Translations under genes and position numbers: made by a program
Source of the DNA: Escherichia coli 042
Lineage (GTDB): Bacteria; Pseudomonadota; Gammaproteobacteria; Enterobacterales; Enterobacteriaceae
DNA: 64,000 bases
Assembly (NCBI RefSeq): GCF_000027125.1
Contig: NC_017626.1
Reading direction: 5' to 3' (one strand)
In this document: one piece after another, positions 1 through 64,000 of the stretch
Position numbering within the stretch: position 1 is the stretch's first letter
How the letters are laid out: the number at the start of each line of letters is the position of its first letter
Notes under the pieces: model-generated
What the model was told of the DNA's origin: nothing
What the model saw: the letters and a program-made list of their open reading frames with translations, nothing else
Database searches by the model: none

Positions 1-99
1 AACAGACGGCAGAACATAATTTGTCGTGAGTGCCGCCAGAGCGAAGTTATGCAGCGTGTGCTGGCGTTCTATCGGGGAAACTTTCAGGAGGTGATGGAG

Positions 100-395
100 T
101 GAGGGTCAGAGTTTATATTGCCGGTCCAATGACGGGATATGAAAATTTCAACCGTGAGGCGTTTCACAAGGCGGAAGAGGAACTGAAACGGGAAGGGCAT
201 ACCGTCTTAAACCCGGCAGTACTTCCGGACGGGCTGACACAGCCGCACTACATGGATATTTGCATGGCAATGATTCGTTGTGTGGATGCGATTTACATGC
301 TGAATGGCTGGCAGCGGTCAGCGGGCGCTAAGGCAGAGCTGGCACTGGCGGAGAAACTGGGGCATGCAGTGATTTATCAGGAGGTGGCTCAATGA
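100..395 (+). CDS. Phage nin-region protein, possibly DUF4406/nucleoside 2-deoxyribosyltransferase-like
   Basis: ORF 30..395; likely GTG start at 100 after GGAGG at 88-92; motif VYIAGPMTGY recalled from DUF4406-type phage proteins. Confidence 0.45.
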
Positions 396-853
396 GAGAG
401 GTTAACTATGAGGCGCTTCGTGAGGCAGCACAAAACTATCAGTCGACGCTGGCGTGGTATCAGGCTATCCCGGACAGCCCAAATGCTGAACGGGATTGTG
501 ATGCGGCTCTTGCTGCGTTTAAGCGTCACATCCGTCATCGGGAAGCGGATATTATCGCTGATTTGCTGGATGGACTGGAAGAAGCAAAATCACAACTCAA
601 AGAGCAGCGTGAGTATTACGAAGGCGTTATCTCTGATGGGAGCAAGCGTATTGCTGAACTGGAAGCGCGGGAAGTTCAATTACCGACTCGCTACGACCTT
701 CGATATGGACACCCGATAAATGCAGATGAGCGACATGTCATGATACCTAAAGAAAATGGCAGTTGGCTTTACCTGATTGACTTAGAACACGCATTACGCG
801 TCGCTGGCATTCGCATCAAAGGAGAGGAGCATGGAAATAAAACCAGAGGATGA
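392..853 (+). CDS. Hypothetical phage protein
   Basis: 153-aa ORF, start overlaps upstream stop (ATGA), typical nin-region packing. Confidence 0.45.
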   Translation: MREVNYEALREAAQNYQSTLAWYQAIPDSPNAERDCDAALAAFKRHIRHREADIIADLLDGLEEAKSQLKEQREYYEGVISDGSKRIAELEAREVQLPTRYDLRYGHPINADERHVMIPKENGSWLYLIDLEHALRVAGIRIKGEEHGNKTRG

Positions 854-1187
854 GTTAAGCAATATCGTTTTATTTCCGGTAAAAGAGGATGACCCTCGTA
901 ATCAGGTTAATTTTCTTTATGAGCCATCGGAAAGACCATATTGTCATCACGCCTCTGTTCGGGTTGACGAAAAAGAGCGTCAGGTCCGCTGTAAAATCTG
1001 CGGTGCAGTTGTGGAGCCGTTTGACTGGATGCTCTCTGTGGCGAAAAGAGAAACCAGACTGGCAGATGATGTAAGGCTATTGCGCCAGGAGGAACAGGAA
1101 AGGCGGAAAAATATAGAAAAGTTAATTCAGATTGAGCGTAACGCGAAAGCGCGGATATGCAGGGCGACAAAATCCAGAACTGAATAA
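831..1187 (+). CDS. Hypothetical phage protein with CxxC pair
   Basis: 118-aa ORF; CHH...CKIC cysteine cluster suggests a zinc ribbon. Confidence 0.4.
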   Translation: MEIKPEDELSNIVLFPVKEDDPRNQVNFLYEPSERPYCHHASVRVDEKERQVRCKICGAVVEPFDWMLSVAKRETRLADDVRLLRQEEQERRKNIEKLIQIERNAKARICRATKSRTE

Positions 1188-1282
1188 TTAAATTTAGCAC
1201 TGTAAATAAAATCAAATCCTTAACCGGAGGGATTTCTGCACCCTCAGAACATCAGGAGGCCGTCCGAAAGGGCGGTAGTGAA

Positions 1283-1465
1283 ATGCGAAAATTCAAAATA
1301 ATTATTGAAACGGGAATAGCCGGTGGAGATTTCGAGGATGAATTCGAAGTGGATGATGATGCAACACCAGATGAAATACAGGATGAAGCTAAAGATATTT
1401 TCTTTAACTACTGCAATTACTCATACCACGAAATAAAAGACGAAGAGGAAGAACAAAATGGCTGA
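1283..1465 (+). CDS. Hypothetical small acidic protein
   Basis: 60-aa ORF, RBS-like GGAGG upstream. Confidence 0.3.
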   Translation: MRKFKIIIETGIAGGDFEDEFEVDDDATPDEIQDEAKDIFFNYCNYSYHEIKDEEEEQNG

Positions 1466-1634
1466 TTTTGGTTCAACTAAATATAACGCCAGTTTTGAAG
1501 AATGGCATGAACTGTTAATGGATTATGCAGAGTTACGCGGTGGAAGTGCCGCTGATGCTGAAGCATGGCGTGATGATTATGAAGCAGGGAAAACACCGGT
1601 CGAAGCATATTGTGATGAGTGGGGCGATGAATGA
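1458..1634 (+). CDS. Hypothetical small acidic protein
   Basis: 58-aa ORF (below the track's 60-aa cutoff) found by eye; start overlaps upstream stop and its stop overlaps next start (ATGA). Confidence 0.35.
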   Translation: MADFGSTKYNASFEEWHELLMDYAELRGGSAADAEAWRDDYEAGKTPVEAYCDEWGDE

Positions 1635-1990
1635 GCGAGATTAATTATCAGGAAGGGCATGAAAAGGTAGGGCAGGCAAAACCAGTGGCATGGCGATATC
1701 GCTACGTGAAAAAAGGCGTTACAGACTTTCAGGGGAAGCAGTGGGTTGGTGACTGGAAATATGTCCCGACAAAAGAGGATTGTAACGACAGACCAAACTA
1801 TGAAATTCAGGCGTTATTCACGGCCCCGCCAGCTTCGGTGACATCAGAAGGACTGGTTAAAGCTGTGCGCTTTTATGAACAGGTACGGCGTGAGGATCCG
1901 CCAGTTGAAACCGGAGCATGGAAAGACGCTATTGACTGGGTACTCAAGGAGGCCTGCCTGGTTGTAAACACGGGCATCAAAGGAGGCTGA
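1631..1990 (+). CDS. Hypothetical phage protein
   Basis: 119-aa ORF in overlapping gene chain. Confidence 0.45.
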   Translation: MSEINYQEGHEKVGQAKPVAWRYRYVKKGVTDFQGKQWVGDWKYVPTKEDCNDRPNYEIQALFTAPPASVTSEGLVKAVRFYEQVRREDPPVETGAWKDAIDWVLKEACLVVNTGIKGG

Positions 1991-2206
1991 ATGGGTATTG
2001 CCGCAAGTTATACCATGCATCTCTATTGTGATTGCCGCCAGTGTACGGATGGCAAATATCAGTCGCCAGATTTTGGTGAGTATATCGGTACGTCATGGGC
2101 TGGCTGTGCAAAAGAGGCACGTAAAGATGGGTGGCGAATAAGTGCCGACAAAACGCGTGCTTTTGCGCCAGGGCATAAAATTTTGAGGAGCAACAAAGGA
2201 GAGTGA
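1991..2206 (+). CDS. Hypothetical Cys-rich phage protein
   Basis: 71-aa ORF with CDCRQC motif. Confidence 0.4.
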   Translation: MGIAASYTMHLYCDCRQCTDGKYQSPDFGEYIGTSWAGCAKEARKDGWRISADKTRAFAPGHKILRSNKGE

Positions 2207-2207
2207 T

Positions 2208-2426
2208 GTGCCTACATTATTCAGAAAAGAATATCCGCGAAAAAGTAGAGCGACAGAATTTTTGTTTCTCATTCTGTTTATCGTGTTGATGATACCGATA
2301 TCCCCGTTAATTCTGGTATGGGGAATCGGAAAAATAATTGAGCCAGTTATTGAATTGTATAACGACGTGGTATGGGCTCCGTTCAACACACTGCACAATA
2401 AAATTAATCCGTATAAGGAAAACTGA
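2208..2426 (+). CDS. Small membrane protein
   Basis: 72-aa ORF with long hydrophobic segment FLFLILFIVLMIPISPLILVWGIG. Confidence 0.4.
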   Translation: MPTLFRKEYPRKSRATEFLFLILFIVLMIPISPLILVWGIGKIIEPVIELYNDVVWAPFNTLHNKINPYKEN

Positions 2427-2427
2427 T

Positions 2428-2691
2428 ATGGCAACTTTGACAAAAAAAGAACAGGCATGGTTGAACGAATTACAGGACGTTCTTGATCGCTGTCCATCAC
2501 CGAAAAAAATTGGTTTTTACACCATTGGCGATAAAAGCATTTACCTGTATGACCTGCGCCGCATGGATGAAATCATGGAGGCTCTTGATAATCGTTCGTC
2601 AATGGATTGGTGTGTTGCTGTCCATGATATGAATGCAGGGTTTGATGAAAAGATTTTGTTCCCCTCATCAGTTGAAAGCACTGCGGGTTAA
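2428..2691 (+). CDS. Hypothetical phage protein
   Basis: ATG at 2428 inside ORF 2338..2691, immediately after upstream stop. Confidence 0.4.
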   Translation: MATLTKKEQAWLNELQDVLDRCPSPKKIGFYTIGDKSIYLYDLRRMDEIMEALDNRSSMDWCVAVHDMNAGFDEKILFPSSVESTAG

Positions 2692-2701
2692 GGAGTAACA
2701 C

Positions 2702-2869
2702 ATGACCACTATTACCAAAGAACGTATTGAATTGTTCATTAAAAACCCGCTTGAAAACGGGCTTACCCGTGGTGAACAAATGGAACTGGCACGGATTGCG
2801 CTGGCATCGCTGGAAGCAGAGCCGGTTGTGTTCTGGTTTGAAAAATATCAAGAAGGGGCTACGGCATGA
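2702..2869 (+). CDS. Hypothetical phage protein, paralogous N-terminus to next gene
   Basis: 55-aa ORF by eye; shares MTT.T.E and IAL.SL.AEP motifs with ORF 2866..3210. Confidence 0.35.
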
Positions 2870-3210
2870 CGACTTTTACCAGAGAGCAGTTAATAGCTCA
2901 CGCAGAGGAGACTATTGAAGCACAGAGACTGTGCATACCGGGCACAATCGACCATGACATCATCCGCACATATAAGATGGATATTGCTGTTCTGGAAATC
3001 GCACTGGTATCGCTGGCAGCAGAGCCAGCCGGTAAATTGCATGAATACAAACCAGTGGGATATCAGCGTCTGGTCGATGAGTTAACCATGCTGGTAAAGC
3101 AGTTAACCTGGCAACTGAGGAAAGCGAAGCCAGACTGCAAATTACCGGATAAGGCGATGAGTTATCTGGAGCGGAACGGACTGATAAGCGTGGAGGATAT
3201 TTTACGATGA
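2866..3210 (+). CDS. Hypothetical phage protein
   Basis: 114-aa ORF, start overlaps upstream stop. Confidence 0.45.
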
Positions 3211-3501
3211 CCTGGCCTGAAGCATTAACAACGGTAGGAATTGCGATGGCGGTGGCGCTGGTGGTGTATTCGATTTGCCGCTGGGGATAAAAACGGTTTG
3301 CGGGAAAAGGAGAGTTAAGTAGAATTGCAGCGGGTGCTTGAGGCTATCTGTCTCAGGCATGAACACCAAAAGGCAGATAGAGAAAAGCCCCAGTTAACAT
3401 TACGCGTCCGGCAAGACGCTTAACATTAATCTGAGGCCATATCTATGCTCTACACACGTAGGTTAGCCTCTTACGTGCCGAAAGGCAAGGAGAAGCAGGC
3501 T

Positions 3502-3657
3502 ATGAAGCAGCAAAAGGCGATGCTAATCGCCCTGATCGTCATCTGTTTAACCGTCATTGTGACGGCACTGGTAACGAGGAAAGACCTCTGCGAGGTACGA
3601 ATCCGAACCGGCCAGACGGAGGTCGCTGTCTTCACAGCTTACGAACCTGAGGAGTAA
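3502..3657 (+). CDS. hokD: Hok/Gef-family type I toxin (HokD/RelF-like)
   Basis: 51-aa product MKQQKAMLIALIVICLTVIVTALVTRKDLCEVRIRTGQTEVAVFTAYEPEE matches my recollection of the Hok family (TM helix, conserved Cys, C-terminal AYE); in-frame upstream extension from 3445; hairpins downstream. Confidence 0.8.
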   Translation: MKQQKAMLIALIVICLTVIVTALVTRKDLCEVRIRTGQTEVAVFTAYEPEE

Positions 3658-3727
3658 GAGACCCGGCGGGGGAGTAATCTCCCGCCACCTCTGATGTGCC
3701 AGGCATCCTCAACGCACCCGCACTTAA

Positions 3728-3746
3728 CCCGCTTCGGCGGGTTTTT
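3728..3746 (+). terminator. Rho-independent terminator hairpin (copy 1 of a 20-bp repeat)
   Basis: cccgcttcggcggg followed by T-run; identical sequence recurs at 5563-5582. Confidence 0.6.
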
Positions 3747-3822
3747 GCATTAGTCTGGTTGACAAAAATAGAAAAATGCGAAAATATGTGGTTTACGAAT
3801 TCTAAAAAAAGCGAAACTTGAA

Positions 3823-4473
3823 ATGAATGAAAATCAGTTAGCTCCTTGTTGGGAATTTCAACCTTATCTTGCTGAAAACTATGTTCGCCACTTGTTGGCG
3901 GAGATCGCTAACGTACTTGAGCAGCTGTACTATCATAAGCACGCATTAGACAGCAACTGGTCTGAAGGTGTAAGGGCTTATGATTGGGTCAGAAATCATC
4001 TTATTCAAAATGAAGATGCAATTCCTGGCCTTGAGATGATTTCCAAGGGGTTGGACTATGTAGTTGCTTTAAATAAAGTTCCGCTACAATTTACCAAAGA
4101 TTGCATTAATAACCCCAAAAAGAAACATCGTCTGCGTCGAAATAAAGTAGAGTATGAGCAGCTCTCATTGTTTGGTGATGTTGAGGCTGAGCAAGATATT
4201 ACATGGCGAGTCATAGCTGAGCCTTTTTTATCCGAAGAGGGCGATGGTGAATTAGAGTCCACACTGCCTCGTTGGGAGGTAGCTCTTGTTGGATTTAATA
4301 CTTATGGTGCTCAGATTAGTATAGTTTCTCATCAATCTACAGCATCGATGCCGCTTATGCCTCTTGATTATAACACACTCCCTGACGAAGCGGAGATTAA
4401 TAAGGTGCCTCTTCGTCGGCGTACGAAGGATAAAGATTTGGATGTGAGCAGTGATGGAACATCAGGTGAATAA
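3823..4473 (+). CDS. Unknown 216-aa protein, upstream partner of HTH-peptidase (candidate toxin/effector)
   Basis: AT-rich ORF after TTGACA-containing promoter-like region; overlaps downstream gene by 23 nt; no family recognised by eye. Confidence 0.6.
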   Translation: MNENQLAPCWEFQPYLAENYVRHLLAEIANVLEQLYYHKHALDSNWSEGVRAYDWVRNHLIQNEDAIPGLEMISKGLDYVVALNKVPLQFTKDCINNPKKKHRLRRNKVEYEQLSLFGDVEAEQDITWRVIAEPFLSEEGDGELESTLPRWEVALVGFNTYGAQISIVSHQSTASMPLMPLDYNTLPDEAEINKVPLRRRTKDKDLDVSSDGTSGE

Positions 4474-5557
4474 CTTCACTGAGTATCGGGGTGATAAGCT
4501 CAAACTAGCGAGAATGGCTGTTGGGCTTTCTTGTGAAGAGTTAGCCGAAAAAATTGGCAAGACAAAGCAATTCGTTAGCAAACTGGAGAAGGGGTGCAGG
4601 CCATCGGAGCAATGTCTTGAGTTAATATCTTCAGCGCTTATGATTAAGTCCAGTTTTCTTTTTACTGAACGAAAATACGCTCTGGAAAGTGATGTCTGCC
4701 ATTTTCGGAGTAAGAAGTCCAGGACTCAAACGCTGACTAATAGTGTATTGGCCAGGGCTGAGATTCTTAATATTATAATTTCTGCTGTTGAAGGTGAAAT
4801 CGAATTTCCTGACGTTAACATACCGGAGCACCCAGGGGCTGAATTACTTACTCCGAATGATATTGAGCGAGTGGCAGAAGATTGTCGCCGTGCCTGGAAT
4901 TTAGGTCTTGGCCCTATATCATCAATGGTTAAATTGGCGGAGAGTTTAGGGGTAATCGTTGCGCATGTTACGGGAGTCGATGATCGTGTTGATGCTTTTA
5001 CTGTTCACAATAACAGGCCTGTTATCATCAGGAACAATGTTAAAAAAAGCATATGTAGATTTCGCTCTGATTTAGGTCATGAATTAGGGCATTTAGTAAT
5101 GCATGAGGGCATAACGACAGGTGATAAACTTACGGAATCACAAGCCGATCACTTTTCGAGCGCCTTATTAGTTCCCAGGTTATCTTTCATTAAAGAATTT
5201 CCACGAATACGAGGTAAGCAATTCGACTGGAATGCTCTGGTTGAATTTAAACTTAGATGGAAAATCAGCCTTAAAATGTGTATTTATCGAGCCAGCGCAT
5301 TAGGCTTATTGACCCAGGAACAGGCAAGAACTGGCTATATGCATCTTAATTCCAGAGGGTATACGAGAGTTGAACCTGGTGATGAACTTTTGCGCCCTGA
5401 AGAACCCGGCATGCTGGCCGAGGCGATTGAAATGCTGGATGATGCAACCTGGCTAAGAATTCTTATGAAAACTGGCTTGAGCCAAGATTTAATTCGTGAG
5501 TTGTTCTCCATCAACAGACCTATTACAAATCCAAGAAATATTTTCCAGATTGTTTGA
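4451..5557 (+). CDS. XRE-family HTH fused to ImmA/IrrE-type (HEXXH) zinc metallopeptidase
   Basis: N-terminal HTH (LARMAVGLSCEELAEKIGKTKQFVSKLEKG); C-terminal HELGHLVMHE motif typical of ImmA/IrrE (COG2856/M78-like) peptidases. Confidence 0.7.
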   Translation: MMEHQVNNFTEYRGDKLKLARMAVGLSCEELAEKIGKTKQFVSKLEKGCRPSEQCLELISSALMIKSSFLFTERKYALESDVCHFRSKKSRTQTLTNSVLARAEILNIIISAVEGEIEFPDVNIPEHPGAELLTPNDIERVAEDCRRAWNLGLGPISSMVKLAESLGVIVAHVTGVDDRVDAFTVHNNRPVIIRNNVKKSICRFRSDLGHELGHLVMHEGITTGDKLTESQADHFSSALLVPRLSFIKEFPRIRGKQFDWNALVEFKLRWKISLKMCIYRASALGLLTQEQARTGYMHLNSRGYTRVEPGDELLRPEEPGMLAEAIEMLDDATWLRILMKTGLSQDLIRELFSINRPITNPRNIFQIV

Positions 5558-5562
5558 GTATA

Positions 5563-5582
5563 CCCGCTTCGGCGGGTTTTTT
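5563..5582 (+). terminator. Rho-independent terminator hairpin (copy 2)
   Basis: cccgcttcggcggg plus T-run directly after the 4451..5557 stop. Confidence 0.6.
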
Positions 5583-5714
5583 GTTTTTATTTTCAACGTG
5601 TTTGAAGTTTTGGACGGTGCCAGAATAGAATCAAAAATACTTAAGTAGCGCGCAGGGAGAAGAGGGATGGACCCCGAACAGGGGGAGTGCTATTTATCTG
5701 GAAGGATTCTGTTG

Positions 5715-5888
5715 ATGAAAATCGAAGAATTACGTGAAATTTTTAGTGAAGATGGCCTCTATGCTGTGCGCGTTGAGAATGGGGGTATTACCTACACAGC
5801 GTTAATTCCTGATGATCATGTAGTGTTATCTGTTGAGGCATTCATTGAATACTTGGAAAGACTCGGTTTCAAGGTAGTTCGGGAATAA
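5715..5888 (+). CDS. Hypothetical small protein
   Basis: ATG at 5715 within ORF 5667..5888 (MKIEELREIF...); AT-rich upstream region. Confidence 0.35.
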   Translation: MKIEELREIFSEDGLYAVRVENGGITYTALIPDDHVVLSVEAFIEYLERLGFKVVRE

Positions 5889-5935
5889 GTTATAATACGT
5901 GAGCCAGCCTGAACAACTGGCAACCTGCAGCGCCA

Positions 5936-6220
5936 TTGGAGATGACAATGGCGCATAATTTCAAATTTCGCAATTCTGATTCTGCCTTTGCCAGCAGGCA
6001 CGGGTGGCGTTCTCACGCATTCAAATATGACTGGTATCAGCACGATCCCTGTACTGAAGAACAGGCCGAATGGCTGATTCATAACTACCGCAGACGTGGA
6101 TATGAGTTTAGGAAAGCCCTCACCCTCGATTATCGTCACTGGATAATCTACGTCAGACTCCCTTATTCCGAACGCCCACCGCGTCCGTCCCGCACATTCC
6201 AGCAACGCATCTGGAGGTAA
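5936..6220 (+). CDS. Hypothetical phage protein (rem-like position)
   Basis: 94-aa ORF directly upstream of the DUF968 gene, same position as rem in Qin. Confidence 0.4.
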   Translation: MEMTMAHNFKFRNSDSAFASRHGWRSHAFKYDWYQHDPCTEEQAEWLIHNYRRRGYEFRKALTLDYRHWIIYVRLPYSERPPRPSRTFQQRIWR

Positions 6221-6221
6221 C

Positions 6222-7268
6222 GTGCGGGTATTACTTCGACCTGTTCTGGTACCGGAACTCGGGCTGGTGATCGTTAAGCCGGGCCGTGAATCCATGCCGG
6301 TATTCCACAATACCCGGGTACTGGTGGAGCCGGAACCGAAAAGCATGCGTAATCTGCCGTCCGGGGTCGTTCCTGCCGTTCGCCAGCCGCTGGCGGAGGA
6401 TAAATCATTACTGCCATTTTTCAGCGACGAACGAGTGATTCGTGCTGCTGGTGGCGCTGGCGCATTGTCTGATTGGTTACTGCGCCATGTTAAATCCTGC
6501 CAGTGGCCACACGGCGATTATCACCACAGTGAAACCGTCATTCACCGTTATGGTACCGGCGCAATGGTGTTGTGCTGGCACTGCGACAACCAGCTGCGCG
6601 ACCAGACCTCCGAATCACTCGGGCAACTTGCTCACCAAAACCTGTCTGCATGGATGATTGACGTCATACGCCATGCAATGAATGGCTCGCAGGAACGGGA
6701 ATTATCGCTGGCTGAATTATCCTGGTGGGCGGTCCGCAATCAGGTGGCGGACGCGCTACCGGAAGCGGTATTACGTCGTTCGCTGGGGTTGCGTGCGGAA
6801 AAAATCCGCTCAATGTACCGTGAAAGCGACATCGTACCGGGAGAGCAGACCGCCACCAGCATACTGAAGCAGCGCACAAAAAATCTTGCGCCGCTGCCTC
6901 ACGCCCACCAGCAAAACCCGCCACAGGAAGAGACGGTGGTCAGCATTGCCGTTGATCCTGAGTCTCCGGAATCTTTCATGAAACGACCTAAACGTCGCCG
7001 CTGGGTTAACGAGAAATACACACGCTGGGTGAAGACACAGCCGTGTGCGTGTTGTGGTAAGCCAGCCGACGATCCCCATCACCTGATTGGTCATGGTCAG
7101 GGCGGAATGGGGACAAAATCTCACGATATTTTCACGCTACCGCTGTGTCGGGAGCATCACAACGAGCTTCATGCGGATCCGCTGGCGTTCGAAGAAAAGC
7201 ATGGTTCTCAGGTTGATTTAATTTTTCGTTTTCTTGATCACGCCTTTGCAACTGGCGTGCTTGGGTAA
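6222..7268 (+). CDS. DUF968-family phage protein (YdfU-like)
   Basis: 348 aa; C-terminal Cys/His cluster CACCGK...HHLIGHGQGG...CREHHNELH recalled from YdfU-like prophage proteins; sits upstream of rusA/Q. Confidence 0.6.
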   Translation: MRVLLRPVLVPELGLVIVKPGRESMPVFHNTRVLVEPEPKSMRNLPSGVVPAVRQPLAEDKSLLPFFSDERVIRAAGGAGALSDWLLRHVKSCQWPHGDYHHSETVIHRYGTGAMVLCWHCDNQLRDQTSESLGQLAHQNLSAWMIDVIRHAMNGSQERELSLAELSWWAVRNQVADALPEAVLRRSLGLRAEKIRSMYRESDIVPGEQTATSILKQRTKNLAPLPHAHQQNPPQEETVVSIAVDPESPESFMKRPKRRRWVNEKYTRWVKTQPCACCGKPADDPHHLIGHGQGGMGTKSHDIFTLPLCREHHNELHADPLAFEEKHGSQVDLIFRFLDHAFATGVLG

Positions 7269-7280
7269 AAGAGGTGACTG

Positions 7281-7655
7281 ATGCTCATAGATTTGGTTTT
7301 ACCTTACCCGCCGACGGTGAACACTTACTGGCGACGCCGTGGCAGCACATATTTTATCTCGGAGGAGGGAAAGCGTTATCGCCGGGCTGTGGCGCTTATT
7401 GTTCGCCAGCAGCGGCTGAAATTAAGCCTGTCCGGAAGGCTGGCGATAAAGGTGATTGCAGAGCCACCGGATAAGCGTCGTCGCGACCTGGACAATATCC
7501 TGAAAGCACCGCTGGATGCGCTGACGCATGCGGGAGTGTTAATGGACGATGAGCAGTTTGATGAAATCAATATCGTTCGTGGTCAGCCAGTATCTGGTGG
7601 ACGTCTGGGGGTGAAGATTTACCCCATAATGCTTGAAGGGCAGGTCAAAAAATGA
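7281..7655 (+). CDS. rusA: Holliday junction resolvase RusA
   Basis: 124 aa; RRRDLDNILKAPLDAL matches the conserved RusA DxDN catalytic region. Confidence 0.85.
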   Translation: MLIDLVLPYPPTVNTYWRRRGSTYFISEEGKRYRRAVALIVRQQRLKLSLSGRLAIKVIAEPPDKRRRDLDNILKAPLDALTHAGVLMDDEQFDEINIVRGQPVSGGRLGVKIYPIMLEGQVKK

Positions 7656-8473
7656 AACTGGAAGATTTACCGAAATACTACTCCCCAAAATCCCCCGGCC
7701 TGACTGATGCATCGGCCTCAACGTCGAAAGATGCGCTGAGTATCACTGATGTGATGGCCGCGCAGGGCATGACACAGAATCGGGCTGAGATGGGGTTTTC
7801 TGCGTTCCTTGGGAAAATGGGCATTAGTATGAATGACAGAGAGCGGGCAACAGAATTGCTGACAGAATATGCACTCAGGCGGTGTGATCGCGTGGCGGCG
7901 TTAAGAAAACTCCCGGCAGAAATAAAACCGGCAGTGATGCGTATTATGGCTTCGTATGCGTTTGAAGATTATGCCCGTAGCGCGGCGAGCAAAAAACAGT
8001 GCTCCTGCTGTCACGGAAAAAAATTTATTGAAAGCGAGGTTTTTACAAACAAGATCCAGTATCCGGATGGTAAGCCGCCGGTATGGGCAAAGTGTACGAA
8101 AGGTGTGTATCCGTCTTACTGGGAAGAATGGAAAAAAGTCAGGGAGGTGGTAAAAGTTGCCTGTCCGGAGTGTGGCGGAAAGGGTGAGGTTTCCACCGCC
8201 TGTAAGGATTGCCGTGGGCGTGGTGTCGCCATTCATCGTGAAGAGTCGGTAAAACGTGGTATGCCTGTTATCAGAGACTGCCAGCGTTGTGGTGGTCGTG
8301 GCTGTGAAAGACTACCATCAACGGAGGCATTTAATGCCATATGCAAAGTGACGAGTGCTATCACGCTTGATACGTGGAAAAAATCAGTGAAACGCTTTTA
8401 CGATACGTTGGTGGTTCGGTTTGACATTGAAGAGGCATGGGCGGAGCGGCAGTTAAAGAGGGTAACGCGATAG
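7652..8473 (+). CDS. Late-gene antiterminator Q-like protein (QuuQ-type) with zinc fingers
   Basis: 273 aa with repeated CxxCxGxG motifs; follows rusA and precedes a terminator and the late region. Confidence 0.6.
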   Translation: MKLEDLPKYYSPKSPGLTDASASTSKDALSITDVMAAQGMTQNRAEMGFSAFLGKMGISMNDRERATELLTEYALRRCDRVAALRKLPAEIKPAVMRIMASYAFEDYARSAASKKQCSCCHGKKFIESEVFTNKIQYPDGKPPVWAKCTKGVYPSYWEEWKKVREVVKVACPECGGKGEVSTACKDCRGRGVAIHREESVKRGMPVIRDCQRCGGRGCERLPSTEAFNAICKVTSAITLDTWKKSVKRFYDTLVVRFDIEEAWAERQLKRVTR

Positions 8474-8555
8474 TGTTGTTGATTTTTCCCGAATCTGTGG
8501 TAAATTTGCTCTAACGATGGGCGTTTTATGCCTGACGTTAGAAGATTTTTTACAC

Positions 8556-8577
8556 CCCGCCGCCTGGCGGGTTTTTT
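8556..8577 (+). terminator. Rho-independent terminator, probably tR' of the late promoter region
   Basis: cccgcc gcct ggcggg hairpin followed by TTTTTT just downstream of Q. Confidence 0.5.
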
Positions 8578-8699
8578 ATGACTGAAATCGCGTCAGTACA
8601 GTAAACGCGCTGGTGGCGGTGAATACCTGTCTTTCAGCTTGCTGGCTTTTTCGACAAGAGTTATTGGTGTGTCACGTTAACCGGGAAAGGGAAAAAGAC

Positions 8700-8897
8700 A
8701 TGCTAAAACAGCAGGATATGACAGAAACCGCCAGAGTAGTGTTTAATGAATTAAGCGTTACCGAACCGGCGACAGTCGGGGAGATAGCGCAGAATACTTA
8801 CCTTTCACGCGAACGCTGCCAGTTAATACTGACCCAGCTGGTTATGGCGGGTCTGGCAGACTATCAGTTCGGTTGTTACAGACGCCTTCCGCAGTGA
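8700..8897 (+). CDS. Hypothetical small protein, possibly winged-helix
   Basis: ATG at 8700 within ORF 8613..8897. Confidence 0.35.
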   Translation: MLKQQDMTETARVVFNELSVTEPATVGEIAQNTYLSRERCQLILTQLVMAGLADYQFGCYRRLPQ

Positions 8898-9047
8898 AGG
8901 CTTTTTTATTTGTGGTAAATGGGCGGCTGGTGGGTGTTAGGGGCACCCACCAGCCATCTGCTCATGCGTTGGGTTCACAAGCAAACCTCAGGCCCACTGC
9001 TTTGCGCAAAAGCAGAATGAGCCTATCAGAGACAGGCTTAATGATCC

Positions 9048-10097
9048 ATGCTTAATACTGTAAAAATATCCAGTTGTGAGTTAATCAACGCCGACTGCCT
9101 GGAATTTATCCGGTCGTTACCCGAAAATTCTGTTGACCTGATAGTCACGGACCCGCCGTACTTTAAAGTGAAGCCTGAAGGCTGGGATAACCAGTGGAAG
9201 GGCGACGATGATTACCTGAAGTGGCTGGACCAGTGTCTGGCGCAGTTCTGGCGGGTGCTGAAACCTGCCGGAAGTCTTTACCTGTTCTGTGGTCATCGCC
9301 TGGCATCTGATATCGAAATCATGATGCGTGAACGCTTCAGTGTGCTGAACCATATTATCTGGGCGAAGCCGTCCGGACGCTGGAACGGATGCAACAAGGA
9401 AAGCCTGCGGGCGTATTTCCCCGCCACAGAGCGCATTCTGTTCGCGGAACATTATCAGGGGCCGTATCGTCCGAAAGATGCCGGGTATGCGGCGAAGGGC
9501 AGTGCACTGAAACAGCATGTGATGGCCCCGCTGATTTCTTACTTTCGTGATGCGCGCGCGGCCCTGGGGATAACGGCAAAACAGATTGCAGATGCCACAG
9601 GAAAGAAAAACATGGTGTCGCACTGGTTCAGTGCCAGTCAGTGGCAGCTACCGAACGAAAGCGATTATCTGAAATTACAGTCGCTGTTTGCCCGGGTGGC
9701 AGAAGAGAAACATCAGCGCGGTGAACTGGAAAAGCCCCACCACCAGCTGGTGGATACGTATACGTCACTGAACCGGCAGTATGTGGAGCTGCAGAGTGAA
9801 TATAAGCATCTGCGGCGGTATTTTGGTGTGACGGCGCAGGTGCCGTACACGGATGTGTGGACACATAAACCGGTGCAGTTCTATCCCGGGAAACATCCGT
9901 GCGAAAAACCGGCAGAAATGCTGCAGCAGATAATCAGCGCAAGCAGTCGTCCGGGTGACCTGGTTGCAGATTTTTTTATGGGCTCAGGTTCAACGGTAAA
10001 AGCGGCACTGGCGCTCGGGCGTCGTGCGATTGGCGTTGAACTGGAGACCGGACGTTTTGAGCAGACAGTCAGGGAAGTTCAGGATTTAATCGTTTGA
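9048..10097 (+). CDS. DNA N6-adenine/N4-cytosine methyltransferase (beta-class), no partner nuclease seen
   Basis: IVTDPPYF (motif IV) near the N-terminus and FMGSGST (motif I) near the C-terminus. Confidence 0.8.
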   Translation: MLNTVKISSCELINADCLEFIRSLPENSVDLIVTDPPYFKVKPEGWDNQWKGDDDYLKWLDQCLAQFWRVLKPAGSLYLFCGHRLASDIEIMMRERFSVLNHIIWAKPSGRWNGCNKESLRAYFPATERILFAEHYQGPYRPKDAGYAAKGSALKQHVMAPLISYFRDARAALGITAKQIADATGKKNMVSHWFSASQWQLPNESDYLKLQSLFARVAEEKHQRGELEKPHHQLVDTYTSLNRQYVELQSEYKHLRRYFGVTAQVPYTDVWTHKPVQFYPGKHPCEKPAEMLQQIISASSRPGDLVADFFMGSGSTVKAALALGRRAIGVELETGRFEQTVREVQDLIV

Positions 10098-10146
10098 AAC
10101 GGATGAGATTGCAGAATTAATTACGCACCATTATTATTCTGCTCCC

Positions 10147-10222
10147 GGCCCTTTAGCTCAGTGGTGAGAGCGAGCGACTCATAATCGCCAGGTCGCTGGT
10201 TCAAATCCAGCAAGGGCCACCA
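10147..10222 (+). tRNA. ileZ: tRNA with CAT anticodon, Ile2 (lysidine)-type or Met
   Basis: 76-nt cloverleaf: acceptor ggccctt/aagggcc, T-arm gctgg-ttcaaat-ccagc, anticodon loop ctCATaa, 3' CCA; close to recalled E. coli tRNA-Ile2. Confidence 0.85.
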
Positions 10223-10229
10223 TCACATA

Positions 10230-10306
10230 CCGCCATTAGCTCATCAGGAAAGAGCGCCAGCCTTCGAAGCTGGTTGCGCGGAGTTCGGGTCCCCGAAGGC
10301 GGTCCA
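10230..10306 (+). tRNA. tRNA-Arg (anticodon TCG as read)
   Basis: 77-nt cloverleaf: anticodon stem ccagc/gctgg with loop ctTCGaa, 3' CCA; one mismatch each in acceptor and T stems. Confidence 0.6.
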
Positions 10307-10319
10307 TTATCTGTATCCT

Positions 10320-10396
10320 GCGTTGTTAGCTCAGCCGGACAGAGCAATTGCCTTCTAAGCAATCGGTCACTGGTTCGAATCCAGTACAACGCGCCA
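10320..10396 (+). tRNA. tRNA-Arg (anticodon TCT)
   Basis: 77-nt cloverleaf: acceptor gcgttgt/acaacgc, T-arm actgg-ttcgaat-ccagt, anticodon loop ctTCTaa, 3' CCA. Confidence 0.85.
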
Positions 10397-10440
10397 CACT
10401 TATTTTCCCTGGCTCGCTTTTGCGGGCTTTTTTTTAAATG

Positions 10441-10656
10441 TCTCACAATTCAGGCGGTTGACTGTTGTCTGGTTTGCGGGGAGTTTGTTAAAAGAAACTG
10501 GCATGGTGAATCCCCCTGTGCGGAGGGGCAATCAGCGAGTAGGTATATGGGATAATCGCGGATTCAGGTGCTGGTACTGAATTCACCGGGAGGCACCCGG
10601 CACCATGCAATGGCACATAGCGCCACTCTCCAGCCCCTCTCCGGAGGGGCTTTTCT
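10441..10656 (+). repeat. Structured repeat unit 1 (sRNA-like: promoter-like box, hairpins, terminator)
   Basis: Shares with unit 2 the blocks tcacaattcag, ttgac, ttgttaaaa, gcatggtgaatccccctg.gcggagggg, gtataat/ggataat, caccgggaggcacccggcaccatg and terminator gcccctctccggaggggc+T-run. Confidence 0.55.
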
Positions 10657-10908
10657 GTGCCGGATACATCACAGTTTCTGGAACCTTAGGTACTACAGTA
10701 TCAGTCAGGGTGCTATATTTTCAGATGTGATGAAAGCCTGTCAGCAGGCAGGGCGTATCGGAAATGACCCAGTAGAGAAAACGTTGACTCAGATACCGGT
10801 GCTGAGTTACCGGGAAACCGGCATCACATGACCGCTATCCTTCCAGGCCCATCCGCTCCGGTGGGCCTTTTTACTGCAGAAAACAGGTTCCCCGTTAAAT
10901 GCTATGTT

Positions 10909-11141
10909 GCTCACAATTCAGTAAGTTGACAGTTGCCTGTCAGACTGGGCATTTGTTAAAAAAATTTCGCATGGTGAATCCCCCTGAGCGGAGGGGCGAC
11001 TGGTGACGGTATAATCTCTGATTATCAAAACGAGAATGACGCGGGTTTAGTGGCACCGGACTGAACTCACCGGGAGGCACCCGGCACCATGTGCATGATG
11101 ATACAGATACGCGGCTTTAGCCCCTCTCCGGAGGGGCTTTC
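10909..11141 (+). repeat. Structured repeat unit 2 (sRNA-like)
   Basis: Second diverged copy of the same ~220-bp unit, with a perfect TATAAT at 11010-11015. Confidence 0.55.
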
Positions 11142-11371
11142 TTATGGACAAAAAAAGCCCGCGCTGGGAGACGCGGGCGGCAAGGAATAAACAATAAAAC
11201 GTGAAGTAATATTTCAGCTGGCGAATAATACCCCATAGTAATCACTCTGCGCAACTGCGCGGTCTTTTTCGAATTGCGGGCTGTAGTCTCCCTTCTGCCA
11301 TTGTCCTGTAACTTCCGGACTTCAGCCTGCTCCTTATCTGACTCACAACATTATCCCGCCCGGGAGGATTC

Positions 11372-13225
11372 ATGGCATTTAAACACTATGACGTGGTCAG
11401 GGCGGCATCGCCGTCAGACCTTGCGAAACGACTGACACAAAAACTGAAGGAGGGCTGGCAGCCGTTTGGTAGTCCGGTGGCCATAACCCCTTATACCCTG
11501 ATGCAGGCGATTGCAGCAGAAGGTGATGTGGTCGTCAGTGGTGCAACTGAGCCGGAGTGGTACTACGTCATCGTACTGGCCGGGCAATCCAATGCCATGG
11601 CTTACGGTGAAGGGCTTCCGCTTCCGGATTCATACGATGCGCCCCATCCGCGCATTAAGCAACTGGCCCGTCGTAACACAGTGACTCCCGGTGGTGAAGT
11701 ATGCGTATTTAACGACATCATTCCTGCTGACCATTGTCTGCATGATGTTCAGGATATGAGTACGATTAACCATCCCCGGGCTGACCTGAGCAAAGGGCAG
11801 TACGGCTGTGTCGGACAGGGCTTACATATTGCCAAAAAACTGCTTCCGTATATCCCTAATAATGCGGGGATCCTGCTGGTACCATGCTGTCGTGGTGGTT
11901 CGGCATTCACCCAGGGCACGGAGGGGACATTCAGCGAGTCCACGGGAGCCAGTCAGGATTCGGCTCGCTGGGGAGTGGGTAAGCCGTTATATCAGGATCT
12001 GCTTTTCCGCACGAAGGCAGCATTGCAGAAAAACCCGAAAAACGTTTTGCTGGCGATATGCTGGATGCAGGGGGAATTCGATATGACGAATGCCAGTTAC
12101 GCCCAGCAGCCAGCAGCATTTCTTGCAATGGTACAGCAGTTCCGTGCTGACCTTGCCGGGCTGGCAGCGCAGTGTCACGGTGGAAGTCCGGCATCAGTCC
12201 CCTGGATTTGTGGCGACACGACATACGCGTGGAAACAAGAACACGGTACGCAATATGAAGTGGTATATGGTGCATATAAAGGTAAAGAATCCCAGCAGAT
12301 TTATTTTGTTCCCTTTATGACCGATGGTAGCGGAGTTAATACACCGACAAACAACCCGTCAGAAGATCCTGATATTGCCGGGTCTGGTTATTACGGTTCG
12401 GCATCCCGAACGAACAAAAACTGGGTATCATCAAATCGCCCGACGCATTTCAGCTCATGGGCGCGTCGTGGCATTATTCCCGATCGTATGGCAACTGCTA
12501 TTCTGAACGTAGCCGGTCGCACCTTAGCCTTCATTAGTGGTAAGGCACCGGAAATCAAACCCTCGCCCGGCGGCGACACGCCATTGGGGCCGTCTGAAGA
12601 TGCATCCATACGCACAATCTCCCTGTTGCCGACAGCCGGAGACGCTGCTGCGCAGGGCTGGAGCATTAAGAATGGCGGAATTCAGTTGTCAGATGGTGTA
12701 TTTAAGATCACCAAGCAGAGCAATAAAGCCTGGTCCCTGACGCGCCCGGTGGATGACGCAGTCTCCCTGCTGACACGGGGTGGCAGACTGAGCTGTAAGT
12801 TTCGACTGTCAGGCGCACTGACCAACAATCAGTTCGGTCTGGGAATTTATCTGTATACCGATGTAGCGTTACCTGACGTCGTGGCGATGACCGGGACTGG
12901 TAACCCGTTCCTGATGTCGTTCTTCACCCAGACCACAGACGGCAAACTGAATCTGATGCATCACAAGAAAGCAGGAAACACAAAGTTGGGCGAGTTCGGG
13001 AATTACAGTAACGACTGGCAGACGCTGGAGCTGGTGTTCACCGCCGGCAGTGCCACGGTTACTCCGAAACTGAATGGAGTGGCTGGCCCGGCATTCCAGG
13101 TCATAAAAGACAGTCTGACACTGGGGCTGAATGCGCTGACGCTGACGGATATTACCAAAAATGCAGCGTATGGCGTTGAGATAGAAAGTCTGGTGCTGGA
13201 GATAAATGCACCGGCATCATCATAA
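11372..13225 (+). CDS. Phage NanS-p-like sialate O-acetylesterase (DUF1737 + SGNH hydrolase)
   Basis: 617 aa; N-terminal MAFKHYDVV... and GQSNAMAYGEG esterase motif; occupies the post-tRNA position before the lysis genes. Confidence 0.75.
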   Translation: MAFKHYDVVRAASPSDLAKRLTQKLKEGWQPFGSPVAITPYTLMQAIAAEGDVVVSGATEPEWYYVIVLAGQSNAMAYGEGLPLPDSYDAPHPRIKQLARRNTVTPGGEVCVFNDIIPADHCLHDVQDMSTINHPRADLSKGQYGCVGQGLHIAKKLLPYIPNNAGILLVPCCRGGSAFTQGTEGTFSESTGASQDSARWGVGKPLYQDLLFRTKAALQKNPKNVLLAICWMQGEFDMTNASYAQQPAAFLAMVQQFRADLAGLAAQCHGGSPASVPWICGDTTYAWKQEHGTQYEVVYGAYKGKESQQIYFVPFMTDGSGVNTPTNNPSEDPDIAGSGYYGSASRTNKNWVSSNRPTHFSSWARRGIIPDRMATAILNVAGRTLAFISGKAPEIKPSPGGDTPLGPSEDASIRTISLLPTAGDAAAQGWSIKNGGIQLSDGVFKITKQSNKAWSLTRPVDDAVSLLTRGGRLSCKFRLSGALTNNQFGLGIYLYTDVALPDVVAMTGTGNPFLMSFFTQTTDGKLNLMHHKKAGNTKLGEFGNYSNDWQTLELVFTAGSATVTPKLNGVAGPAFQVIKDSLTLGLNALTLTDITKNAAYGVEIESLVLEINAPASS

Positions 13226-13375
13226 AAAGTGAGCCAGCCAAATGGAAGGTATCGTTAAACTCACCGGTAGTGTCAGTGGGTCGTCTGAGATGCCTGCATG
13301 AGTTATCAGAGCCATCAGTACTTAACTGGTGGCTTTTTTTATTGTTGTCAGCTTCCGGATAACGGGAGACGGGGT

Positions 13376-13591
13376 ATGTACCAGATGGAAAAAATCACAA
13401 CAGGTGTGTCATACACCACGTCAGCGGTGGGAACGGGCTACTGGTTCCTGCAGTTGCTGGACAGGGTTTCCCCGTCTCAGTGGGCGGCAATAGGCGTGCT
13501 GGGGAGTCTGCTGTTTGGGCTGCTGACATATCTGACTAACCTGTATTTCAAAATCAGAGAGGACCGTCGTAAGGCTGCACGGGGAGAGTAA
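13376..13591 (+). CDS. Holin, S21-type pinholin with dual start
   Basis: 71 aa [10 protein letters not shown]...[24 protein letters not shown]...[13 protein letters not shown] matches recalled phage 21 S; two in-frame Met (M1, M4) as in antiholin/holin pairs. Confidence 0.85.
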
Positions 13592-13595
13592 TTCA

Positions 13596-13911
13596 ATGAC
13601 TCAAAACTATGAACTGATTGTGAAAGGGATCCGCAATTTTGAGAATAAAGTTACGGTAACTTTAGCGTTACGGGACAAAAAAACGCTTTGACGGTGAAAT
13701 TTTTGACCTGGACATCTCGCTGGACCGTGTTGAAGGTGCCGCGCTGGAGTTTTATGAGGCAGCAGCCAGAAGGAGCATCAGACAGGTCTTCCTGGATGTT
13801 GCTGCCGGGTTATGTGAAGGGGACGAGCTGTTGCCAGAAACGCGCCCCTGTTCAGAGGCGCGGTATACCATAAAAATTAACAGTTCTGATAACTCGATTA
13901 CGGGTTGTTAG
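13596..13911 (+). pseudogene. ydfR-like small gene split by a frameshift at an A7 run
   Basis: ATG 13596 reads 31 codons to TGA at 13689-13691; the +1 frame continues open from 13684 to TAG 13909-13911 with no start codon; junction is the A7 tract 13677-13683. Confidence 0.5.
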
Positions 13912-13966
13912 CTTTTTGCAGTTGGCTTTCCAGTATCTTTCATTGGTAGCATCCTGATAAATATCC

Positions 13967-14500
13967 ATGAGCGCAAAAATCAAATACGGCCTGTCAGCTG
14001 CTGTTCTGGCGCTGATTGCTGCAGGCGCGTCTGCTCCTCAGATACTTGACCAGTTTCTGGACGAAAAAGAGGGTAACCACACAACGGCATACCGCGATGG
14101 TTCCGGCATCTGGACCATCTGTCGGGGGGCCACGATGGTGGATGGAAAACCCGTTTTTCCCGGTATGAAACTGTCGAAGGAAAAATGCGACCAGGTCAAC
14201 GCCATTGAGCGTGATAAGGCGCTGGCATGGGTGGAGAAAAACATCAAAGTGCCATTGAGCGAACCCCAGAAAGCGGGGATCGCGTCATTCTGTCCGTACA
14301 ACATTGGTCCCGGTAAGTGTTTCCCGTCGACGTTTTATAAACGAATTAATGCAGGTGATCGCAGGGGAGCGTGTGAGGCGATTCGCTGGTGGATTAAGGA
14401 CGGTGGCAGAGACTGCCGTATTCGTTCAAACAACTGCTACGGTCAGGTATCCCGTCGTGACCAGGAGAGCGCGCTGGCGTGCTGGGGTATCGACAGATAA
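13967..14500 (+). CDS. SAR endolysin (phage lysozyme, R21-like)
   Basis: 177 aa; N-terminal signal-anchor LSAAVLALIAAGASAP followed by lysozyme fold, T4-lysozyme-like (GH24) family as recalled for R21. Confidence 0.85.
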   Translation: MSAKIKYGLSAAVLALIAAGASAPQILDQFLDEKEGNHTTAYRDGSGIWTICRGATMVDGKPVFPGMKLSKEKCDQVNAIERDKALAWVEKNIKVPLSEPQKAGIASFCPYNIGPGKCFPSTFYKRINAGDRRGACEAIRWWIKDGGRDCRIRSNNCYGQVSRRDQESALACWGIDR

Positions 14501-14659
14501 GCAGAATATTTTGCTGAAAAATAAGGCATGGCCACGCGGGCGGATAACATGAAATCCTGCGAAGTGGCGAAACGTAAGTGAATAAAAGTAAAAACCCCGT
14601 TTGTTGGCACCAAGCGGGGTTTTGTGTTTCCTGACTCCGGAAAAGTCAAAGGAGAAAGT

Positions 14660-14797
14660 GTGTTTGATTTTAGCAAACTGATTCGGGAGATTCGAGTGAT
14701 GGCTGAAAAATTATCCACCTGGAAGTTCATTCTTATCTGGCTGGTGTTTGTGATTATGGCCTCCGGTTATTTCATCGGTCAGATACGCTGGTGGTGA
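14660..14797 (+). CDS. Possible small membrane protein between R and Rz
   Basis: GTG 14660 (or ATG 14699) after GGAG; hydrophobic [20 protein letters not shown]; stop overlaps Rz start. Confidence 0.25.
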
Positions 14798-14798
14798 A

Positions 14799-15263
14799 AT
14801 GAACCGCGTACTGTGCGTGGTCATCATTGCCCTGCTGGTGGCCTGTGGTGCGCTTAGTCTGGGGCTGAATCATTACCGTGATAACGCCATTACCTACAAA
14901 GCCCAGCGCGACAAAAATGTCAGAGAACTGAAGCTGGCGAACGCGGCAATTACTGACATGCAGATGCGTCAGCGTGATGTTGCTGCGCTCGATGCAAAAT
15001 ACACGAAGGAGTTAGCTGATGCGAAAGCTGAAAATGATGCTCTGCGTGATGATGTTGCCGCTGGTCGTCGTCGGTTGCACATCAAAGCAGTCTGTCAGTC
15101 AGTGCGTGAAGCCACCACCGCCTCCGGCGTGGATAATGCAGCCTCCCCCCGACTGGCAGACACCGCTGAACGGGATTATTTCACCCTCAGAGCGCGACTG
15201 ATAATAATGCAAAAACAACTTGAAGGGGCACAGCTATACATTCGAGAGCAATGCCTCAGATAA
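14799..15263 (+). CDS. Rz: Rz i-spanin
   Basis: 154 aa, near-identical over most of its length to recalled lambda Rz ([17 protein letters not shown]...). Confidence 0.9.
15019..15201 (+). CDS. Rz1: Rz1 o-spanin lipoprotein, embedded in Rz in +1 frame
   Basis: 60 aa with lipobox VVGC and proline-rich [20 protein letters not shown] as in lambda Rz1. Confidence 0.85.
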
Positions 15264-15570
15264 AAACCGGCCAAGGATAATCCGCTGAAGATTCGCCGGT
15301 GGCTAAAGTGTGCCAAGAGTTCAATTTACGCAATTACTCCTGTCGATGCTATGCACCGTCTTTGTGAAGTCAATGGATACCTGATTTATTTCTGTGCGCT
15401 GTATCGTCGCTGTACTCTTGCATTAATTATGACTGTAGCCTGACGGGGAACTCCTTCTGCACAAGTGTGGGGGAATAATCAAAAACGATGCACACCGGGG
15501 TTACCGGGTACACATATTTCATCATGCCAGCGAGTCCGGTTCTGGTACGGAAGAAACCGGACGTTATGAT

Positions 15571-15996
15571 TTAGTGCGGAAATATTTGTGTAGTGTTCTG
15601 AATGTTCTCAGTAAAGAGTAATGAATTATCAAAGGTATAGTAATATCTTTTGTTTTCGTGGATATTTGTAATCCATCTGAAAACCCCTGCTGTAGCAAGA
15701 TTTTTCCTGTATTCGTAAAATGATAACTCTCCTGATTTGAATCCTTTTAAGGTGGCTTCTATAAGGCATTTATTTTTTGAAAATCTTACATTTACAACCT
15801 TACCCTGTCCTTTTATTAAAACCGTATTATCGTTTTCAAGAACAAGATGAATATTCTCTGTGGCTAAATAGTAAATGTAATGTGAGACATTGTGACGTTT
15901 TAGTTCAGAATAAAACCAGTGATAGTTTAAATTATTTCGCACTTTATCGAATATTTGTTTAAAAATGGCAACCTGAGCCATTGTAGTACCTTCCAT
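15571..15996 (-). CDS. Hypothetical cargo protein, possibly DUF1398/YbcV-like
   Basis: 141-aa AT-rich ORF on the minus strand between Rz and cos, the position of bor in lambda. Confidence 0.45.
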
Positions 15997-16038
15997 GTGA
16001 TATGAGGGGGCGTAGTCTGCACGATTATCTAAATTGCT

Positions 16039-16272
16039 TCAATCTGGTCTGACCTGTTTTCTGAGCAATTCAGTAATGTCACTCTTTTCTTTGTTTGCTT
16101 CAGGCGAAACTCTTTTTTCTGAGCACAGTCTCCGGCGGCAGGCTTCAATGACCCAGGCTGAGAAATTCCCGGACCCTTTTTGAACAAGAGCGATGTTAAT
16201 TTGTTCAATCATTTGGTTAGGAAAGCGGATGTTGCGGGTTGTTGTTCTGCGGGTTCTGTTCTTCGTTGACAT
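16039..16272 (-). CDS. Ribbon-helix-helix (Arc/MetJ-like) DNA-binding protein
   Basis: 77 aa; basic N-terminus then NIRFPNQMIEQINIALVQKG...FSAWVIEACRRRL resembles the RHH beta-strand plus two helices. Confidence 0.5.
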   Translation of the reverse strand: MSTKNRTRRTTTRNIRFPNQMIEQINIALVQKGSGNFSAWVIEACRRRLCSEKRVSPEANKEKSDITELLRKQVRPD

Positions 16273-16471
16273 GAGGTTGCCCTGTATTCAGTGTCGCTGA
16301 TTTGTATTGTCTGAAGTTGTTTTTACGTTAGGTTGATGCAGATCAATTAATACGATACCTGCGTCATAATTGATTATTTGACGTGGTTTGATGGCCTCCA
16401 CGCACGTTGTGATATGTAGATGATAATCATTATCGCTTTACGGGTCCTTTCCGGTGATCCGACAGGTTACG

Positions 16472-16483
16472 GGGCGGCGACCT
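16472..16483 (+). other. cos: cos site (cosN 12-nt cohesive end) with cosB downstream
   Basis: cgggtcctttccggtgatccgacaggttacg / gggcggcgacct cgcgg...tatttatgaaaatttt matches the lambda genome ends as I recall them. Confidence 0.8.
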
Positions 16484-16659
16484 CGCGGTTTTTCACTATT
16501 TATGAAAATTTTTCAGGGAAAATCGTGTCGGTACTTCTCGAATATAACTTTTTGTTTTTTTTAATATTACATCCGTAAAGGTCCGACATGAAAGTGTCCG
16601 AAAATGACTTTTTCTGGCGTTTTCATGTCGGGCCTTGTATTTGATAATGGGTTGTTTTC

Positions 16660-17208
16660 ATGAAGGTTAATAAAAAGAGGCTTGCCGAAATTTTCAACGT
16701 GGACCCGCGGACGATTGAACGCTGGCAGTCTCAGGGACTCCCTTGCGCCTCCAAAGGTAGTAAGGGCATTGAATCTGTATTTGATACTGCCATGGCAATT
16801 CAGTGGTATGCGCAGAGGGAAACTGATATCGAAAACGAAAAGCTCCGCAAAGAACTGGACGATTTGCGTGCGGCAGCGGAGTCAGATTTACAACCCGGCA
16901 CCATTGACTATGAACGCTACCGGCTCACAAAAGCGCAGGCAGATGCGCAGGAACTGAAAAATGCCCGTGAAGACGGAGTAGTGCTGGAAACTGAACTGTT
17001 TACCTTCATTCTGCAACGTGTGGCACAGGAGATTTCGGGGATACTTGTGCGTGTGCCGTTGACATTACAGCGTAAATATTCGGACATTTCACCATCACAC
17101 CTTGATGTGGTGAAAACTGAAATCGCGAAAGCCTCCAATGTTGCAGCTAAGGCCGGTGAAAACGTGGGCGGGTGGATCGATGATTTCAGACGCGCAGAAG
17201 GCAGCTAA
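16660..17208 (+). CDS. nu1: Terminase small subunit Nu1
   Basis: 182 aa [12 protein letters not shown]...IENEKL, lambda Nu1-like N-terminal HTH. Confidence 0.9.
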
Positions 17209-19108
17209 TGCAGCCGGTGCGATAGCTACAGGGCTTTTATCTCTCATTATTCCTGTTCCACTGACGACAGTTCAGTGGGCCAATAAACATTATTACCTTC
17301 CTAAAGAGTCGTCTTATACCCCCGGGCGGTGGGAAACACTGCCGTTTCAGGTTGGCATCATGAACTGTATGGGCAACGATCTGATTCGCACGGTTAACCT
17401 GATTAAATCTGCCCGTGTTGGTTATACAAAGATGTTGCTGGGAGTGGAGGCTTATTTTATTGAGCATAAATCACGCAACAGCCTTCTTTTTCAGCCCACG
17501 GACTCAGCTGCTGAAGATTTTATGAAATCTCATGTTGAGCCAACGATAAGGGATGTTCCTGCATTGCTGGAGCTGGCTCCATGGTTCGGAAGAAAACACC
17601 GCGATAATACGCTCACCCTGAAGCGTTTTTCCTCCGGTGTGGGGTTCTGGTGTCTGGGTGGTGCGGCAGCAAAAAACTACCGTGAAAAATCCGTGGATGT
17701 GGTCTGTTATGACGAGCTTTCCTCGTTCGAACCGGATGTTGAAAAAGAGGGTTCGCCAACCCTGCTGGGGGATAAACGTATTGAGGGCTCTGTATGGCCA
17801 AAATCCATTCGCGGCTCGACGCCTAAAATCAAAGGCTCCTGCCAGATCGAAAAAGCCGCTAACGAGTCGGCACACTTCATGCGTTTTTATGTGCCCTGTC
17901 CGCACTGTGGGGAGGAGCAGTATCTGAAATTTGGCGATGATGCCTCGCCTTTCGGTCTTAAGTGGGAGAAGAATAAACCAGAAAGTGTTTTCTACCTTTG
18001 TGAGCATCATGGCTGTGTGATCCATCAGTCTGAGCTTGACCAGAGTAACGGGCGGTGGATCTGTGAAAACACGGGCATGTGGACCCGTGACGGCCTGATG
18101 TTTTTCAGCGCCCGGGGTGATGAAATTCCGCCGCCGCGTTCCATCACTTTCCATATCTGGACGGCGTACAGTCCGTTCACCACCTGGGTACAGATTGTCT
18201 ATGACTGGCTGGATGCACTGAAAGATCCCAACGGCCTGAAAACCTTTGTGAACACCACGCTGGGCGAGACCTGGGAAGAGGCCGTGGGCGAAAAACTCGA
18301 TCACCAGGTACTGATGGATAAGGTTGTGCGTTACACGGCGGCGGTGCCTGCCCGGGTGGTTTATCTGACGGCGGGCATTGACTCGCAGCGAAACCGTTTC
18401 GAGATGTATGTCTGGGGATGGGCTCCGGGAGAGGAAGCCTTTCTGGTGGATAAAATCATCATTATGGGGCGTCCCGATGAGGAAGAGACGCTGTTACGTT
18501 TGGATGCGGCGATCAACAAAAAATACCGCCATGCAGACGGAACCGAAATGACTATTTCCCGTGTCTGCTGGGACATCGGGGGGATCGATGGCGAAATCGT
18601 TTATCAGAGGTCAAAAAAACACGGTGTTTTCCGGGTGCTGCCGGTAAAAGGCGCATCTGTCTATGGCAAGCCGGTGATCACCATGCCAAAAACCCGCAAT
18701 CAGCGGGGCGTGTATCTGTGTGAAGTGGGGACGGACACCGCAAAAGAAATTCTCTATGCCCGTATGAAAGCCGATCCCACGCCTGTGGATGAAGCCACGT
18801 CGTATGCCATCCGTTTTCCTGATGATCCGGAGATTTTTTCGCAGACAGAGGCGCAGCAACTGGTCGCGGAAGAGCTTGTGGAGAAGTGGGAAAAAGGAAA
18901 GATGCGTCTGCTGTGGGATAACAAAAAGCGGCGTAACGAAGCGCTGGACTGCCTGGTGTATGCCTACGCGGCATTACGTGTGTCCGTGCAACGCTGGCAG
19001 CTTGATCTGGCTGTACTGGCAAAATCCCGGGAAGAAGAGACGACCCGGCCAACCCTTAAAGAACTGGCAGCGAAGCTGTCCGGAGGAGTGAATGGTTACA
19101 GTCGCTGA
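17180..19108 (+). CDS. A: Terminase large subunit A
   Basis: Long stretches identical to recalled lambda gpA ([11 protein letters not shown]..., [25 protein letters not shown]); ATG 17180 overlaps the Nu1 end. Confidence 0.9.
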
Positions 19109-19298
19109 ACTGCAGGCGCTGCGTCAGGCGCGCCTTGATTTATTAACCGGTAAACGGGTGGTGTCTGTCCAGAAAGATGGTCGCAGAATTGAATATACGG
19201 CGGCTTCTCTGGATGAGCTTAACCGGGCGATCAATGATGCGGAGTCGGTACTGGGGACAACCCGGCGTCGCCGTCGTCCGCTGGGAGTGAGGTTATGA
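19092..19298 (+). CDS. W: Head-tail joining protein W
   Basis: 68 aa, lambda W size and position. Confidence 0.85.
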   Translation: MVTVAELQALRQARLDLLTGKRVVSVQKDGRRIEYTAASLDELNRAINDAESVLGTTRRRRRPLGVRL

Positions 19299-20887
19299 AA
19301 CGAACGCCTGTCCTGATTGATGTGAACGGCGTTCCGCTTCGTGATAGTCTCAGCTACAACGGGGGCGGTGCAGGATTTGGCGGGCAAATGGCTGAGTGGT
19401 TGCCACCGGCGCAGAGTGCCGATGCGGCCCTGCTGCCCGCGTTGCGTCTGGGGAATGCCCGGGCAGATGATCTGGTGCGCAATAACGGAATAGCGGCTAA
19501 TGCGGTGGCTCTGCATAAGGATCACATTGTCGGGCATATGTTTCTGATCAGCTACCGTCCGAACTGGCGCTGGCTGGGGATGCGGGAGACCGCAGCAAAA
19601 AGCTTTGTCGATGAGGTGGAGGCGGCCTGGTCGGAATACGCCGAAGGGATGTTTGGCGAGATCGACGTGGAAGGAAAACGCACCTTCACGGAATTTATCC
19701 GTGAAGGTGTGGGCGTTCATGCGTTTAACGGCGAAATCTTTGTGCAGCCGGTCTGGGATACGGAAACCACGCAGTTATTCCGTACGCGTTTTAAAGCCGT
19801 GAGTCCGAAACGGGTGGACACGCCTGGACACGGTATGGGGAACCGTTTTCTGCGGGCCGGTGTGGAGGTCGATCGATATGGCCGTGCCGTCGCGTACCAT
19901 ATCTGTGAGGATGATTTTCCGTTCTCTGGTAGTGGACGATGGGAACGGATCCCGCGTGAACTTCCCACCGGGCGTCCGGCCATGCTGCATATTTTCGAGC
20001 CGGTGGAGGACGGGCAGACCCGTGGGGCTAATCAGTTTTACAGCGTCATGGAACGGCTGAAGATGCTCGATTCCCTGCAGGCAACACAGCTTCAGTCGGC
20101 CATAGTGAAGGCGATGTATGCAGCGACGATTGAAAGTGAACTTGATACCGAAAAGGCCTTTGAATATATCGCCGGCGCGCCACAGGAGCAGAAGGATAAT
20201 CCGCTTATTAATATTCTGGAGAAGTTCTCCAGCTGGTATGACACGAATAACGTGACACTGGGCGGTGTCAAAATTCCGCACCTTTTCCCTGGTGATGATC
20301 TGAAACTACAGACTGCGCAGGATTCAGACAATGGATTTTCTGCGCTTGAACAGGCGCTGCTGCGGTATATCGCCGCCGGTCTTGGCGTTTCCTACGAACA
20401 GTTGTCCCGTGATTACTCGAAGGTCAGTTACTCAAGTGCCCGCGCCTCCGCCAATGAGTCGTGGCGCTATTTTATGGGGCGGCGAAAATTTATTGCGGCC
20501 CGGCTGGCCACGCAGATGTTTTCCTGCTGGCTGGAAGAGGCACTTCTTCGGGGGATTATTCGTCCGCCACGGGCACGTTTTGATTTTTATCAGGCGCGAT
20601 CAGCCTGGTCACGGGCAGAGTGGATTGGTGCCGGAAGAATGGCCATTGACGGGCTCAAGGAAGTCCAGGAATCAGTGATGCGCATTGAGGCCGGACTGAG
20701 CACGTATGAGAAAGAGCTGGCGCTGATGGGCGAGGATTATCAGGACATTTTCCGCCAGCAGGTCAGGGAATCTGCTGAGCGGCAAAAAGCCGGACTCTCA
20801 CGTCCGGTGTGGATAGCGCAGGCGTATCAGCAGCAGATAGCGGAGAGTCGCAGGCCGGAAGAGGAGACAACACCACGTGAGACGTAA
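19295..20887 (+). CDS. B: Portal protein B
   Basis: 530 aa, lambda gpB size and position. Confidence 0.9.
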   Translation: MKRTPVLIDVNGVPLRDSLSYNGGGAGFGGQMAEWLPPAQSADAALLPALRLGNARADDLVRNNGIAANAVALHKDHIVGHMFLISYRPNWRWLGMRETAAKSFVDEVEAAWSEYAEGMFGEIDVEGKRTFTEFIREGVGVHAFNGEIFVQPVWDTETTQLFRTRFKAVSPKRVDTPGHGMGNRFLRAGVEVDRYGRAVAYHICEDDFPFSGSGRWERIPRELPTGRPAMLHIFEPVEDGQTRGANQFYSVMERLKMLDSLQATQLQSAIVKAMYAATIESELDTEKAFEYIAGAPQEQKDNPLINILEKFSSWYDTNNVTLGGVKIPHLFPGDDLKLQTAQDSDNGFSALEQALLRYIAAGLGVSYEQLSRDYSKVSYSSARASANESWRYFMGRRKFIAARLATQMFSCWLEEALLRGIIRPPRARFDFYQARSAWSRAEWIGAGRMAIDGLKEVQESVMRIEAGLSTYEKELALMGEDYQDIFRQQVRESAERQKAGLSRPVWIAQAYQQQIAESRRPEEETTPRET

Positions 20888-22382
20888 TCTTTCACACATT
20901 ATTGCCGCAGCATTCAATGAACCGCTGCTTCTGGAGCCCGCCTATGCGCGGGTTTTCTTTTGCGCGCTCGGGCGCGAGATGGGGGCAGCAAGTCTTTCGG
21001 TACCACAACAGCAGGTACAGCTTGATGCTCCCGGAATGCTGGCTGAAACGGACGAGTATATGGCCGGAGGTAAACGACCGGCCCGTGTTTACCGGGTGGT
21101 GAACGGTATTGCTGTACTGCCGGTGACCGGCACGCTGGTGCACCGGCTGGGTGGTATGCGGCCATTTTCCGGAATGACAGGCTATGACGGCATTGTCGCC
21201 TGTCTTCAGCAGGCAATGGCGGATAGCCAGGTGCGGGGCGTACTGCTGGACATTGACAGTCCGGGCGGGCAGGCCGCCGGCGCGTTTGACTGCGCTGACA
21301 TGATTTACCGCCTCCGTCAGCAGAAGCCGGTCTGGGCACTGTGCAATGACACGGCCTGTTCTGCAGCCATGCTGCTGGCGTCTGCCTGCTCCCGACGGCT
21401 GGTTACCCAGACATCCCGTATCGGCTCCATTGGCGTGATGATGAGCCATGTCAGCTATGCCGGTCATCTGGCGCAGGCCGGTGTGGATATCACGCTGATT
21501 TACTCAGGGGCGCACAAGGTGGATGGCAATCAGTTTGAAGCGTTGCCGGCAGAGGTTCGCCAGGACATGCAGCAGCGGATTGATGCGGCGCGCCGGATGT
21601 TTGCCGAAAAAGTGGCGATGTTTACCGGTCTGTCTGTTGATGCAGTCACGGGAACAGAGGCCGCCGTTTTTGAAGGTCAGTCCGGCATTGAGGCCGGGCT
21701 GGCGGATGAATTAATCAATGCGTCGGATGCCATCAGTGTGATGGCCACGGCGCTGAACAGTAATGTCAGAGGAGGCACTATGCCGCAATTAACTGCAACG
21801 GAAGCCGCCGTGCAGGAGAACCAGCGAGTGATGGGGATCCTGACATGCCAGGAAGCGAAAGGACGTGAACAGCTTGCCACGATGCTGGCAGGGCAACAGG
21901 GCATGAGCGTTGAACAGGCCCGGGCGATTCTGGCCGCGGCGGCACCGCAGCAGCCGGTGGCATCCGCGCAGAGTGAAGCCGATCGCATTATGGCGTGTGA
22001 AGAAGCGAACGGTCGTGAACAACTGGCGGCAACGCTGGCGGCGATGCCGGAGATGACGGTGGAAAAAGCCCGCCCGATCCTGGCGGCTGCACCACTGGCG
22101 GATGCCGGGCCCTCACTTCGTGATCAGATCATGGCCCTGGATGAGGCAAAAGGGGCAGAAGCGCAGGCTGAAAAACTGGCGGCCTGCCCGGGAATGACCG
22201 TGGAGAACGCCCGGGCTGTGCTGGCTGCGGGATCAGGTAAGGCCGAACCGGTCTCTGCATCCACAACCGCCCTGTTTGAACATTTCATGGCGAATCATTC
22301 ACCGGCAGCGGTGCGGGGTGGCGTGTCACAGACGTCAGCAGACGGTGATGCGGACGTGAAAATGCTCATGGCCATGCCATGA
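20877..22382 (+). CDS. C: Head protease/scaffold C (S49 peptidase; Nu3-like C-terminus with triplicated module)
   Basis: N-terminus FNEPLLLEPAYARVFFCAL as in lambda C; three tandem ~42-aa repeats near the C-terminus. Confidence 0.85.
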   Translation: MRRNLSHIIAAAFNEPLLLEPAYARVFFCALGREMGAASLSVPQQQVQLDAPGMLAETDEYMAGGKRPARVYRVVNGIAVLPVTGTLVHRLGGMRPFSGMTGYDGIVACLQQAMADSQVRGVLLDIDSPGGQAAGAFDCADMIYRLRQQKPVWALCNDTACSAAMLLASACSRRLVTQTSRIGSIGVMMSHVSYAGHLAQAGVDITLIYSGAHKVDGNQFEALPAEVRQDMQQRIDAARRMFAEKVAMFTGLSVDAVTGTEAAVFEGQSGIEAGLADELINASDAISVMATALNSNVRGGTMPQLTATEAAVQENQRVMGILTCQEAKGREQLATMLAGQQGMSVEQARAILAAAAPQQPVASAQSEADRIMACEEANGREQLAATLAAMPEMTVEKARPILAAAPLADAGPSLRDQIMALDEAKGAEAQAEKLAACPGMTVENARAVLAAGSGKAEPVSASTTALFEHFMANHSPAAVRGGVSQTSADGDADVKMLMAMP

Positions 22383-22418
22383 AGTCAGTGCTGACCATCA
22401 ATATGAGGTTTTAACAAA

Positions 22419-22766
22419 ATGGTGACGAAAACCATCACTGAACAGCGTGCGGAAGTACGTATTTTTGCCGGTAATGATCCGGCTCATACCGCCACAGGCA
22501 GCAGCGGGATTTCTTCTGCAACACCGGCTCTGACGCCCCTGATGCTGGATGAAGCCACCGGGAAACTGGTGGTCTGGGATGGACAGAAAGCCGGTAGTGC
22601 GGTTGGCATACTGGTACTGCCGCTTGAAGGCACAGAGACGGTGCTGACCTATTACAAGTCGGGGACCTTTGCGACGGAGGCAATCCGCTGGCCTGACAGT
22701 GTGGATGAACACAAAAAGGCAAATGCCTTTGCCGGCACAGCCCTGAGTCACGCGGCTCTGCCGTAA
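22419..22766 (+). CDS. D: Head decoration protein D
   Basis: 115 aa; DPAHTAT...TPLMLD...WDG...YKSGTF motifs as in lambda gpD. Confidence 0.9.
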   Translation: MVTKTITEQRAEVRIFAGNDPAHTATGSSGISSATPALTPLMLDEATGKLVVWDGQKAGSAVGILVLPLEGTETVLTYYKSGTFATEAIRWPDSVDEHKKANAFAGTALSHAALP

Positions 22767-22823
22767 CACGTTATCAGGCCACCATGGTGGCCTGACTGAT
22801 TTCTGAATGAAAGGAACTGATTT

Positions 22824-23852
22824 ATGGGATTGTTTACGACCCGCCAGTTACTCGGTTATACCGAACAAAAAGTTAAATTCCGTGCGCTATTTCTGGAGCT
22901 GTTTTTCCGCCGTACGGTGAATTTCCACACCGAAGAGGTGATGCTGGACAAAATTACCGGAAAAACGCCGGTGGCGGCCTATGTCTCCCCGATCGTTGAA
23001 GGAAAAGTGCTGCGCCATCGTGGTGGTGAAACCCGCGTGTTGCGTCCGGGCTACGTCAAGCCGAAACACGAATTTAATTACCAGCAGGCGGTTGAGCGCC
23101 TTCCCGGTGAAGATCCGGCTCAGCTGAACGACCCGGCCTACCGTCGTCTGCGTATCATTACCGATAACCTCAAACAGGAAGAGCACGCTATTGTCCAGGT
23201 GGAAGAAATGCAGGCGGTGAATGCCGTGCTGTATGGCAAATACACCATGGAAGGGGAACAGTTTGACACGGTCGAGGTGGATTTCGGACGCTCTGAAGGA
23301 AATAACATTGAGCAGGCCGACGGTAAAAAATGGTCTGAGCAGGACCGTGATACGTTTGATCCGACGCATGATATTGACCTTTACTGCGATCAGGCCAGCG
23401 GTCTTGTGAATATTGCCATTATGGACGGTACGGTCTGGCGTCTGCTGAATGGCTTTAAGCTGTTCCGCGAAAAACTGGATACCCGTCGCGGCTCAAATTC
23501 ACAACTCGAAACGGCAGTGAAAGACCTGGGGGCGGTGGTGTCTTTCAAAGGGTATTACGGTGATCTGGCCATTGTGGTGGCGAAAACGTCTTATGTGGCA
23601 GACGACGGTACCGAAAAACGTTATCTGCCGGAGGGCACACTGGTCCTGGGGAATACGGCAGCAGAGGGCATTCGTTGCTATGGTGCCATTCAGGATGCGC
23701 AGGCGTTGTCCGAAGGTGTGGTGGCCTCTTCCCGTTATCCGAAACACTGGCTGACTGTGGGCGATCCGGCCCGTGAATTCACCATGACGCAGTCCGCACC
23801 GCTGATGGTGCTGCCGGATCCGGATGAGTTTGTGGTGGTGCAGGTGAAATAA
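22824..23852 (+). CDS. E: Major capsid protein E
   Basis: 342 aa, lambda gpE size and position. Confidence 0.9.
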   Translation: MGLFTTRQLLGYTEQKVKFRALFLELFFRRTVNFHTEEVMLDKITGKTPVAAYVSPIVEGKVLRHRGGETRVLRPGYVKPKHEFNYQQAVERLPGEDPAQLNDPAYRRLRIITDNLKQEEHAIVQVEEMQAVNAVLYGKYTMEGEQFDTVEVDFGRSEGNNIEQADGKKWSEQDRDTFDPTHDIDLYCDQASGLVNIAIMDGTVWRLLNGFKLFREKLDTRRGSNSQLETAVKDLGAVVSFKGYYGDLAIVVAKTSYVADDGTEKRYLPEGTLVLGNTAAEGIRCYGAIQDAQALSEGVVASSRYPKHWLTVGDPAREFTMTQSAPLMVLPDPDEFVVVQVK

Positions 23853-23894
23853 TCCGTGAGCGGGGGCGAAATGCCCCCGTGTCTTTTTTCACAG

Positions 23895-24287
23895 GAGGCT
23901 GAGATGGCAACAAAAGAAGAAAATCTGAATCGTCTTCGTCAACTGGCTGGCCTGCTGGGGCGCGAGGCGGATATGTCGGGGAGTGCTGCGGATATTGCTC
24001 AACGTGTGTCTGAGTGGGAAGAGGAGCTTGCTGTTTCCCCGGAGGGCATTATGCACTCTGATGAGAGCGGGGCTGATCAAAATCACACAGACGATGGTGA
24101 GCAGTTGAACAACACGGATGCTCCGGATGATGTTAAAGCCGTCCGGGTACGGAAGTGCCTGCAAGTAATGGGGTATTGCCCGGAGACAGGTCGTCCCGTT
24201 GAGCTGGCGTTACGGGGTATGCGTGTTCTGGTGCCATCATCACTGGCAACGGCCATGATACAGCACGGAACGGCTGAATATGCGTGA
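23895..24287 (+). CDS. FI: DNA packaging protein FI
   Basis: ATG 23895 within ORF 23856..24287; ~130 aa as lambda FI. Confidence 0.7.
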   Translation, partial: EAEMATKEENLNRLRQLAGLLGREADMSGSAADIAQRVSEWEEELAVSPEGIMHSDESGADQNHTDDGEQLNNTDAPDDVKAVRVRKCLQVMGYCPETGRPVELALRGMRVLVPSSLATAMIQHGTAEYA

Positions 24288-24633
24288 TTTTCAGAATGCC
24301 TTTGATGCTGCCCTTGCCGGGGTGGACAGTACGATCGTTGAAGTGATGGGGATCCGTGCGCAGTTCACCTCCGGAGCACAACGTGGCGGCGAAGTTCAGG
24401 GGGTTTTTGACGATCCGGAGTCGCTGGGTTTTGCCGGTGGCGGGGTCCGTATTGAAGGAAGCAGCCCGTCATTATTTGTGCGGACGGATACGGTGCGTGC
24501 CGTGCGGCGTGGTGACACGCTGACCATTAACGGCGAGATGTTCTGGGTGGATCGTGTTTCTCCGGATGACGGGGGAAGCTGTTATCTCTGGCTCAACCGT
24601 GGGCAACCACCCGCTGTTAACCGGCGACGATAA
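24280..24633 (+). CDS. FII: Head-tail connector FII
   Basis: 117 aa, lambda FII size and position. Confidence 0.85.
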   Translation: MRDFQNAFDAALAGVDSTIVEVMGIRAQFTSGAQRGGEVQGVFDDPESLGFAGGGVRIEGSSPSLFVRTDTVRAVRRGDTLTINGEMFWVDRVSPDDGGSCYLWLNRGQPPAVNRRR

Positions 24634-24648
24634 ACGCAGGGTGAAATT

Positions 24649-25224
24649 ATGGCGATAAAAGGGCTTGATCAGGCGATTGATAATCTGAGCCGGGTTCGTA
24701 AAAACGCCATTCCGGCTGCTTCTGCAATGACCATTAACCGCGTGGCCACAACGGCGATTAATCAGTCTTCGTCACAGGTTGCCCGGGAAACCAGGGTGAG
24801 ACGGAAACTGGTAAAGGAACGGTCCAGACTGAAACGGGCGACGGTCAGAAATCCGAATGCCAGAATTATCGTTAACCGCGGTGATCTCCCTGTGATTAAG
24901 CTGGGGATCAGAATGCTGGGGCGTCGTCCGAACAGCATACTCAAAGCCGGTCAGCATCGTTATCAGCGGGCATTTATCCAGCGATTAAATAATGGGCGCT
25001 GGCATGTTATGCAACGTCTTCCCCAGGCCAGATATGAGGAGGGCAATGACGACAAGGGAAGGAAAAAGCGTAATCGCCTTCCCATTCAGGTGGTGAAAAT
25101 CCCGATGGCGGCCCCACTGAAACAGGCATTTGATGAGAATGTTGACCGTATCCGGCGTGAACGCCTGCCCGGAGAACTGGCATCCGCGCTGAAACAACAA
25201 CTGAGGATTGCGATAAAACGATGA
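24649..25224 (+). CDS. Z: Tail completion protein Z
   Basis: 191 aa, lambda Z size and position. Confidence 0.85.
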   Translation: MAIKGLDQAIDNLSRVRKNAIPAASAMTINRVATTAINQSSSQVARETRVRRKLVKERSRLKRATVRNPNARIIVNRGDLPVIKLGIRMLGRRPNSILKAGQHRYQRAFIQRLNNGRWHVMQRLPQARYEEGNDDKGRKKRNRLPIQVVKIPMAAPLKQAFDENVDRIRRERLPGELASALKQQLRIAIKR

Positions 25225-25616
25225 AACACACTGATATCCGTGCTGCAGTGCTGGATGTACTCGAGCAGCATGAACACGGGGCGACGCTGTTTGATGGTCG
25301 CCCCGTTGTTTTTGACGAAGAGGATTTTCCTGCGATCGCGGTTTATCTGACGGATGCAGAGTATACCGGTGAAGAGCTGGATGCAGATACCTGGCGGGCC
25401 ACACTGCATATTGAGGTGTTTTTACCGGCACAGGTACCGGATTCAGAGCTTGATCAGTGGATGGAAAGCCGGATTTATCCGGCGATGACTGCGATCCCGG
25501 CACTGGCAGGACTGATTACCACGATGGTTACGCAGGGCTATGAGTATCGTCGTGATGACGATATGGCGTTATGGAGCTCTGCGGATCTGACTTATTCCAT
25601 TACATACGAGATGTGA
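25221..25616 (+). CDS. U: Tail terminator U
   Basis: 131 aa, lambda U size and position. Confidence 0.85.
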
Positions 25617-25623
25617 GGACGAT

Positions 25624-26376
25624 ATGGCAACACCAAATCCCCTGGAGCCAGTAAAAGGTGCCGGTACCACTCTGTGGGTTTACAACGGCAAGGGTGATGC
25701 TTATGCAAACCCGTTGTCAGACGCTGACTGGCAGCGACTGGCTAAGGTGAAGGATCTGACGCCGGGCGAGATGACGGCAGAATCCTACGATGATAACTAC
25801 CTGGATGATGAAGACGCAGACTGGACCGCGACCGGGCAGGGGCAGAAATCTGCAGGTGATACCAGTTTTACGCTGGCCTGGAAACCGGGAGAGGAAGGTC
25901 AGAAAGGGCTTATAGGCTGGTTTGAAAGCGGCGATGTCCGGGCCTATAAAATCCGTTTTCCGAATGGCACGGTGGATGTGTTTCGTGGCTGGGTCAGCAG
26001 TATCGGTAAGGCCGTGACGGCGAAAGAAGTGATCACCCGCACGGTGAAAGTCACTAACGTGGGTAAACCTTCTGTAGCGGAAGAACGCAGCAAAATTACG
26101 CCGGTCAGTGCGATTAAGGTGACGCCGACATCCGGTACGGTGGCAAAAGGGAAAACAACCACCCTGACGGTTTCTTTTGAGCCGGAAAGTGCAACCGACA
26201 AGACGTTCAGAGCGGTTTCCGCCGATCCGTCGAAAGCCACCATTAGTGTGAAAGATATGACAATTACGGTAAACGGCATGGCGACAGGTAAGGTGCAGAT
26301 CCCTGTGGTGAGCGGAAATGGTCAGTTCGCCGCAGTGGCTGAAGTCACCGTTACTGAAGCGGGCGCTGCAGGGTAA
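25624..26376 (+). CDS. V: Major tail tube protein V (with C-terminal Ig-like domain)
   Basis: 250 aa, lambda V size and position. Confidence 0.9.
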
Positions 26377-26389
26377 ACGGAGGTAATAC

Positions 26390-26821
26390 ATGTTTCTGAA
26401 AACAGAACAATTTGAATATAACGGTGTGTCTGTCACGCTTTCCGAATTGTCTGCGCTGCAGCGTATCGAGCATCTTGCCCTCCTGAAACGGCGTGCAGAA
26501 CAGGCAGAATCCAGCGGCAACCTGCAGGTAAGCGTGGAAGATCTCGTCAGAACCGGCGCGTTTCTGGTGGCGATGTCCCTGTGGCATAACCATCCGCAGA
26601 AAACGGGGTCACCGTCAATGAATGAGGCCGTGATGAAGATAGAGCAGGAAGTGCTCACCACCTGGCCTGCCGATGCCATTGCCCGGGCGGAAGACGTGGT
26701 GTTGTGCCTGTCCGGGATGATCGAAGCTGTTCGTCCGGATACTGATATTACTGAAGTGGCGAAAAATAACACGCTGACTGATGATGATTTTTCTGCGGGA
26801 AAGTCTTCGACGGCGAGCTGA
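26390..26821 (+). CDS. G: Tail assembly chaperone G
   Basis: 143 aa; ends ...DDFSAGKSSTAS just after the slippery heptamer. Confidence 0.9.
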   Translation: MFLKTEQFEYNGVSVTLSELSALQRIEHLALLKRRAEQAESSGNLQVSVEDLVRTGAFLVAMSLWHNHPQKTGSPSMNEAVMKIEQEVLTTWPADAIARAEDVVLCLSGMIEAVRPDTDITEVAKNNTLTDDDFSAGKSSTAS

Positions 26822-27261
26822 ACTTTGCCCTCAGACTGGCGCGTGAGATGGGGAGACCCGACTGGCGCGCCATGCTTGCCGGGATGACATCCACCGAATA
26901 TGCCGACTGGCACCGTTTTTACCGCACGCATTATTTTCAGGATACCCAGCTGGATATGCATTTTTCCGGGCTGACGTACGCTGTACTCAGCCTGTTTTTT
27001 TGCGATCCGGATATGCATCCCTCTGATTTCAGTCTGCTTGTCCCCCGGCATGAGGAAGAGCAGGTGGAGAGGCCGGATGAGGACAAAATGCTGATGCAGA
27101 AAGCGGCAGGACTTGCCGGAGGCGTCCGGTTCGGTGGGGACGGAGGGCGCGATATTTTATCGTCTGCGGATGTGGCGGATGTCATGGTGGATGATGCCGC
27201 ATTAATGATGGCTTCAGCGGGGATTCCGGGAGGTGTGAGATATGTCCCAGCCGGTTGGTGA
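26390..27261 (+). CDS. T: G-T fusion made by -1 programmed ribosomal frameshift
   Basis: G GGA AAG slippery heptamer at 26797-26803; the -1 frame is open from the slip site to 27261. Confidence 0.8.
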
Positions 27262-29812
27262 TCTTGTTATTGACCTTAGTCTGGATGCTGTCCGTTTCGA
27301 TGAGCAGATGAGCCGGGTAAGGCGTCATTTTTCAGGTCTGGATACCGACGCCAGAAAAACCGCCAGTGCTGTTGAACAGGGCCTGAGCCGCCAGGCGCTG
27401 GTTGCACAAAAAGCCGGGATTTCCGTCGGGCAGTATAAAGCGGCCATGCGAACCCTGCCCGCACAGTTTACGGATATCGCCACGCAGCTTGCCGGTGGTC
27501 AGAATCCCTGGTTGATCCTGCTGCAACAGGGCGGTCAGGTGAAGGACTCCTTCGGCGGGATGATCCCCATGTTCAGGGGGCTTGCCGGTGCGATCACCCT
27601 GCCGATGGTCGGGGTCACCTCGCTGGCGGTGGCGACAGGTGCGCTGGCGTACGCCTGGTACCAGGGCGACGCCACGCTTTCAGAATTTAATAAAACGCTG
27701 GTCCTTTCCGGCAATCAGGCCGGACTGACTGCCGATCGTATGCTGACGCTCTCAAGAGCCGGGCAGGCAGCAGGGCTGACGTTTAACCAGGCGAGAGAGT
27801 CACTGGCAGCCCTGGTGAATGCCGGTGTGCGTGGTGGTGAACAGTTTGATGCCATCAACCAGAGTGTCGCGCGTTTTGCGTCTGCATCCGGAGTGGAGGT
27901 AGATAAAGTCGCTGAAGCCTTCGGGAAGCTGACCACTGACCCGACGTCGGGACTGATGGCGATGGCGCGCCAGTTCCGTAACGTGACGGCAGAGCAGATT
28001 GCGTATGTTGCACAACTGCAGCGTTCCGGAGACGAGGCCGGGGCCTTACAGGCGGCGAACGATATCGCCACGAAAGGCTTTGATGAGCAGACCCGTCGCC
28101 TGAAAGAAAACATGGGAACACTGGAGACCTGGGCGGATAAAACAGGGAAGGCATTCAAATCGATGTGGGATGCCATTCTGGATATCGGTCGTCCGGAATT
28201 CTCAGCGGATATGCTCGCCAGTGCACAGAAGGCATTTGATGAGGCGGATAAAAAATGGCAGTGGTACCAGAGTCGGAGCCAGCGCCGCGGTAAAACCTCC
28301 TCTTTCCGGGCCAACCTTCAGGGCGCATGGGATGACCGGGAAAATGCCCGTCTGGGTCTGGCAGCGGCAACGCTGCAGTCGGATATGGAAAAAGCCGGTG
28401 AACTGGCGGCAAGGGACAGGGCTGAGCGTGAGTCGTCACAGCTGAAGTATACCGGAGAGGCGCAGAAGGCGTATGAGCGCCTGCTGACGCCACTGGAGAA
28501 ATATACCGCCCGGCAGGAAGAGCTGAATAAGGCCCTGAAAGACGGGAAAATCCTGCAGGCGGATTACAACACGCTGATGGCGTCGGCAAAAAAGGATTAT
28601 GAGTCGACGCAGAAAAAGCCGTCCGGTGTGAAGGTGTCTGCCGGTGAGCGCCAGGAAGACCAGGCGCATGCAGCCCTGCTGGCGCTTGAAACTGAGCTCA
28701 GGACGCTGGAGAAGCACAGCGGTGCGAATGAAAAAATCAGCCAGCAGCGCCGTGATTTATGGAAAGCGGAAAATCAGTATGTGGTCCTGAAAGAGGCCGC
28801 CACGAAACGGCAGTTATCTGAGCAGGAAAAATCCCTGCTGGCTCATGAGAAAGAGACGCTGGAGTACAAACGCCAGCTGGCTGAGCTGGGCGACAAGATT
28901 GAACACCAGAAGCGGCTGAATGAGCTGGCACAGCAGGCGGCGCGGTTTGAACAGCAGCAAAGCGCGAAGCAGGCGGCAATCAGCGCAAAAGCCCGCGGCC
29001 TCACCGACCGTCAGGCGCAGCGGGAGTCGGAAGAGCAGCGCCTTCGTGAGGTGTACGGTGATAATCCGGCTGCGCTGGCGAAGGCCACATCGGCACTGAA
29101 GAACACCTGGTCTGCGGAGGAGCAGCTTCGTGGAAGCTGGATGGCCGGGATGAAGTCCGGCTGGGGCGAGTGGGCGGAAAGTGCGACGGACAGTTTTTCG
29201 CAGGTTAAAAACGCGGCCACGCAGACCTTTGATGGTATTGCACAGAATATGGCGGCGATGCTGACCGGCAGTGAACAGAACTGGCGCAGCTTCACCCGTT
29301 CCGTGCTGTCCATGATGACAGAAATTCTGCTTAAGCAGGCAATGGTGGGGATTGTCGGGAGTATCGGCAGCGCTATTGGCGGGGCTGTTGGTGGCGGCGC
29401 ATCCGCGTCAGGCGGTACAGCCATTCAGGCCGCTGCGGCGAAATTCCATTTTGCAACCGGAGGATTTACGGGAACCGGCGGCAAATATGAGCCAGCGGGG
29501 ATTGTTCATCGTGGTGAATTTGTCTTCACGAAGGAGGCAACCAGCCGGATTGGTGTCGGCAACCTGTACCGCCTGATGCGGGGCTATGCGGAAGGTGGTT
29601 ATGTGGGCGGTGCCGGAAGTCCGGCGCAGATGCGGCGGGCTGAAGGCATTAATTTTAATCAGAACAATCACGTGGTGATTCAGAACGACGGTACGAATGG
29701 TCTGCCAGGTCCACAGATGATGAAGGCAGTGTATGACATGGCCCGCAAGGGTGCCCGTGATGAAATTCAGGCACAGATGCGCGATGGTGGTCTGTTCTCC
29801 GGAGGTGGATGA
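27242..29812 (+). CDS. H: Tail tape measure protein H
   Basis: 856 aa, lambda gpH size and position; coiled-coil-rich with Gly-rich C-terminal region. Confidence 0.9.
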   Translation: MSQPVGDLVIDLSLDAVRFDEQMSRVRRHFSGLDTDARKTASAVEQGLSRQALVAQKAGISVGQYKAAMRTLPAQFTDIATQLAGGQNPWLILLQQGGQVKDSFGGMIPMFRGLAGAITLPMVGVTSLAVATGALAYAWYQGDATLSEFNKTLVLSGNQAGLTADRMLTLSRAGQAAGLTFNQARESLAALVNAGVRGGEQFDAINQSVARFASASGVEVDKVAEAFGKLTTDPTSGLMAMARQFRNVTAEQIAYVAQLQRSGDEAGALQAANDIATKGFDEQTRRLKENMGTLETWADKTGKAFKSMWDAILDIGRPEFSADMLASAQKAFDEADKKWQWYQSRSQRRGKTSSFRANLQGAWDDRENARLGLAAATLQSDMEKAGELAARDRAERESSQLKYTGEAQKAYERLLTPLEKYTARQEELNKALKDGKILQADYNTLMASAKKDYESTQKKPSGVKVSAGERQEDQAHAALLALETELRTLEKHSGANEKISQQRRDLWKAENQYVVLKEAATKRQLSEQEKSLLAHEKETLEYKRQLAELGDKIEHQKRLNELAQQAARFEQQQSAKQAAISAKARGLTDRQAQRESEEQRLREVYGDNPAALAKATSALKNTWSAEEQLRGSWMAGMKSGWGEWAESATDSFSQVKNAATQTFDGIAQNMAAMLTGSEQNWRSFTRSVLSMMTEILLKQAMVGIVGSIGSAIGGAVGGGASASGGTAIQAAAAKFHFATGGFTGTGGKYEPAGIVHRGEFVFTKEATSRIGVGNLYRLMRGYAEGGYVGGAGSPAQMRRAEGINFNQNNHVVIQNDGTNGLPGPQMMKAVYDMARKGARDEIQAQMRDGGLFSGGG

Positions 29813-30141
29813 TGAAGACCTTCCGCTGGAAAGTGAAACCCGGTATGGATGTGGCTTCGGCCCCTTCTGTAAGAAAGGTGCGCTTTGGTGATGGCTATTC
29901 TCAGCGAGCGCCTGCCGGGCTGAATGCCAACCTGAAAACGTACAGCGTGACGCTTTCTGTCCCCCGTGAGGAGGCCACGGTACTGGAGTCGTTTCTGGAA
30001 GAGCACGGGGGCTGGAAAGCCTTTCTGTGGACGCCGCCTTATGAGTGGCGGCAGATAAAGGTGACCTGCGCAAAATGGTCGTCGCGGGTCAGTATGCTGC
30101 GTGTTGAGTTCAGCGCAGAGTTTGAACAGGTGGTGAACTGA
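29809..30141 (+). CDS. M: Tail tip protein M
   Basis: 110 aa, lambda M size and position. Confidence 0.9.
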   Translation: MMKTFRWKVKPGMDVASAPSVRKVRFGDGYSQRAPAGLNANLKTYSVTLSVPREEATVLESFLEEHGGWKAFLWTPPYEWRQIKVTCAKWSSRVSMLRVEFSAEFEQVVN

Positions 30142-30839
30142 TGCAGGATATCCGGCAGGAAACACTGAATGAATGCACCCGTGCGGAGCAGTCGGCCAGC
30201 GTGGTGCTCTGGGAAATCGACCTGACAGAGGTCGGTGGAGAACGTTATTTTTTCTGTAATGAGCAGAACGAAAAAGGTGAGCCGGTCACCTGGCAGGGGC
30301 GACAGTATCAGCCGTATCCCATTCAGGGGAGTGGTTTTGAACTGAATGGCAAAGGCACCAGTACGCGCCCCACGCTGACGGTTTCTAACCTGTACGGTAT
30401 GGTCACCGGGATGGCGGAAGATCTGCAGAGTCTGGTCGGCGGAACGGTGGTCCGGCGTAAGATTTACGCCCGTTTTCTGGATGCGGTGAACTTCGTCAAC
30501 GGAAACAGTGACGCCGATCCGGAGCAGGAGGTGATCAGCCGCTGGCGCATCGAGCAGTGCAGCGAACTGAGCGCGGTGAGTGCCTCCTTTGTACTGTCCA
30601 CGCCGACGGAAACGGATGGCGCTGTTTTTCCGGGGCGTATCATGCTGGCCAACACCTGCACCTGGACCTATCGCGGTGATGAGTGCGGTTATCACGGTCC
30701 GGCAGTCGCGGATGAATATGACCAGCCGACGTCCGATATCACGAAGGATAAATGCAGCAAATGCCTGAGCGGCTGTAAGTTTCGCAATAACGTCGGCAAC
30801 TTTGGCGGCTTCCTTTCCATTAACAAACTTTCGCAGTAA
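30141..30839 (+). CDS. L: Tail tip protein L
   Basis: 232 aa, same length as lambda L. Confidence 0.9.
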   Translation: MQDIRQETLNECTRAEQSASVVLWEIDLTEVGGERYFFCNEQNEKGEPVTWQGRQYQPYPIQGSGFELNGKGTSTRPTLTVSNLYGMVTGMAEDLQSLVGGTVVRRKIYARFLDAVNFVNGNSDADPEQEVISRWRIEQCSELSAVSASFVLSTPTETDGAVFPGRIMLANTCTWTYRGDECGYHGPAVADEYDQPTSDITKDKCSKCLSGCKFRNNVGNFGGFLSINKLSQ

Positions 30840-30843
30840 TCCC

Positions 30844-31587
30844 ATGACAGAGACAGAATCAGCGATTCTGGCGCACGCCCGGCGATGTGCGCCAGCGGAG
30901 TCGTGCGGCTTCGTGGTGAGAGCGCCGGAGGGGGAAAGATATTTTCCCGGCGTGAATATTTCCGGTGAGCCGGAGGATTATTTCCGGATGGCTCCGGAGG
31001 ACTGGCTGCAGGCAGAAATGCAGGGTGAGATTGTGGCGCTGGTCCACAGCCACCCCGGTGGTCTGCCCTGGCTGAGTGAGGCTGACCGGCGGCTGCAGGT
31101 GCAGAGTGATTTGCCGTGGTGGCTGGTCTGCCGGGGGGCGATTCATAAGTTCCGCTGTGTGCCGCATCTCACCGGGCGGCGCTTTGAGCACGGGGTGACG
31201 GACTGTTACACGCTGTTCCGGGATGCTTATCATCTGGCGGGGATTGAGATGCCGAATTTTCATCGCGGGGATGACTGGTGGCGTCACGGTCAGAATCTCT
31301 ATCTTGACAATATGGAGGCTACTGGTTTTTACCGTGTCGCACTGACAGAGGCGCAGCCGGGCGATGTGCTGCTGTGCTGTTTTGGTTCATCGGTGCCGAA
31401 TCATGCCGCCATTTACTGTGGTGACGGCGAGCTGCTGCACCATATTCCTGAACAACTGAGCAAACGAGAGAGGTACACCGACAAATGGCAGCGACGCACA
31501 CACTCCCTCTGGCGTCACCGGGCATGGCACGCATCTGCCTTTACGGGGATTTGCAACGATTTGGCCGCCGCATCGACCTTCGTGTGA
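30844..31587 (+). CDS. K: Tail tip assembly protein K (JAB/MPN plus NlpC/P60-like)
   Basis: ATG 30844 just after the L stop; HSHP motif. Confidence 0.8.
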   Translation: MTETESAILAHARRCAPAESCGFVVRAPEGERYFPGVNISGEPEDYFRMAPEDWLQAEMQGEIVALVHSHPGGLPWLSEADRRLQVQSDLPWWLVCRGAIHKFRCVPHLTGRRFEHGVTDCYTLFRDAYHLAGIEMPNFHRGDDWWRHGQNLYLDNMEATGFYRVALTEAQPGDVLLCCFGSSVPNHAAIYCGDGELLHHIPEQLSKRERYTDKWQRRTHSLWRHRAWHASAFTGICNDLAAASTFV

Positions 31588-32126
31588 AAACGGGGGCTGA
31601 AGCCATCCGGGCACTGGCCACACAGCTCCCGGCGTTTCGTCAGAAACTGAGCGATGGCTGGTATCAGGTACGGATTGCCGGGCGGGATGCAGGAGAAACC
31701 GAATTATCATCCCGTCTTAATGAGCCGCTGGCAAATGGTGCCGTGATCCACATCGTACCGCGTCTGGCGGGTGCCAAAAGTGGTGGTGTTTTTCAGGCAG
31801 TGCTGGGTGCGGCGCTGATTGCTACGGCAATCTGGATGCCAGGAATCAGTATCGCTTTCAGTAACATTCTCTTTTCTATGGGGGCAGCGATGACGCTTGG
31901 TGGTGTCGCACAGATGCTGGCCCCTAAACCCAAAACTCCACGTACACAGACAACGGATAACGGCAAACAGAACACCTATTTCTCCTCACTGGATAACATG
32001 GTTGCCCAGGGCAATGTCCTGCCTGTTCTGTACGGTGAAATGCGCGTGGGGTCACGTGTGGCATCTCAGGAGATCAGCACGGCAGATGAAGGGGATGGTG
32101 GTCAGGTTGTGGTAATTGGGCGGTAA
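31485..32126 (+). CDS. I: Tail assembly protein I
   Basis: 213 aa; lambda I-like by position and size; exact start uncertain because it overlaps the K ORF. Confidence 0.75.
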   Translation: MAATHTLPLASPGMARICLYGDLQRFGRRIDLRVKTGAEAIRALATQLPAFRQKLSDGWYQVRIAGRDAGETELSSRLNEPLANGAVIHIVPRLAGAKSGGVFQAVLGAALIATAIWMPGISIAFSNILFSMGAAMTLGGVAQMLAPKPKTPRTQTTDNGKQNTYFSSLDNMVAQGNVLPVLYGEMRVGSRVASQEISTADEGDGGQVVVIGR

Positions 32127-32198
32127 TATTATTTACTCATGTTCTAACTGATTTAATATTTATATCGAACACTGATAATTATTCTATTGGTTAGCTAT

Positions 32199-32537
32199 AT
32201 GAACAAAACGATTTTATTCTGCACGATTATTGCCTTAACAGGATGTAAATCTTTGGATTACGTAAAATCCGGAAAACCTGTAATGGAAGGTAATTCATTA
32301 AAAAATATTGATGAATTGTCAGGCTGCATATCCAGACAATGGGCTGGTAATGGAACACCTATAACATCCCTTCCTATTGAGAATGGGGTAAGCCTTTTAG
32401 TTCCACAGGCTATGGGGGGATATGATGTTGTGCTTGATATCAAAAAAGCAGGAAATGGCAGTAGTTTTACTCTTTATGAACGTGTACCAGCATTAACGCC
32501 AAAAATTTTTGCTGATAGTGTTAATGCATGTAAATAA
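32199..32537 (+). CDS. Lipoprotein cargo gene between I and J
   Basis: MNKTILFCTIIALTGC signal peptide with lipobox; AT-rich; inserted in the I-J gap that is empty in lambda. Confidence 0.6.
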   Translation: MNKTILFCTIIALTGCKSLDYVKSGKPVMEGNSLKNIDELSGCISRQWAGNGTPITSLPIENGVSLLVPQAMGGYDVVLDIKKAGNGSSFTLYERVPALTPKIFADSVNACK

Positions 32538-32603
32538 TAGTTAATCCTGCTGTAACTCATGAGCCGCCTTTTGGGCGGCTTTGTTGTTTATGGAGTGTGA
32601 GGA

Positions 32604-35600
32604 ATGGGTAAAGGAAGCAGTAAGGGGCATACCCCGCGCGAAGCGAAGGACAACCTGAAATCCACGCAATTACTGAGTGTGATCGATGCCATCAGCGAAG
32701 GGCCGATTGAAGGTCCGGTGGATGGATTAAAAAGCGTGCTGCTGAACAGTACACCGGTGCTGGACAGTGAGGGGAATACCAACATCTCCGGTGTCACGGT
32801 GGTGTTCCGGGCAGGTGAGCAGGAGCAGACACCGCCGGAGGGATTTGAATCCTCCGGTTCCGAGACGGTGCTGGGTACGGAAGTGAAATACGACACGCCG
32901 ATCACCCGGACCATCACGTCTGCAAACATCGACCGTCTGCGCTTTACCTTCGGTGTGCAGGCTCTGGTGGAAACCACCTCAAAGGGGGACCGGAATCCGT
33001 CGGAAGTCCGCCTGCTGGTTCAGATACAACGTAACGGTGGCTGGGTGACGGAAAAAGACATCACCATTAAGGGCAAAACCACCTCGCAGTATCTGGCCTC
33101 GGTGGTGGTGGGTAACCTGCCGCCGCGCCCGTTTAATATCCGGATGCGCAGAATGACGCCGGACAGCACCACAGACCAGCTGCAGAACAAAACGCTCTGG
33201 TCGTCATACACCGAAATCATCGATGTGAAACAGTGCTACCCGAACACGGCACTGGTCGGCGTGCAGGTGGATTCGGAGCAGTTCGGCAGCCAGCAGGTGA
33301 GCCGTAATTATCATCTGCGCGGGCGTATTCTGCAGGTGCCGTCGAATTATAACCCGCAGACGCGGCAATACAGCGGTATCTGGGACGGAACGTTTAAACC
33401 GGCATACAGCAACAACATGGCCTGGTGTCTGTGGGATATGCTGACCCATCCGCGCTACGGCATGGGGAAACGTCTTGGTGCGGCGGATGTGGATAAATGG
33501 GCGCTGTATGTCATCGGCCAGAATTGCGACCAGTCGGTGCCGGATGGCTTTGGTGGCACGGAGCCGCGTATTACCTGTAATGCGTACCTGACCACGCAGC
33601 GCAAGGCGTGGGATGTGCTCAGTGATTTCTGCTCGGCGATGCGCTGTATGCCGGTATGGAACGGGCAGACGCTGACGTTTGTGCAGGACCGGCCATCGGA
33701 TAAGGTGTGGACCTATAACCGCAGTAATGTGGTGATGCCGGATGATGGCGCGCCGTTCCGCTACAGCTTCAGCGCCCTGAAAGACCGCCATAATGCCGTT
33801 GAGGTGAACTGGATTGACCCGAACAACGGCTGGGAGACGGCGACAGAGCTTGTGGAGGATACGCAGGCCATTGCCCGTTACGGTCGTAACGTCACGAAGA
33901 TGGATGCTTTTGGCTGTACCAGCCGGGGGCAGGCACACCGCGCCGGGCTGTGGCTGATTAAAACAGAACTGCTGGAAACGCAGACCGTGGACTTCAGCGT
34001 GGGCGCAGAAGGGCTTCGCCATGTGCCGGGCGATGTCATTGAAATCTGTGATGATGACTATGCCGGTATCAGCACCGGCGGGCGCGTGCTGGCGGTAAAC
34101 AGCCAGACCCGGACGCTGACGCTCGACCGTGAAATCACGCTGCCATCCTCCGGCACCACGCTGATAAGCCTGGTTGACGGACAGGGGAATCCGGTCAGCG
34201 TGGAGGTCCAGTCCGTCACCGACGGCGTGAAGGTGAAAGTGAGCCGTGTTCCTGACGGCGTTGCCGAATACAGCGTGTGGGGGCTGAAGCTGCCGACGCT
34301 GCGCCAGCGCCTGTTCCGCTGCGTGAGTATCCGTGAAAACGATGACGGCACGTATGCCATCACCGCCGTGCAGCATGTACCGGAAAAAGAAGCCATCGTG
34401 GATAACGGGGCGCACTTTGACGGCGACCAGAGCGGCACGGTGAATGGTGTCACGCCGCCAGCGGTGCAGCACCTGACTGCCGAAGTCACCGCAGACAGCG
34501 GGGAGTATCAGGTACTGGCCCGCTGGGACACGCCGAAGGTGGTGAAGGGGGTGAGCTTTATGCTTCGCCTGACCGTGGCAGCGGATGACGGCAGTGAGCG
34601 GCTGGTCAGCACGGCCAGGACGACGGAAACCACATACCGCTTCACGCAACTGGCGCTGGGAAACTACAGGCTGACAGTCCGGGCGGCAAATGCCTGGGGG
34701 CAGCAGGGCGATCCGGCATCGGTATCGTTCCGGATTGCCGCACCGGCAGCGCCGTCGCGGATTGAGCTGACGCCGGGCTATTTTCAGATAACCGCCACGC
34801 CGTATCTTGCCGTTTATGATCCGACGGTACAGTTTGAGTTCTGGTTCTCAGAAAAGCGGATTGCGGATATCAGGCAGGTTGAAACCGCAGCCCGCTATCT
34901 TGGCTCGGCGCTGTACTGGATAGCTGCCAGTATCAATATCAAGCCGGGCCATGATTATTATTTTTATATCCGCAGTGTGAATACTGTTGGCAAATCGGCA
35001 TTCGTGGAGGCTGTCGGTCGGGCGAGCGATGATGCGGAAGGTTACCTGGATTTTTTCAAAGGAGAAATCGGGAAAACACATCTGGCCCAGGAGCTGTGGA
35101 CGCAGATTGATAACGGTCAGCTTGCGCCGGACCTGGCTGAAATCAGGACGTCCATTACGAATGTCAGCAATGAAATCACGCAGACCGTCAATAAAAAACT
35201 GGAAAATCAGAGTGCGGCAATCCAGCAGATACAGAAAGTTCAGGTTGATACAAATAATAACCTGAACAGCATGTGGGCCGTGAAACTGCAGCAGATGCAG
35301 GACGGACGCCTTTATATTGCGGGTATCGGTGCCGGTATTGAGAATACGCCAGCAGGAATGCAGAGTCAGGTGCTGCTGGCGGCAGACAGGATTGCGATGA
35401 TTAATCCTGCGAATGGCAACACAAAGCCGATGTTTGTTGGTCAGGGCGATCAGATATTTATGAATGAAGTGTTCCTGAAATATCTGACGGCTCCCACCAT
35501 TACCAGCGGCGGTAATCCTCCGGCATTTTCCCTGACACCGGACGGGCGGCTGACGGCGAAAAATGCCGATATCAGCGGTAACGTGAATGCGAACTCCGGG

Positions 35601-36083
35601 ACGCTCAACAACGTCACGATTAACGAGAACTGTCGGGTTCTGGGAAAATTGTCCGCGAACCAGATTGAAGGCGATCTCGTTAAAACAGTGGGCAAAGCTT
35701 TCCCCCGGGACTCCCGTGCACCGGAGCGGTGGCCATCAGGAACCATTACCGTCAGGGTTTATGACGATCAGCCGTTTGACCGGCAGATTGTTATTCCGGC
35801 GGTGGCATTCAGCGGCGCTAAACATGAGAAAGAGCATACTGATATTTACTCCTCATGCCGTCTGATAGTGCGGAAAAACGGTGCTGAAATTTATAACCGT
35901 ACCGCGCTGGATAATACGCTGATTTACAGTGGTGTTATTGATATGCCTGCCGGTCACGGTCACATGACACTGGAGTTTTCGGTGTCAGCATGGCTGGTAA
36001 ATAACTGGTATCCCACAGCAAGTATCAGCGATTTGCTGGTTGTGGTGATGAAGAAAGCCACTGCAGGCATCACGATTAGCTGA
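32604..36083 (+). CDS. J: Tail tip / host specificity protein J
   Basis: 1159 aa, lambda gpJ size and position. Confidence 0.9.
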
Positions 36084-36150
36084 ATTTTATAACCCAGATA
36101 CGGGCGCCAGAAATGGCGCCTTTTTTATTGCAGAAAAGCGAGAGGTAATT

Positions 36151-36750
36151 ATGCGTAAATTATGTGCTGTTATTTTGTCCGCAGTAGTCTGGCAGGTCGC
36201 CGCTGCTACGCCAGCGAGTGCAGCAGAACATCAGTCCACGCTGAGCGCGGGGTATCTCCATGCCTCGACGAACGTTCCCGGTAGTGATGATCTGAACGGG
36301 ATTAACGTGAAATACCGTTATGAGTTTACGGACGCGCTGGGGCTGATTACGTCCTTCAGTTATGCCAATGCTGAGGATGAGCAAAAAACGCGCTACAGCG
36401 ATACCCGCTGGCATGAAGATTCCGTGCGTAACCGCTGGTTCAGCGTGATGGCGGGGCCGTCTGTACGCGTGAATGAATGGTTCAGCGCGTATGCGATGGT
36501 GGGTGTGGCTTACAGCCGTGTGTCGACTTTCTCCGGGGATTATCTCCGCGTAACTGACAACAAGGGGAAAACGCACGATGTGCTGACCGGAAGTGATGAC
36601 GGTCGCCACAGCAACACGTCTCTGGCGTGGGGGGCTGGCGTGCAGTTTAATCCGACCGAATCCGTGACCATTGACCTTGCTTATGAAGGTTCCGGTAGTG
36701 GCGACTGGCGAACGGATGCATTTATTGTTGGTATCGGATACCGTTTCTGA
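36151..36750 (+). CDS. lom: Lom-like outer membrane protein (Ail/Lom family)
   Basis: 199 aa; signal peptide, beta-barrel with C-terminal ...GIGYRF, directly after J. Confidence 0.85.
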   Translation: MRKLCAVILSAVVWQVAAATPASAAEHQSTLSAGYLHASTNVPGSDDLNGINVKYRYEFTDALGLITSFSYANAEDEQKTRYSDTRWHEDSVRNRWFSVMAGPSVRVNEWFSAYAMVGVAYSRVSTFSGDYLRVTDNKGKTHDVLTGSDDGRHSNTSLAWGAGVQFNPTESVTIDLAYEGSGSGDWRTDAFIVGIGYRF

Positions 36751-36901
36751 CAACAGACGCCGATTTATCTTCTGTAAATATTGTTATGATACGCAGGTTC
36801 ATCCACCTTATGGGGTGAACTGCGTTTGAGGAAACGTAAAGTTACACTGTCCTGAAGCCCGTGGCGTCACTGCTGCGGGCTTTTTTTATTGGTGGAAAAG
36901 T

Positions 36902-39900
36902 ATGACAGTAAAAATTTCTGGCGTGCTTAAAGATGGCACAGGAAAACCAGTACAGAACTGCACCATTGTGCTGAAGGCCAGACGAACCAGCAGCACGGTG
37001 GTGGTGAACACGGTGGCCTCTGAAAATCCGGATGAAGCCGGACGTTACAGCATGGATGTTGAGCATGGTCAGTACAGCGTCACCCTGCTGGTTGAAGGTT
37101 TTCCGCCTTCACATGCCGGGACCATTACCGTCTATGAAGGTTCCAGATCAGGTACGCTGAATGATTTTCTCGGTGCCATGACGGAGGATGATGTCCGACC
37201 GGAGGCACTGCGCCGCTTTGAGCAGATGGTGGAAGAGGTGTCACGTAACGCCTCCGCGGTTGCACAGAATACGGCAGCCGCGAAAAAATCAGCCAGCGAT
37301 GCCAGTGCATCAGCCAGCGAGGCGGCAACTCATGCAACCGATGCTGCAGCCTCAGCACGTGCCGCCAGCACGTCAGCCGGACAGGCCGCGTCGTCGGCTC
37401 AGTCAGCGTCTTCCAGCGCAGGAACGGCATCGACAAAGACCCGTGAAGCAGCAAAAAGTGCTGCTGCTGCAGAGTCATCAAAAAGCGCGGCAGCTACCAG
37501 CGCCAGTGCCGCGAAAACGTCAGAAACGAATGCCGCAGCATCACAAAAATCGGCAGCCACTTCTGCATCCACAGCGACCACGAAGGCGTCAGAAGCTGCC
37601 ACCTCGGCACGGGGTGCGGCGGCCTCAAAAGAGGCAGCGAAATCTTCAGAAACGAATGCATCATCAAGTGCCAGTAGTGCAGCTTCCTCGGCAACGGCGG
37701 CAGGAAATTCCGCGAAGGCGGCAAAAACGTCCGAGACGAACGCTAAGTCTTCTGAAACAGCAGCGGGACAGAGCGCCTCAGCTGCGGCAGGTTCAAAAAC
37801 AGCGGCTGCATTATCTGCCAGTGCCGCGTCAACAAGTGCCGGGCAGGCCTCAGCCAGTGCCACCGCCGCCGGAAAATCGGCAGAAAGCGCCGCATCATCC
37901 GCTTCAACAGCCACAACGAAGGCTGGCAAAGCCACTGAGCAAGCCACTGCAGCAGCGAGGTCTGCTTCTGCAGCAAAAACCTCTGAAACAAATGCAAAGA
38001 CTTCAGCAGACAATGCTGCTTCCTCTAAGGCGGCAGCCGCATCGTCAGCCAGTTCAGCGGCGTCATCGGCATCATCTGCGTCTGCTTCAAAAGATGAGGC
38101 GACCAGACAAGCGTCAGCAGCGAAAGGTAGTGCCACGACAGCAACAACGAAAGCATCAGAGGCGGCAGGCAGTGCGACGGCTGCATCTCAGAGCAAAGTT
38201 GCTGCTGAATCCGCGGCAACGCGCGCCGAGACAGCAGCAAAACGGGCAGAGGATATTGCATCCGCCGTGGCGCTGGAGGATGCGAGCACGACGAAAAAGG
38301 GGATAGTACAGCTCAGCAGTGCAACAAACAGCACCAGTGAAAAGCTGGCGGCAACGCCAAAGGCAGTTAAAACTGTTAAAGATAGTTCAGTTCAAAAAAC
38401 TGGCGACACAATGGGAGGGCAGTTAAAAATCAGCACGATAAATGCTCTTCGAATATTCAACCAAGCCTTTGGCCTTATTTTTAGGCGTTCCGAAGATCAT
38501 CTTCATCTTATTCCGACTAATGAAGGGGAGGGGGAAAATGGAGACATCGGTTCATTAAGACCATTCTCTATAAACTTAAGATCAGGGTTGGTGTCCATCG
38601 GTAATGGACTAAAAGTTGGTGGTAGTGTTACTGGTAATTTGACCGGAAACGCAGATACTGCGACCAAGATCAAGACAGCACGTAAGATTGGGGGCGTGGC
38701 ATTTGATGGATCGGCAGATATCAACTTGCCTGGAGTCAACGCTACCGGTAATCAAAACACTACAGGTAATGCTGCGACCGCCACGAAACTTCAGGCAGCC
38801 AGAACGATTAACGGTGTGTCATTTGATGGTAGTGCAAATATCACATTGACCCCTTCAAATATTGGGGCATTGGCATTAACTGGAGGGACTCTTTCAGGTG
38901 GTTTAACTGCTGCTGGTGAGGTTATTTCAAGGTCAGCAAATGGTCTGCGTATTGCCTATGGCAACTATGGATTCTTTATCCGAAATGATGGATCAAACAC
39001 ATATTTTATGTTGACAGATTCGGGTAACAGTCTTGGTACGCACAATAGCTTAAGGCCGTTTATAATTAGTAACCATACTGGCAATGTTACAATTGCAACT
39101 AAATTAAACGCGAGTGGTGGTATCACTGGATCTTTATCGGGTAATGCAAGCACAGCAACCAAATTGCAAACTGCAAGGACAATTAACGGCGTAAAATTTG
39201 ACGGCTCGGCAAATATTGAAGCGTTTCCGCCAGGTGTTCCGCTGCCGTGGCCATCAGATACACCACCTGCAGGTTATGCAATCATGCAGGGGCAGACGTT
39301 TGATAAGGCAGCATATCCGAAACTGGCTATTGCCTATCCTTCAGGTGTTATTCCAGATATGCGCGGCTGGACAATCAAGGGCAAACCCGCCAGTGGCCGG
39401 GCCGTATTGTCTCAGGAACAGGACGGCATTAAATCGCACACCCACAGCGCCAGCGCATCCAGTACGGATTTGGGGACGAAAAACACATCGTCGTTTGATT
39501 ACGGAACCAAATCCACGAATAACACCGGGGCGCATACCCATAGTATTAGCGGGACTGCAAATAGTGCCGGTGCGCACCAACACAAGAGTTCCGGTGCATT
39601 TGGTGGCACGAACACGAGCATTTTCCCTAATGGTTATACCGCGATTTCAAATCTAAGCGCGGGGATTATGAGCACAACAAGCGGTAGTGGCCTGACTCGT
39701 AATGCAGGGAAGACATCATCAGATGGTGCTCATACCCACTCGCTGTCCGGCACTGCTGCAAGCGCAGGCGCACATGCACATACTGTCGGTATTGGTGCTC
39801 ATACGCACTCCGTTGCGATTGGCTCACATGGACACACCATCACCGTTAACGCTGCTGGTAACGCGGAAAACACCGTCAAAAACATCGCATTTAACTATAT

Positions 39901-39916
39901 TGTGAGGCTTGCATAA
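36902..39916 (+). CDS. stf: Side tail fibre protein with long Ala/Ser/Thr-rich repetitive region
   Basis: 1004 aa; repeated KTSETNA-containing modules at roughly aa 100-470; repeats of '[G/N]GV(S/K)FDGSA' in the C-terminal half. Confidence 0.85.
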
Positions 39917-40500
39917 TGGTATTCAGAATGAGTGAACAACCACGGACCATAACAATTTATAATCTGCTGGCCGGAACTAATGAATTTATTGGTGAAGGTG
40001 ATGCATATATTCCGCCTCATACAGGTCTGCCAGCAAACAGTACCGATATTGCACCGCCAGATATTCCGGCAGGCTTCGTGGCTGTTTTCAACAGTGATGA
40101 GGCATCGTGGCATCTCGTTGAAGATCATCGGGGTAAAACGGTTTATGACGTGGCTTCCGGCGACGCGTTATTTATTTCTGAACTCGGTCCGTTACCGGAA
40201 AATGTTACCTGGTTATCGCCGGAAGGGGAGTTTCAGAAGTGGAACGGCACAGCCTGGGTGAAGGATACGGAAGCAGAAAAACTGTTCCGGATCCGGGAGG
40301 CGGAAGAAACAAAAAACAACCTGATGCAGGTAGCCAGTGAGCATATTGCGCCGCTTCAGGATGCTGCAGATCTGGAAATTGCAACGGAGGAAGAAACCTC
40401 ATTGCTGGAAGCCTGGAAAAAGTATCGGGTGTTGCTGAACCGTGTTGATACATCAACTGCACCTGATATTGAGTGGCCTACGAACCCTGTCAGGGAGTAA
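39916..40500 (+). CDS. tfa: Tail fibre assembly protein
   Basis: 194 aa directly after stf with ATGA overlap. Confidence 0.8.
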
Positions 40501-40554
40501 TCATTGGGATTATGCCGCAGCACGTCTTAAGCAAGAACGTGCTGCGGTTGGATG

Positions 40555-41223
40555 CTATTTTTTCCCTGAAGCGGAAAACATTACTACAGTACCTTGAACC
40601 TTGGTTTTAACATTCTCGAAATGCTCTGAGAGTATATGTGTTAAGCCTTCTTCGGAATCTTTTGTGTTTGAAAAGATGCCTTTCTGATTGTAAATGCGCA
40701 TCAGTTTTTGACCGAAGCTATTGTGCACAACTCCATCGCCAAGAATTGTGGCTCCGTATAGAGTTCCATCGTCAGTTAAGGCCTGCGCCGCATTGCGTAT
40801 TACACAGCTTTTTGTAGATATATTTCCAGGCAGGCAGTGAAGAAGGTAAAACATGGAAATGGAATCAAATTGACCATGTAACGCCGCGGGATAAGGTTCA
40901 AAAACATCATGGCTAATTTTATGTTTAATTTTTGATTCCCCAGCCCTTGTAGATGCCGCGTTCAGGCTAGCTTCGTTCAAATCCATTAAAGATATCAGAC
41001 TACTCTCAGGTACGTGAGTAAGGTAAAACCCAGTTCCAACACCAATATCCAGATGGTTGTTACCTAAATGTTCCAGAAAGTGTGGAAGAAGGTGTTCCTT
41101 TGTAGGACATCCCCATGCAAGCCGATTTGATACTCCCAAAACCCACCAGTCATAAAGCTTTAGGGTAAGTGGTGTGTAAATTTTAGCCCCATCATCTGTG
41201 TTTTTTTTCATTAATTTCACCAT
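40555..41223 (-). CDS. Class I SAM-dependent methyltransferase (cargo gene)
   Basis: 222 aa, AT-rich, opposite strand; HLDIGVGTGF resembles the Rossmann motif I of SAM methyltransferases. Confidence 0.6.
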   Translation of the reverse strand: MVKLMKKNTDDGAKIYTPLTLKLYDWWVLGVSNRLAWGCPTKEHLLPHFLEHLGNNHLDIGVGTGFYLTHVPESSLISLMDLNEASLNAASTRAGESKIKHKISHDVFEPYPAALHGQFDSISMFYLLHCLPGNISTKSCVIRNAAQALTDDGTLYGATILGDGVVHNSFGQKLMRIYNQKGIFSNTKDSEEGLTHILSEHFENVKTKVQGTVVMFSASGKK

Positions 41224-41279
41224 GTTATAGTTTTATTTGTGAATTAAATCAATTATGGCGATGAATTACAAGGGGTTAA

Positions 41280-41549
41280 ATGCTGCCGCAGCATAGCGAT
41301 ATTGAAATAGCCTGGTATGCTTCGATACAGCAGGAGCCGAATGGCTGGAAGACCGTCACCACACAGTTCTACATCCAGGAATTCAGTGAGTATATTGCGC
41401 CACTGCAGGATGCTGTAGATCTGGAAATCGCAACGGAGGAAGAAAGATCGTTGCTGGAGGCATGGAATAAATATCGGGTATTGTTGAATCGTGTTGATAC
41501 ATCAACTGCACCTGATATTGAGTGGCCTGCAAATCCTGTCAGGGAGTAA
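41280..41549 (+). pseudogene. Truncated second copy of tail fibre assembly gene
   Basis: 89-aa ORF whose last ~55 aa nearly duplicate the C-terminus of Tfa 39916..40500. Confidence 0.5.
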
Positions 41550-42322
41550 TCATTGGGATTATGCCGCAGACACGTCGTATGCAGGAACGTGCTGCGGTTA
41601 GTTTGTGAGCTTTCGATAGTGGTTGTTATTTTTGCCCTTATTTGTTCCGGAGGCCATGGTTCAATGGTCCGTCTGCCCCCTGTGGTGATGTCAGCAAAAT
41701 CAGCCACTGCGCGAACCACAATAGCCCGGGAAGATGCTGAAGATCACCAGGTAAAGCTGTCAGCGCAGAAACTGGAAGAACTGCTCGCATCAATGGTTAA
41801 GGATGAGGTTGATCGCAATGATGGGATTTATTGACGTCAGCGAGAGCAGAAGGAAGAACTGAATAACCTGAATGATTTACGCTCAATCAGAGCGATGATG
41901 ATTGGCAGTAATTAGCGGTCAATTTCGGTTTTTTTGGCTGTGCGCTCCCCGCCCAGCATTGCGCGTCAATTAGCCCCAAAAAAACGAAAAAGTTACAATC
42001 AAGTAAAAAATTCCTTCTGCAAAACTAAAAAAGATTTCAATAAAATCAGACAGTTAAAAGCATAAAAAAAGGTACAAAAAAAACATCTCAAAGTCTTGTT
42101 TTTTGCTTCAAATACAATTGGTTATTGTGTTTTTTGAAACCTACCAGTCTGGTACATGGATATCGATACCACCGCCAATTATAAGCTGGGCGGTGCACAG
42201 CAACACGATAGCGTACGCCTCGATCCGTGGGTGTTTATGTTCTCAGCAGGATATCGTTTTTAATTCCGCACAAAAACGACCCCGTAATATACGGGGTCAA
42301 TAAGGACATGGTATAAAGGGTA

Positions 42323-42829
42323 TTATTTCTTCGCTTCTACGCCATCAGTTTCAGAGCGAATTAAAAATTTCTCAGTTGTTTGCGGAATATGCTGAATCAG
42401 CCAGTCGGCCATTTCTTTTTCCTCATTTAAAATCGCTTCGATGGTTGGAATTGAAGCTGTATCACCGGCATTTTTTGCTGCTGCTAATAGTGAGGTGTAA
42501 CAGGCGATTTCAAATTGCTCGAAGACATATCCGCTAATAGAGCCTTTGACTATTTCATCAGAAGGGAATATACCACCGATTGACTGCCCAAGCGCAGCCA
42601 TTTTACTCATGGAATCTTTAATGACTGAACGTGAAATGTCATTACGATCAAGAATAGTTTCCAGTTGAACAATCTGGTTTTTGGTTTCACTAAGATGTTG
42701 TTCAATACGAGCGCGTAGTTCAGGATAATTATCTATACGACTAGCCATGGATTCAAGCATAGATTCGGCTTGCTTTTCCATTGCGTGGGCGTCACGTAAC
42801 CAGTCATGATAATGTTCAATACGATTCAT
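42323..42829 (-). CDS. yciE: YciE (ferritin-like, DUF892)
   Basis: 168 aa; recalled as E. coli YciE by sequence and position next to yciF. Confidence 0.85.
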   Translation of the reverse strand: MNRIEHYHDWLRDAHAMEKQAESMLESMASRIDNYPELRARIEQHLSETKNQIVQLETILDRNDISRSVIKDSMSKMAALGQSIGGIFPSDEIVKGSISGYVFEQFEIACYTSLLAAAKNAGDTASIPTIEAILNEEKEMADWLIQHIPQTTEKFLIRSETDGVEAKK

Positions 42830-42874
42830 GAAAATGTCCTCTTTATAAAATGACTAAAAGTTAAAGTTCATATT

Positions 42875-43375
42875 TCAGGCTTTATTTTCGGCTTTCTTAT
42901 TTACGTTATTAAGTGCCAGATCAGTCAGTTTGATGTCGGTGGCCTTTTCTTCTTCCAGGGTTTCTTTCAGAAGCTTCGCTGCTTTACGATAACCTAATTG
43001 TTCAGCCAGCGTTGCTAAGGTCCCGTAACTGGCGATCTCATAGTGCTCGACCTTCTGTGCAGCGGCAATCAGTGCGGCATCACGCACTTCGTTTTTCTCG
43101 GTGCTTTCGATGACCTCATTAGCTTCATCAATTAGACCTTCCATTGCCACACATTTCATGCGCTTAATTTTCAGGTTCGATTCGGACTCCACAACTTGAT
43201 CAATACGTTCAATCTGTCCATGAGTTTCCTCGAGGTGCGCATGAAAAGCCTGACTTAATTTTTCGTTTGATGTTGCTCTTGCGAGTTTTGCCAGTGCCCG
43301 GGTTAATTGTTTTTCTGCGCTGTAGGTATCTGAAAGCAGGTGAATAAATACATCTTCAATGGTCTTCATATTCAT
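42875..43375 (-). CDS. yciF: YciF (DUF892 stress protein)
   Basis: Start taken at MNMKTIEDVF... inside ORF 42875..43423. Confidence 0.85.
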   Translation of the reverse strand: MNMKTIEDVFIHLLSDTYSAEKQLTRALAKLARATSNEKLSQAFHAHLEETHGQIERIDQVVESESNLKIKRMKCVAMEGLIDEANEVIESTEKNEVRDAALIAAAQKVEHYEIASYGTLATLAEQLGYRKAAKLLKETLEEEKATDIKLTDLALNNVNKKAENKA

Positions 43376-43460
43376 ATTTTTCTCCAGTGAAATCACTGCG
43401 AGCCATACGGCCCGCAGATGCAATTATCTTTATCAGCTGATATTAATAATTAACGGTGAA

Positions 43461-43640
43461 TCAGGATTTGCCTGATTTATTACCACCGCTTTGTTGACCG
43501 CCTTTTTTACCCGCTTCAGATGCGCGTTGCGGATCATTTTTAAAATTACCGCCGCTATGCTGACCGCCTTTACGGCCAGCGTCGGATGCCTTTTCACGGT
43601 CTTCGGCGAAATTTCCTGAACCACCACGATGTTCGGCCAT
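43461..43640 (-). CDS. yciG: YciG (KGG-repeat stress protein)
   Basis: Start taken at MAEHRGGSGNF...; KGG repeats. Confidence 0.8.
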   Translation of the reverse strand: MAEHRGGSGNFAEDREKASDAGRKGGQHSGGNFKNDPQRASEAGKKGGQQSGGNKSGKS

Positions 43641-44020
43641 GTTATTTCTCCCGTTGCGTTGCATTGTTTCATTAATATGAGTGTTGTGTGTCGACACTCA
43701 TTAAAATTAGTCGCTAATGAAAATTAGTCAAATTAAGCGCAACGAGAAGAAAGAGGGAAAATATATTATGAGGAACATTCTGGATATATTAACAATTGCC
43801 TGAGGAATAAGTGACTTAGAGAAAATTATTTATTTTACTGGTGTTATGTTGCGGGATTAATTTGTTTGATTATATTACTGTTGGGCGGAAAAAAGACGTA
43901 AGTTGACGTTCGACAGGGGTAAGCGAAACGGTAAAAAGATAAATAATAAATGAATTTAGGATTTTTCCAGCTTCGTTAAAGAAAGTTAAAATGCCGCCAG
44001 CGGAACTGGCGGCTGTGGGA

Positions 44021-44827
44021 TTAACTGCGCGTCGCCGCTTTCATCGGTTGTACAAAAGCTTTCAGTGCCGCCAGCATTTTCTCTGGCTCATTAATATGTT
44101 GCTCGATGATTTTAACGATGGCCGAACCAGAAATCGCGCCCGCAGCTCCTGCATCAATCGCTGCTTTTACCTGATCCGGGGCGGAAATACCAAAGCCCTG
44201 CAATGGAGGCGCAGCATTGTATTCTTTCAGCTTCGTGACCAGATGATTGAGGGGTAACGCGGCGCGGTTTTCTGCGCCGGTCACGCCCGCACGTGACAAT
44301 AAATAGGTGTATCCACGACCGTAGGAGGCTATCTGGCGCAGCAAATCATCGTCGGCATTCGGCGGGCAAATAAAGATAGGTGCGACATTATGACGCAACG
44401 CGGCCTGGCGGAAGGGAGCGGACTCTTCCACTGGCACATCGGCAACCAGCACCGAATCGACGCCGACTTTCTCGCACTGGGCATAAAACTCATCAATGCC
44501 TTTGTTAAACACCAGGTTGGCATACATCAAAAGGCCGATGGGAATGGTCGGGTGCTTCTGGCGAATCAGTGCCAGCATCTCAAAGCACTGTGCCGGGGTC
44601 ACACCTGCCGCAAAGGCACGCAGTGTGGCGTTTTGAATCGTCGGGCCATCCGCCAGTGGGTCGGAGAAGGGGATACCTAACTCCAGCGCGTCAGCACCGG
44701 CTTCAATTAGCGTGTCGATAATTTTCAGCGACTGCTCAATGCCCGGATCACCGAGCGTGACGAAAGGAACGAATGCGCCTTCTTTGCGCTCCTTCAACTG
44801 GGCAAACAGAGATTCGTAGCGTTCCAT
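44021..44827 (-). CDS. trpA: Tryptophan synthase alpha subunit
   Basis: 268 aa [28 protein letters not shown]..., matches recalled E. coli TrpA. Confidence 0.97.
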
Positions 44828-46020
44828 CAGATTTCCCCTCGAGCTTTCAAAATATCGTGAACGGTGAAGATGTCTTTATCGCCGCGACCGGAAAGGTTAA
44901 CCACCAGTAGCTGCTCTTTTTCCGGGTTTTCGCGCATCATTTTCAGCGCATGGGCCAGGGCGTGGGAGGACTCCAGCGCCGGGATAATCCCTTCGTGCAG
45001 GCAGAGTGTTTTGAAGGCTTCCAGTGCTTCATCATCGGTAATTGACACATAATCAGCGCGCCCAGTGCTGTTGAGATACGCGTGTTGTGGGCCGACAGAC
45101 GGGAAATCCAGTCCGGCAGAAATGGAGTAAGATTCTTCAATCTGCCCGTCTTCGGTTTGCATCATCGGCGCTTTCATACCGAAATAGATGCCCACGCGAC
45201 CATGTTTTAACGGTGCGCCGTGCTCGCCGGTTTCGATACCGTGACCGCCAGGCTCCACACCAATCAGGCCGACGTCGGTTTCGTTGATGAAATCAGCAAA
45301 CATGCCGATGGCATTTGAACCGCCGCCAACACAAGCGATAACCGCATCCGGCAGGCGACCTTCTCTTTCCAGAATCTGTGCTTTGGTTTCTTCGCCAATC
45401 ATCCGCTGGAACTCACGGACAATGGTCGGATAAGGATGTGGGCCAGCTGCGGTGCCCAGCATATAGTGCGCGGTTTCATAACTGCCGGACCAGTCGCGCA
45501 GCGCCTCATTACAGGCATCTTTCAGCGTCGCGGAACCGCTATGCACCGGGATCACTTCCGCGCCCATTAAATGCATACGAAAAACGTTAGGCGACTGGCG
45601 TTCAACGTCTTTGGCACCCATATAAATACGGCATTTCAGGCCGAGCAGGGCGCTGGCAAGGGCCGACGCCACGCCATGCTGACCGGCACCGGTTTCGGCG
45701 ATGATTTCGGTTTTACCCATCCGCTTCGCCAGTAAAGCCTGACCGAGCACCTGGTTAGTTTTATGCGCGCCGCCGTGCAGCAAATCTTCGCGCTTGAGAT
45801 ACAGCGTGGTGTTAGTGCCAGCCGTGATGTTCTGGCATTTGGTGAGTGCGGTTGGACGCCCGGCATAGTTTTTCAGCAGGTCGTTGAACTGGGCCTGAAA
45901 TTCAGGATCTTTTTGCGCGCTGACAAAAGCTTCTTCCAGCTGGCGCAGAGCAGGCATCAGGATTTGTGGCACGTACATGCCGCCAAACTCACCAAAATAG
46001 GGGTTAAGTAATGTTGTCAT
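44827..46020 (-). CDS. trpB: Tryptophan synthase beta subunit
   Basis: 397 aa [21 protein letters not shown]..., overlaps the trpA start. Confidence 0.97.
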
Positions 46021-46031
46021 TGTTCCTTTCC

Positions 46032-47393
46032 TTAATATGCGCGCAGCGTCTGGAAAACCGAGGCCAAAAGACGTGCGTCTTTGATGCCCGGTTGCGACTC
46101 TACAGCAGAATTAAAATCAAGTCCGGCGCAGCCGGTTTGTGCCGCTTCCACGCAGTTATCTGCGCCTAAGCCCCCCGCCAGCAGAACGTTGCCAAGCGAT
46201 TGACCGTTTAACAGTGACCAGTCGAAACGTTGCCCGCTTCCACCCTGGCCGTTGTCTAAAACATATTTATCAACGTGCTGAAGCTCGCGGGCGGGCAGGG
46301 TTTCACCGACGCTTAATGCTTTCCAGATGGCAATGTTTGCGGGCAGCGCGCCACGCAATGTGTCGATATATTGTTGATCTTCATTACCATGCAGTTGCAC
46401 TGCCGCAAGTGATAACACCTTAGCTTTGTCCACCACATCGGCAATATCGTGATTGCGGAACACGCCAACATACTGCAACGGTGCCGCAGCCATCACTTCC
46501 TGCGCCTGTTCAACGTTGACGCAACGCGGTGATGTCGCAACAAAAATCAACCCACCGTAAATCGCGCCCGCGTCATAAGCTGCTTTAGCATCTTGCCCAC
46601 GCGTCAGGCCACATACTTTATTCTCACCCAGCAACACCCGGCGCACGGCGGCGTTCAAATCGTCATGGGCCATCAACGCCGAACCAATCAGAAAACCGTT
46701 AGCGAAGTGGCTTAACTCGCGCACCTGAGCGTAAGTATTGATGCCGGATTCGCTGATTACCGTCACGTTGTGCCCCAGTTTCGGCGCAAGCTCGCGGGTA
46801 CGGTTGAGATCAATCGACAAATCACGCAGATCGCGGTTGTTGATGCCAACGACCTTTGCCCCCAATGCAATGGCACGCTCCAGTTCCTCTTCATTACTGA
46901 CTTCGGTCAGCACACCCATCTCCAGACTGTGGGCGACGGCAGCAAGCTGGCGATATTGTTCGTCATCCAGTACTGAAAGCATTAATAAGCAGGCATCGGC
47001 CTGGTAATAGCGCGCCAGATAGATCTGGTAAGGATCGATAATGAAGTCTTTACATAAAATCGGCTGCGGGGCGATTTGGCTGACGATGGGGAGGAAATCA
47101 AAGCTCCCCTGAAAATATTTCTCATCAGTCAGCACCGAAATTGCCGAAGCGTAATGTTTATAAATGGCGGCAATGCGTGCCGGATCGAAATCATCACGGA
47201 TCACGCCTTTTGACGGCGACGCTTTTTTGCACTCCAGAATAAACGACGTGCGTGCACCCTGAAGTGCATCATAAAAATGTCGCGTGCTCGGCTGAACCTC
47301 ATTCTGAAAACTGGCCAGCGGTTGCTGCTCTTTGCGGGTTTCTACCCAAATCGCCTTGTCTGCGACGATTTTCGCTAAAACGGTTTGCATCAT
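46032..47393 (-). CDS. trpC: Bifunctional indole-3-glycerol-phosphate synthase / phosphoribosylanthranilate isomerase
   Basis: 453 aa [18 protein letters not shown]... Confidence 0.97.
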
Positions 47394-48989
47394 TTACCCT
47401 CGTGCCGCCAGTGCGGTGACTCTGTCGTAAGCGGAACCACTGCGCAGTACCTCAAGAACGGTTTGCGCATTGGCTTGCAGATCTTCATGGCCATGCAGGC
47501 GCATTAACATGGCGACATTCGCCGCGACGGCTGCTTCATGGGCGGCGTCGCCTTTACCTTGTAACAAGCGTGTTAAAATGTCACGGTTTTCTTCCGGTGT
47601 TCCGCCTGCCAGTTGCTCCTGGTGGTAGGGTGTCAGGCCAAAATCTTCTGCAGTTAGCTGATAGCTCTTAATTTCACCGTCATGCAGTTCGGCAACGATT
47701 GTCGGCGCGTGTAATGAAACTTCATCCATCCCGCCGCTGTGCACTACCGCAGCGCGTTGATACCCCAGCACGCGCAAGGTTTCGGCAATCGGCAGCACCA
47801 GTTCCGGACTATAAACACCAATTAGCGCCAGCGGCGGATGCGCCGGGTTAATCAATGGCCCCAGCACATTGAACAGGGTGCGGGTTTTCAGTTGCTGGCG
47901 AACCGGCATCGCGTGGCGGAATCCGGTGTGATATTTCGGCGCAAAGAGGAAACAGACGCCTAACTCATCCAGCGCCTGGCGCGATTTATCGGCGTTCATA
48001 TCAAGATTAATACCGAACGCCGCCAGCAGATCCGACGAGCCGGATTTACTGGAGACGCTACGGTTGCCGTGTTTCGCCACTTTCAGCCCACAGGCCGCGG
48101 CGACAAAAGCACTGGCGGTAGAAATATTGATACTGTTGCTGCCGTCACCACCGGTACCGACGATATCGGCAAACAGATAATCCGGGCGCGGGAACGGCGC
48201 GGCGTTTTCCAGTAGCGCGGTTGCTGCTCCGGCGATTTCGTTTGGGTGCTCGCCGCGAATTTTCATGCTTACCAGAGCCGCCGCGAGCTGTTCTGGCTTC
48301 AGCTCGCCATGCACCACTGCTGAAAACAGCTGGTGGCTTTCTTGCTGGCTAAGCGTCTGCGCCTGATACAGTTTTTCCAGAATCGGTTGCAGCGTGTTAG
48401 TCGGTTCCAGTTTCTGCTGCGCCCAGGCCAATGTTTGTTCCAGCAGGCGAGCGCCCTGGGTAGTAAGAATGGATTCCGGATGGAACTGGAATCCACAAAC
48501 GCGATCTGCATCGTGACGCACTGCCATCACCATGCCATTAAAATGGGCGTTGATGGTTAAACCGGCCGGAATGTTACTGCCAACCAGCGAGTGATAACGC
48601 GCCACTGGCAGCGGGTTTGTTAATCCGGCAAACATCGCCTGACCGTCGTGTTCAATGCTGGAGGCTTTACCGTGAAGAATTTCGCCCGCCTGACCGACAT
48701 ACCCCCCATAAGCTTCGACAATCGCCTGATGACCGAGGCAAATGCCAATAATAGCCAGCTTGCCGCGCAGGCGGGTGAGGAGTTCCGGCATACAACCGGC
48801 TTCGCTTGGCACTCCGGGGCCAGGAGAAAGCATCAGCACCGGATTGCTCATCGTCGCCAGGCGTTCAATTAAAGTCTGCGCCGGAATATGGTTGCGGTAA
48901 ATCACCACGTTATGACCATTGCTGCGCAACTGATCTGCCAGGTTGTAAGTAAAAGAGTCGATATTATCGAGCAGCAGAATGTCAGCCAT
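47394..48989 (-). CDS. trpD: Anthranilate synthase component II / anthranilate phosphoribosyltransferase
   Basis: 531 aa [17 protein letters not shown]... Confidence 0.97.
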
Positions 48990-50551
48990 CAGAAAGTCTC
49001 CTGTGCATGATGCGCGGTGGCAATAGCGCGCAGTACAGCGCGGGCTTTATTACGGGTTTCGTCGGCTTCCGACTGCGGAACAGAATCAAGTACCACGCCA
49101 GCACCGGCTTGCACGGTGGCGATACCGTTTTCCACCAGCGCCGAGCGGATCACAATGCAGGTGTCGAGATCGCCATGCGCGGTGAAATAACCTACCGCGC
49201 CGCCGTAGCTGCCGCGGCGACGACCTTCCGCCTCGGCAATTAACTGCATGGCGCGCACTTTCGGCGCACCGCTTAACGTGCCCATATTCATACAGGCGCG
49301 GTAAGCGTGCAGGGCGTCGAGATCGTGGCGCAGCTCACCGACCACGCGGGAGACCAGGTGCATCACATAAGAATAACGGTCAACTTTGGTGAGATCGGCG
49401 ACGTAGCGACTACCGGGAGTGCAAATACGCGCCAGGTCATTACGGGCGAGATCCACCAGCATCAGATGTTCAGAAAGCTCTTTATGATCGGTACGCATTT
49501 CCAGTTCGATGCGGCTGTCGAGGTCTCTGTCCAGCGAACCATCGGCACGACGACCGCGTGGACGTGTTCCGGCAATCGGGTAGATCTCAATCTGGCGGCT
49601 GGTGGCGTCATACTTGAGCGAGCTCTCCGGCGACGCGCCAAACAGGGTGAAATCATTATCCTGCATAAAAAACATATACGGGCTGGGATTACTCTTTTTC
49701 AGCACGTAATAGGCCGCCAGCGGTGACGGGCAGGGCAGAGAGAAACGGCGAGATGGCACCACCTGGAAAATTTCTCCGGCGCGAATCGCTTTTTGCAACA
49801 AACGCACTACGCCACCGAACTCTTCATCGCTCTGGTTACATTCACAATGCATATGCGGCACGGAAACCACCGGCAGCGGTGGCGCGGTTTCGGTCAGCTG
49901 CTGGCGAAGATCGTTCAGGCGAGCAGTGAGACGTTGTTTTTCTTCTTCATTCGGAGCAAAAAGACTGGCCTGAATGCGGGTGCTTTTTTTCTGATGGTCA
50001 ATCACCATCAGCGTTTCAGCGAGATAAAAACAGAAATCAGGACAGTTATTTTCCGCTGCCAGTTGTGGTAAATCTTCAAATCCCGCCACAAGGTCATAAG
50101 AGAACAGGCCGCCGAAGAACATGGCTTCTCGTTCTTCCTTCGGTACATTCAACAGATTCTGCAATAAGCGGAAAGCGTCAAAAACCGAAAGGGAGCATAA
50201 GCGGGCGTCTTCATCCAGCAGTGGACTGACAGGGGGGAAGCGCAGCACACGGCAGTTTGGTGATTGTTCACTTTCCACACCCGCAGGCAGGGCGTTATCC
50301 AGTAGTGCCAGCAGGGCTTCGCCATTGCCGGAAAGTGCCTGAATTGTGACAGTGTCACCTAATGCTGTAATGCGCAGCGCACTGTCTATCAGCAGCAGAC
50401 TTTTTAAATCATCTTTGCTGTCGATATCTGCGGATTCCAGCAGCAGCGTTGCTGGACGATGCCCACACAACTGGTGAAAAAGCGCAGTCGGGTTGTCGCG
50501 ATAAGCGCCTTCGCAGGTTAGCAGTTCGAGAGTCGGTTTTTGTGTTTGCAT
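48989..50551 (-). CDS. trpE: Anthranilate synthase component I
   Basis: 520 aa [28 protein letters not shown]... Confidence 0.97.
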
Positions 50552-50562
50552 TGTTATTCTCT

Positions 50563-50589
50563 AATTTTGTTCAAAAAAAGCCCGCTCAT
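50563..50589 (-). terminator. trp attenuator terminator
   Basis: agcccgcctaatgagcgggc plus U-run on the minus strand, between trpL and trpE. Confidence 0.85.
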
Positions 50590-50641
50590 TAGGCGGGCTG
50601 GGTATCTGATTGCTTTACGCATGGTGAATACACTGCCCGTT

Positions 50642-50686
50642 TCAGGAAGTGCGCCACCAACCTTTCAGTACGAAAATTGCTTTCAT
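50642..50686 (-). CDS. trpL: trp operon leader peptide
   Basis: Reverse complement reads atgaaagcaattttcgtactgaaaggttggtggcgcacttcctga = [14 protein letters not shown] with tandem Trp codons. Confidence 0.95.
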
Positions 50687-50823
50687 TGTCGATACCCTTT
50701 TTACGTGAACTTGCGTACTAGTTAACTAGTTCGATGATTAATTGTCAACAGCTCATTTCAGAATATTTGCCAGAACCGTTATGATGTCGGCGCAAAAAAC
50801 ATTATCCAGAACGGGAGTGCGCC

Positions 50824-51705
50824 TTGAGCGACACGAATTACGCAGTGATTTACGACCTGCACAGCCATACCACAGCTTCCGATGGCTGCCTGACGCCAGA
50901 AGCATTGGTGCACCGTGCAGTCGAGATGCGCGTCGGCACCCTGGCGATCACCGACCATGACACCACAGCTGCAATCGCGCCAGCAAGAGAGGAAATTTCA
51001 CGTTCGGGACTGGCGCTGAATCTTATACCCGGCGTGGAAATTTCCACGGTCTGGGAAAATCATGAAATTCATATTGTCGGGCTGAATATTGATATTACTC
51101 ATCCGCTAATGTGTGAGTTCCTCGCGCAGCAGACAGAACGGCGCAATCAGCGGGCGCAGCTGATTGCCGAAAGACTTGAAAAAGCGCAGATACCAGGTGC
51201 GCTGGAAGGCGCGCAACGACTGGCGCAGGGCGGTGCGGTGACGCGCGGTCATTTTGCTCGTTTCCTTGTGGAGTGCGGCAAAGCCAGTTCAATGGCGGAT
51301 GTCTTTAAAAAATATCTGGCGCGCGGGAAAACCGGATACGTTCCGCCACAGTGGTGTACAATAGAACAAGCTATTGATGTCATTCATCATTCTGGCGGTA
51401 AGGCGGTGCTAGCTCATCCTGGGCGGTACAATCTTAGTGCTAAATGGCTGAAAAGATTGGTTGCGCATTTTGCTGAACACCACGGCGACGCGATGGAAGT
51501 CGCGCAGTGCCAGCAATCGCCCAATGAACGCACCCAGCTGGCGACACTTGCGCGTCAGCATCATTTATGGGCATCACAAGGATCTGATTTTCATCAGCCG
51601 TGCCCGTGGATTGAACTGGGTCGTAAACTCTGGCTGCCTGCAGGCGTTGAAGGCGTCTGGCAGCTATGGGAACAGCCGCAGAACACCACAGAGAGGGAAT
51701 TATGA
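50824..51705 (+). CDS. trpH: PHP-domain phosphoesterase TrpH/YciV
   Basis: 293 aa; YDLHSHTTASDG PHP motif; non-ATG start. Confidence 0.9.
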   Translation: MSDTNYAVIYDLHSHTTASDGCLTPEALVHRAVEMRVGTLAITDHDTTAAIAPAREEISRSGLALNLIPGVEISTVWENHEIHIVGLNIDITHPLMCEFLAQQTERRNQRAQLIAERLEKAQIPGALEGAQRLAQGGAVTRGHFARFLVECGKASSMADVFKKYLARGKTGYVPPQWCTIEQAIDVIHHSGGKAVLAHPGRYNLSAKWLKRLVAHFAEHHGDAMEVAQCQQSPNERTQLATLARQHHLWASQGSDFHQPCPWIELGRKLWLPAGVEGVWQLWEQPQNTTEREL

Positions 51706-52322
51706 GCCAGTTTTTTTATATTCATCCTGATAACCCGCAGCAACGACTGATCAACCAGGCGGTGGAGATCGTGCGTAAAGGCGGGGTGATTGTTTATCCA
51801 ACTGATTCCGGCTATGCGCTCGGCTGTAAAATTGAAGATAAAAACGCCATGGAGCGTATTTGTCGAATTCGCCAGCTGCCGGACGGTCACAACTTTACCC
51901 TGATGTGTCGCGATCTTTCTGAGCTCTCGACCTATTCATTCGTGGATAACGTTGCGTTTCGTTTGATGAAAAACAACACGCCGGGCAACTATACCTTCAT
52001 CCTGAAGGGGACGAAGGAAGTGCCACGCCGTCTGTTGCAGGAAAAACGCAAAACAATCGGTATGCGTGTGCCTTCTAACCCGATTGCGCAGGCGTTGCTT
52101 GAAGCATTGGGCGAACCGATGCTTTCCACTTCGCTAATGCTGCCAGGCAGCGAATTTACCGAATCCGACCCGGAAGAAATTAAAGACCGTCTGGAAAAAC
52201 AGGTGGATTTGATTATTCACGGCGGCTATCTCGGGCAGAAACCAACAACGGTTATCGATCTTACTGATGATACGCCGGTCGTATTGCGTGAAGGCGTAGG
52301 TGATGTGAAGCCTTTCTTATAA
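51702..52322 (+). CDS. yciO: YciO (Sua5/YrdC-family RNA-binding protein)
   Basis: Start at MSQFFYIHPDNPQQ... inside ORF 51666..52322. Confidence 0.9.
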   Translation: MSQFFYIHPDNPQQRLINQAVEIVRKGGVIVYPTDSGYALGCKIEDKNAMERICRIRQLPDGHNFTLMCRDLSELSTYSFVDNVAFRLMKNNTPGNYTFILKGTKEVPRRLLQEKRKTIGMRVPSNPIAQALLEALGEPMLSTSLMLPGSEFTESDPEEIKDRLEKQVDLIIHGGYLGQKPTTVIDLTDDTPVVLREGVGDVKPFL

Positions 52323-52349
52323 CAAATTGCGTGCCACGGATGGAAGACT

Positions 52350-54251
52350 ATGGCAGGGAAGTTTCGCTGCATTTTGCTGTTGATAGCAGGGCTGTTTGTA
52401 TCATCTCTAAGTTATGCAGAAAACACGGAGATCCCTTCTTATGAAGAAGGGATCTCGCTCTTTGATGTTGAAGCCACTCTGCAACCGGACGGGGTGCTCG
52501 ACATCAAAGAGAACATTCATTTTCAGGCGCGAAATCAGCAGATTAAGCACGGATTTTATCGTGATTTACCACGACTATGGATGCAGCCTAATGGTGACGC
52601 TGCACTGCTGAACTATCATATTGTTGGCGTCACCCGTGATGGTGTTCCTGAACCCTGGCATCTTGACTGGCATATCGGTTTAATGAGTATTGTCGTGGGC
52701 GATAAACAACGTTTCTTGCCTCAAGGTGACTATCATTATCAAATTCATTATCAGGTTAAAAATGCTTTCCTGCGTGAGGGAGATTCTGATCTGTTAATCT
52801 GGAACGTGACCGGTAACAAGTGGCCGTTTGAAATCTATAAGACCCGATTTTCTCTCCAGTTCTCTAATATTGCGGGTAATCCATTTAGCGAAATCGATCT
52901 CTTTACCGGAGAAGAGGGCGACACATATCGAAATGGCCGCATCCTTGAGGACGGAAGAATTGAATCCCGCGATCCGTTTTATCGTGAAGACTTCACGGTC
53001 CTCTACCGCTGGCCTCACGCTTTACTTAGCAATGCCCCGGCTCTACAAACGACGAATATTTTCAGCCATCTTCTTTTACCCTCCACGTCATCGTTGTTAA
53101 TTTGGTTTCCGTGTCTGTTCCTGGTTTGTGGATGGTTATATCTCTGGAAGCGCAGGCCGCAATTTACGCCGGTAGATGTGATTGAAACCGATGTCATTCC
53201 GCCAGATTACACACCCGGCATGTTACGTCTCGATGCGAAGCTGGTTTACGACGATAAAGGTTTTTGTGCCGATATCGTAAATCTGATTGTGAAAGGCAAA
53301 ATTCATCTGGAAGATCAGTATGACAAGAACCAGCAAATCCTGATTCGTGTTAATGAAGGCGCGACCAGAAATAATGCGGTATTACTGCCCGCAGAGCAGT
53401 TATTACTGGAAGCGTTATTTCGTAAAGGCGATAAGGTCGTTCTTACGGGGAGACGCAACAGAGTCTTACGCAGGGCATTTTTACGGATGCAGAAATTTTA
53501 TCTGCCGCGTAAAAAGTCTTCGTTTTACCGATCTGATGCGTTTTTGCAATGGGGCGGAATGGCAATATTGGCGGTCATTCTCTACGGTAACCTGAGTCCC
53601 GTAGGCTGGGCAGGAATGAGTCTGGTAGGCGATATGTGTATTATGATCTGCTGGCTTCTTCCTTTTTTATTTTGTTCCCTTGAGCTTTTATTTGCCCGCG
53701 ATGATGACAAGCCTTGCGTTAATCGTGTAATCATCACTTTGTTTTTACCACTGATTTGTTCAGGCATGGCTATTTACTCTCTCTACATCAATGTCGGAGA
53801 TGTATTCTTTTACTGGTATATGCCAGCGGGTTATTTTAGCGCTGTTGTCCTGACCGGTTATCTCACTGGCATGGGGTATATTTTTCTGCCAAAGTTTACC
53901 CAAACTGGGCAGCAACGTTATGCCCACGGTGAAGCTATCGTTAACTATCTTGCGCGTAAAGAGGCAGCAACACACAGTGGGCGGCGGCGGAAAGGGGAAA
54001 CACGGAAACTGGATTACGCGTTGTTAGGTTGGGCGGTCTCGGCAAACCTTGGCAGAGAATGGGCAGCACGTATCACCCCATCACTCACAGCGGCTGTTCG
54101 CGCCCCGGAAATTGCCCGTAGTGGCGTTTTATTCTCATTACAGACGCACCTGAGTTGCGGGGCCTATACCAGTTTGTTGGGGCGGAGCTATTCCGGTGGT
54201 GGTTCTGGCGCTGGTGGCGGTGCGGGTGGCGGAGGCGGTGGTGGCTGGTAA
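52350..54251 (+). CDS. yciQ: YciQ membrane protein (DUF2207) with poly-Gly C-terminus
   Basis: 633 aa; signal peptide, several TM helices, ends GGGAGGGGGGGW. Confidence 0.9.
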   Translation: MAGKFRCILLLIAGLFVSSLSYAENTEIPSYEEGISLFDVEATLQPDGVLDIKENIHFQARNQQIKHGFYRDLPRLWMQPNGDAALLNYHIVGVTRDGVPEPWHLDWHIGLMSIVVGDKQRFLPQGDYHYQIHYQVKNAFLREGDSDLLIWNVTGNKWPFEIYKTRFSLQFSNIAGNPFSEIDLFTGEEGDTYRNGRILEDGRIESRDPFYREDFTVLYRWPHALLSNAPALQTTNIFSHLLLPSTSSLLIWFPCLFLVCGWLYLWKRRPQFTPVDVIETDVIPPDYTPGMLRLDAKLVYDDKGFCADIVNLIVKGKIHLEDQYDKNQQILIRVNEGATRNNAVLLPAEQLLLEALFRKGDKVVLTGRRNRVLRRAFLRMQKFYLPRKKSSFYRSDAFLQWGGMAILAVILYGNLSPVGWAGMSLVGDMCIMICWLLPFLFCSLELLFARDDDKPCVNRVIITLFLPLICSGMAIYSLYINVGDVFFYWYMPAGYFSAVVLTGYLTGMGYIFLPKFTQTGQQRYAHGEAIVNYLARKEAATHSGRRRKGETRKLDYALLGWAVSANLGREWAARITPSLTAAVRAPEIARSGVLFSLQTHLSCGAYTSLLGRSYSGGGSGAGGGAGGGGGGGW

Positions 54252-54463
54252 TCAAGCTGATGTTAATCGAAACAAGCTTTAACCATAAAGATAGTGTAGT
54301 ATGTTGCGCCTCAAAGCCAGGCCAGTTAAAACGTCGAGTCGTTTACTTAAGGCCTGAAGAGTTCAAACAGACTTTACTATCAGTGAGTCAGATGTAAGTT
54401 CTGACTCACTGTTGCACAAAAGCATATCAGACGCCTGGGAAGGCGACACCAAAAGGAAGCTCT

Positions 54464-55339
54464 ATGAGCGAAAAGCTACAGAAAGTGCTGGCGCGTGCCG
54501 GCCACGGTTCTCGCCGTGAAATCGAATCTATTATTGAAGCCGGTCGTGTGAGTGTTGATGGCAAAATTGCTAAACTCGGCGATCGTGTTGAAATTACCCC
54601 TGGATTGAAAATCCGTATCGATGGTCACCTGATTTCGGTACGTGAGTCCGCTGAACAAATTTGTCGCGTTCTGGCCTATTACAAACCGGAAGGTGAGTTG
54701 TGTACCCGTAACGATCCGGAAGGGCGTCCAACGGTATTTGACCGTCTGCCAAAGCTGCGTGGCGCACGCTGGATTGCCGTAGGTCGCCTGGACGTTAACA
54801 CCTGTGGTCTGCTGCTGTTCACCACCGACGGTGAACTGGCAAACCGTTTAATGCATCCAAGCCGTGAAGTTGAACGTGAATATGCCGTGCGTGTATTTGG
54901 TCAGGTTGACGACGCGAAACTGCGTGATTTGAGTCGTGGCGTGCAGCTGGAAGATGGTCCGGCAGCTTTTAAAACCATCAAGTTCAGCGGCGGCGAAGGG
55001 ATCAACCAGTGGTACAACGTTACTCTGACCGAAGGCCGTAACCGTGAAGTTCGTCGTCTTTGGGAAGCGGTTGGTGTGCAGGTAAGCCGCTTGATCCGTG
55101 TTCGTTACGGTGATATCCCACTGCCAAAAGGTCTGCCACGCGGTGGCTGGACGGAGCTGGACCTCGCCCAGACTAACTATCTGCGCGAACTGGTGGAGCT
55201 ACCGCCAGAAACCAGCTCTAAAGTCGCTGTAGAAAAAGACCGTCGTCGTATGAAGGCGAATCAGATTCGTCGTGCGGTTAAGCGTCACAGTCAGGTGAGC
55301 GGCGGTCGTCGCTCTGGTGGACGTAATAATAACGGTTAA
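54464..55339 (+). CDS. rluB: 23S rRNA pseudouridine synthase B
   Basis: 291 aa; S4 domain then [11 protein letters not shown] catalytic motif and basic tail. Confidence 0.95.
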
Positions 55340-55378
55340 TCAAAGTATGCCGGACGTCATATCCGGCATTTTTACAGA

Positions 55379-55969
55379 TTAGTAATCAATCCCTATCTGC
55401 GCTTTTACACCGGCATCAAACGCATGTTTGACGGGGCGTAATTCACTTACCGTATCCGCCAGTTCAAGAATATCCCGATGACAGCCCCGACCCGTAATAA
55501 TGACAGTTTGCTGATGTGGACGTTCATTTAACGCCTGCACCACTTCTTCCAGTGGCAAATAGTCATACGCCACCATATACGTCAGCTCATCGAGCAAAAC
55601 CATATCCAGTGAAGGATCGGCAAGCATCCGCTTTGCATGTTGCCAGACTTCGCGGCAGGCGGCGGTATCAGACTCGCGGTTTTGTGTATCCCAGGTAAAG
55701 CCCGTTGCCATTACCTGAAATTCAACGCCGTGTGGCTCCAGCAGATTGCGTTCGCCATTAGGCCAGGTGCCTTTAATAAACTGCACGACGCCCACTTTTT
55801 TTCCGTGACCAACTGCGCGTGTTGCCGTACCAAATGCCGCGGTGGTTTTGCCTTTTCCATTGCCGGTAAAGACGATGATAATACCGCGTTCATCCTGGGA
55901 CTGGGCCACACGGGCATCTACTTTTTCTTTCACTCGCTGCTGACGCTGTTGGTAGCGTTCATCACTCAT
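55379..55969 (-). CDS. btuR: Cob(I)alamin adenosyltransferase
   Basis: 196 aa; P-loop GNGKGKTTAA. Confidence 0.95.
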   Translation of the reverse strand: MSDERYQQRQQRVKEKVDARVAQSQDERGIIIVFTGNGKGKTTAAFGTATRAVGHGKKVGVVQFIKGTWPNGERNLLEPHGVEFQVMATGFTWDTQNRESDTAACREVWQHAKRMLADPSLDMVLLDELTYMVAYDYLPLEEVVQALNERPHQQTVIITGRGCHRDILELADTVSELRPVKHAFDAGVKAQIGIDY

Positions 55970-56724
55970 TGGGAAATTCCTGGTTTACGGCCCGGTTGGG
56001 CGTCAAAGGTCATGCCGGTTTTACGGCGGCTGTCATCACCCATCAGCCAGAGGTAGAGCGGCATGATATCAGCGGGTGTTTTAAGTTTCTGTGGATCTTC
56101 GGTCGGGAAGGCGCTGGCACGCATTGCGGTGCGCGTACCGCCTGGGTTAATACAGTTGACGCGCAGGCGCTGCTGATATTCATCGGCCAGTACCTGCATC
56201 ATCCCTTCGGTGGCAAATTTCGACGCTGCATATGCGCCCCAGTTTGCACGCCCCTGACGTCCAACGCTTGATGAAGTAAAGACCAGTGAACCCGCGTCCG
56301 ATTTGAGTAATAAAGGAAGCAGTGCCTGGGTGAGCATAAAGGTGGCATTAACGTTGACCTGCATAACGTCCTGCCAGACCTGCGGATTTTGTTCGCTCAT
56401 TGGGCAAACATCGCCGAGCAATCCGGCATTATGCAAAACACCATCCAGACGCGGATAATTAACGGCAATGCGCTGTGCCAGTTGTTGGCAATCTTCGGAC
56501 GTGCAGGTCAGCAAATCGAGAATAAACCACTGTGGCTGACGCCCTGTTTCTTCGTTGATGTGGCTGGCTACCTGACGTAATTTTTCTTCATTACGGCCCA
56601 ACAGAATCACTGTCGCACCATAGCGTGCATACGTTATCGCGGCTTCACGACCAATACCATCGCTGGCTCCTGTTACCAGGATAATGCGATCATTGAGTAA
56701 ATCTTGTTTTGGCTGGTAATGCAT
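55966..56724 (-). CDS. yciK: Short-chain dehydrogenase/reductase YciK
   Basis: 252 aa; TGASDGIG cofactor motif and YAASK active-site motif. Confidence 0.95.
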   Translation of the reverse strand: MHYQPKQDLLNDRIILVTGASDGIGREAAITYARYGATVILLGRNEEKLRQVASHINEETGRQPQWFILDLLTCTSEDCQQLAQRIAVNYPRLDGVLHNAGLLGDVCPMSEQNPQVWQDVMQVNVNATFMLTQALLPLLLKSDAGSLVFTSSSVGRQGRANWGAYAASKFATEGMMQVLADEYQQRLRVNCINPGGTRTAMRASAFPTEDPQKLKTPADIMPLYLWLMGDDSRRKTGMTFDAQPGRKPGISQ

Positions 56725-56943
56725 GGCTACTCCTCAACGACGTTGTCTGTCGCGCTGCCAGTGTACTTTAAGACTTTGGGGCTTTATGCCTGAAACAGAA
56801 GGGCATTTCAATCAGCCTGGGGCGATAACACCGCAAAATGGATACTTTGTCATACTTTCGCTGCAATAACATCTCTGCGAGACGGCTTAACATGCCTGTT
56901 GTAAACTGTGAGCCAAAGCGTTGTTTAACCAAGGTGGGGACTC

Positions 56944-57993
56944 GTGGAATTGTTGTCTGAATATGGTTTGTTTTTGGCGAAAATCGTTACCGTTGTGCTA
57001 GCGATTGCGGCGATTGCCGCCATTATTGTCAATGTTGCTCAACGTAATAAACGCCAGCGTGGCGAGTTACGGGTCAACAATCTCAGCGAACAGTATAAGG
57101 AGATGAAAGAAGAACTGGCCGCGGCGCTGATGGACACTCATCAGCAAAAACAGTGGCATAAAGCGCAGAAGAAAAAGCACAAGCAAGAAGCGAAAGCAGC
57201 GAAAGCGAAAGCCAAACTGGGCGAGGTGGCAACTGACAGTAAACCTCGCGTCTGGGTGCTGGATTTTAAAGGCAGCATGGACGCCCATGAAGTGAACTCG
57301 CTACGTGAAGAGATAACGGCGATACTCGCAGCATTTAAACCGCAGGATCAGGTTGTGCTACGTCTGGAAAGCCCTGGTGGCATGGTGCATGGTTACGGGC
57401 TGGCGGCTTCGCAGCTGCAGCGTCTGCGTGATAAAAACATTCCTTTAACTGTTACGGTAGACAAAGTTGCTGCCAGTGGCGGTTACATGATGGCCTGTGT
57501 GGCAGACAAAATTGTTTCCGCACCGTTTGCTATTGTGGGTTCCATTGGCGTGGTGGCACAAATGCCCAACTTTAACCGCTTCCTGAAAAGCAAAGATATT
57601 GATATCGAACTGCACACCGCCGGGCAGTATAAGCGCACGCTGACCTTGCTGGGTGAAAACACCGAAGAAGGGCGGGAGAAATTCCGCGAAGAGCTGAACG
57701 AAACGCATCAGTTATTTAAAGATTTTGTGAAGCGTATGCGTCCGTCTCTGGATATTGAACAGGTGGCAACGGGTGAACACTGGTACGGACAACAGGCGGT
57801 AGAGAAAGGCCTGGTTGATGAAATCAACACCAGTGATGAAGTTATTCTTAGCCTGATGGAAGGCCGTGAAGTGGTCAATGTACGCTATATGCAGCGTAAA
57901 CGACTCATTGACCGATTCACCGGCAGCGCGGCAGAGAGCGCCGATCGATTGTTGCTACGCTGGTGGCAGCGGGGGCAAAAGCCATTGATGTAA
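56944..57993 (+). CDS. sohB: S49-family inner-membrane peptidase SohB
   Basis: 349 aa; N-terminal TM helix; S49 fold. Confidence 0.95.
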   Translation: MELLSEYGLFLAKIVTVVLAIAAIAAIIVNVAQRNKRQRGELRVNNLSEQYKEMKEELAAALMDTHQQKQWHKAQKKKHKQEAKAAKAKAKLGEVATDSKPRVWVLDFKGSMDAHEVNSLREEITAILAAFKPQDQVVLRLESPGGMVHGYGLAASQLQRLRDKNIPLTVTVDKVAASGGYMMACVADKIVSAPFAIVGSIGVVAQMPNFNRFLKSKDIDIELHTAGQYKRTLTLLGENTEEGREKFREELNETHQLFKDFVKRMRPSLDIEQVATGEHWYGQQAVEKGLVDEINTSDEVILSLMEGREVVNVRYMQRKRLIDRFTGSAAESADRLLLRWWQRGQKPLM

Positions 57994-58028
57994 AAGACAA
58001 ACGCGAGGGTAAGACCTCGCGTTTTGCT

Positions 58029-58280
58029 TTAATCAACCAGGTGATATTTTTCTGAAAGCACATGGGCCAGGTGTTTGAACATATTAAACACCGCAGTGCT
58101 TTTGGCTGTTGGCAATCCTTGTTCATCTAAAAAGTAGTCGCCGGTAAATACCAGCACGCCATTACGCTGCGTGACGCCGGTGGCTTCAATCCCTGCGAGC
58201 GTATCCTCATGCTCACGAATGATTTTATTGGCCTCTTTCAACAGCGTTTCGCGGTCGATGGGTTGTGTCTCTTTGTTCAT
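58029..58280 (-). CDS. yciN: YciN (DUF2498)
   Basis: 83 aa between sohB and topA. Confidence 0.9.
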
Positions 58281-58659
58281 TATTTACTCCTTAAACAAGG
58301 ACATTAGTCTACGCCAGGCATGGCTTGCAGACAAATATACCACGCTGGTGGCAAGAGCGCCTTACTGGCAACTTTGGATTTTGCATGCTAATAAAGTTGC
58401 GTATCGGATTTTATCAGGTACAGTGTGACGCTTTCGTCAATCTGGCAATAGATTTGCTTGACATTCGACCAAAATTCCGTCGTGCTATAGCGCCTGTAGG
58501 CCAAGACCTGTTAACTCAGTCACCTGAATTTTCGTGAACAGAGTCACGACAAGGGGTTGATATCCGCAGAGAACGAGTCCATATCGGTAACTCGTTGCCA
58601 GTGGAAGGTTTATCAACGTGCGACGCATTCCTGGAAGAATCAAATTAGGTAAGGTGAAT

Positions 58660-61257
58660 ATGGGTAAAGCTCTTGTCATCGTTGAGTCCCCGGCAAAAGC
58701 CAAAACGATCAACAAGTATCTGGGTAGTGACTACGTGGTGAAATCCAGCGTCGGTCACATCCGCGATTTGCCGACCAGTGGCTCAGCTGCCAAAAAGAGT
58801 GCCGACTCTACCTCCACCAAGACGGCTAAAAAGCCTAAAAAGGATGAACGTGGCGCTCTCGTCAACCGTATGGGGGTTGACCCGTGGCACAATTGGGAGG
58901 CGCACTATGAAGTGTTGCCTGGTAAAGAGAAGGTCGTCTCTGAACTGAAACAACTGGCTGAAAAAGCAGACCACATCTATCTCGCAACCGACCTTGACCG
59001 CGAAGGGGAAGCCATTGCATGGCACCTGCGGGAAGTGATTGGTGGTGATGATGCGCGCTATAGCCGAGTGGTGTTTAACGAAATTACTAAAAACGCGATC
59101 CGCCAGGCATTTAACAAACCAGGTGAGCTGAATATTGATCGTGTTAATGCCCAGCAGGCGCGTCGTTTTATGGACCGCGTGGTGGGATATATGGTCTCTC
59201 CACTGCTGTGGAAAAAGATCGCCCGCGGTCTCTCTGCGGGAAGGGTACAGTCCGTTGCTGTTCGTCTGGTGGTGGAGCGTGAGCGTGAAATTAAAGCCTT
59301 CGTCCCGGAAGAATTCTGGGAAGTAGACGCTAATACCACGACGCCTTCTGGCGATGCACTGGCGTTGCAGGTGACTCATCAAAACGACAAACCTTTCCGC
59401 CCGGTTAATAAAGAACAGACTCAGGCGGCACTGAGTTTGCTGGAAAAAGCGCGTTACAGCGTTCTGGAACGCGAAGATAAACCTACCAGCAGCAAGCCTG
59501 GTGCGCCGTTTATCACTTCTACTTTGCAACAGGCAGCCAGCACACGTCTTGGTTTTGGCGTTAAAAAAACCATGATGATGGCGCAGCGTTTGTATGAAGC
59601 AGGCTATATCACTTACATGCGTACCGACTCCACCAACCTGAGTCAGGACGCGGTAAATATGGTTCGCGGTTATATCAGCGATAATTTTGGTAAGAAATAT
59701 CTGCCGGAAAGTCCGAATCAGTACGCCAGCAAAGAAAACTCACAGGAAGCGCACGAAGCGATTCGTCCTTCTGACGTCAATGTAATGGCGGAATCGCTGA
59801 AGGATATGGAAGCAGATGCGCAGAAACTGTACCAGTTAATCTGGCGTCAGTTCGTTGCCTGCCAGATGACCTCAGCGAAATATGACTCCACGACGCTGAC
59901 CGTTGGTGCGGGCGATTTCCGCCTGAAAGCACGCGGTCGTATTTTGCGCTTTGATGGCTGGACGAAAGTGATGCCTGCACTGCGTAAAGGCGATGAAGAT
60001 CGTATCTTACCGGCAGTCGATAAAGGCGATGCTTTGACACTCGTTGAACTGACACCAGCCCAGCACTTTACCAAGCCGCCAGCCCGTTTCAGTGAAGCAT
60101 CGCTGGTTAAAGAGCTGGAAAAACGCGGTATCGGTCGTCCGTCTACCTATGCGTCGATCATTTCGACCATTCAGGATCGTGGCTATGTGCGTGTAGAAAA
60201 CCGTCGTTTCTATGCGGAAAAAATGGGCGAAATCGTCACCGATCGCCTTGAAGAAAATTTCCGTGAGTTAATGAACTACGACTTCACCGCACAGATGGAA
60301 AACAGCCTCGACCAGGTGGCAAATCACGAAGCAGAGTGGAAAGCTGTACTGGATCACTTCTTCTCGGATTTCACCCAGCAGTTAGATAAAGCTGAAAAAG
60401 ATCCGGAAGAGGGTGGTATGCGCCCGAACCAGATGGTTCTGACCAGCATCGACTGCCCGACCTGTGGTCGCAAAATGGGTATTCGCACAGCGAGCACCGG
60501 GGTATTCCTTGGCTGTTCCGGCTACGCTCTGCCACCGAAAGAGCGTTGCAAAACCACCATCAACCTGGTGCCGGAAAACGAAGTGCTGAACGTGCTGGAA
60601 GGTGAAGACGCTGAAACCAACGCGCTGCGCGCAAAACGTCGTTGCCCGAAATGCGGCACGGCGATGGACAGCTATCTCATCGATCCGAAACGTAAGTTGC
60701 ATGTCTGTGGTAATAACCCAACCTGCGACGGTTACGAGATCGAAGAGGGCGAATTCCGCATTAAAGGTTATGACGGCCCGATCGTTGAGTGTGAAAAATG
60801 TGGATCTGAAATGCACCTGAAAATGGGGCGTTTCGGTAAATACATGGCCTGCACTAACGAAGAGTGTAAAAACACGCGTAAGATTTTACGTAACGGCGAA
60901 GTGGCACCACCGAAAGAAGATCCGGTGCCATTACCGGAGCTGCCGTGCGAAAAATCAGATGCTTATTTCGTGCTGCGTGACGGTGCTGCCGGTGTGTTCC
61001 TGGCGGCCAATACCTTCCCGAAATCGCGTGAAACACGTGCGCCACTGGTGGAAGAGCTTTATCGCTTCCGCGACCGTCTGCCGGAAAAACTGCGTTATCT
61101 GGCCGATGCGCCACAGCAGGATCCGGAAGGTAATAAGACCATGGTTCGCTTTAGCCGTAAAACCAAACAGCAATATGTCTCTTCGGAAAAAGACGGAAAG
61201 GCGACTGGCTGGTCAGCATTTTATGTTGATGGCAAATGGGTTGAAGGGAAAAAATAA
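58660..61257 (+). CDS. topA: DNA topoisomerase I
   Basis: Start [21 protein letters not shown] inside ORF 58618..61257; TOPRIM N-terminus, C-terminal zinc ribbons. Confidence 0.97.
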
Positions 61258-61442
61258 CCTTTAATTCTGTCAGGTTTTTATAAACAAAGGGTCGCGAAAG
61301 CGGCCCTTTTTTATTGCATATTATTTTTTCTTCACACCTATACACTAAGGCTATAAATGATATAGTGGTTATAGTTAGCACCTTTTTTATTATTAAATCG
61401 TATTAGTCACCCGCCAGGTGTGACGAAAAAACGATGTTCTGA

Positions 61443-62441
<999 letters not shown>

Positions 62442-62771
62442 TTTCTTGCGTTATTTCCGGCACCTTTTATGTAGAGAAGGTGCCGGAATATATTCTCTTT
62501 TGTTGCTTATTTGTATCCGCTGCACAATATTTTTATCCCTCATATTTATAGGGTAAATTACTTGTAAAGTAGTGTCTAATTACCCGCCTCGCAAACTCCA
62601 GTTTTCAAATATCTATTTCAGGTCAAAAGATTGAATTATTCACTGGAGACGATTCGTAAATTCGCTGGATTTTTGACTAAAGTTTCTTTAGGATTTGTCT
62701 CATCGTATGATTAATTACACCAATCGTTCAACGTCTTGCTGATAAGTGATGGCGATTATATGAGGTTAGCA

Positions 62772-62900
62772 ATGCCTTCTGGAAATCAGGAACCCCGCCG
62801 GGACCCTGAATTAAAACGCAAAGCCTGGCTGGCGGTATTTCTTGGTTCTGCACTTTTCTGGGTGGTTGTCGCACTGCTGATTTGGAAAGTGTGGGGATAA
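62772..62900 (+). CDS. ymiA: Small membrane protein (YmiA-like)
   Basis: 42-aa ORF by eye with one TM helix; position between cysB and acnA. Confidence 0.4.
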   Translation: MPSGNQEPRRDPELKRKAWLAVFLGSALFWVVVALLIWKVWG

Positions 62901-62902
62901 CT

Positions 62903-63070
62903 ATGGTCGGTCAGGAGCAACTGGAGTCGTCACCATTATGTCAGCATAGTGACAATGAACCAGAAACGAAACGGGAATGTTCCGTCGTTATTCCAGACGA
63001 CTGGCAACTAACAACGCAGCAGCAAGCCTTTATAGAACTGTTTGGTGAAGATGATCAGCCGAAACAATAA
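62903..63070 (+). CDS. yciX: Small protein YciX-like
   Basis: ATG 62903 inside ORF 62882..63070. Confidence 0.5.
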   Translation: MVGQEQLESSPLCQHSDNEPETKRECSVVIPDDWQLTTQQQAFIELFGEDDQPKQ

Positions 63071-63442
63071 TTATCATCATTCTTATTACCCATTTTTAAT
63101 CAATTAAAGGGCTTTTAATACACCGCAGCAATAACAGGTTGAGTTATCTCAACACAAAGTAATAACCGTTAAGGGTGTAGCCTATGATCAACACAAATAT
63201 GAAATATTGGTCCTGGATGGGCGCATTTTCTCTGTCGATGCTCTTCTGGGCCGAACTCCTCTGGATCATTACTCACTGATCCCTGACCCCGCTGCGGCGG
63301 GGTTTTCATTTGCTTTGCCACAAGGTTTCTCCTCTTTTATCAATTTGGGTTGTTATCAAATCGTTACGCGATGTTTGTGTTATCTTTAATATTCACCCTG
63401 AAGAGAATCAGGGCTTCGCAACCCTGTCATTAAGGAGGAGCT

Positions 63443-64000
63443 ATGTCGTCAACCCTACGAGAAGCCAGTAAGGACACGTTGCAGGCCAAAGATAAAACTT
63501 ACCACTACTACAGCCTGCCGCTTGCTGCCAAATCACTGGGCGATATCACCCGTCTGCCTAAGTCACTCAAAGTTTTGCTCGAAAACCTGCTGCGCTGGCA
63601 GGATGGTAACTCGGTTACCGAAGAGGATATCCACGCGCTGGTGGGATGGCTGAAAAATGCTCATGCTGTCCGTGAAATTGCCTACCGCCCGGCAAGGGTG
63701 TTGATGCAGGACTTTACCGGCGTACCTGCCGTTGTTGATCTGGCGGCAATGCGCGAAGCGGTTAAACGCCTCGGCGGCGATACTGCAAAGGTTAACCCGC
63801 TCTCACCGGTCGACCTGGTCATTGACCACTCGGTGACCGTCGATCGTTTTGGTGATGATGAGGCATTTGAAGAAAACGTGCGCCTGGAAATGGAGCGCAA
63901 CCACGAACGTTATGTGTTCCTGAAATGGGGAAAGCAGGCGTTCAGTCGTTTTAGCGTCGTGCCGCCAGGCACAGGCATTTGCCATCAGGTTAACCTCGAA
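63443..64000 (+). CDS. acnA: Aconitate hydratase A, N-terminal part (runs off window)
   Basis: MSSTLREASKDTLQAKDKTYHYYSLPLAAKSLGD...; ORF continues past position 64000. Confidence 0.95.
   Translation, partial: MSSTLREASKDTLQAKDKTYHYYSLPLAAKSLGDITRLPKSLKVLLENLLRWQDGNSVTEEDIHALVGWLKNAHAVREIAYRPARVLMQDFTGVPAVVDLAAMREAVKRLGGDTAKVNPLSPVDLVIDHSVTVDRFGDDEAFEENVRLEMERNHERYVFLKWGKQAFSRFSVVPPGTGICHQVNLE

Follow-up and report, generated by a model that had tools for sequence, protein, structure and literature searches.

The gene described here lies between the portal and decoration genes in the window, the whole 64,000-nucleotide stretch of Escherichia coli 042 DNA that was analysed. It overlaps the 3′ end of the portal gene. 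Its 501-aa product matches the PHROG profile phrog_53, 'head maturation protease', with E = 2e-228. The gene order portal, C homologue, decoration and major capsid is lambda-like, both in the open reading frames of the window and in the RefSeq annotation of an identical prophage. The features of the locus are collected in Table 1.

The N-terminal two thirds of the protein are, by domain assignment, an S49 (SppA-type) serine protease. Pfam Peptidase_S49 (PF01343) covers aa 146–293 with 119.6 bits (E = 1.5e-34), above its gathering score of 24.9, and TIGR00706 (SppA_dom) matches aa 78–291. A PDB sequence search returned SppA and ClpP for the protease part, with the SppA structures 3rst and 4kwb aligned to aa 77–290 (E about 4e-16); in the same search the tail was without a match. 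RefSeq names the identical gene only 'S49 family peptidase'. The nested scaffold gene and the repeats are absent from that annotation.

Table 1. Features of the head protease/scaffold locus in window coordinates, with the matching boxes of coliphage 21.
Feature	Position	Strand	Description
Gene 5 / lambda C homologue, head protease-scaffold fusion	20877..22382	+	501 aa, GTG start; ORF listing
S49 (SppA-like) serine protease domain	21108..21755	+	aa ~78–293
Shine-Dalgarno-like sequence	21768..21775	+	AGAGGAGG; 4 nt 5′ of the in-frame ATG at 21780 (Met302)
Nested in-frame gene (phage 21 gene 6, lambda Nu3 analogue)	21780..22382	+	predicted 200-aa scaffold: three modules and C-terminal tail
Module 1	21816–21950	+	aa 314–358; profile match E = 5e-23 (aa 314–356); phage 21 Tri1 box maps to 21847–21950
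Module 2	21975–22097	+	aa 367–407; profile match E = 1e-22; phage 21 'Tri box' (Tri2) maps to 21987–22097
Module 3	22116–22241	+	aa 414–455; profile match E = 8e-22 (aa 414–453); phage 21 Tri3 box maps to 22128–22241
C-terminal tail	22242..22379	+	aa 456–501; common to protease and nested scaffold
Hairpin	22774–22795		TCAGGCCACCATGGTGGCCTGA; perfect 9-bp stem
Major capsid protein gene (phage 21 gp7 / lambda E homologue)	22824..23852	+	342 aa; ORF listing

Correspondence with coliphage 21 and the nested reading frame

A tblastn search of a phage collection with the tail found the record M81255.1, 'Bacteriophage 21 head gene operon'. Gene 6 of this record carries three repeat_region features, named 'Tri1 box', 'Tri box' and 'Tri3 box', each with the remark 'function unknown; putative'. 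CDS 6 encodes 200 aa, has its own putative ribosome-binding site and is nested inside gene 5. Phage 21 gene 5 is 97.9% identical to the window gene in nucleotides and 97.6% in amino acids, over 1506 nt and 501 aa without gaps. It differs by 12 amino acid substitutions, 9 of them in the tail; module 2 ends in AAAPLA in the window and in AASPQA in phage 21. A structural difference was not found. Length, ribosome-binding site and internal ATG are the same, the boxes are colinear and each lies inside one module, and the flanking decoration (shp) and capsid genes are 21-type. By this comparison, the window gene encodes the head protease/scaffold protein of a phage-21-type lambdoid prophage, and its modules are the Tri boxes.

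The three-module feature is already known. It has been annotated in the public phage 21 record for decades, and its detection here is an ordinary rediscovery. The Tri-box record presumably corresponds to Smith & Feiss 1993, Gene 126:1. A search of one literature collection on phage 21 head genes, Tri boxes and Nu3 repeats yielded no relevant paper.

The gene 6 CDS of M81255.1 maps exactly to the nested frame of the window, and its putative ribosome-binding site falls at the site equivalent to the Shine-Dalgarno-like sequence. Independent gene callers predict the same 200-aa product (P0001, a cluster of 154 member sequences). A Shine-Dalgarno sequence and an ATG just past the protease domain are also present in phage 21, Gifsy-1 (Met302), lambda (M309), phi80 (M311) and chi (M305). 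The gene probably makes two products with a common C-terminus, the full-length S49 protease and a 200-aa scaffold starting at Met302. Counted from the conserved internal Met, the tail has 200 aa in the window protein versus 131 aa in lambda, and the 'expanded scaffold domain' suggested by the sequence-only reading is a fair description.

The RefSeq lambda record NC_001416 starts Nu3 at Met239 of C, for a product of 201 aa. Met239 is not preceded by a Shine-Dalgarno-like sequence, and the position is an Ile in the window protein and in phage 21. This annotated start may be too far upstream; the conserved Shine-Dalgarno sequence and ATG point to Met309 and a 131-aa product.

The three modules and their predicted fold

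The sequence-only reading had proposed three tandem copies of a ~42-aa module in the C-terminal, Nu3-like part of a lambda C homologue. The peptides it quoted were found exactly in the 501-aa ORF. A module profile made from an alignment of independent modules taken from diverse relatives (A1) matched the protein three times. Aligned locally in pairs with BLOSUM62, the modules score 103, 82 and 97. Shuffled sequences of the same composition have a mean of 24–26 with a standard deviation of about 5, which corresponds to z = 12–17, and the observed scores were not attained in any of 2000 shuffles. The similarity is not explained by the Ala-rich composition. The location was supported by the S49 domain (aa 146–293), which precedes the modules, and by the context of portal and capsid genes. 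The proposed span of 21780–22200 had to be corrected at both ends: it starts at the internal ATG of the nested gene and not at module 1, and it stops ~40 nt short of the end of module 3.

The modules repeat with a period of 47–49 aa and have a conserved core of about 35–45 aa. Module 1 has a three-residue insertion, VMG, and the single module of lambda likewise. The single-copy PHROG profiles phrog_8399, 8940 and 17040 (Nu3-type scaffold) each match the tail in three stretches; among them, phrog_8940 is the Nu3 profile. Pfam gave nothing in aa 295–501 at E <= 1, and NCBIfam left the tail unmatched, so that the automatically built PHROGs alone cover the module.

The repeat is visible at the protein level only. 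Tandem Repeats Finder and a seed-based DNA repeat search did not detect the modules and returned just short chance-like matches. The DNA identity between the modules of the window is 59–68%, with 36–42% at third codon positions, and the amino acid identity is 53–61%.

The C-terminal tail behind module 3 consists of a predicted helix (ALFEHFMANHSP), an acidic stretch of low confidence and the conserved terminus LLMAMP. Its conservation is moderate, with a majority fraction of 0.48–0.57.

AlphaFold2 predicted a single module, with an alignment of 75 sequences, as a three-helix bundle with a pLDDT of 91.6 and a pTM of 0.73. The helices comprise model residues 3–17, 25–32 and 39–48. In the model of the whole tail, three separate helical units have a pLDDT of 75–83, the linkers are below 50 and the pTM is 0.27. 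This low pTM leaves the relative arrangement of the units undefined; the modelled tail looks like beads on a string. The C-terminal helix appears at model residues 166–179, which are aa 461–474. Foldseek found nothing with E < 1 when the whole-tail model was compared with the PDB. Similarity to the coat-binding helix-turn-helix of P22-type scaffolds, that is, to the solved P22 C-terminal helix-loop-helix and its basic surface, was not found. Tandem three-helix-bundle binding modules, as in the staphylococcal protein A domains and the streptococcal GA modules, count among the closest known systems. Going by the title of a 2011 paper by Medina et al., lambda gpNu3 is reportedly intrinsically disordered. 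The predicted three-helix fold may therefore be induced by binding or be marginally stable.

Relatives, copy number and age of the triplication

Lambda C, taken from NC_001416, carries the module once, at aa 357–401 (ENSRIMGILNCEEAHGREEQARVLAETPGMTVKTARRILAAAPQ; profile match E = 4e-23). The sequence-only reading was right in giving lambda a single module. Lambda C/Nu3 shares with the window gene the S49 protease, the C-terminal scaffold tail, the nested in-frame scaffold gene and the genome position. The protease regions are 61% identical. The lambda module is closest to module 1 of the window, with 58–61% identity. Lambda C has a low-complexity spacer of ~48 aa between protease and module, whereas the window protein is without it. 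The lambda tail LDRLMQGAP...DLLNTPV is only weakly similar to the C-terminal tail of the window protein.

The gpC homologue of the Salmonella prophage Gifsy-1, STM2605, resembles the window protein more closely in layout. It has 498 aa, three modules in the same order and a Shine-Dalgarno sequence with ATG at Met302. Yet its tail is just 56.5% identical to that of the window, and the linker lengths differ. Three modules are thus present in the window, phage 21 and Gifsy-1, and one in lambda, phi80, Vibrio phage HY01 and Salmonella phage chi. These four one-module phages have capsid proteins of similar length (341–354 aa). A relation of module number to capsid size was ruled out, as the E proteins of the one- and three-module phages compared all have 341–354 aa. 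The listed genome records of both groups have 46–50 kb.

The three-module gene is very widespread among prophages of E. coli and Salmonella and not peculiar to this window. Tail DNA of the three-module, phage 21 type was present in 1869 of 5426 complete E. coli genomes, at up to five places per genome, and tail DNA of the one-module, lambda type in 3221 of the 5426. At least 80% of the three-module tail was kept in 1869 of the 1874 matching E. coli records.

Among relatives, the module copy number ranges from one to four. The variants came from a word-indexed homologue search with the tail, which returned mostly gene fragments and served to find copy-number variants, not as an unbiased census. 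Modules 2–4 of P0025, a four-module variant of E. coli, are 80–85% identical to each other, which indicates a recent, independent expansion. The two-module proteins P0013, P0022 and P0104 of E. coli derive from the three-module form by deletions whose junctions fall within modules. Some variants of these kinds may be pseudogenes in decaying prophages. More distant two-module proteins are either fused to a protease (P0137) or small and protease-less (P0091, P0102). In P0119, P0120, P0130 and P0107, a C protein with the lambda module is joined to pieces of the lambda portal, terminase or tape measure or to unrelated leaders. These chimeras are probably cloning-vector or misassembly artefacts, and they raise the count of one-module clusters.

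The age of the triplication was addressed with an alignment of 16 three-module tails that are 44–99% identical to that of the window (alignment A2). Modules at the same position in different proteins have a mean identity of 0.74, 0.64 and 0.60 for positions 1, 2 and 3, while modules at different positions within one protein have 0.48–0.56. This positional orthology, together with the near-random third codon positions, makes the triplication old. The three modules of Gifsy-1 with a tail of such low identity show that it arose before the E. coli and Salmonella prophage lineages diverged. The modules are conserved (majority fraction 0.73–0.84) and almost free of gaps; the linkers have a fraction of 0.31–0.41 and many indels. 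A near-invariant pattern, EAKGRE...LA...A..L, is retained at all three positions across E. coli, Salmonella and more distant lineages. The triplication goes back to an old tandem duplication of the module, which is single-copy in lambda and most relatives. It has been kept by selection on the protein and not by recent duplication or gene conversion.

The module belongs to a large family. A search of 1.84 billion representative proteins with the module profile gave 1578 clusters at E <= 1e-3. In the best 150 of these 1578 clusters, the module occurs once in 137, twice in 10 and three times in 3. The same best 150 comprise fusions with S49 proteases and proteins of ~100–200 aa without a protease domain, and the latter group contains fragments and nested-ORF calls. 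One small protease-less gene, on contig L007, is located directly 5′ of head-decoration and major-head genes, in the order of lambda C/Nu3, D and E. Synteny of the small proteins refers to this contig only; the others are mostly very short, and small ORFs may be nested in a longer gene clipped by the contig end. In BFVD, the predicted fold of the module recurs in other S49 prohead proteases.

About 1600 sequence clusters carry the module, yet no curated domain model exists for it. The discovery value of the repeat itself is small: it has long been annotated in phage 21, and thousands of sequenced E. coli and Salmonella genomes contain it. New here are the old age of the triplication and its conservation in protein but not in DNA, the predicted three-helix module, the range of one to four copies, and the recognition of a mostly single-copy family that has no Pfam or NCBIfam model.

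A stretch of a Logan contig (SRR25568644; L006, 1–12588) encodes an integrase and many small genes. At 6001–6588 lies a gene for a 195-aa, two-module scaffold-like protein without a protease domain, accompanied by a gene for a 297-aa protein without a PHROG match and then by a tape-measure gene. The stretch looks like a small prophage or satellite-like element with the same scaffold module and no recognisable protease or capsid gene nearby.

Possible function of the modules in head assembly

Lambda Nu3 is a scaffold that interacts with E, with C and with itself (PMC3224144). It is needed for portal incorporation and is thought to be degraded by C (PMC3224144). The best explanation of the locus as a whole, to which we assign a probability of about 0.85, is a phage-21-type protease/scaffold gene with two products, in which the three Tri modules would act as interaction units. 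The shared tail consists of three paralogous modules of ~45 residues, short variable linkers rich in Pro, Ala, Ser and Gln, and a conserved C-terminal helix. As interaction units of the scaffold, the modules may bind to the major capsid protein on its inner face, to other scaffold molecules or to both, and with three copies the scaffold would gain valency or length. The shared tail may carry the protease into the procapsid. The exposed linkers may be the cleavage sites of the protease, by which the scaffold would be freed to leave the head.

Action of the boxes in DNA or RNA, as repeated binding sites, recombination targets or translational signals, could be suspected from the repeat_region features of the GenBank record. 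DNA repeat finders miss the boxes, however, at a nucleotide identity of 59–68% and 36–42% in third positions, and conservation across relatives follows the reading frame and amino acid properties. This codon-position pattern excludes an action at the DNA level in practice. The extra modules might also be functionally neutral. In this reading, unequal recombination would have duplicated a stretch whose repetition the flexible scaffold tolerates, and the copies would add spacer length but no binding of their own. One-module phages manage with capsid proteins of similar length, and three copies are therefore not required for such a capsid. The variation from one to four copies fits neutrality too, as do the two-module deletion derivatives P0013, P0022 and P0104 with their junctions inside modules and the disorder reported, by title, for lambda Nu3. 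Yet the EAKGRE...LA...A..L pattern is kept at all three positions while the linkers drift with indels, and 53–61% amino acid identity persists between copies whose third codon positions are nearly randomised. Neutral copies would be expected to decay or vanish, but 1869 of 1874 E. coli records keep at least 80% of the tail. We consider neutrality improbable.

The binding partners might be divided differently within the tail. The modules could mediate association of scaffold with scaffold or portal, in a core or initiator complex, and the C-terminal ~45 residues could bind the capsid protein. Self-association of lambda Nu3, its interaction with C and its role in portal incorporation are in line with this division (PMC3224144). 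The C-terminal helix and terminus are conserved and common to all copy-number variants. In P22 and other phages, the coat-binding part of the scaffold is its extreme C-terminus, which provides a precedent. However, conservation is higher in the module than in the C-terminal tail (majority fraction 0.73–0.84 versus 0.48–0.57). It is also the sole element common to the whole family, including the small protease-less proteins with their differing tails. Such a division of tasks is doubtful, though it deserves more credence than neutral copies.

A more general proposal on the Tri modules can be put forward tentatively. The Tri module may be an autonomous three-helix bundle and the universal capsid- or scaffold-binding unit of S49-linked scaffolds, with a copy number that was expanded independently several times and a valency open to selection. 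The expansions would be the old triplication of the 21 and Gifsy prophages, the recent four copies in another E. coli lineage and the two copies in distant fused and small protease-less proteins. If this is true, the valency of the scaffold would tune nucleation, fidelity or kinetics of procapsid assembly. Lambda with one module and 21 with three would then form a matched pair. Both phages are closely related and genetically tractable and have co-linear head genes, which makes them a natural pair to study the effect of scaffold valency on capsid assembly.

The scaffold presumably assembles with the product of the major capsid gene downstream. RefSeq labels this E homologue 'major capsid protein'; its identity is 94% with phage 21 gp7, 88% with Gifsy-1 E and 62% with lambda E. 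The hairpin listed in Table 1 is followed by a T-rich stretch and was flagged as terminator-like by a scan. It sits in the gap between the end of the decoration gene at 22766 and the start of the major capsid gene at 22824. By attenuation or through mRNA stability, it could set how much decoration protein is made relative to capsid protein.

Follow-up and report, generated by a model that had tools for sequence, protein, structure and literature searches.

How the two overlapping reading frames G and T of an Escherichia coli 042 prophage, flanked by genes V (tail tube) and H (tape measure), are expressed is the question raised by this locus; public annotations list them as separate genes. The window, i.e., the whole analysed stretch of DNA, comprises 64,000 nucleotides, and Pfam assignments within it give the gene order Z-U-V-G-T-H of a lambdoid prophage tail module. 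The original prediction had recognized a canonical lambda-type G-T shift site here and had used it to support the calls for G and for a G-T fusion. This claim is supported by the gene order, by matches to equivalog profiles, by the identity, register and position of the heptamer, and by 71% identity of the fusion with its lambda counterpart. We therefore give a probability of about 0.93 to the reading that programmed -1 ribosomal frameshifting takes place at this site and yields the G and GT tail assembly chaperones of a lambda-like prophage. The anatomy, homology and conservation of the site are direct observations. The features considered below are as follows.

25624..26376, + strand: gene V homologue, major tail tube protein (Pfam Phage_TTP_12, 1.9e-69, plus Big_2)
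26379..26383, + strand: Shine-Dalgarno sequence GGAGG, 6 nt ahead of the G start codon (read from the sequence)
26390..26821, + strand: gene G, tail assembly chaperone, zero-frame product of 143 aa starting at ATG 26390 (open reading frame; Pfam Phage_TAC_2, 1.6e-49; NCBIfam TIGR01674)
26797..26803, + strand: slippery heptamer G GGA AAG, -1 shift site (identical to lambda 10109-10115)
26803..27261, + strand: T segment in the -1 frame, whose first codon, GTC, re-reads G26803 and which ends with TGA 27259-27261 (open frame; TIGR01715; Pfam Phage_tail_T)
26390..27261, + strand: predicted G-T fusion of 290 aa, join(26390..26803, 26803..27261) (conceptual translation)
26811..26881, + strand: candidate mRNA stem-loop, 7 nt past the heptamer (folds, RNAalifold, pair counts, codon-resampling null)
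27242..29812, + strand: gene H homologue, tape measure protein, whose start overlaps the end of T (Pfam TMP_2, 3e-69, and Tape_meas_lam_C)

The heptamer GGGAAAG is indeed read at 26797-26803, inside the G/T overlap. Because 26797 is the third codon base of the ORF starting at 26390, the zero-frame reading at the site is GCG GGA AAG, which places G GGA AAG in the X XXY YYZ register, and it is the one in-register motif of this type in the whole G ORF. Upstream of it lie 137 codons of the G ORF and downstream five sense codons, AAG being followed by TCT TCG ACG GCG AGC TGA; the stop, TGA 26819-26821, is thus the sixth codon after AAG, the distance originally given. The -1 frame is open from 26788 to TGA 27259-27261, as had been noted, with 152 open codons beyond the heptamer, and a stop in this frame between 26803 and 26848, which would have spoken against the prediction, is absent. 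The occurrence of the heptamer does not in itself distinguish the locus, as its count in the window (6) is at the chance frequency found in shuffled sequences (8.5 +/- 3.1). Only one of the six copies, that at 26797-26803, combines a position close to the end of a long ORF with an extended open -1 frame. Three consecutive TGA codons occur in the -1 frame at 26779-26787, arising from a GAT GAT GAT run in G and directly preceding the 9-nt lead-in to the heptamer; T is therefore reachable only from a 34-nt stretch. No upstream Shine-Dalgarno-like stimulator is visible in the 30 nt before the heptamer. On the - strand, a 444-codon open reading frame (25717-27051) lies opposite V, G and T; nothing suggests that it is a gene, and it probably results from the composition of the sense strand.

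The two parts of the predicted fusion are recognized by separate protein models. The G ORF matches the TIGR01674 phage_lambda_G equivalog with 161.5 bits (cutoff 74.45) over residues 1-138, and the TIGR01715 phage_lam_T equivalog is matched with 209 bits by fusion residues 143-252. The G model ends on the heptamer-encoded lysine and the T model starts four residues later, i.e., the two models abut at the heptamer. Pfam assigns Phage_TAC_2 to residues 1-119 and Phage_tail_T to residues 167-245 of the fusion, while PHROG 32165 matches it end to end (1-290/290). A search of PDB sequences with the G-T fusion found no solved structure. Elsewhere in the window, at 10147-10396 on the + strand, there are three tRNA genes (Met-CAT, Arg-TCG and Arg-TCT), a cluster that presumably forms part of this prophage's late-gene region, a location also known from Stx-type lambdoid phages.

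What the site would do can be proposed by analogy with lambda. In lambda, the G/GT shift takes place at G GGA AAG, with the ribosome staying in the zero frame in about 96% of cases (PMC3296357). This heptamer is among the most shift-prone in E. coli (PMC5009743; PMC6924986). By the same scheme, most ribosomes on the prophage mRNA would stay in the zero frame and terminate at 26819-26821, so that the 143-aa chaperone G is made, and a few percent (about 4%, if the lambda rate applies) would slip back one base with tRNA-Gly on GGA and tRNA-Lys(UUU) on AAG. The tRNAs would re-pair with GGG and AAA, and reading would go on in the -1 frame to 27261. The resulting 290-aa G-T fusion is expected to use its T part to recruit the tail tube protein to the chaperone-coated tape measure. 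The roles of the two products are likewise taken from lambda, in which the G parts bind the tape measure protein and the T part binds the tail tube protein, neither product being found in the virion (PMC5009743). The lambda G:GT ratio is about 30:1 and is critical for tail assembly (PMC5009743). If the same holds here, the ratio set by the site would make it a requirement for the production of infectious particles from the prophage.

The locus is widespread. Phages PhiR12_1 to PhiR12_5 share 99% identity with the 872-bp G-T segment, prophages of many E. coli chromosomes share 100%, and a match to the segment is present in 3708 of the 5426 complete E. coli genomes. As the first scan for related loci returned almost only identical sequences, more diverse loci were collected by querying with divergent T proteins. 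The aligned position of the shift site does not change across the 248 related loci taken from phage genomes and IMG/VR. The motif at this position varies. The lambda group and the window have G GGA AAG, certain Stx1 and Stx2 phages have A AAA AAG, and phi80, N15, mEp213, LLS, Klebsiella phages, cdtI and Gifsy have G GAA AAG; in distant members of the cdtI/Gifsy clade the motif is G GCA AAA TAG or G GAA AAA TAG, in which a stop codon immediately follows the Lys codon. The heptamer variants differ greatly in intrinsic slipperiness and may set different G:GT ratios. Variant shift motifs lie at the following positions.

Loci L091 and L092: 799-805 in each
Loci L083-L087: about 701-709
Loci L344-L353: about 601-610

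Several of these loci show peculiarities of their own. In the Klebsiella phage Kp4865-4 group (L086 and relatives), the zero-frame TAG (columns 17-19 of G-T alignment A2) comes two codons after the heptamer, not five, which shortens the overlap. Some copies are damaged: the IMG/VR locus L301 has a 1-nt insertion in the T frame, and in E. coli strain 1579 (NZ_CP103718.1, 2109068-2110650) the match to the locus is broken in two, the annotation there showing an IS200C transposase. Constraint on synonymous change was calculated from 161 distinct G-T sequences: the observed/expected ratio is lowest (0.4-0.55) at about 26789-26840 and then rises to 0.8-1.0. Within this minimum, the ratio is still 0.44 at 26822-26836, a segment past the G stop and past the dual-coding overlap, so that the dip runs about 15-20 nt beyond the end of that overlap.

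The fusion could be dispensed with if T were made alone, by initiation at ATG 26848 (the start used in RefSeq) or ATG 26872 (that used in phage PhiR12_1), the heptamer being incidental. Such starts have entered the databases, in which T is listed as a separate CDS: in both GenBank and RefSeq (PGAP) records of the same sequence, T is a stand-alone CDS from ATG 26848 or 26872 and the 290-aa fusion is omitted. The stand-alone T annotations are:

26848-27261 in the window
12459-12872 in locus L253
3483-3872 in locus L002

The sequence around these codons argues against such a mechanism. There is no Shine-Dalgarno sequence at a usable distance, as ATG 26848 is preceded by CTGGCGCGTGAG, in which GAG abuts the ATG. 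ATG 26848 is also not conserved, being replaced by TTC (Phe) in the phi80/N15 group. Although it is the first start codon in the -1 frame, TIGR01715 begins 11 codons upstream of it, and the T equivalog profile together with the conserved peptide starts 11 or more codons upstream, in a stretch devoid of start codons: no ATG, GTG or TTG was found in the -1 frame between 26788 and 26847. The motif EL.F.L.LARE, located upstream of ATG 26848, is conserved in relatives down to about 40% identity. With conserved T peptide upstream and no start codon before ATG 26848, that part of T can be translated only by ribosomes coming from G. Moreover, the products in lambda are gpG and gpGT (PMC5009743). Independent initiation of T is thus highly improbable and was rejected. 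The other way to dispense with ribosomal slippage would be loss of a base in the RNA through transcriptional slippage. Homopolymer runs can indeed make RNA polymerase slip, but nothing specific to this site points to it; the runs here are only AAA or GGG, and RNA polymerase slippage is known on runs far longer than 3 nt. The shift rate in lambda, in addition, responds to modification of tRNA-Lys, which is a ribosomal effect (PMC3296357). The shortness of the runs led to rejection of this explanation, which we regard as scarcely credible, even less so than independent initiation. The programmed ribosomal shift is hence the preferred reading, and the G and 290-aa G-T gene calls are confirmed. 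The site itself is already known, a textbook feature, and nothing new is offered beyond an annotation correction; its practical value lies in that correction, the fusion being missing from public records.

A debatable issue within the ribosomal reading is whether the shift is boosted or tuned by an mRNA stem-loop at 26811-26881, as in signals built of a heptamer, a spacer of 5-9 nt and a stable stem-loop or pseudoknot, like that of dnaX. The original prediction had proposed looking for a downstream stimulatory structure, and a stem-loop is predicted, although its stimulatory role is unproven and a consensus structure is absent in the sister clade. In the predicted fold, an outer helix pairs 26811-26818 with 26874-26881 and an inner helix pairs 26837-26844 with 26865-26872. 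The segment of 97 nt that follows the heptamer has a predicted folding energy of -41.4 kcal/mol, with z of -3.6 against dinucleotide shuffles (-38.7 kcal/mol and -2.1 for the lambda equivalent), and the 75-nt window from 26810 is the most stable along the G-T mRNA (-38.2 kcal/mol). Against resampling of synonymous codons, the segment 26803-26901 has a z of -2.8 and the structure by itself one of -2.65; if the dual-coding part is kept constant, these values become -2.4 and -2.1, respectively. However, even the codon-resampled sequences fold to about -32 kcal/mol. Over 13 relatives, the mean z is about -2, as compared to about -0.6 in a control segment, but the values for lambda (-1.5), Stx1_9793 (-1.0) and Gifsy-1 (-0.3) are not significant. 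Comparative evidence also lies on both sides. From 72 distinct sequences, RNAalifold recovers both helices independently, and 93.5% of the cells in these sequences are paired, while sliding the partners lowers this share to 21-43%. At pair 22/90, 63 sequences have A-U and nine have G-C, and the pairing is never broken; it is, however, the sole clean double change and amounts to one clade-level event, so that covariation is thin. At the remaining variable pairs, C and U alternate opposite G, a pattern that transition bias is expected to produce, and half of the pairs are invariant. The inner helix is the palindrome GGCGCGCC, which is largely forced by the conserved peptide LAR...WRA. The reduced synonymous ratio at 26822-26836 described above counts in favour of the structure.

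The evidence from the sister clade is less favourable to the stem-loop. For 34 distinct cdtI/Gifsy sequences (52-100% protein identity), the consensus fold has only -2.3 kcal/mol, WRAM is replaced by WRRM, and the helix is lost without compensation; Gifsy-2 and similar individual members form strong but non-homologous helices. An Rfam scan of 26300-27400 at E <= 1 returned only a chance lncRNA hit and no curated RNA family at the site. The phage G-T shift is, furthermore, held to need no stimulator, according to a 2016 review (PMC5009743). The helices are kept within the lambda/phi80/N15 clade and the conserved structure is absent in the cdtI/Gifsy clade; a boosting or tuning role of the stem-loop is considered unlikely, albeit far less so than either rejected explanation of the shift. 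A clade-specific modulatory stem-loop is accordingly a possible but unproven and rather doubtful proposal. The specific form of it, in which the G-T shift of the lambda/phi80/N15 clade, including this prophage, is tuned by a conserved two-helix mRNA structure 7 nt past the heptamer, is a shade less probable than a stem-loop effect in general. If true, two-helix tuning would run against the accepted view of a stimulator-free phage G-T shift, and the G:GT ratio would be set jointly by the structure and by heptamers of unlike slipperiness (G GGA AAG, A AAA AAG and G GAA AAG).

The programmed ribosomal shift at this site has parallels at different distances. In HK97, Mu, P2 and other long-tailed phages, a pair of overlapping ORFs separates the tail tube gene from the tape measure gene, as is the case here. 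Their tail chaperones come in a shorter and a longer form, in a constant proportion (PMC5009743). The sequences of these phages are unrelated to the present ones and the shift is sometimes of another type, e.g., -2 in Mu (PMC3458567), whereas the window locus is a direct sequence homologue of lambda. A cellular parallel is provided by E. coli dnaX, with which the site shares the tandem slippage on an X XXA AAG heptamer decoded by tRNA-Lys(UUU), and the stem predicted here is placed at a similar spacer length (7 nt). The dnaX signal consists of A AAA AAG, an upstream Shine-Dalgarno-like element and a downstream stem-loop. Its shift reaches about 50% and depends on the stimulators (PMC6924986; PMC3711429). 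In contrast, the G-T shift is of a few percent, the Shine-Dalgarno-like element is missing upstream and the downstream structure is only a candidate.

Closer to the window are the gp14-gp15 pairs of phi80, N15 and mEp213, with homologous G and T and the shift site at the same aligned position; they differ in the heptamer, which is G GAA AAG, so that only the A-site tRNA-Lys re-pairs well. The records of N15 and LLS carry an explicit slippery-sequence annotation. The closest of the known systems is lambda itself, whose G/G-T programmed -1 frameshift was reportedly described by Levin, Hendrix and Casjens in 1993 and by Xu, Hendrix and Duda in 2004, 2013 and 2014. In lambda (NC_001416), the heptamer lies at 10109-10115 and has the register and the six-codon distance from the G stop that are seen in the window, which bears out the conservation originally claimed and settles the comparison with the lambda site that had been suggested. 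The 15-nt block around the site, TTTCTGCGGGAAAGT, is identical in lambda and the window, the gene order V-G-T-H is the same, G and T belong to the same equivalogs, and the identity between gpGT of lambda and the fusion extends across the junction. There are also differences: the C-terminal 25 or so G residues before the site are unrelated in sequence, T ends with ...GGVRYVPAGW here and with ...GGVRYG in lambda, and the fusion has 290 aa as compared to 279. In lambda, a GTG that was used for the annotation of T stands in the -1 frame right after the heptamer; in the prophage this codon is GTC.

What the first reader, a model, noticed from the sequence alone, without database searches (positions are those of the whole stretch)
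32160..32560. Lipoprotein cargo gene inserted between tail genes I and J
An AT-rich 112-aa ORF with a lipoprotein signal peptide (MNKTILFCTIIALTGC) sits in the I-J junction, which is contiguous in lambda, with its own AT-rich upstream region. Phage-encoded lipoproteins at such sites often block a receptor to exclude superinfecting phage, as Cor and Llp do. The function here is unknown.
Basis: partly seen in the sequence, partly recalled or inferred. Interest (0 to 1): 0.5.

Follow-up and report, generated by a model that had tools for sequence, protein, structure and literature searches.

The report
Cargo lipoprotein gene in phage tail operon
A small gene for an outer-membrane lipoprotein of unknown function has been inserted between two tail genes of a lambda-like prophage; it belongs to a widespread, uncharacterised family carried in such tail gene clusters, and it probably protects the host cell against further phage infection, though not by masking one particular receptor.

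Summary
A 112-codon ORF (32199-32537, +) with a textbook lipoprotein signal (MNKTILFCTIIALTG|C) and 36% G+C sits in a roughly 420-bp insertion between tail genes I and J. Lambda and 434 have only a 60-nt spacer there.

It is a genuine gene. dN/dS is about 0.06-0.2. It matches PHROG 914 (function unknown) at E=7e-33. It is present in about 336-339 of 5426 complete E. coli genomes, annotated 'hypothetical protein'.

The family comprises about 110-aa lipoproteins with three invariant cysteines, found in alpha-, beta- and gamma-proteobacteria. It includes phiKO2 Gp19, annotated 'putative moron'. All 80 related IMG/VR loci lie inside lambda-type tail modules, at three different sites: K-I, I-J and T-H. 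77 of 80 are followed by a hairpin plus T-run.

The family shows no detectable homology to Cor, Llp or mEp010 Lpp. Identical copies sit next to J receptor-binding domains that are only 19-68% identical, while K, I and the N-terminal part of J stay at least 95% identical. It also co-occurs with Cor.

My best guess (about 0.4) is a receptor-independent entry block, working like HK97 gp15 or Ltp. A host-fitness role remains a serious rival. No own promoter was detectable. The finding is ordinary in kind (a moron lipoprotein) but a useful uncharacterised family.

The parts
30844..31587 (+). Tail gene K (C40/NlpC-P60 + JAB peptidase-type minor tail protein). This is backbone context.
   Evidence: ORF list. 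PHROG 30 at E=4.5e-161. RefSeq 'C40 family peptidase' in the collinear locus L003.
31485..32126 (+). Tail assembly gene I. The ORF is taken from the first ATG; the true start may lie further downstream. The cassette begins right after its stop codon.
   Evidence: PHROG 32 'tail assembly protein' at E=1.7e-83. Aligns to 434/lambda I up to the stop codon.
32127..32198 (+). AT-rich 72-nt leader of the inserted cassette. It has no convincing sigma-70 promoter (best match is 9/12 with a 15-nt spacer) and no clear Shine-Dalgarno sequence.
   Evidence: Sequence. Promoter scan found no + strand site. My own scan gave a best hit of TTAATA-15-GATAAT. The segment is absent from phage 434.
32199..32537 (+). 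Lipoprotein precursor gene: 112 aa, 97 aa mature, PHROG 914 / phiKO2 Gp19 family.
   Evidence: AF2 model with mean pLDDT 86. dN/dS 0.055-0.2.
32199..32243 (+). Signal peptide (aa 1-15): n-region MNK, hydrophobic core TILFCTIIA, then the first three lipobox residues L-T-G, which precede the lipidated Cys16.
   Evidence: h-region mean Kyte-Doolittle hydropathy 2.56. The lipobox is present throughout the family.
32244..32246 (+). Codon of Cys16, the predicted lipidated N-terminal residue of the mature protein. It is followed by Lys-Ser (no Asp at +2), which predicts outer-membrane sorting.
   Evidence: Cys16, Cys43 and Cys111 are the only invariant columns in 60 diverse family members. The +2 residue comes. 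The sorting rule is established knowledge.
32561..32591 (+). G+C-rich hairpin (9-bp stem) followed by a T-rich run, 12 nt upstream of J. It is terminator-like. It is homologous to the hairpin in the lambda/434 I-J spacer, so it is probably backbone rather than cassette.
   Evidence: Terminator scan. Aligns to the annotated 434 terminator. A hairpin plus T-run follows the family gene in 77 of 80 related loci.
32604..36083 (+). Tail tip / host-specificity gene J (1159 aa). This is backbone context. Its C-terminal 249 aa are 100% identical to VT1-Sakai J and 56% identical to lambda J.

Best explanation
Shown: this is a cargo cassette of about 420 bp, a 'moron' in the Hendrix sense. It sits in the I-J spacer of a lambda-like prophage tail operon and encodes a small lipoprotein precursor.

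Inferred from sequence rules: after signal peptidase II cleavage, the 97-aa mature protein is lipidated on Cys16 and sorted by Lol to the outer membrane, because +2 is Lys rather than Asp. It hangs on a tether of only a few residues at the periplasmic face. It forms one compact alpha/beta domain (a beta-sheet with two packing helices), presumably clamped by a Cys43-Cys111 disulfide.

The gene belongs to a large uncharacterised family (PHROG 914, phiKO2 Gp19) that recurs as a passenger of lambda-type tail modules in Proteobacteria. The family occupies three alternative slots: K-I (most common), I-J (the E. coli type seen here) and T-H (the slot of the HK97 gp15 moron).

Inferred function, most likely but unproven: a superinfection-exclusion factor that acts after receptor binding and independently of the receptor-binding domain of J. 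For example, it could interfere at the inner face of the outer membrane with the conserved tail-tip or tape-measure machinery that opens the DNA channel. In logic this resembles HK97 gp15 (tail-dependent, receptor-independent) or Ltp of TP-J34 (a lipoprotein that targets the tape measure protein), not Cor or Llp.

The confidence of 0.4 refers to this functional reading. The anatomy (real gene, inserted cargo, lipoprotein, family membership) I hold at about 0.9.
For: Anatomy:
- ORF, lipobox and low G+C.
- The cassette is absent from 110 lambda-like phage records with the same I-J junction and from 434/lambda.
- It is present in about 336-339 of 5426 E. coli genomes.
- Purifying selection.

Family:
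- PHROG 914 at E=7e-33.
- 248 clusters, all about 110 aa.
- Lipobox Cys plus two further invariant Cys.
- Members in alpha-, beta- and gamma-proteobacteria.
- phiKO2 Gp19 is annotated 'putative moron'.

Tail-module confinement:
- 80 of 80 IMG/VR loci: 27 I-J, 47 K-I, 6 T-H.
- The same holds for Klebsiella, Enterobacter, Serratia and Pseudomonas prophages.

Receptor independence:
- An identical lipoprotein sits beside J C-termini that are 19-68% identical, with J N-termini at least 97% identical.
- Across 377 pairs with at least 95% identical lipoprotein, median J C-terminal identity is 0.56, against 0.98 (J N-terminus), 0.95 (I) and 0.97 (K).
- It co-occurs with Cor.

Structure:
- The model is confident from about residue 20. 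A helix starts at residue 19, three residues after Cys16, so the tether is short.

Precedents:
- HK97 gp15 lies in the T-H slot and excludes phages in a way that depends on the incoming tail and does not block receptors. It also has non-phage homologues (PMC3594210).
- The target of Ltp is the tape measure protein (Bebeacua et al. 2013, as cited in PMC3952083).
- Lipoproteins encoded in the tail gene cluster of mEpimmI phages do exclude phages experimentally (PMC11893012).
Against: - No experiment or database annotation assigns any function. PADLOC, Pfam, NCBIfam and PDB sequence searches are all empty.
- No sigma-70-like promoter was found upstream, either here or in 42 distinct upstream regions of relatives, where scores equal those of shuffled controls. 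Expression from the repressed prophage, which exclusion by a lysogen needs, is therefore unsupported by sequence.
- The RBS here is weak.
- Co-inheritance with K, I and the J N-terminus may reflect only physical linkage.
- One family member sits in a core-gene context in an Alcaligenaceae genome, and another sits at a prophage end next to integrases. The family is therefore not intrinsically tied to tails.
Confidence: 0.4

Rival explanations
1. Host-fitness or virulence moron, like lambda Bor or Lom. The lipoprotein would alter an envelope property of the lysogen (serum or complement resistance, stress tolerance, adhesion) and have nothing to do with phage entry. Its place in the tail operon would simply be a permissive slot that is inherited along with the module.
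For: - A cellular homologue lies in a core-gene neighbourhood in an Alcaligenaceae genome.
- Another member sits at a prophage end beside integrases, a classic lysogenic-conversion site.
- The window's prophage already carries Lom just downstream of J.
- Carriers include the ExPEC/APEC strains S88 and APEC O1; this is anecdotal.
- The protein is strongly conserved within E. coli (98-100% aa) irrespective of J type.
Against: - All 80 viral loci place the gene inside tail modules, at three different sites. That is hard to explain by neutral hitch-hiking alone.
- No promoter for lysogen expression was detectable.
- Only about 6% of E. coli genomes carry it.
- No similarity to Bor was reported by any search.
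Confidence: 0.25
2. Receptor-masking exclusion lipoprotein, as the first reader proposed (Cor/Llp model). It would bind the periplasmic side of the outer-membrane protein that the phage's own J uses and lock or hide it.
For: - It is an outer-membrane lipoprotein with a very short tether, as would suit binding the periplasmic face of a beta-barrel.
- It is encoded one gene or less from J.
- Precedents are Cor and Llp (my own knowledge, plus PDB 8a60 'lytic conversion lipoprotein').
- mEpimmI Lpp021 and Lpp010 exclude phages by receptor group: OmpA-users and LamB-users (PMC11893012).
Against: - An identical lipoprotein is found with at least four J C-terminal types that are 19-68% identical. There is no co-variation with the J C-terminus within clusters: rho = -0.09 and 0.12.
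- VT1-Sakai carries an identical J C-terminal domain with no homologue of the cassette gene detectable, and the whole J gene occurs without the cassette in most E. coli genomes that have it.
- The family spans hosts from Novosphingobium to E. coli with very different J proteins.
- It co-occurs with Cor.
- There is no homology to Cor, Llp or Lpp010 beyond the signal peptide.
Confidence: 0.15
3. A late-expressed, phage-serving function. The gene would be transcribed only as part of the Q-antiterminated late operon and act during lytic growth. It might modify the outer membrane so that progeny are not lost on debris or vesicles, or it might assist envelope disruption or release.
For: - No own promoter was found here or in relatives.
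- Intergenic gaps to the flanking tail genes are short: a median of 50-66 nt downstream, and 33-45 nt upstream in the Klebsiella, Serratia and phiKO2 copies.
- Most relatives have a strong RBS.
- Orientation is always that of the tail genes.
Against: - The gene is dispensable: most lambda-like phages lack it.
- A hairpin plus T-run follows it in 77 of 80 loci. Its deviant G+C also fits a self-contained cargo unit.
- Protection of progeny from debris would again be receptor-specific, which the J data argue against.
- No similarity to spanins or other lysis proteins was reported.
Confidence: 0.15

Closest known systems
phiKO2 Gp19 / PHROG 914 (uncharacterised phage lipoprotein family)
   Same: Homologous. 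The window protein gives a full-length HMM match to PHROG 914 (E=7e-33). The link to phiKO2 Gp19 runs through the Fraca homologue, which is 31.5% identical to the window protein over 89 residues and 48.6% identical to Gp19. Size (about 110 aa), lipobox and the two further invariant cysteines are shared. The gene sits in a lambda-type tail module and is followed by a hairpin. The phiKO2 annotators already called Gp19 a 'putative moron'.
   Different: In phiKO2 and most relatives the gene lies between K and I; here it lies between I and J. No function has been assigned to any member.
HK97 gp15 (the first 'moron'; superinfection exclusion)
   Same: It is a small envelope protein encoded by an insertion inside the tail operon. 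Enterobacter relatives of the window gene occupy exactly the same T-H slot. gp15 exclusion depends on the incoming phage's tail and not on the receptor, and gp15 has non-phage homologues (PMC3594210). This matches the receptor independence and the cellular homologue found here.
   Different: gp15 is an inner-membrane YebO-like protein with a documented promoter. The window protein is a predicted outer-membrane lipoprotein with no detectable promoter.
Cor (phi80/N15/HK022) and Llp (T5): receptor-inactivating lipoproteins
   Same: Small phage-encoded lipoproteins encoded near the receptor-binding protein gene.
mEpimmI Lpp021/Lpp010 (tail-cluster lipoproteins shown to exclude phages, 2025)
   Same: Lipoproteins encoded within the structural gene cluster of E. 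coli siphophages that have lambda-like J. Plasmid expression excludes phages (PMC11893012).
   Different: Lpp010 is 82 aa, lies downstream of J on the opposite strand, and is unrelated beyond the signal peptide. Its exclusion pattern follows receptor groups.
Ltp of Streptococcus thermophilus phage TP-J34
   Same: A prophage lipoprotein that blocks DNA injection by targeting the tape measure protein rather than the receptor (Bebeacua et al. 2013, as cited in PMC3952083). This is the mechanism I consider most likely here.
   Different: It belongs to a Gram-positive host, where it is exposed on the cell surface, and no homology was detected. The resemblance is functional only and is inferred.
Flpp3 / DUF3568 lipoproteins (Francisella)
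   Different: Identity is 6%, there is no Pfam DUF3568 hit for any of 60 family members, and many unrelated alpha/beta domains score equally.

Membership tests
Bacterial lipoprotein (SPase II substrate) | Signal peptide with a positively charged n-region, a hydrophobic h-region and a lipobox [LVI][ASTVI][GAS]C | tested here: met
   MNK / TILFCTIIA / LTG|C. The Cys is invariant in 60 diverse homologues, and the lipobox is present in nearly all of the 167 retrieved sequences.
Bacterial lipoprotein (SPase II substrate) | Actual lipidation and outer-membrane localisation | not testable with these tools
   Only the sorting rule can be applied. The +2 residue is Lys, not Asp, which predicts Lol transport to the outer membrane (established E. 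coli rule).
PHROG 914 / phiKO2 Gp19 family | Full-length profile match | tested here: met
   E=7.3e-33, residues 1-112 on profile positions 1-118 of 118. The Fraca homologue links to phiKO2 Gp19 at 48.6% identity.
Moron (Juhala/Hendrix definition) | Extra DNA present in one genome and absent at the same site in close relatives | tested here: met
   Zero of 110 lambda-like phage records cover the insert. The alignment with 434 shows a clean insertion of about 420 bp. J with at least 80% coverage occurs in 2820 genomes, the cassette in about 336-339.
Moron (Juhala/Hendrix definition) | Base composition deviating from the neighbouring genes | tested here: met
   Gene G+C is 0.36 against 0.56 in the flanks. 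The Klebsiella, Enterobacter, Serratia, Fraca and phiKO2 copies show 0.39-0.43 against 0.52-0.53.
Moron (Juhala/Hendrix definition) | Own transcription terminator | tested here: inconclusive
   A hairpin plus T-run lies at 32561-32591, and one is present in 77 of 80 relatives. At the I-J site, however, the hairpin is homologous to one that cassette-less 434/lambda also have.
Moron (Juhala/Hendrix definition) | Own promoter | tested here: not met
   There is no + strand sigma-70-like site. The best manual match is 9/12 with a 15-nt spacer. The 42 distinct upstream regions of relatives score no better than shuffles. Non-consensus promoters cannot be excluded.
Moron (Juhala/Hendrix definition) | Expression from the repressed prophage | not testable with these tools
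   Needs RNA-seq or 5'-RACE of a lysogen.
Cor family | Sequence homology to Cor | tested here: not met
   hhalign of the family profile against Fraca Cor aligns only 31 columns: the signal peptide plus a few residues.
Cor family | Gene downstream of J in FhuA-dependent phages, as the sole exclusion lipoprotein | tested here: not met
   The position is upstream of J. Cor homologues co-occur with family members in 8 of 42 loci that extend far enough past J, and also in Fraca.
Llp (T5 lytic conversion lipoprotein) | Sequence or fold similarity to Llp (PDB 8a60 / 7qjf) | tested here: not met
Receptor-matched exclusion (Cor/Llp way of working) | Exclusion protein co-varies with the phage's receptor-binding domain | tested here: not met
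   An identical lipoprotein accompanies J C-termini that are 19-68% identical. Across 377 pairs with at least 95% identical lipoprotein, median J C-terminal identity is 0.56, against 0.95-0.98 for the backbone.
mEpimmI Lpp lipoproteins | Sequence homology to Lpp010 | tested here: not met
   hhalign aligns only the 18-column signal peptide. Lpp021 was not retrieved.
DUF3568 (Flpp3) | Pfam profile match | tested here: not met
Known anti-phage defence systems (PADLOC) | Match to any PADLOC model | tested here: not met
   Zero families for five family members at E up to 1.

The most novel reading that the evidence does not exclude
PHROG 914 lipoproteins would be a previously unrecognised, widespread class of receptor-independent superinfection-exclusion factors in Gram-negative bacteria. 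Anchored to the inner leaflet of the outer membrane, they would recognise a conserved part of the lambda-type tail tip or tape measure as it emerges through the outer membrane and abort channel formation. One protein would then exclude relatives whatever receptor they use. This would be a Gram-negative counterpart of Ltp, and it would explain why the gene travels with the K/I/J-N backbone rather than with the receptor-binding domain.
Probability: 0.3. Interest if true: 0.65.

Novelty: new member of a known kind. Interest (0 to 1): 0.4.

Why it matters
About 6% of complete E. coli genomes carry this gene, including the type strain, APEC O1, S88, O104:H4 and O55:H7. Related genes sit in lambda-like prophages of Klebsiella, Enterobacter, Serratia, Pseudomonas and many other Proteobacteria. 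Yet no function is assigned, and older annotations appear to have missed it, judging by its late-numbered locus tags in O104:H4 and O55:H7.

If it is an entry block that does not depend on the receptor, it would affect how prophages shape phage susceptibility, which matters for phage therapy and for typing of Enterobacterales. It would also give a handle on the poorly understood step at which siphophage tail tips cross the outer membrane.

If it is instead a host-fitness factor, it adds a conserved envelope lipoprotein to the lysogenic-conversion repertoire. Either way the test is cheap: one 340-bp gene on a plasmid and a phage panel.

Tried and rejected
Searches that found nothing useful:
- Pfam on the query and on 60 family members gave only the generic lipid-attachment motif.
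- NCBIfam gave only a sub-threshold VirB7 signal-peptide hit.
- PADLOC gave nothing.
- The PDB sequence profile search gave only signal-peptide matches: FlgP, PqiC, Llp.
- Rfam around the site gave only a sub-threshold GcvB hit (19.5 bits against a gathering score of 42), so no RNA element is indicated.

Fold searches:

Literature:
- Searches for WP_001332187 and phrog_914 returned nothing.
- The phiKO2 paper is not held.
- The two Stenotrophomonas phage papers and the prophage transcriptomics paper were irrelevant.
- The mEpimmI Lpp proteins looked promising but proved to be a different protein.

Other attempts:
- Promoter searches, by the tool and by my own scan with shuffled controls, were negative.
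- The search for related loci with the broad alignment failed for lack of a conserved stretch; the narrower alignment worked.
- Several metagenomic contigs of distant members were too short to give context.
- P0006 was not on record.
- A chance-ORF explanation was rejected on conservation and dN/dS.
Full report
**Observation**

The window carries a lambda-like prophage whose tail genes run H (27242-29812), M, L, K, I (31485-32126), J (32604-36083), lom (36151-36750) and stf.

Between I and J lies an ORF, 32199-32537 on the + strand. It encodes 112 aa beginning MNKTILFCTIIALTGC. Gene G+C is 0.36 against 0.56 for the 3 kb on either side. 200-nt windows dip to 0.31-0.40 exactly over 32100-32600.

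Alignment with phage 434 shows the flanks are collinear and that about 420 bp are extra. The insertion starts immediately after the I stop codon. It ends just before a G+C-rich hairpin that 434, where it is annotated as a terminator, also has 12-20 nt upstream of J. In lambda, I ends at 15444 and J begins at 15505.

**Is it a real gene?**

Yes, on four grounds.
- The protein matches PHROG 914 end to end at E=7e-33.
- A profile search of 1.84 billion cluster representatives finds 248 clusters at E<0.001, nearly all 105-125 aa long.
- In 60 diverse members the only invariant columns are Cys16 (the lipobox cysteine), Cys43 and Cys111. The lipobox is present in nearly all retrieved sequences.
- Against the O55:H7 CB9615 copy there are 5 synonymous and 1 non-synonymous differences (dN/dS 0.055). 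Against the Klebsiella and Enterobacter orthologues dN/dS is 0.14-0.20, with dS saturated.

**Distribution**

The cassette occurs at 95% nucleotide identity or more in about 336-339 of 5426 complete E. coli genomes, almost always once per genome. It is annotated 'hypothetical protein' (WP_001332187.1). Carriers include the type strain ATCC 11775, APEC O1, O104:H4 2009EL-2071, O55:H7 CB9615 and, from the AlphaFold database hit, ExPEC S88.

None of 110 sequenced lambda-like phages that share the I-J junction has it. By protein search, the only relatives in the phage collection are in Fraca, LMessi, phiKO2 and Serratia phage OS31. The phiKO2 annotators had labelled their copy, Gp19, 'putative moron gene product; similar to Xanthomonas gene XCC2962'.

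Homologues at 50-60% identity occur in Klebsiella, Enterobacter, Kluyvera, Jejubacter, Citrobacter and Salmonella. More distant ones occur in Serratia, Pseudomonas, Bordetella, Achromobacter, Pandoraea, Glaesserella, Novosphingobium and others. All are named 'lipoprotein' or 'hypothetical'.

**Anatomy of the protein**

- The signal peptide has the canonical n-region (MNK), hydrophobic core (TILFCTIIA, mean hydropathy 2.56) and lipobox L-T-G-C.
- The residue after the lipidated Cys is Lys. By the established E. coli +2 rule (Asp means inner-membrane retention), this predicts Lol-dependent transfer to the outer membrane. This is inference, not shown.
- An AlphaFold2 model built on 12 homologues has mean pLDDT 86 and pTM 0.77, and is confident from about residue 20. 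A short helix begins at residue 19, so the tether is only a few residues long. The rest is one compact domain with strands 29-33, 56-60, 63-69, 75-84 and 87-94 and helices 37-50 and 103-111.
- The invariant Cys43 and Cys111 lie in those two helices. A disulfide between them is inferred from invariance and the periplasmic location. It was not measured on coordinates.

**Structural neighbours**

**Genomic context of the family**

- In Klebsiella, Serratia and Pseudomonas prophages, and in phages Fraca, LMessi, phiKO2 and OS31, the gene lies between K and I.
- In Enterobacter prophages it lies between the tail chaperone T and the tape measure gene H. That is the slot of the original HK97 gp15 moron (PMC3594210).
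- A scan of IMG/VR gave 80 loci. After labelling neighbours by BLASTP against reference tail proteins, all 80 lie in lambda-type tail modules, always in the orientation of the tail genes. The counts are 27 between I and J (all the E. coli type), 47 between K and I, and 6 between T and H.
- In 77 of 80 loci a perfect-stem hairpin followed by a T-run lies within 90 nt downstream.

The family is not exclusively tail-linked. One member lies at the end of a prophage next to two integrase genes. Another lies among core metabolic genes of an Alcaligenaceae genome.

**Expression signals**

The tool found no sigma-70-like site on the + strand near the gene. My own scan of the 72-nt leader gave at best 9/12 with a 15-nt spacer. 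Across 42 distinct upstream regions of relatives, the best scores (5-8 of 12) equal those of shuffled controls.

The window copy also lacks a clear Shine-Dalgarno sequence, whereas most relatives have one.

The cassette thus has the composition, the presence/absence pattern and the terminator-like hairpin of a moron, but no recognisable promoter. Whether it is expressed in the lysogen, or only with the late operon, cannot be decided from sequence.

A receptor-masking protein such as Cor or Llp must match the receptor used by the phage's own receptor-binding domain. So it should co-vary with the C-terminal part of J. It does not.
- The window's J C-terminal 249 aa are 100% identical to VT1-Sakai J and 56% identical to lambda J. 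No homologue of the lipoprotein was detected in VT1-Sakai.
- J genes covering at least 80% of the query occur in 2820 E. coli genomes, about eight times more than carry the cassette.
- Conversely, strain EA2 has the identical lipoprotein next to a 1132-aa J whose C-terminal 250 aa are 68% identical to the window's.
- Among IMG/VR loci with a 100% identical mature lipoprotein, complete J proteins of 1137, 1159, 1132 and 1084 aa have C-terminal identities of 0.19-0.68. Their N-terminal 600 aa are at least 97% identical.
- Over all 377 locus pairs with at least 95% identical lipoprotein, median identity is 0.56 for the J C-terminus, and 45% of pairs are below 0.5. It is 0.98 for the J N-terminus, 0.95 for I and 0.97 for K.
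- Within the two large lipoprotein clusters, correlation with the J C-terminus is absent or negligible (rho -0.09 and 0.12).
- Fraca and eight IMG/VR relatives carry a Cor homologue downstream of J in addition to this gene.
- The family profile aligns with Cor, Llp and mEp010 Lpp only over the signal peptide. The mEp010 Lpp is an experimentally proven exclusion lipoprotein of the tail gene cluster (PMC11893012).

The Cor/Llp model is therefore not excluded outright. A common, RBD-independent outer-membrane target remains conceivable. But the specific prediction of that model fails.

**What it most likely does**

The protein is an envelope protein with no enzyme-like features. It is held close to the inner face of the outer membrane. 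It is carried as optional cargo that travels with the conserved tail-tip backbone and not with the receptor-binding domain.

Three precedents fit this picture.
- HK97 gp15 is a tail-operon moron. Its exclusion does not block receptors and depends on the incoming phage's tail region. It also has cellular homologues (PMC3594210).
- Ltp of TP-J34 is a lipoprotein whose identified target is the tape measure protein (Bebeacua et al. 2013, cited in PMC3952083).
- The mEpimmI Lpp proteins show that tail-cluster lipoproteins of E. coli siphophages do exclude phages (PMC11893012).

I therefore commit to a post-adsorption, receptor-independent entry block as the most likely function, at about 0.4. Every step beyond 'outer-membrane lipoprotein cargo gene' is inference.

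The main rival, at about 0.25, is a Bor/Lom-type host-fitness factor. It is supported by the non-phage and prophage-end homologues. A late, phage-serving role (about 0.15) is kept alive by the missing promoter and the tight embedding in the operon.

**Comparison with the known, and novelty**

The gene is a member of an already catalogued but functionally blank family (PHROG 914, phiKO2 Gp19). It is an instance of a well-known kind of element, a moron-encoded envelope lipoprotein.

It is not a member of the Cor, Llp, mEpimmI Lpp, DUF3568 or any PADLOC family.

Three things are new here:
- the I-J slot of the E. coli variant;
- the demonstration that the family occupies three alternative slots of lambda-type tail modules across Proteobacteria;
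- the decoupling from the receptor-binding domain.

I rate it 'new member of a known kind', interest 0.4. It is an ordinary type of feature but a good, cheap experimental lead.

**Caveats**

- The co-variation analysis uses simple ORF calls and BLAST labels, and sampling is not phylogenetically corrected. Truncated J ORFs were filtered only by length and position; one 993-aa fragment remained and is ignored.
- Linkage alone could explain co-inheritance with K, I and the J N-terminus.
- Only one cellular context and one prophage-end context were examined.
- Promoter scans detect only consensus sigma-70 sites.
- The disulfide and the membrane localisation are predicted, not shown.

Noticed in passing
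L002 5647-6336 (phage LMessi); L001 5725-6336 and 11579-11812 (phage Fraca): In Fraca/LMessi-type modules the K-I slot holds two tandem lipoprotein genes. The first is a PHROG 2320 member (MRKFLSILACSLIIVGC..., function unknown). It is followed by the PHROG 914 member. Fraca additionally has Cor downstream of J (LMessi has no annotated Cor), which makes up to three lipoprotein genes around one tail tip. 26 of 80 IMG/VR loci have the first gene, and 15 of those show a recognisable lipobox in my ORF calls.
   Followed up: partly
window 32561-32591; L004 549-568 (phage 434); L015 about 7370-7395: The terminator-like hairpin just upstream of J is conserved in cassette-less lambda/434. An almost identical stem-loop (AAACCGCCTCCGGGCGGTTTT) follows the lipoprotein gene in a Pseudomonas prophage. 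Hairpins plus T-runs punctuate these late operons generally; phiKO2 and mEp010 have many annotated. Their role inside a Q-antiterminated operon is unclear.
   Followed up: partly
L109 8001-8342 (Alcaligenaceae genome); L110 8001-8339: A family member lies among core genes (PHO4, MoCF biosynthesis, DUF924, M23 peptidase, FBP aldolase, pur genes), apparently not in a prophage. Another lies at a prophage end, after the lysis genes and next to two integrase genes. The family therefore has cellular and non-tail locations.
   Followed up: partly
window 35334-36080: The C-terminal 249 aa of J are 100% identical to J of the Stx1 phage VT1-Sakai and only 56% identical to lambda J. This phage need not use LamB. 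I did not determine its receptor.
   Followed up: partly
window 10147-10396 and 11372-13225: Three tRNA genes (Met-CAT, Arg-TCG, Arg-TCT) precede a 617-aa ORF. That ORF corresponds to the 'SASA family carbohydrate esterase' of the collinear prophage in NZ_AP022298. As I recall, this is the layout of the late region of Stx-type lambdoid phages; I saw no toxin gene there but did not search for one.
   Followed up: no
window about 40380-51780: The prophage ends near 41.9 kb, next to an ompW remnant, yciE/F/G and the trp operon. This region is 99% identical and collinear with E. coli BEC1-S17-ESBL-09. A class I SAM-dependent methyltransferase gene lies on the opposite strand (40555-41223) among tail-fibre assembly remnants.
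   Followed up: partly
window 36902-39916: The side tail fibre gene (1004 aa) has a long Ala/Ser/Thr-rich low-complexity stretch (roughly aa 110-470). It is the one part of the tail region that differs from the otherwise collinear reference prophage (only 87% identity over 378 nt at its start, then no match).
   Followed up: no
window 36160-36753 (- strand): A 197-aa ORF runs antisense over the whole lom gene. It is most likely a mirror ORF of no significance.
   Followed up: no
L003 8795-11769: In the reference strain carrying an identical cassette, the prophage protease gene is frameshifted and the major capsid gene has an internal stop, so that prophage is defective. In the window the corresponding ORFs (20877-22382, 22824-23852) look intact.
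   Followed up: no

Follow-up and report, generated by a model that had tools for sequence, protein, structure and literature searches.

The Ala/Ser/Thr-rich region of the side tail fibre gene stf in Escherichia coli 042 very probably encodes a lambdoid side tail fibre's proximal coiled-coil shaft, a spacer that evolves in length by whole heptads. Its repeat is a protein-level heptad carried in nonrepetitive DNA. All positions given here refer to the 64,000-nucleotide stretch of DNA that was analyzed (the window), and all features are on the plus strand unless stated otherwise.

The stf gene spans positions 36902 to 39916 and encodes 1004 amino acids. The list of open reading frames and Pfam place it between lom and tfa in the order J-lom-stf-tfa; tfa, encoding the tail fibre assembly chaperone, lies directly downstream (39916 to 40500; Pfam Caudo_TAP, E value of 2e-44). 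Pfam assigned residues 1 to 134 of Stf to phage_tail_N (PF08400; E value of 1e-68), residues 620 to 722 to Gp34_trimer, and residues 778 to 825 to Collar, and the protein is collinear with its lambda counterpart up to a conserved junction motif. In a strain with 100% identical rod DNA, PGAP names the product “prophage tail fiber N-terminal domain-containing protein”; the two proteins differ only in the tip, from residue 861 to about 945, and are identical upstream. On sequence evidence, the 1004-residue product is the lambdoid side tail fibre Stf, as an earlier note on this DNA had proposed.

The fibre begins with the StfN collar domain (aa 1 to 91; 36902 to 37174), a predicted beta-sandwich that, by its role in lambda, would dock on the tail tube or tip (PMC12617516). 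It matches residues 1 to 94 of the Ur-lambda tail fibre protein (PDB 9e7m/9mgh; E value of 4e-46), and AlphaFold2 (AF2) predicts beta strands at residues 2 to 77 with a pLDDT of 81 to 87. A putative flexible linker follows (aa about 92 to 102; 37175 to 37207), where AF2 pLDDT falls below 50 at residues 92 to 99; the lambda linker comprises residues 92 to 101 (PMC12617516). Next come the continuous heptad pattern (aa 103 to 456, about 50.5 heptads; 37208 to 38269) and, within and slightly beyond it, the Ala/Ser/Thr-rich rod core (aa 113 to 460; 37238 to 38281). The rod is closed by the junction motif (aa 465 to 490; 38294 to 38371), whose invariant alignment columns include K466, G467, V469, L471, and S473 and which recurs in P2-like gpH (at the DNA level) and in structures of Mu tail fibre S (5yvq/8ju3). 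Distal to it lie shaft modules resembling T4 gp34 (aa 557 to 753; 38570 to 39160), which match PDB 4uxe, 5nxf, and 5nxh with E values of 1e-14 to 1e-17, and a putative receptor-binding tip resembling T4 gp37 (aa 743 to 1004; 39128 to 39913), which matches PDB 2xgf with an E value of 1e-79.

The rod core is 348 residues long and 73% Ala, Ser, and Thr (134 Ala, 82 Ser, and 39 Thr, with 25 Lys and 18 Glu). The biased array of about 370 residues that had been placed at 37200 to 38350 is thus real and lies inside that span, but its extent is nearer 350 residues. The peptide motifs named for it are present at a constant position in the heptad: KTSETNA three times (five as K[ST]SE[TA][NA]A), SASAA four times, and ATTKA three times. 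The region is indeed a degenerate repeat, and its periodicity lies well outside what chance would give: identity autocorrelation had z values of 6.8 to 10.7 at each of the 14 multiples of 7 through lag 98 and background or lower values at other lags. About 50 heptads run without a phase break, and the register was constant in 44 of 44 sliding windows. The consensus from a to g is A-S/T-A-A-A/S/K-T/S-S. When the sequence is laid out with position a in column 4 and position d in column 7, Ala fills position d in 47 of 50 heptads, the other 3 having Val, position a is Ala in 35 and polar (Lys or Glu, as in KTSETNA) in 11, and column 3 is Ser in 37. Canonical residues at the N-terminal end (L103, F106, V110, V113, and V120) set the a/d register, and A453 and V456 occupy these positions at the C-terminal end. 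Small or hydrophobic residues fill a and d without phase breaks, the pattern that defines a coiled coil.

The earlier note left open whether this region forms a coiled coil or a beta-helix. The heptad pattern, the AF2 model, and homologous domains together point to a coiled coil of alpha helices. In AF2, the rod is predicted as helices at residues 95 to 274 and 281 to 455 with a pLDDT of 74 to 81. The monomer model breaks the helix at residues 275 to 280 and folds the rod back into a hairpin, which is probably an artefact of modeling a single chain, with a real hinge at this site a possibility; the AlphaFold3 (AF3) model of Ur-lambda Stf is similarly folded, at odds with tomograms (PMC12617516). 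Residues 102 to 393 of lambda Stf form a trimeric proximal coiled coil according to a 2025 study by cryo-EM/ET and AF3, joined to the collar domains through three roughly 10-residue linkers, and the rod is visible in Ur-lambda tomograms (PMC12617516). The PCoil domain of E. coli O157 prophages is alpha-helical by circular dichroism (CD) and trimeric by SEC-MALLS; it follows a loose A-x-x-A/S-x-x-S heptad, and its length differences are multiples of seven (PMC3368898). The trimer is established there for EPclA PfN-PCoil, which melts cooperatively and reversibly. A PDB sequence search returned no solved Ala/Ser rod; matches were confined to StfN residues 1 to 94, the Mu S-type junction, and the regions resembling gp34 and gp37. 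We considered whether the region could instead be a disordered low-complexity linker, as is common for Ala/Ser/Thr-rich sequence, or a shaft of beta structure (a triple beta-helix or a beta-spiral), as is frequent in phage fibres and occurs in the distal half of this same Stf. Neither model explains a strict, unbroken heptad with Ala at a and d, and both run against the predicted helix, the CD and SEC-MALLS data on homologous domains, and the rod seen in tomograms; we regard them as extremely unlikely.

Taken with the literature on homologues, the coiled-coil reading suggests the following arrangement. Three copies of Stf, tethered to the tail through their N-terminal collar domains and short flexible linkers, would wind together as a parallel trimer, a single left-handed coiled coil of alpha helices with about 50 unbroken heptads (aa 103 to 456). 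The core would be nearly all Ala at a and d, with Ser beside it at g and larger hydrophobic residues only at the ends (L/F/V/V N terminal and I/V/L C terminal). Both the parallel trimeric state and the role in adsorption are carried over from homologues; an all-Ala core is unusual, and sequence gives no certain reading of its oligomeric state. We infer that the shaft of the window copy is roughly 52 nm long and serves as a stiff spacer keeping the gp34-like modules and gp37-like tip away from the tail. This spacing would let the fibre reach the cell surface ahead of the central J fibre, and evolution of the rod by whole heptads would keep its register continuous.

The repeat does not extend to the DNA. 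The earlier note had placed GC-rich DNA repeats beneath the array. The rod core DNA has a GC fraction of 0.59. Tandem Repeats Finder (TRF; minimum score, 30) found no tandem array across the rod, only arrays of 26 and 29 nt with scores of 45 and 37. The latter is a micro-tandem with a 9-nt period and 3.2 copies (38054 to 38082). Within the 1044 nt, exact direct repeats reach 14 nt at most, as expected after codon shuffling (mean, 12.4; maximum, 18), and a repeat search with a seed of 8 recovered short, weak families only. The best internal 35-residue matches reach 66% identity as protein and 49 to 58% as DNA. All four Ala and all six Ser codons are present and intermixed, and the same peptide motifs are written with different codons.

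These observations bear on whether the region is a hypervariable variable-number tandem repeat (VNTR) or contingency array in which frequent slippage or unequal recombination rapidly changes fibre length, as had been suggested for it. Repeat number was checked across relatives and is indeed not identical: lengths fall into classes that differ between relatives. Signs of slippage exist on a small scale. Two near-identical 15-nt direct repeats lie 21 nt apart at 37288 to 37323 (11 nt exact, TCAGCCAGCGA), and in some relatives a one-heptad (21-nt) deletion falls exactly between the two 11-nt repeats: Shigella sonnei proteins P0007 to P0011 lack SASDASA, and the DNA of relative L020 lacks exactly one repeat unit. 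Singleton variants of ±3 residues sit at micro-tandems; protein P0040, for example, lacks ASS at 38054 to 38082. Such events are small and rare among close relatives. Against a VNTR, head-to-tail DNA repeats are not detectable beyond chance, and copy number polymorphism in close relatives is confined to the rare one-heptad and ±3-residue variants. Of the 115 near-identical proteins with both anchors located, 108 have the same length, and among the full-length E. coli genome matches listed, nearly all align as one piece without gaps, at identities as low as 84%. The 105-residue difference from lambda described below has at most 5 to 6 nt of microhomology at its junctions, which itself says nothing on mechanism. 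The VNTR reading is thus largely refuted, and we consider it very unlikely; with it falls the picture of a recombination-prone array, since close relatives are almost invariant in length.

Over wider distances, the coiled-coil rod differs in length mostly by whole heptads. Representatives clustered at 50% identity have anchor-to-anchor distances of 382, 333, 277, 270, 179, 165, 158, and 116 residues, all 4 modulo 7, and in-phase IMG/VR loci have distances of 382, 375, 277, 270, and 158. Distances are in phase in 26 of 32 representative clusters and in 49 of 54 anchored IMG/VR loci, 39 of the 54 being unchanged in length. Between the fixed anchors, rods of relatives span about 16 to 54 heptads. 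Continuity of the register has exceptions, out-of-phase lengths of 129, 162, 174, 374, and 426 residues occurring in some relatives; protein P0186, in which a duplicated junction motif misled the C-terminal anchor search, was left out of these true out-of-phase rods. Heptad-multiple length differences had already been noted in 2012 (PMC3368898). For lambda delivery particles with chimeric Stf (PMC11338833), this natural range is a menu of presumably functional lengths.

Rod length could conceivably be tuned, the shaft acting as a molecular ruler in which the number of heptads matches the thickness of the O-antigen or capsule, with codon-scrambled DNA and polar layers at position a fixing the register. 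Heptad number would then set the reach of the receptor-binding tip, the DNA would be selected to be codon scrambled so that a 50-fold protein repeat stays genetically stable, and the Lys and Glu residues at position a would block staggered misassembly of an all-Ala core. We consider this unlikely. Rod length shows no visible covariation with the distal module, and the 382-residue class is combined with at least five different C-terminal halves.

Long alternate-frame ORFs overlap the rod on both strands: a Pro/Gln/Arg-rich ORF of 372 aa in the +1 frame (37188 to 38306, plus strand), an Ala/Asp/Glu/Phe-rich antisense ORF of 245 aa (37399 to 38136, minus strand), and two further minus-strand ORFs of 118 aa (37125 to 37481) and 84 aa (37743 to 37997). 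They had been described as spurious products of the DNA repeats; they do exist, but their cause is codon composition. The rod region contains 0, 3, and 3 stop codons in the +1, -1, and -2 frames, versus 16, 8, and 28 over the 1044 nt of stf that follow, and almost no antisense stops are possible because the rod has no Tyr codons and few His or Gln codons. Their length alone might suggest that the 372-aa or 245-aa ORF is a real overlapping gene, and the latter has an annotated counterpart, orf206b, in the lambda GenBank record. The stf frame itself is under purifying selection, with 27, 25, and 85 differences from lambda at the three codon positions and thus an excess at the third. Since the antisense ORF and stf share wobble positions, codon-position statistics cannot rule the ORF out, and we judged it instead by conservation of its boundaries. 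Neither boundaries nor lengths are conserved: across relatives, the +1 frame stays open for 135 to 374 aa, the -1 frame for 82 to 357 aa, and the -2 frame for 92 to 386 aa. Pfam found no match for either of the two largest ORFs, and PGAP did not call the alternate-frame ORFs in the strain with identical rod DNA. We give an overlapping gene next to no credence. Long other-frame ORFs here, including orf206b, which is still in the lambda record, should not be called genes, and the rod region should be annotated as Stf's proximal shaft, a trimeric coiled coil, rather than as a repeat-expansion locus.

The closest described system is Ur-lambda Stf (UniProt P03764; PMC12617516), which shares the J-lom-stf-tfa position, the collar domain, the linker, the heptad register, and the junction motif. 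Identity is about 83% at the nucleotide level over the shared part (blastn, 82.7%), and lambda orf-401 is collinear with the window Stf through the rod to the junction with a single gap of 105 residues. In the pairwise alignment lambda Stf is shorter by exactly these 15 heptads (aa 304 to 408; 37811 to 38125), so the window shaft would exceed the lambda shaft by about 15 nm (about 15.5 nm as inferred from the heptad count). No recent internal duplication lies behind the extra heptads, since the best internal DNA matches are the 49 to 58% noted above. Past the junction motif the two fibres part, with gp34-like modules in the window and a hinge and distal segment in lambda.

At 89% nucleotide identity, the whole 1151-nt query aligns as one block without gaps to the stfR region of the K-12 Rac prophage, and the two therefore show no net difference in length. 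StfR is 1120 aa long. In StfR and E. coli homologues, the portions distal to the rod differ from those of the window; fibre genes are mosaic. At a coverage of at least 80%, 3576 of 5426 complete E. coli genomes carry the rod class of the window. Stx-type phages have only the first 350 nt in common with the window. The PCoil of EPclA/EPclB, the collagen-like tail fibre proteins of O157 prophages (Ghosh et al. 2012; PMC3368898), has the same PfN domain (PF08400) upstream and a similar Ala/Ser-rich, low-complexity heptad, but it is much shorter (coiled coil predicted at about residues 101 to 245; stalk of about 16 nm), is richer in Glu, and leads into a collagen triple helix instead of the junction motif. 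The rod domain has already been described in phage lambda and O157 prophages; it is real but ordinary, and our findings on it leave current understanding unchallenged.

Phage T5, in its L-shaped tail fibre pb1, and phage Cyrano (108-kb genome), in its tail fibre, carry the same Ala/Ser/Thr heptad rod, with DNA similarity of 83% over query positions 727 to 843 and 85% over positions 554 to 1470, respectively. Their N-terminal attachment domains differ, Cyrano-like proteins lacking a PF08400-type anchor, and the T5 rod segment is only about 118 residues long. Two giant proteins with many similar heptad segments had no Pfam match. Alanine-zipper trimers, such as Braun lipoprotein Lpp-56 in its Ala-rich C-terminal part, likewise pack small core Ala residues in a parallel trimer; Lpp has 56 residues and a mixed core, whereas the window rod has Ala at both a and d over about 50 heptads.

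The repeat array lies in the plus-strand tail module of a lambdoid prophage, which carries gpJ (32604-36083, +; 1159 aa), Lom (36151-36750, +), stf (36902-39916, +; an ORF of 1004 aa), and a tail-fibre assembly gene (tfa; Pfam Caudo_TAP; 39916-40500, +). As the earlier note proposed, the 1004-aa protein is the side tail fibre (Stf), because residues 1 to 134 match the Pfam "prophage tail fibre N-terminal" domain (E = 1e-68), a T4 gp34-type trimerisation domain and a collar domain were also found by Pfam, the first 94 residues resemble the Ur-lambda tail fibre chain (PDB 9e7m/9mgh; E = 4e-46), and the last 262 resemble the receptor-binding tip of T4 gp37 (PDB 2xgf; E = 1e-79). A class I SAM-dependent methyltransferase gene (222 aa; 40555-41223, -) sits directly downstream of tfa on the opposite strand. 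After this gene, a related strain has fragments of a tfa pseudogene, a DUF4376 pseudogene, and Rha and Ash family genes, with a truncated ompW and yciE/yciF beyond them. The methyltransferase gene may be a moron (a prophage-borne accessory gene) located where the prophage ends.

Sliding composition placed the Ala/Ser/Thr-rich stretch at Stf residues 113 to 460 (window 37238-38281; A 134, S 82, T 39, K 25, E 18). At 348 aa, it lies inside the range 37200-38350 reported from the sequence alone and is slightly shorter than the ~370 residues claimed; the motifs named there are present (KTSETNA three times, or five with one or two substitutions; SASAA four times; ATTKA three times). Amino-acid autocorrelation revealed a strict period of 7, with identity of 0.38 to 0.46 at lags 7, 14, and so on to 98 (z = 6.8 to 10.7 versus shuffles) and at or below background at other lags. 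When the sequence was laid out in rows of seven starting at residue 93, one register held across ~50 consecutive heptads. Ala occupies column 7 in 47 of 50 heptads (Val in the other 3) and column 4 in 35 (with Lys or Glu in 11 of the other 15), and Ser occupies column 3 in 37. Canonical heptads just upstream of the rod core (L103, F106, V110, V113, and V120) fix the register, so that column 4 is position a and column 7 is position d; the rod ends C-terminally at A453/V456. A sliding-window register test detected neither stutter nor stammer in the copy from the window. The Lys/Glu residues at position a recur every few heptads (11/50; Stf aa 191-457, column 4, window ~37472-38272), as in K-T-S-E-T-N-A and S-S-K-S-A-A-A, and could be register-setting polar layers within an otherwise all-Ala core.

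An AlphaFold2 model of residues 1 to 520, built from an alignment of 28 sequences, comprised a beta N-domain (pLDDT 81 to 87), a disordered linker (92-99), and helices at 95-274 and 281-455 (pLDDT 74 to 81). The single helix break in this monomer, between 274 and 281, allows fold-back and is probably an artefact of a type that the Ur-lambda study likewise notes for full-length predictions (PMC12617516). The PDB holds no deposited atomic structure of an Ala/Ser rod. In the 2025 cryo-EM/cryo-ET study of Ur-lambda, each side fibre is a trimer in which a single trimeric bundle connects to three collar domains (PMC12617516). The corresponding low-complexity Ala/Ser segment in fibres of O157 prophages had earlier been called "PCoil" by Ghosh et al. 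(2012), whose CD and SEC-MALLS measurements showed an alpha-helical, trimeric state; they also described a loose A-x-x-A/S-x-x-S heptad and pointed out that PCoil lengths are multiples of seven apart (PMC3368898). Both the feature and the way it varies have thus been published before. The array is a genuine, strongly non-random feature, namely the trimeric Ala/Ser coiled-coil shaft already known from lambdoid side tail fibres, and its length class is the commonest in E. coli. At a rise of 0.148 nm per residue, residues 113 to 460 would span ~51.5 nm and residues 95 to 455 ~53 nm. By homology, the rod would be a stiff proximal arm holding the distal receptor-binding half of the fibre off the tail, which would let the side fibre reach the cell earlier than the central fibre (PMC12617516).

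The GC-rich DNA repeats thought to underlie the array were not borne out. Tandem Repeats Finder (TRF) detected just two micro-arrays, of 26 and 29 nt, and no exact direct repeat in the 1044 nt of the rod is longer than 14 nt, a value within the range of codon shuffles (mean, 12.4; maximum, 18). The best internal 35-residue matches share 66% protein identity but just 49 to 58% DNA identity, and the codons of the three KTSETNA copies differ at many wobble positions.

Rod length among relatives was measured as the distance from a fixed N-terminal anchor to the conserved junction motif that ends the rod. Among 150 representatives of 50%-identity clusters, 32 were anchored, and 26 of these were in phase. 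Distances were 382 (the window's value; 5 clusters), 333, 277 (lambda-like; 10 clusters), 270, 179, 165, 158, and 116 aa, all 4 modulo 7 and, beyond the window's own, 7, 15, 16, 29, 31, 32, and 38 heptads from it. The exceptions were 129 aa, 174 aa, 111 aa (the only mis-anchored one), and 377 aa (without an Ala/Ser rod). A second, independent set comprised 80 IMG/VR loci; both anchors were found in 54, of which 49 were in phase (382 aa in 39, 375 in 1, 374 in 3, 277 in 3, 270 in 5, and 158, 162, and 426 in 1 each); loci without the junction motif had rods of 39 to ~235 aa. Repeat number therefore varies, in heptad quanta, as the comparison proposed in the earlier note anticipated. Stf and lambda orf-401 are collinear over the whole proximal segment except for one clean gap: lambda lacks window residues 304 to 408, exactly 105 aa or 15 heptads, which would make the window's rod ~15.5 nm longer. 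Microhomology at the junctions of this indel is at most 5 to 6 nt.

Rod length is not hypervariable. The window's length was found in 108 of 115 near-identical database proteins (≥85% identity to the query, both anchors found). The rod class is present in 4,195 of 5,426 complete E. coli genomes, with coverage of at least 80% in 3,576; almost every full-length match listed aligns without gaps in one piece, with identity down to 84%, and K-12 stfR aligns as a single ungapped piece with 89% identity to the window's rod region. Expansion and contraction of the array by recombination, as first suggested, thus holds only in a slow, heptad-quantised evolutionary sense that is already published. Small indels were few but informative. 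A one-heptad (21-nt) deletion, SASDASA, occurs in Shigella sonnei prophage fibres (P0007 to P0011) and some IMG/VR loci (e.g., L020) and lies precisely between a pair of 11-nt direct repeats, TCAGCCAGCGA, with a spacing of 21 nt (window 37288-37323); it is a clean case of short-direct-repeat deletion that keeps heptad phase. A singleton -3-aa variant (ASS) lies within the TRF micro-array at 38054-38082, and a singleton +3-aa variant duplicates Ala-Ala-Gly (aa 322-324) at a short local repeat. Short-homology slippage therefore occurs where such repeats chance to exist, and the DNA provides few such sites.

Both strands do contain alternate-frame ORFs (frame +1, 372 aa; minus strand, 245, 118, and 84 aa). 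Stops in frames +1, +2, -0, -1, and -2 number 0, 11, 30, 3, and 3 in the rod versus 16, 30, 19, 8, and 28 in the 1044 nt of stf that follow it. One antisense frame has its wobble positions in common with stf; there, stops are possible only opposite Tyr or some His/Gln codons, of which the rod contains 0 Tyr, 1 His, and 9 Gln. Differences from lambda are dominated by the third stf codon position (27, 25, and 85 at positions 1 to 3), and open lengths vary widely among relatives (+1, 135 to 374 aa; -1, 82 to 357 aa; -2, 92 to 386 aa). Neither large ORF (372 and 245 aa) matched a Pfam family, and PGAP did not call the alternate-frame ORFs in a strain with 100% identical rod DNA. These ORFs arise as a side effect of composition. 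In the reference GenBank record of lambda, an antisense CDS named orf206b (J02459.1 20147-20767; L001 2998-3618, -) is still listed, wholly within the Ala/Ser rod of orf-401 (stf). Like the ORF at window 37399-38136 (-), orf206b is of the composition-driven kind, and it is very probably a relic of annotation. Further long antisense ORFs in the GC-rich tail region, opposite J (33204-34649, -; 481 aa) and lom (36160-36753, -; 197 aa), are probably spurious too.

Other phages share only parts of this fibre. Stx-type phages have just the first 350 nt, the collar domain, in common with the window, and P2-like gpH genes only the junction motif. The tail fibre of phage Cyrano (108-kb genome; L002 2957-6982) shares query positions 554 to 1470 (85% DNA identity), and the T5 L-shaped fibre pb1 (L003 3653-7843) shares 727 to 843 (83%). 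Both have the same Ala/Ser/Thr heptad rod but other N-terminal attachment domains, which points to horizontal movement of the rod module across siphophage families. The rod and its two ends thus mark where unrelated phages exchange modules. This fits the established view that tail fibres are mosaic, and also the choice of lambda Stf 1-393 or 1-528 as a scaffold for fusions (PMC11338833). In E. coli WP7-S17-ESBL-01, the rod DNA is 100% identical to the window's and Stf is the same through residue 860; differences, including a 4-aa length change, are confined to the gp37-like tip loops (window 39482 to ~39736; aa 861 to ~945). The fast-evolving part of Stf is the receptor-binding tip, not the rod. 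Six giant database proteins (P0202, P0218, P0221, P0225, P0232, and P0241; 2,539 to 4,436 aa) contain 5 to 14 separate Ala/Ser/Thr heptad segments, mostly ~90 to 250 aa, with gaps of roughly 130 to 350 aa. Pfam returned no match for P0241 or P0202. The metagenomic phage contig that encodes P0241 (L085 8001-21311) is 54.5 kb long and has SU10-type portal and adaptor genes; P0241 lies in its structural module and has the look of a giant fibre built in segments.

Follow-up and report, generated by a model that had tools for sequence, protein, structure and literature searches.

Genes and features at the locus

Within the window (the whole stretch of 64,000 nucleotides of Escherichia coli 042 DNA that was analysed), a predicted methyltransferase gene was found to lie between an intact tail fibre assembly gene, tfa, and a truncated tfa-like ORF close to the right end of a prophage. 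The features of the locus are as follows.

36902..39916, plus strand: stf side tail fibre gene, 1004 aa, upstream of the cassette (from the ORF list)
39916..40500, plus strand: tfa, intact tail fibre assembly gene of the lambda orf-194 type, 194 aa (PHROG 105 'tail fiber assembly', E 3e-100)
40324..40549, plus strand: left direct repeat, 177 nt from the tfa 3' end (conserved C-terminal domain) and 49 nt beyond it including a hairpin
40514..40548, unstranded: left hairpin, lying where tfa and the methyltransferase gene converge
40555..41223, minus strand: ybcY-type class I SAM-dependent methyltransferase ORF, 222 aa (PHROG 2132, Pfam, RefSeq WP_000239881.1)
41224..41252, minus strand: promoter-like element TTGATT-17-TATAAC of the methyltransferase gene, read from the sequence (-35 at 41252-41247, -10 at 41229-41224)
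41279..41252, minus strand: second promoter-like site, predicted from the sequence
41280..41549, plus strand: tfaX-type truncated tail fibre assembly ORF, intact, 89 aa (PHROG 2341, E 4e-61, full length)
41373..41599, plus strand: right direct repeat, whose hairpin occupies approximately 41563-41598
41646..41915, plus strand: DUF4376 pseudogene remnant (as annotated by RefSeq for strain H3 and the empty-site genomes, whose sequence is identical)
42138..42263, plus strand: ompW 3' fragment, marking where the prophage ends on its right (attR side; RefSeq 'OmpW family outer membrane protein, missing N-terminus', identical sequence)

Homologous stf loci were found to be annotated as 'side tail fiber protein Stf' or 'prophage tail fiber N-terminal domain-containing protein', and the tfa gene that follows shares approximately 92% nucleotide identity with tfa of phage lambda. 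A passage of PMC9608196 citing North et al. 2019 describes the N-terminal domain of Tfa as non-conserved and fibre-binding and its C-terminal domain as conserved. The ORF to the right, tfaX, had been described in a first-pass annotation of this DNA as a truncated tfa copy. Its unique N-terminus of 32 aa precedes a conserved Tfa C-terminal domain (PHROG 105 over residues 29-87), with a Shine-Dalgarno-like AGGGG upstream of its ATG, and RefSeq likewise treats its homologous part (equivalent to 41373-41549) as a tail fiber assembly pseudogene lacking an N-terminus. Searching with the N-terminal 41 aa of TfaX (tblastn) gave matches almost only beside the methyltransferase gene in E. coli phages, with weak matches in Ayreon and Klebsiella phages, and for this reason no source gene for the N-terminus was identified. 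The 3' end of tfaX varies among phages, the ORF being interrupted (a pseudogene) in K-12 and split in phage 2G7b. No NCBIfam match was obtained for Tfa, TfaX or Stf. Rfam family IS009 (RF02111, a candidate sRNA) was matched at 40259-40457 (225 bits against a gathering score of 117) and, slightly under that score, at the right copy (41303-41506, 112.5 bits); as the match lies wholly within tfa coding sequence, it is uninformative on RNA function. To the right of tfaX, the DUF4376 remnant forms a flank common to prophages with and without the methyltransferase gene, and the ompW fragment is followed by yciE, yciF, yciG and trpA.

The two tfa ends belong to a direct repeat of approximately 226 nt (40324-40549 versus 41373-41599), approximately 89% identical and with one indel. 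Two segments (40324-40520 versus 41373-41569, 197 nt, 89%; 40521-40549 versus 41571-41599, 29 nt, 90%) are separated by this indel of 1 nt, and gapped, weaker similarity between the copies reaches approximately 50 nt farther upstream. As the tfa stop lies at 40500, the repeat comprises 177 nt of tfa and 49 nt downstream of it. The first-pass annotation had placed the second copy at 41386-41600 (about 215 bp at about 90% identity, made up of about 170 bp of tfa and about 50 bp downstream), which was essentially right, the start being located approximately 13 nt earlier. Comparison of the left copy to the whole window (blastn) returned these two copies only (100% for itself; 88.5%, E 8e-81, for the right copy). 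The 3' part of the right copy is of the same type as the single copy of the empty sites described below, and the left-type tfa end accompanies the methyltransferase gene in DLP12 of K-12 and in phage 2G7b. No invertase was found in the 64-kb window (tblastn with the invertase of phage Turner, best E 3.1), and an alternative stf/tfa set in the opposite orientation is absent.

The hairpin previously noticed in the repeat is a real one in both copies. On the plus strand, the 76-nt stretch holding the left hairpin has a folding energy of -28.6 kcal/mol (z -4.4, equalled by 0 of 200 shuffles) and on the minus strand at -25.4 (z -3.8), with the right hairpin folding at -24.2 kcal/mol (z -2.2). The same hairpin is found 3' of tfa in lambda. 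These hairpins may act as terminators or 3'-end stabilisers. The left hairpin has no U-run directly 3' of it and no U-tract on the minus strand; because it was not called by the terminator scan, its role can only be suggested.

The methyltransferase ORF was confirmed as the AT-rich, minus-strand gene initially noted, with a GC content of 0.38-0.45 compared to 0.47-0.52 in tfa. The match to PHROG 2132 (E 7.9e-157) aligns residues 5-222 with profile positions 1-218 of 218. As this profile and the homologues begin at residue 5, the true start is probably the ATG at 41211, which would give a protein of 218 aa. A cluster with 6,589 member sequences of E. coli matches the protein at 99% identity. 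Its promoter-like element TTGATT-17-TATAAC is identical to the ybcY element in a genomic SELEX table for the K-12 RpoD holoenzyme, in which the ybcY/tfaX spacer is given as an RNA-polymerase-binding promoter region marked H-NS and a tfaX promoter is also listed (PMC3946193). A ybcY mutant had no phenotype in a Hha toxicity assay (PMC2408971), the sole assay found. No functional study of ybcY or tfaX was found, the literature consisting of the use of the locus as a marker near ompT, the SELEX promoter table, the negative Hha toxicity result and work on the tfaX/appY spacer; a literature search for papers joining tail fibre assembly, methyltransferase and moron returned nothing relevant.

Occupied and empty sites among E. 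coli prophages

The arrangement is already known as tfaD-ybcY-tfaX of the DLP12 prophage of K-12, a long-annotated locus whose identity the first-pass annotation had overlooked. In K-12 (MC4100), the locus is composed of tfa'-methyltransferase (frameshifted)-tfa'-appY-ompT and is 97.4% identical; ybcY, being frameshifted, is therefore dispensable there. The annotation of PhiR26_1 names the gene 'YbcY'. Among complete E. coli genomes, 2,735 of 5,426 were found to hold at least 80% of the region 40300-41650. The methyltransferase gene shows 0-2 nt differences among phages 2G7b, PhiR26_1, PhiR68_2 and Turner, with differing tail fibres and neighbours, and the outer limits of homology vary (40380 or 40515 at the left; 41504, 41526 or 41599 at the right). 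A PinQ/PinR-type serine invertase and ynaE were identified between tfa and the methyltransferase gene in Turner and PhiR68_2. Many truncated variants of the methyltransferase are present in the protein database.

In E. coli, the methyltransferase gene is prophage-borne and not core, so the reservation that it might be a host core gene does not apply. Lambda has a single tfa end with its hairpin, followed directly by ea47, with no methyltransferase gene, a gene also missing at the same ompW site from prophages that are homologous in other respects. These absences, together with the lower GC content and the published K-12 promoter region, agree with the earlier description of the gene as cargo.

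Empty sites with one repeat, which the first-pass annotation had proposed to look for in homologous prophages, were searched for using a synthetic deletion junction. This empty junction was matched in one piece in 20 genomes, which have the same DUF4376' right flank, and the occupied junction was identified in 866. Eight of the nine empty sites inspected are at the ompW site, with the remaining one (rl0044) located beside uspF/ompN. In all nine, the single tfa end is left-copy-like at its 5' side and right-copy-like at its 3' side, and carries the hairpin of the right copy. The final switch lies within 40441-40479 in most of these and within 40486-40526 in EFF60, giving at least two distinct intervals, and some empty-site copies possess extra right-type sites farther upstream. 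The chimeric structure of these nine sites and their differing switch intervals support the proposal, made at first pass, that the gene may be gained and lost through ordinary recombination between tfa copies. The ratio of 866 to 20 and the differing switch points would favour repeated loss, and the empty site could also be ancestral, with the occupied site being derived from it by double crossover.

The predicted methyltransferase and its likely substrate class

The enzyme is predicted to be a class I (Rossmann-fold) SAM-dependent methyltransferase. Besides PHROG 2132, HMM classification identified only the generic Pfam domains Methyltransf_12/23/25/11, along with a weak match to MTS (E 0.007), and in NCBIfam the protein scored far below the cut-offs (the best scores were 17.4 bits for CpaM and 16.9 bits for RquA, the cut-offs being 180 and 175). 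In an alignment of 84 sequences (218-aa numbering), motif I (LDIGVGTG) is present with D55, G57, G59 and G61 nearly invariant, D77, the acidic residue closing strand 2 and assigned by its position to SAM-ribose binding, is invariant, and the motifs YDxWVL, HLDxGVGTG and LLHCLPG are common. Comparison to the Enterobacter homologue gave a pN of 0.215 and a pS of 0.71, indicating purifying selection; within E. coli, the 0-2 differences are too few for dN/dS to be informative.

An AlphaFold2 model (pLDDT 94.2, pTM 0.90) gave a single domain of seven strands alternating with helices. A fold search of the PDB returned 1,326 methyltransferase-type matches at E <= 0.001, the best 50 of which were all small-molecule O-, N- or C-methyltransferases, with no DNA or RNA methyltransferase among them. 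Neighbours included juvenile-hormone acid, phosphatidylethanolamine, SgvM, CysG, NodS, UbiG and polyketide C-methyltransferases, the nearest solved structures being just 13-21% identical. Searching the PDB by sequence gave weak matches (E approximately 1e-3 with a single sequence and 5e-7 with a profile), all of them generic small-molecule methyltransferases. In AFDB, the top match was 'AdoMet-dependent methyltransferase DLP12 prophage', and relatives included fungal proteins named putative O-methyltransferase, verB and vrtF (36-46% identity, TM 0.89-0.93, E 1e-24 to 1e-28), verB having been described as 'a putative methyltransferase' (PMC8176439). The family is large, uncharacterised and without a solved structure, and comprises bacterial and fungal members. 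A fusion of one relative to a terpene-type cytochrome P450 hints at small-molecule chemistry; the other fusion proteins had no NCBIfam match besides weak methyltransferase matches.

The DNA-methyltransferase motifs (D/N/S)PP(Y/F/W) and PCQ are absent, there being no PP or PC dipeptide in the 222 aa, and no target-recognition domain is present in the 218-aa single-domain model. Alongside the generic Pfam domains and the small-molecule enzymes that make up the best 50 of the 1,326 fold matches, the absence of (D/N/S)PP(Y/F/W) supports a small-molecule and not a DNA methyltransferase; the earlier impression had been of a small-molecule or RNA enzyme rather than one acting on DNA. A PADLOC match to mad2 (14 bits, E 0.0033) was rejected as noise. 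The chromosomal homologues examined (Salmonella, Enterobacter, Yersinia and three metagenomic relatives) are stand-alone genes, whose neighbours revealed no recurring partner and no clue to the substrate; a zinc alcohol dehydrogenase and a 4HBT thioesterase were each seen once beside such homologues. The enzyme would appear to methylate a small molecule, most likely at the hydroxyl of a phenolic or enolic compound, and to have no action on DNA and no part in tail-fibre biology.

Proposed explanation and comparison with known systems

It is considered quite probable that the region represents a moron carried by lambdoid prophages of E. coli, the ybcY cassette, which moves by homologous recombination at tfa ends. 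The cassette would consist of the 3' end of tfa with its hairpin, a convergent gene of lower GC content with a sigma-70 promoter that encodes the 218-aa methyltransferase, and the 5' part of tfaX. Both sides would be copies of the part of tfa encoding the conserved C-terminal (oligomerisation) domain, and because the sequence of this domain is common to otherwise different phages, recombination could put the cassette behind any compatible tfa. Insertion would leave an intact recipient tfa at the left and a tfa remnant at the right, while a single crossover between the direct repeats of approximately 226 nt would delete the cassette and restore a single chimeric tfa, in frame and with the right-hand hairpin behind it. 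Directly seen in the genomes compared are the repeats, both occupied and empty alleles at one site, the chimeric make-up of the empty ones and a near-identical methyltransferase gene across phages that differ in tail fibres and context. The enzyme may be expressed from the prophage in the lysogen, with H-NS repression in K-12.

A different origin for the tfa ends would be a leftover tandem duplication or two-chaperone module, with tfaX as a working chaperone, the methyltransferase gene inserted independently and the repeats having no role in mobility. The intact 89-aa ORF with its Shine-Dalgarno-like AGGGG, its place in a recurrent phage family (PHROG 2341), the tfaX promoter of the K-12 SELEX table (PMC3946193) and the further chaperone-like remnant (DUF4376) just downstream would be in keeping with this, but tfaX has no N-terminal fibre-binding domain and its 3' end is variable, being interrupted in K-12 and split in 2G7b. 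A simple duplication also fits poorly because the divergence of the copies is uneven, with gapped and weak similarity upstream of 41373 and approximately 89% identity after it, and recombination would be expected to give exactly the left/right chimeras seen in the empty alleles. This origin is judged improbable. Far less credible still is a Pin/Gin-type invertible tail-fibre region with the repeats as recombination sites, for which the Pin-type serine invertase near the methyltransferase gene in Turner and PhiR68_2 might speak. Invertase crossover sites are typically much shorter than these repeats of 226 nt, and the window contains neither an invertase nor an alternative stf/tfa set. The repeats being direct and not inverted, and the invertase missing, inversion is refuted for the window, and the doubt raised on this account at first pass is removed.

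Other explanations concern the enzyme itself. Orphan DNA methyltransferases are frequent in phage accessory regions, and against this background the gene might have an anti-defence or epigenetic function, its product targeting DNA (restriction escape) or rRNA/tRNA. Weak matches to Pfam MTS (E 0.007), RsmC (an rRNA enzyme, E 0.0018) and PADLOC mad2 (E 0.0033) could be read in this manner; the missing (D/N/S)PP(Y/F/W) and PCQ motifs and target-recognition domain, the lack of any DNA or RNA methyltransferase among the best 50 of the 1,326 PDB fold matches and the fungal or stand-alone chromosomal nature of the close family members argue against it, making a nucleic-acid target quite improbable. 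That the gene is a decaying, functionless passenger hitch-hiking with a recombination-prone tfa end is thought very improbable. Its frameshift in K-12, the H-NS mark on the promoter spacer, the lack of a phenotype in the one published mutant assay found and the many truncated database variants would suit a passenger, but the cluster of the intact 222-aa allele has 6,589 members at >= 90% identity, differences across phages amount to 0-2 nt, and the family shows purifying selection and invariant residues in the catalytic region.

A further and tentative suggestion, in our view rather unlikely, is that ybcY is a lysogenic-conversion gene recently spread among many unrelated lambdoid prophages of E. 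coli, as the 0-2 nt differences between phages of differing tail fibres and neighbours might indicate, and that its product O-methylates a specific gut- or host-derived small molecule (phenolic, catechol or pyrone-like), with lysogens being favoured. Were this the case, the tfa-end repeats would make for a portable and reversible trait. The locus itself will be of little surprise to specialists, the gene and its two tfa neighbours having been annotated in K-12 for decades. It does provide a clean natural case of the Tfa C-terminal module serving as a homologous 'linker' for the gain and deletion of cargo in lambdoid prophages, with both states and several crossover points documented in public genomes. 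Few cargo genes of E. coli prophages are as widespread as ybcY. Identification of its substrate would modestly but genuinely advance the understanding of lysogenic conversion.

Comparison to tfaD-ybcY-tfaX of DLP12, a defective lambdoid prophage, showed that all three elements are arranged and oriented alike, with approximately 97% identity over 40300-41526 and identical hexamers of the ybcY promoter. Dissimilarities are that in the window an intact stf precedes a full-length tfa, the methyltransferase gene is unshifted and tfaX has no internal stop; the right flank is formed by the DUF4376 remnant and ompW site instead of appY-ompT, and the 3' end of tfaX is of another type. With the invertible segments (G of Mu, C of P1 and P of e14; Gin/Cin/Pin), the locus shares repeated tail-fibre/tfa sequence downstream of stf and, in some relatives, a pin gene near ybcY. 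It differs from these in its direct repeats, in having no invertase and no alternative fibre end, and in the outcome, which would be the deletion or insertion of cargo and not a switch of host range.

The fungal proteins verB (verrucosidin cluster) and vrtF (viridicatumtoxin cluster) belong to the same family by fold and sequence and are of similar size (approximately 220-250 aa). Unlike these, whose assignments are largely inferred, neither the phage gene nor its enterobacterial homologues have a polyketide synthase or biosynthetic gene beside them. Like other lambdoid morons (e.g. lom and bor of lambda, or cargo genes downstream of tail-fibre genes), ybcY is an extra gene between genes that are adjacent elsewhere. 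It is accompanied by a predicted promoter of its own and a hairpin 3' of it, and its GC content is lower (0.38-0.45 against approximately 0.50). To our knowledge, most described morons have not been reported with flanking repeats of this kind. The ybcY cassette is distinguished from them in that 226 nt of the adjoining structural gene are duplicated on either side of it, which offers an obvious homologous route for its insertion and excision.

Gene order and tfa-end repeats of the ybcY region

The first-pass annotation had placed a minus-strand methyltransferase gene between tfa and a truncated copy of tfa, and this observation was confirmed by the ORF list. The features of the region, by window position, are as follows:

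directly before tfa, side tail fibre gene, 1004 aa
39916-40500, plus strand, tfa, 194 aa
40555-41223, minus strand, methyltransferase ORF (ybcY) after tfa, 222 aa
41252-41224, minus strand, promoter-like TTGATT-17-TATAAC directly upstream of the methyltransferase ORF, read from the sequence
41279-41252, minus strand, second promoter-like site, upstream of the TTGATT-17-TATAAC element
41280-41549, plus strand, tfaX ORF after the methyltransferase gene, 89 aa
42138-42263, ompW 3' fragment, the sole ompW remnant on this side, followed by yciE, yciF, yciG and the trp operon

The end of Tfa was found to recur as the last 57 residues of the tfaX ORF. The repeat search identified two segments, 40324-40520 against 41373-41569 (197 nt, 89%) and 40521-40549 against 41571-41599 (29 nt, 90%), with a one-base offset between them. 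Using the left copy as a blastn query, exactly two copies were found in the whole 64-kb window, the second with 88.5% identity (E 8e-81), a match far above chance, and gapped alignment showed weaker similarity between the copies reaching approximately 50 nt further upstream. Each copy is closed by a strong hairpin, with folding energies of -28.6 kcal/mol (z -4.4, 76-nt stretch) on the left and -24.2 kcal/mol (z -2.2) on the right. The direct repeat with its hairpin is therefore as had been described, and the methyltransferase gene is indeed AT-rich (GC 0.38-0.45, versus approximately 0.50 in tfa). The same hairpin is present 3' of the lambda tfa. Between the window (40514-40548) and lambda (L002, approximately 3115-3150), one stem position differs in both arms, being A-T in lambda and C-G in the window by eye, which suggests that the hairpin structure itself is conserved.

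A 45-aa plus-strand ORF (40473-40610), a 'hypothetical protein' in RefSeq and named 'nucleocapsid protein' in one K-12 record, overlaps the tfa stop codon, the hairpin and the methyltransferase 3' end, and seems to be a spurious prediction. In Rfam, the family IS009 (RF02111, a candidate RNA gene; gathering score 117) was matched by the 3' part of the tfa coding sequence (40259-40457, 225 bits) and by the tfaX copy (41303-41506, 112.5 bits); here it appears to represent the conserved Tfa C-terminal coding region and not evidence of an sRNA.

The methyltransferase and tfaX are recurrent phage proteins, as the former matched PHROG 2132 over the full profile length (E 8e-157, from residue 5) and the latter PHROG 2341 over its full length. 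Megablast against phages identified the tfa-methyltransferase-tfa' block in PhiR26_1 (annotated 'putative uncharacterized protein YbcY'), PhiR30_1 and PhiR29, and a methyltransferase-tfa' block, with a left tfa end that is fragmentary at most, in 2G7b, ev243, Turner, Kati and PhiR68_2. On the DLP12 prophage of K-12 (MC4100), the order tfa'-methyltransferase (frameshifted)-tfa' (internal stop)-appY-ompT was found at 97.4% identity, which is the K-12 region known as tfaD-ybcY-tfaX. A match covering 80% or more of 40300-41650 is present in 2,735 of the 5,426 complete E. coli genomes. The window thus carries a ybcY locus of the DLP12 type, an arrangement already known and very common.

The lambdoid prophage of the window sits in ompW. 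Between tfaX and the prophage end lies a DUF4376 pseudogene interrupted by a stop (41646-41915), a tail-fibre-chaperone-like remnant common to prophages with and without the methyltransferase, so that remains of two or more further tail-fibre modules are found at the right end. A tRNA-Met/Arg/Arg cluster (10147-10396) followed by two STnc100-family sRNA copies (10472-10662 and 10940-11149), and a sok antitoxin RNA (3332-3507), are features usual in Stx-phage-like lambdoid prophages. In the side tail fibre gene, the N-terminal to central part (37200-38300) is a long repetitive stretch rich in Ala, Ser and Thr that contains several 33-nt repeat units, and the long ORFs crossing it in alternative frames of both strands are probably compositional.

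The putative methyltransferase and its expression

HMM classification, proposed as a check in the first-pass annotation, returned only generic class I Pfam domains (Methyltransf_12 at 6e-9, plus families 23, 25, 11 and 31) besides PHROG 2132; no NCBIfam model came close to its cut-off and PADLOC gave no credible match. The family is well defined, as exhaustive HMMER searching of 1.84 billion representative proteins recovered 799 relatives with E <= 1e-10, of which 197 reach E <= 1e-30. Relatives that carry a name (56-90% identity) come from across Enterobacteriaceae, Aeromonas and Shewanella, and each is annotated 'class I SAM-dependent methyltransferase'. The homologue of Salmonella, Enterobacter and Yersinia is a stand-alone chromosomal gene beside which no conserved partner gene was found, and the gene contexts of more distant homologues likewise gave no clue. 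Comparison with the Enterobacter homologue (pN 0.215, pS 0.71) indicates purifying selection.

In an alignment of 84 sequences, D77, H125, G153, N182 and D185 were invariant and the motifs HLDxGxGxG and HCxPG nearly so. The AlphaFold2 model is of high confidence (pLDDT 94.2, pTM 0.90) and has a seven-stranded class I fold, and every one of its best 50 PDB matches (13-21% identity, TM 0.5-0.7) is a small-molecule O-, N- or C-methyltransferase, the set including juvenile-hormone acid, phosphatidylethanolamine, phosphoethanolamine, SgvM and CysG methyltransferases, NodS, UbiG, CouO/NovO and polyketide C-methyltransferase domains. AFDB50 relatives were much closer than those of the PDB (TM ~0.9, 36-51% identity); they come from Pseudomonas, Pantoea, Vibrio, Legionella, actinomycetes and many fungi, and a few of them bear the name putative O-methyltransferase, verB or vrtF. 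In the clusters for verrucosidin and viridicatumtoxin, verB and vrtF are tailoring genes (PMC8176439, PMC4294208). A terpene-type cytochrome P450 is the fusion partner of one relative. Neither PP nor PC occurs as a dipeptide in the window's protein, which is thus without DNA methyltransferase catalytic motifs. The earlier preference for a small-molecule or RNA enzyme over a DNA methyltransferase is supported; a putative small-molecule methyltransferase, most likely of the O-type, is the best-supported assignment.

A K-12 genomic SELEX table gives exactly TTGATT-17-TATAAC as the ybcY element, with an H-NS mark on the ybcY/tfaX spacer (PMC3946193). The TATAAC -10 hexamer lies immediately before the first ATG of the ORF (41223); as homologues and the PHROG profile begin at the second ATG (41211), 12 nt further, the latter is the likely start. 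From its sequence, ybcY mRNA may be nearly leaderless (a few bases) or may be started from the promoter-like site at 41279-41252. The only phenotype test found in the literature is of a ybcY mutant, in which Hha toxicity was unchanged (PMC2408971).

Empty sites and probable recombination between the repeats

In lambda, a single tfa end with its hairpin is followed directly by ea47, without a methyltransferase gene. A synthetic deletion product, in which the left flank with its repeat runs directly into the sequence 3' of the right repeat, was matched unbroken in MS15047, BKQ37E, JP538 and isolate 2016-02-324 (NZ_LR882050.1), where stf-tfa leads straight into the DUF4376 pseudogene and ompW fragment seen in the window. 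Using a 501-nt junction query built so that occupied loci stay below 80% coverage, this empty junction was found in 20 genomes, and the occupied junction (methyltransferase 5' end, tfaX and DUF4376 pseudogene) in 866. The single-repeat empty site anticipated for homologous prophages thus exists. The empty-site prophage of strain rl0044 (L025) lies at another chromosomal site, adjoining uspF and ompN.

Nine empty alleles were scored at sites separating the left from the right copy, and all nine possess a left-type 5' end, a right-type 3' end and a right-type hairpin, the pattern expected of crossovers between the two repeats. The final left-to-right switch lies at 40441-40479 in most, and at 40486-40526 in EFF60, in which the cassette-linked ACGAAC tfa end is kept with the right-hand hairpin; scattered right-type sites occur further upstream in MS15047, BKQ37E, PigCaeca_2 and EC15. 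These chimeras, with their differing switch points, support the interpretation that the cargo is gained and lost by recombination in tfa. For any single allele, a double-crossover gain, reciprocal to loss, is a possible origin; repeated loss of the cassette is favoured by the differing switch points and the 866:20 ratio. The very uneven divergence between the copies makes a simple tandem duplication a poor fit, as does tfaX, which has no fibre-binding domain and in other genomes is cut short or broken in various ways. An invertible segment with an invertase, named beforehand as a refuting finding, was rejected, as the repeats are direct and the window holds no Pin-type invertase (that of Turner gave no tblastn match in the 64 kb).

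Only 0-2 nt differences were found in the methyltransferase gene among four phages differing in tail fibres and neighbours. It is accompanied by the left-type tfa end and hairpin in K-12 and 2G7b. The right copy has a constant 5' part (tfaX N-terminus) and a 3' part variable among phages. The outer limits of homology vary (left 40380 or 40515; right 41504, 41526 or 41599). In PhiR68_2 (L019, 1854-3027) and Turner (L020, 1854-3027), tfa is separated from the ybcY-tfaX block by a PinQ/PinR-type invertase and a ynaE-family gene, the methyltransferase gene has no directly adjoining left tfa repeat and homology begins at window 40515; the cassette therefore also occurs without the left repeat.

The repeated segment codes for the Tfa C-terminal domain. 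PMC9608196, citing North et al. 2019, describes Tfa-type chaperones as having a conserved C-terminal half involved in oligomerisation and a variable, fibre-binding N-terminal domain. Being common to otherwise different phages, the C-terminal coding sequence is a natural site for homologous exchange.

Approximately half of complete E. coli genomes carry the ybcY cargo gene. The ybcY region of the window appears to work in the manner of a classical lambdoid moron; what is special to it is that the neighbouring tfa gene has its conserved end duplicated around it, which provides the cargo with a homologous way in and out.
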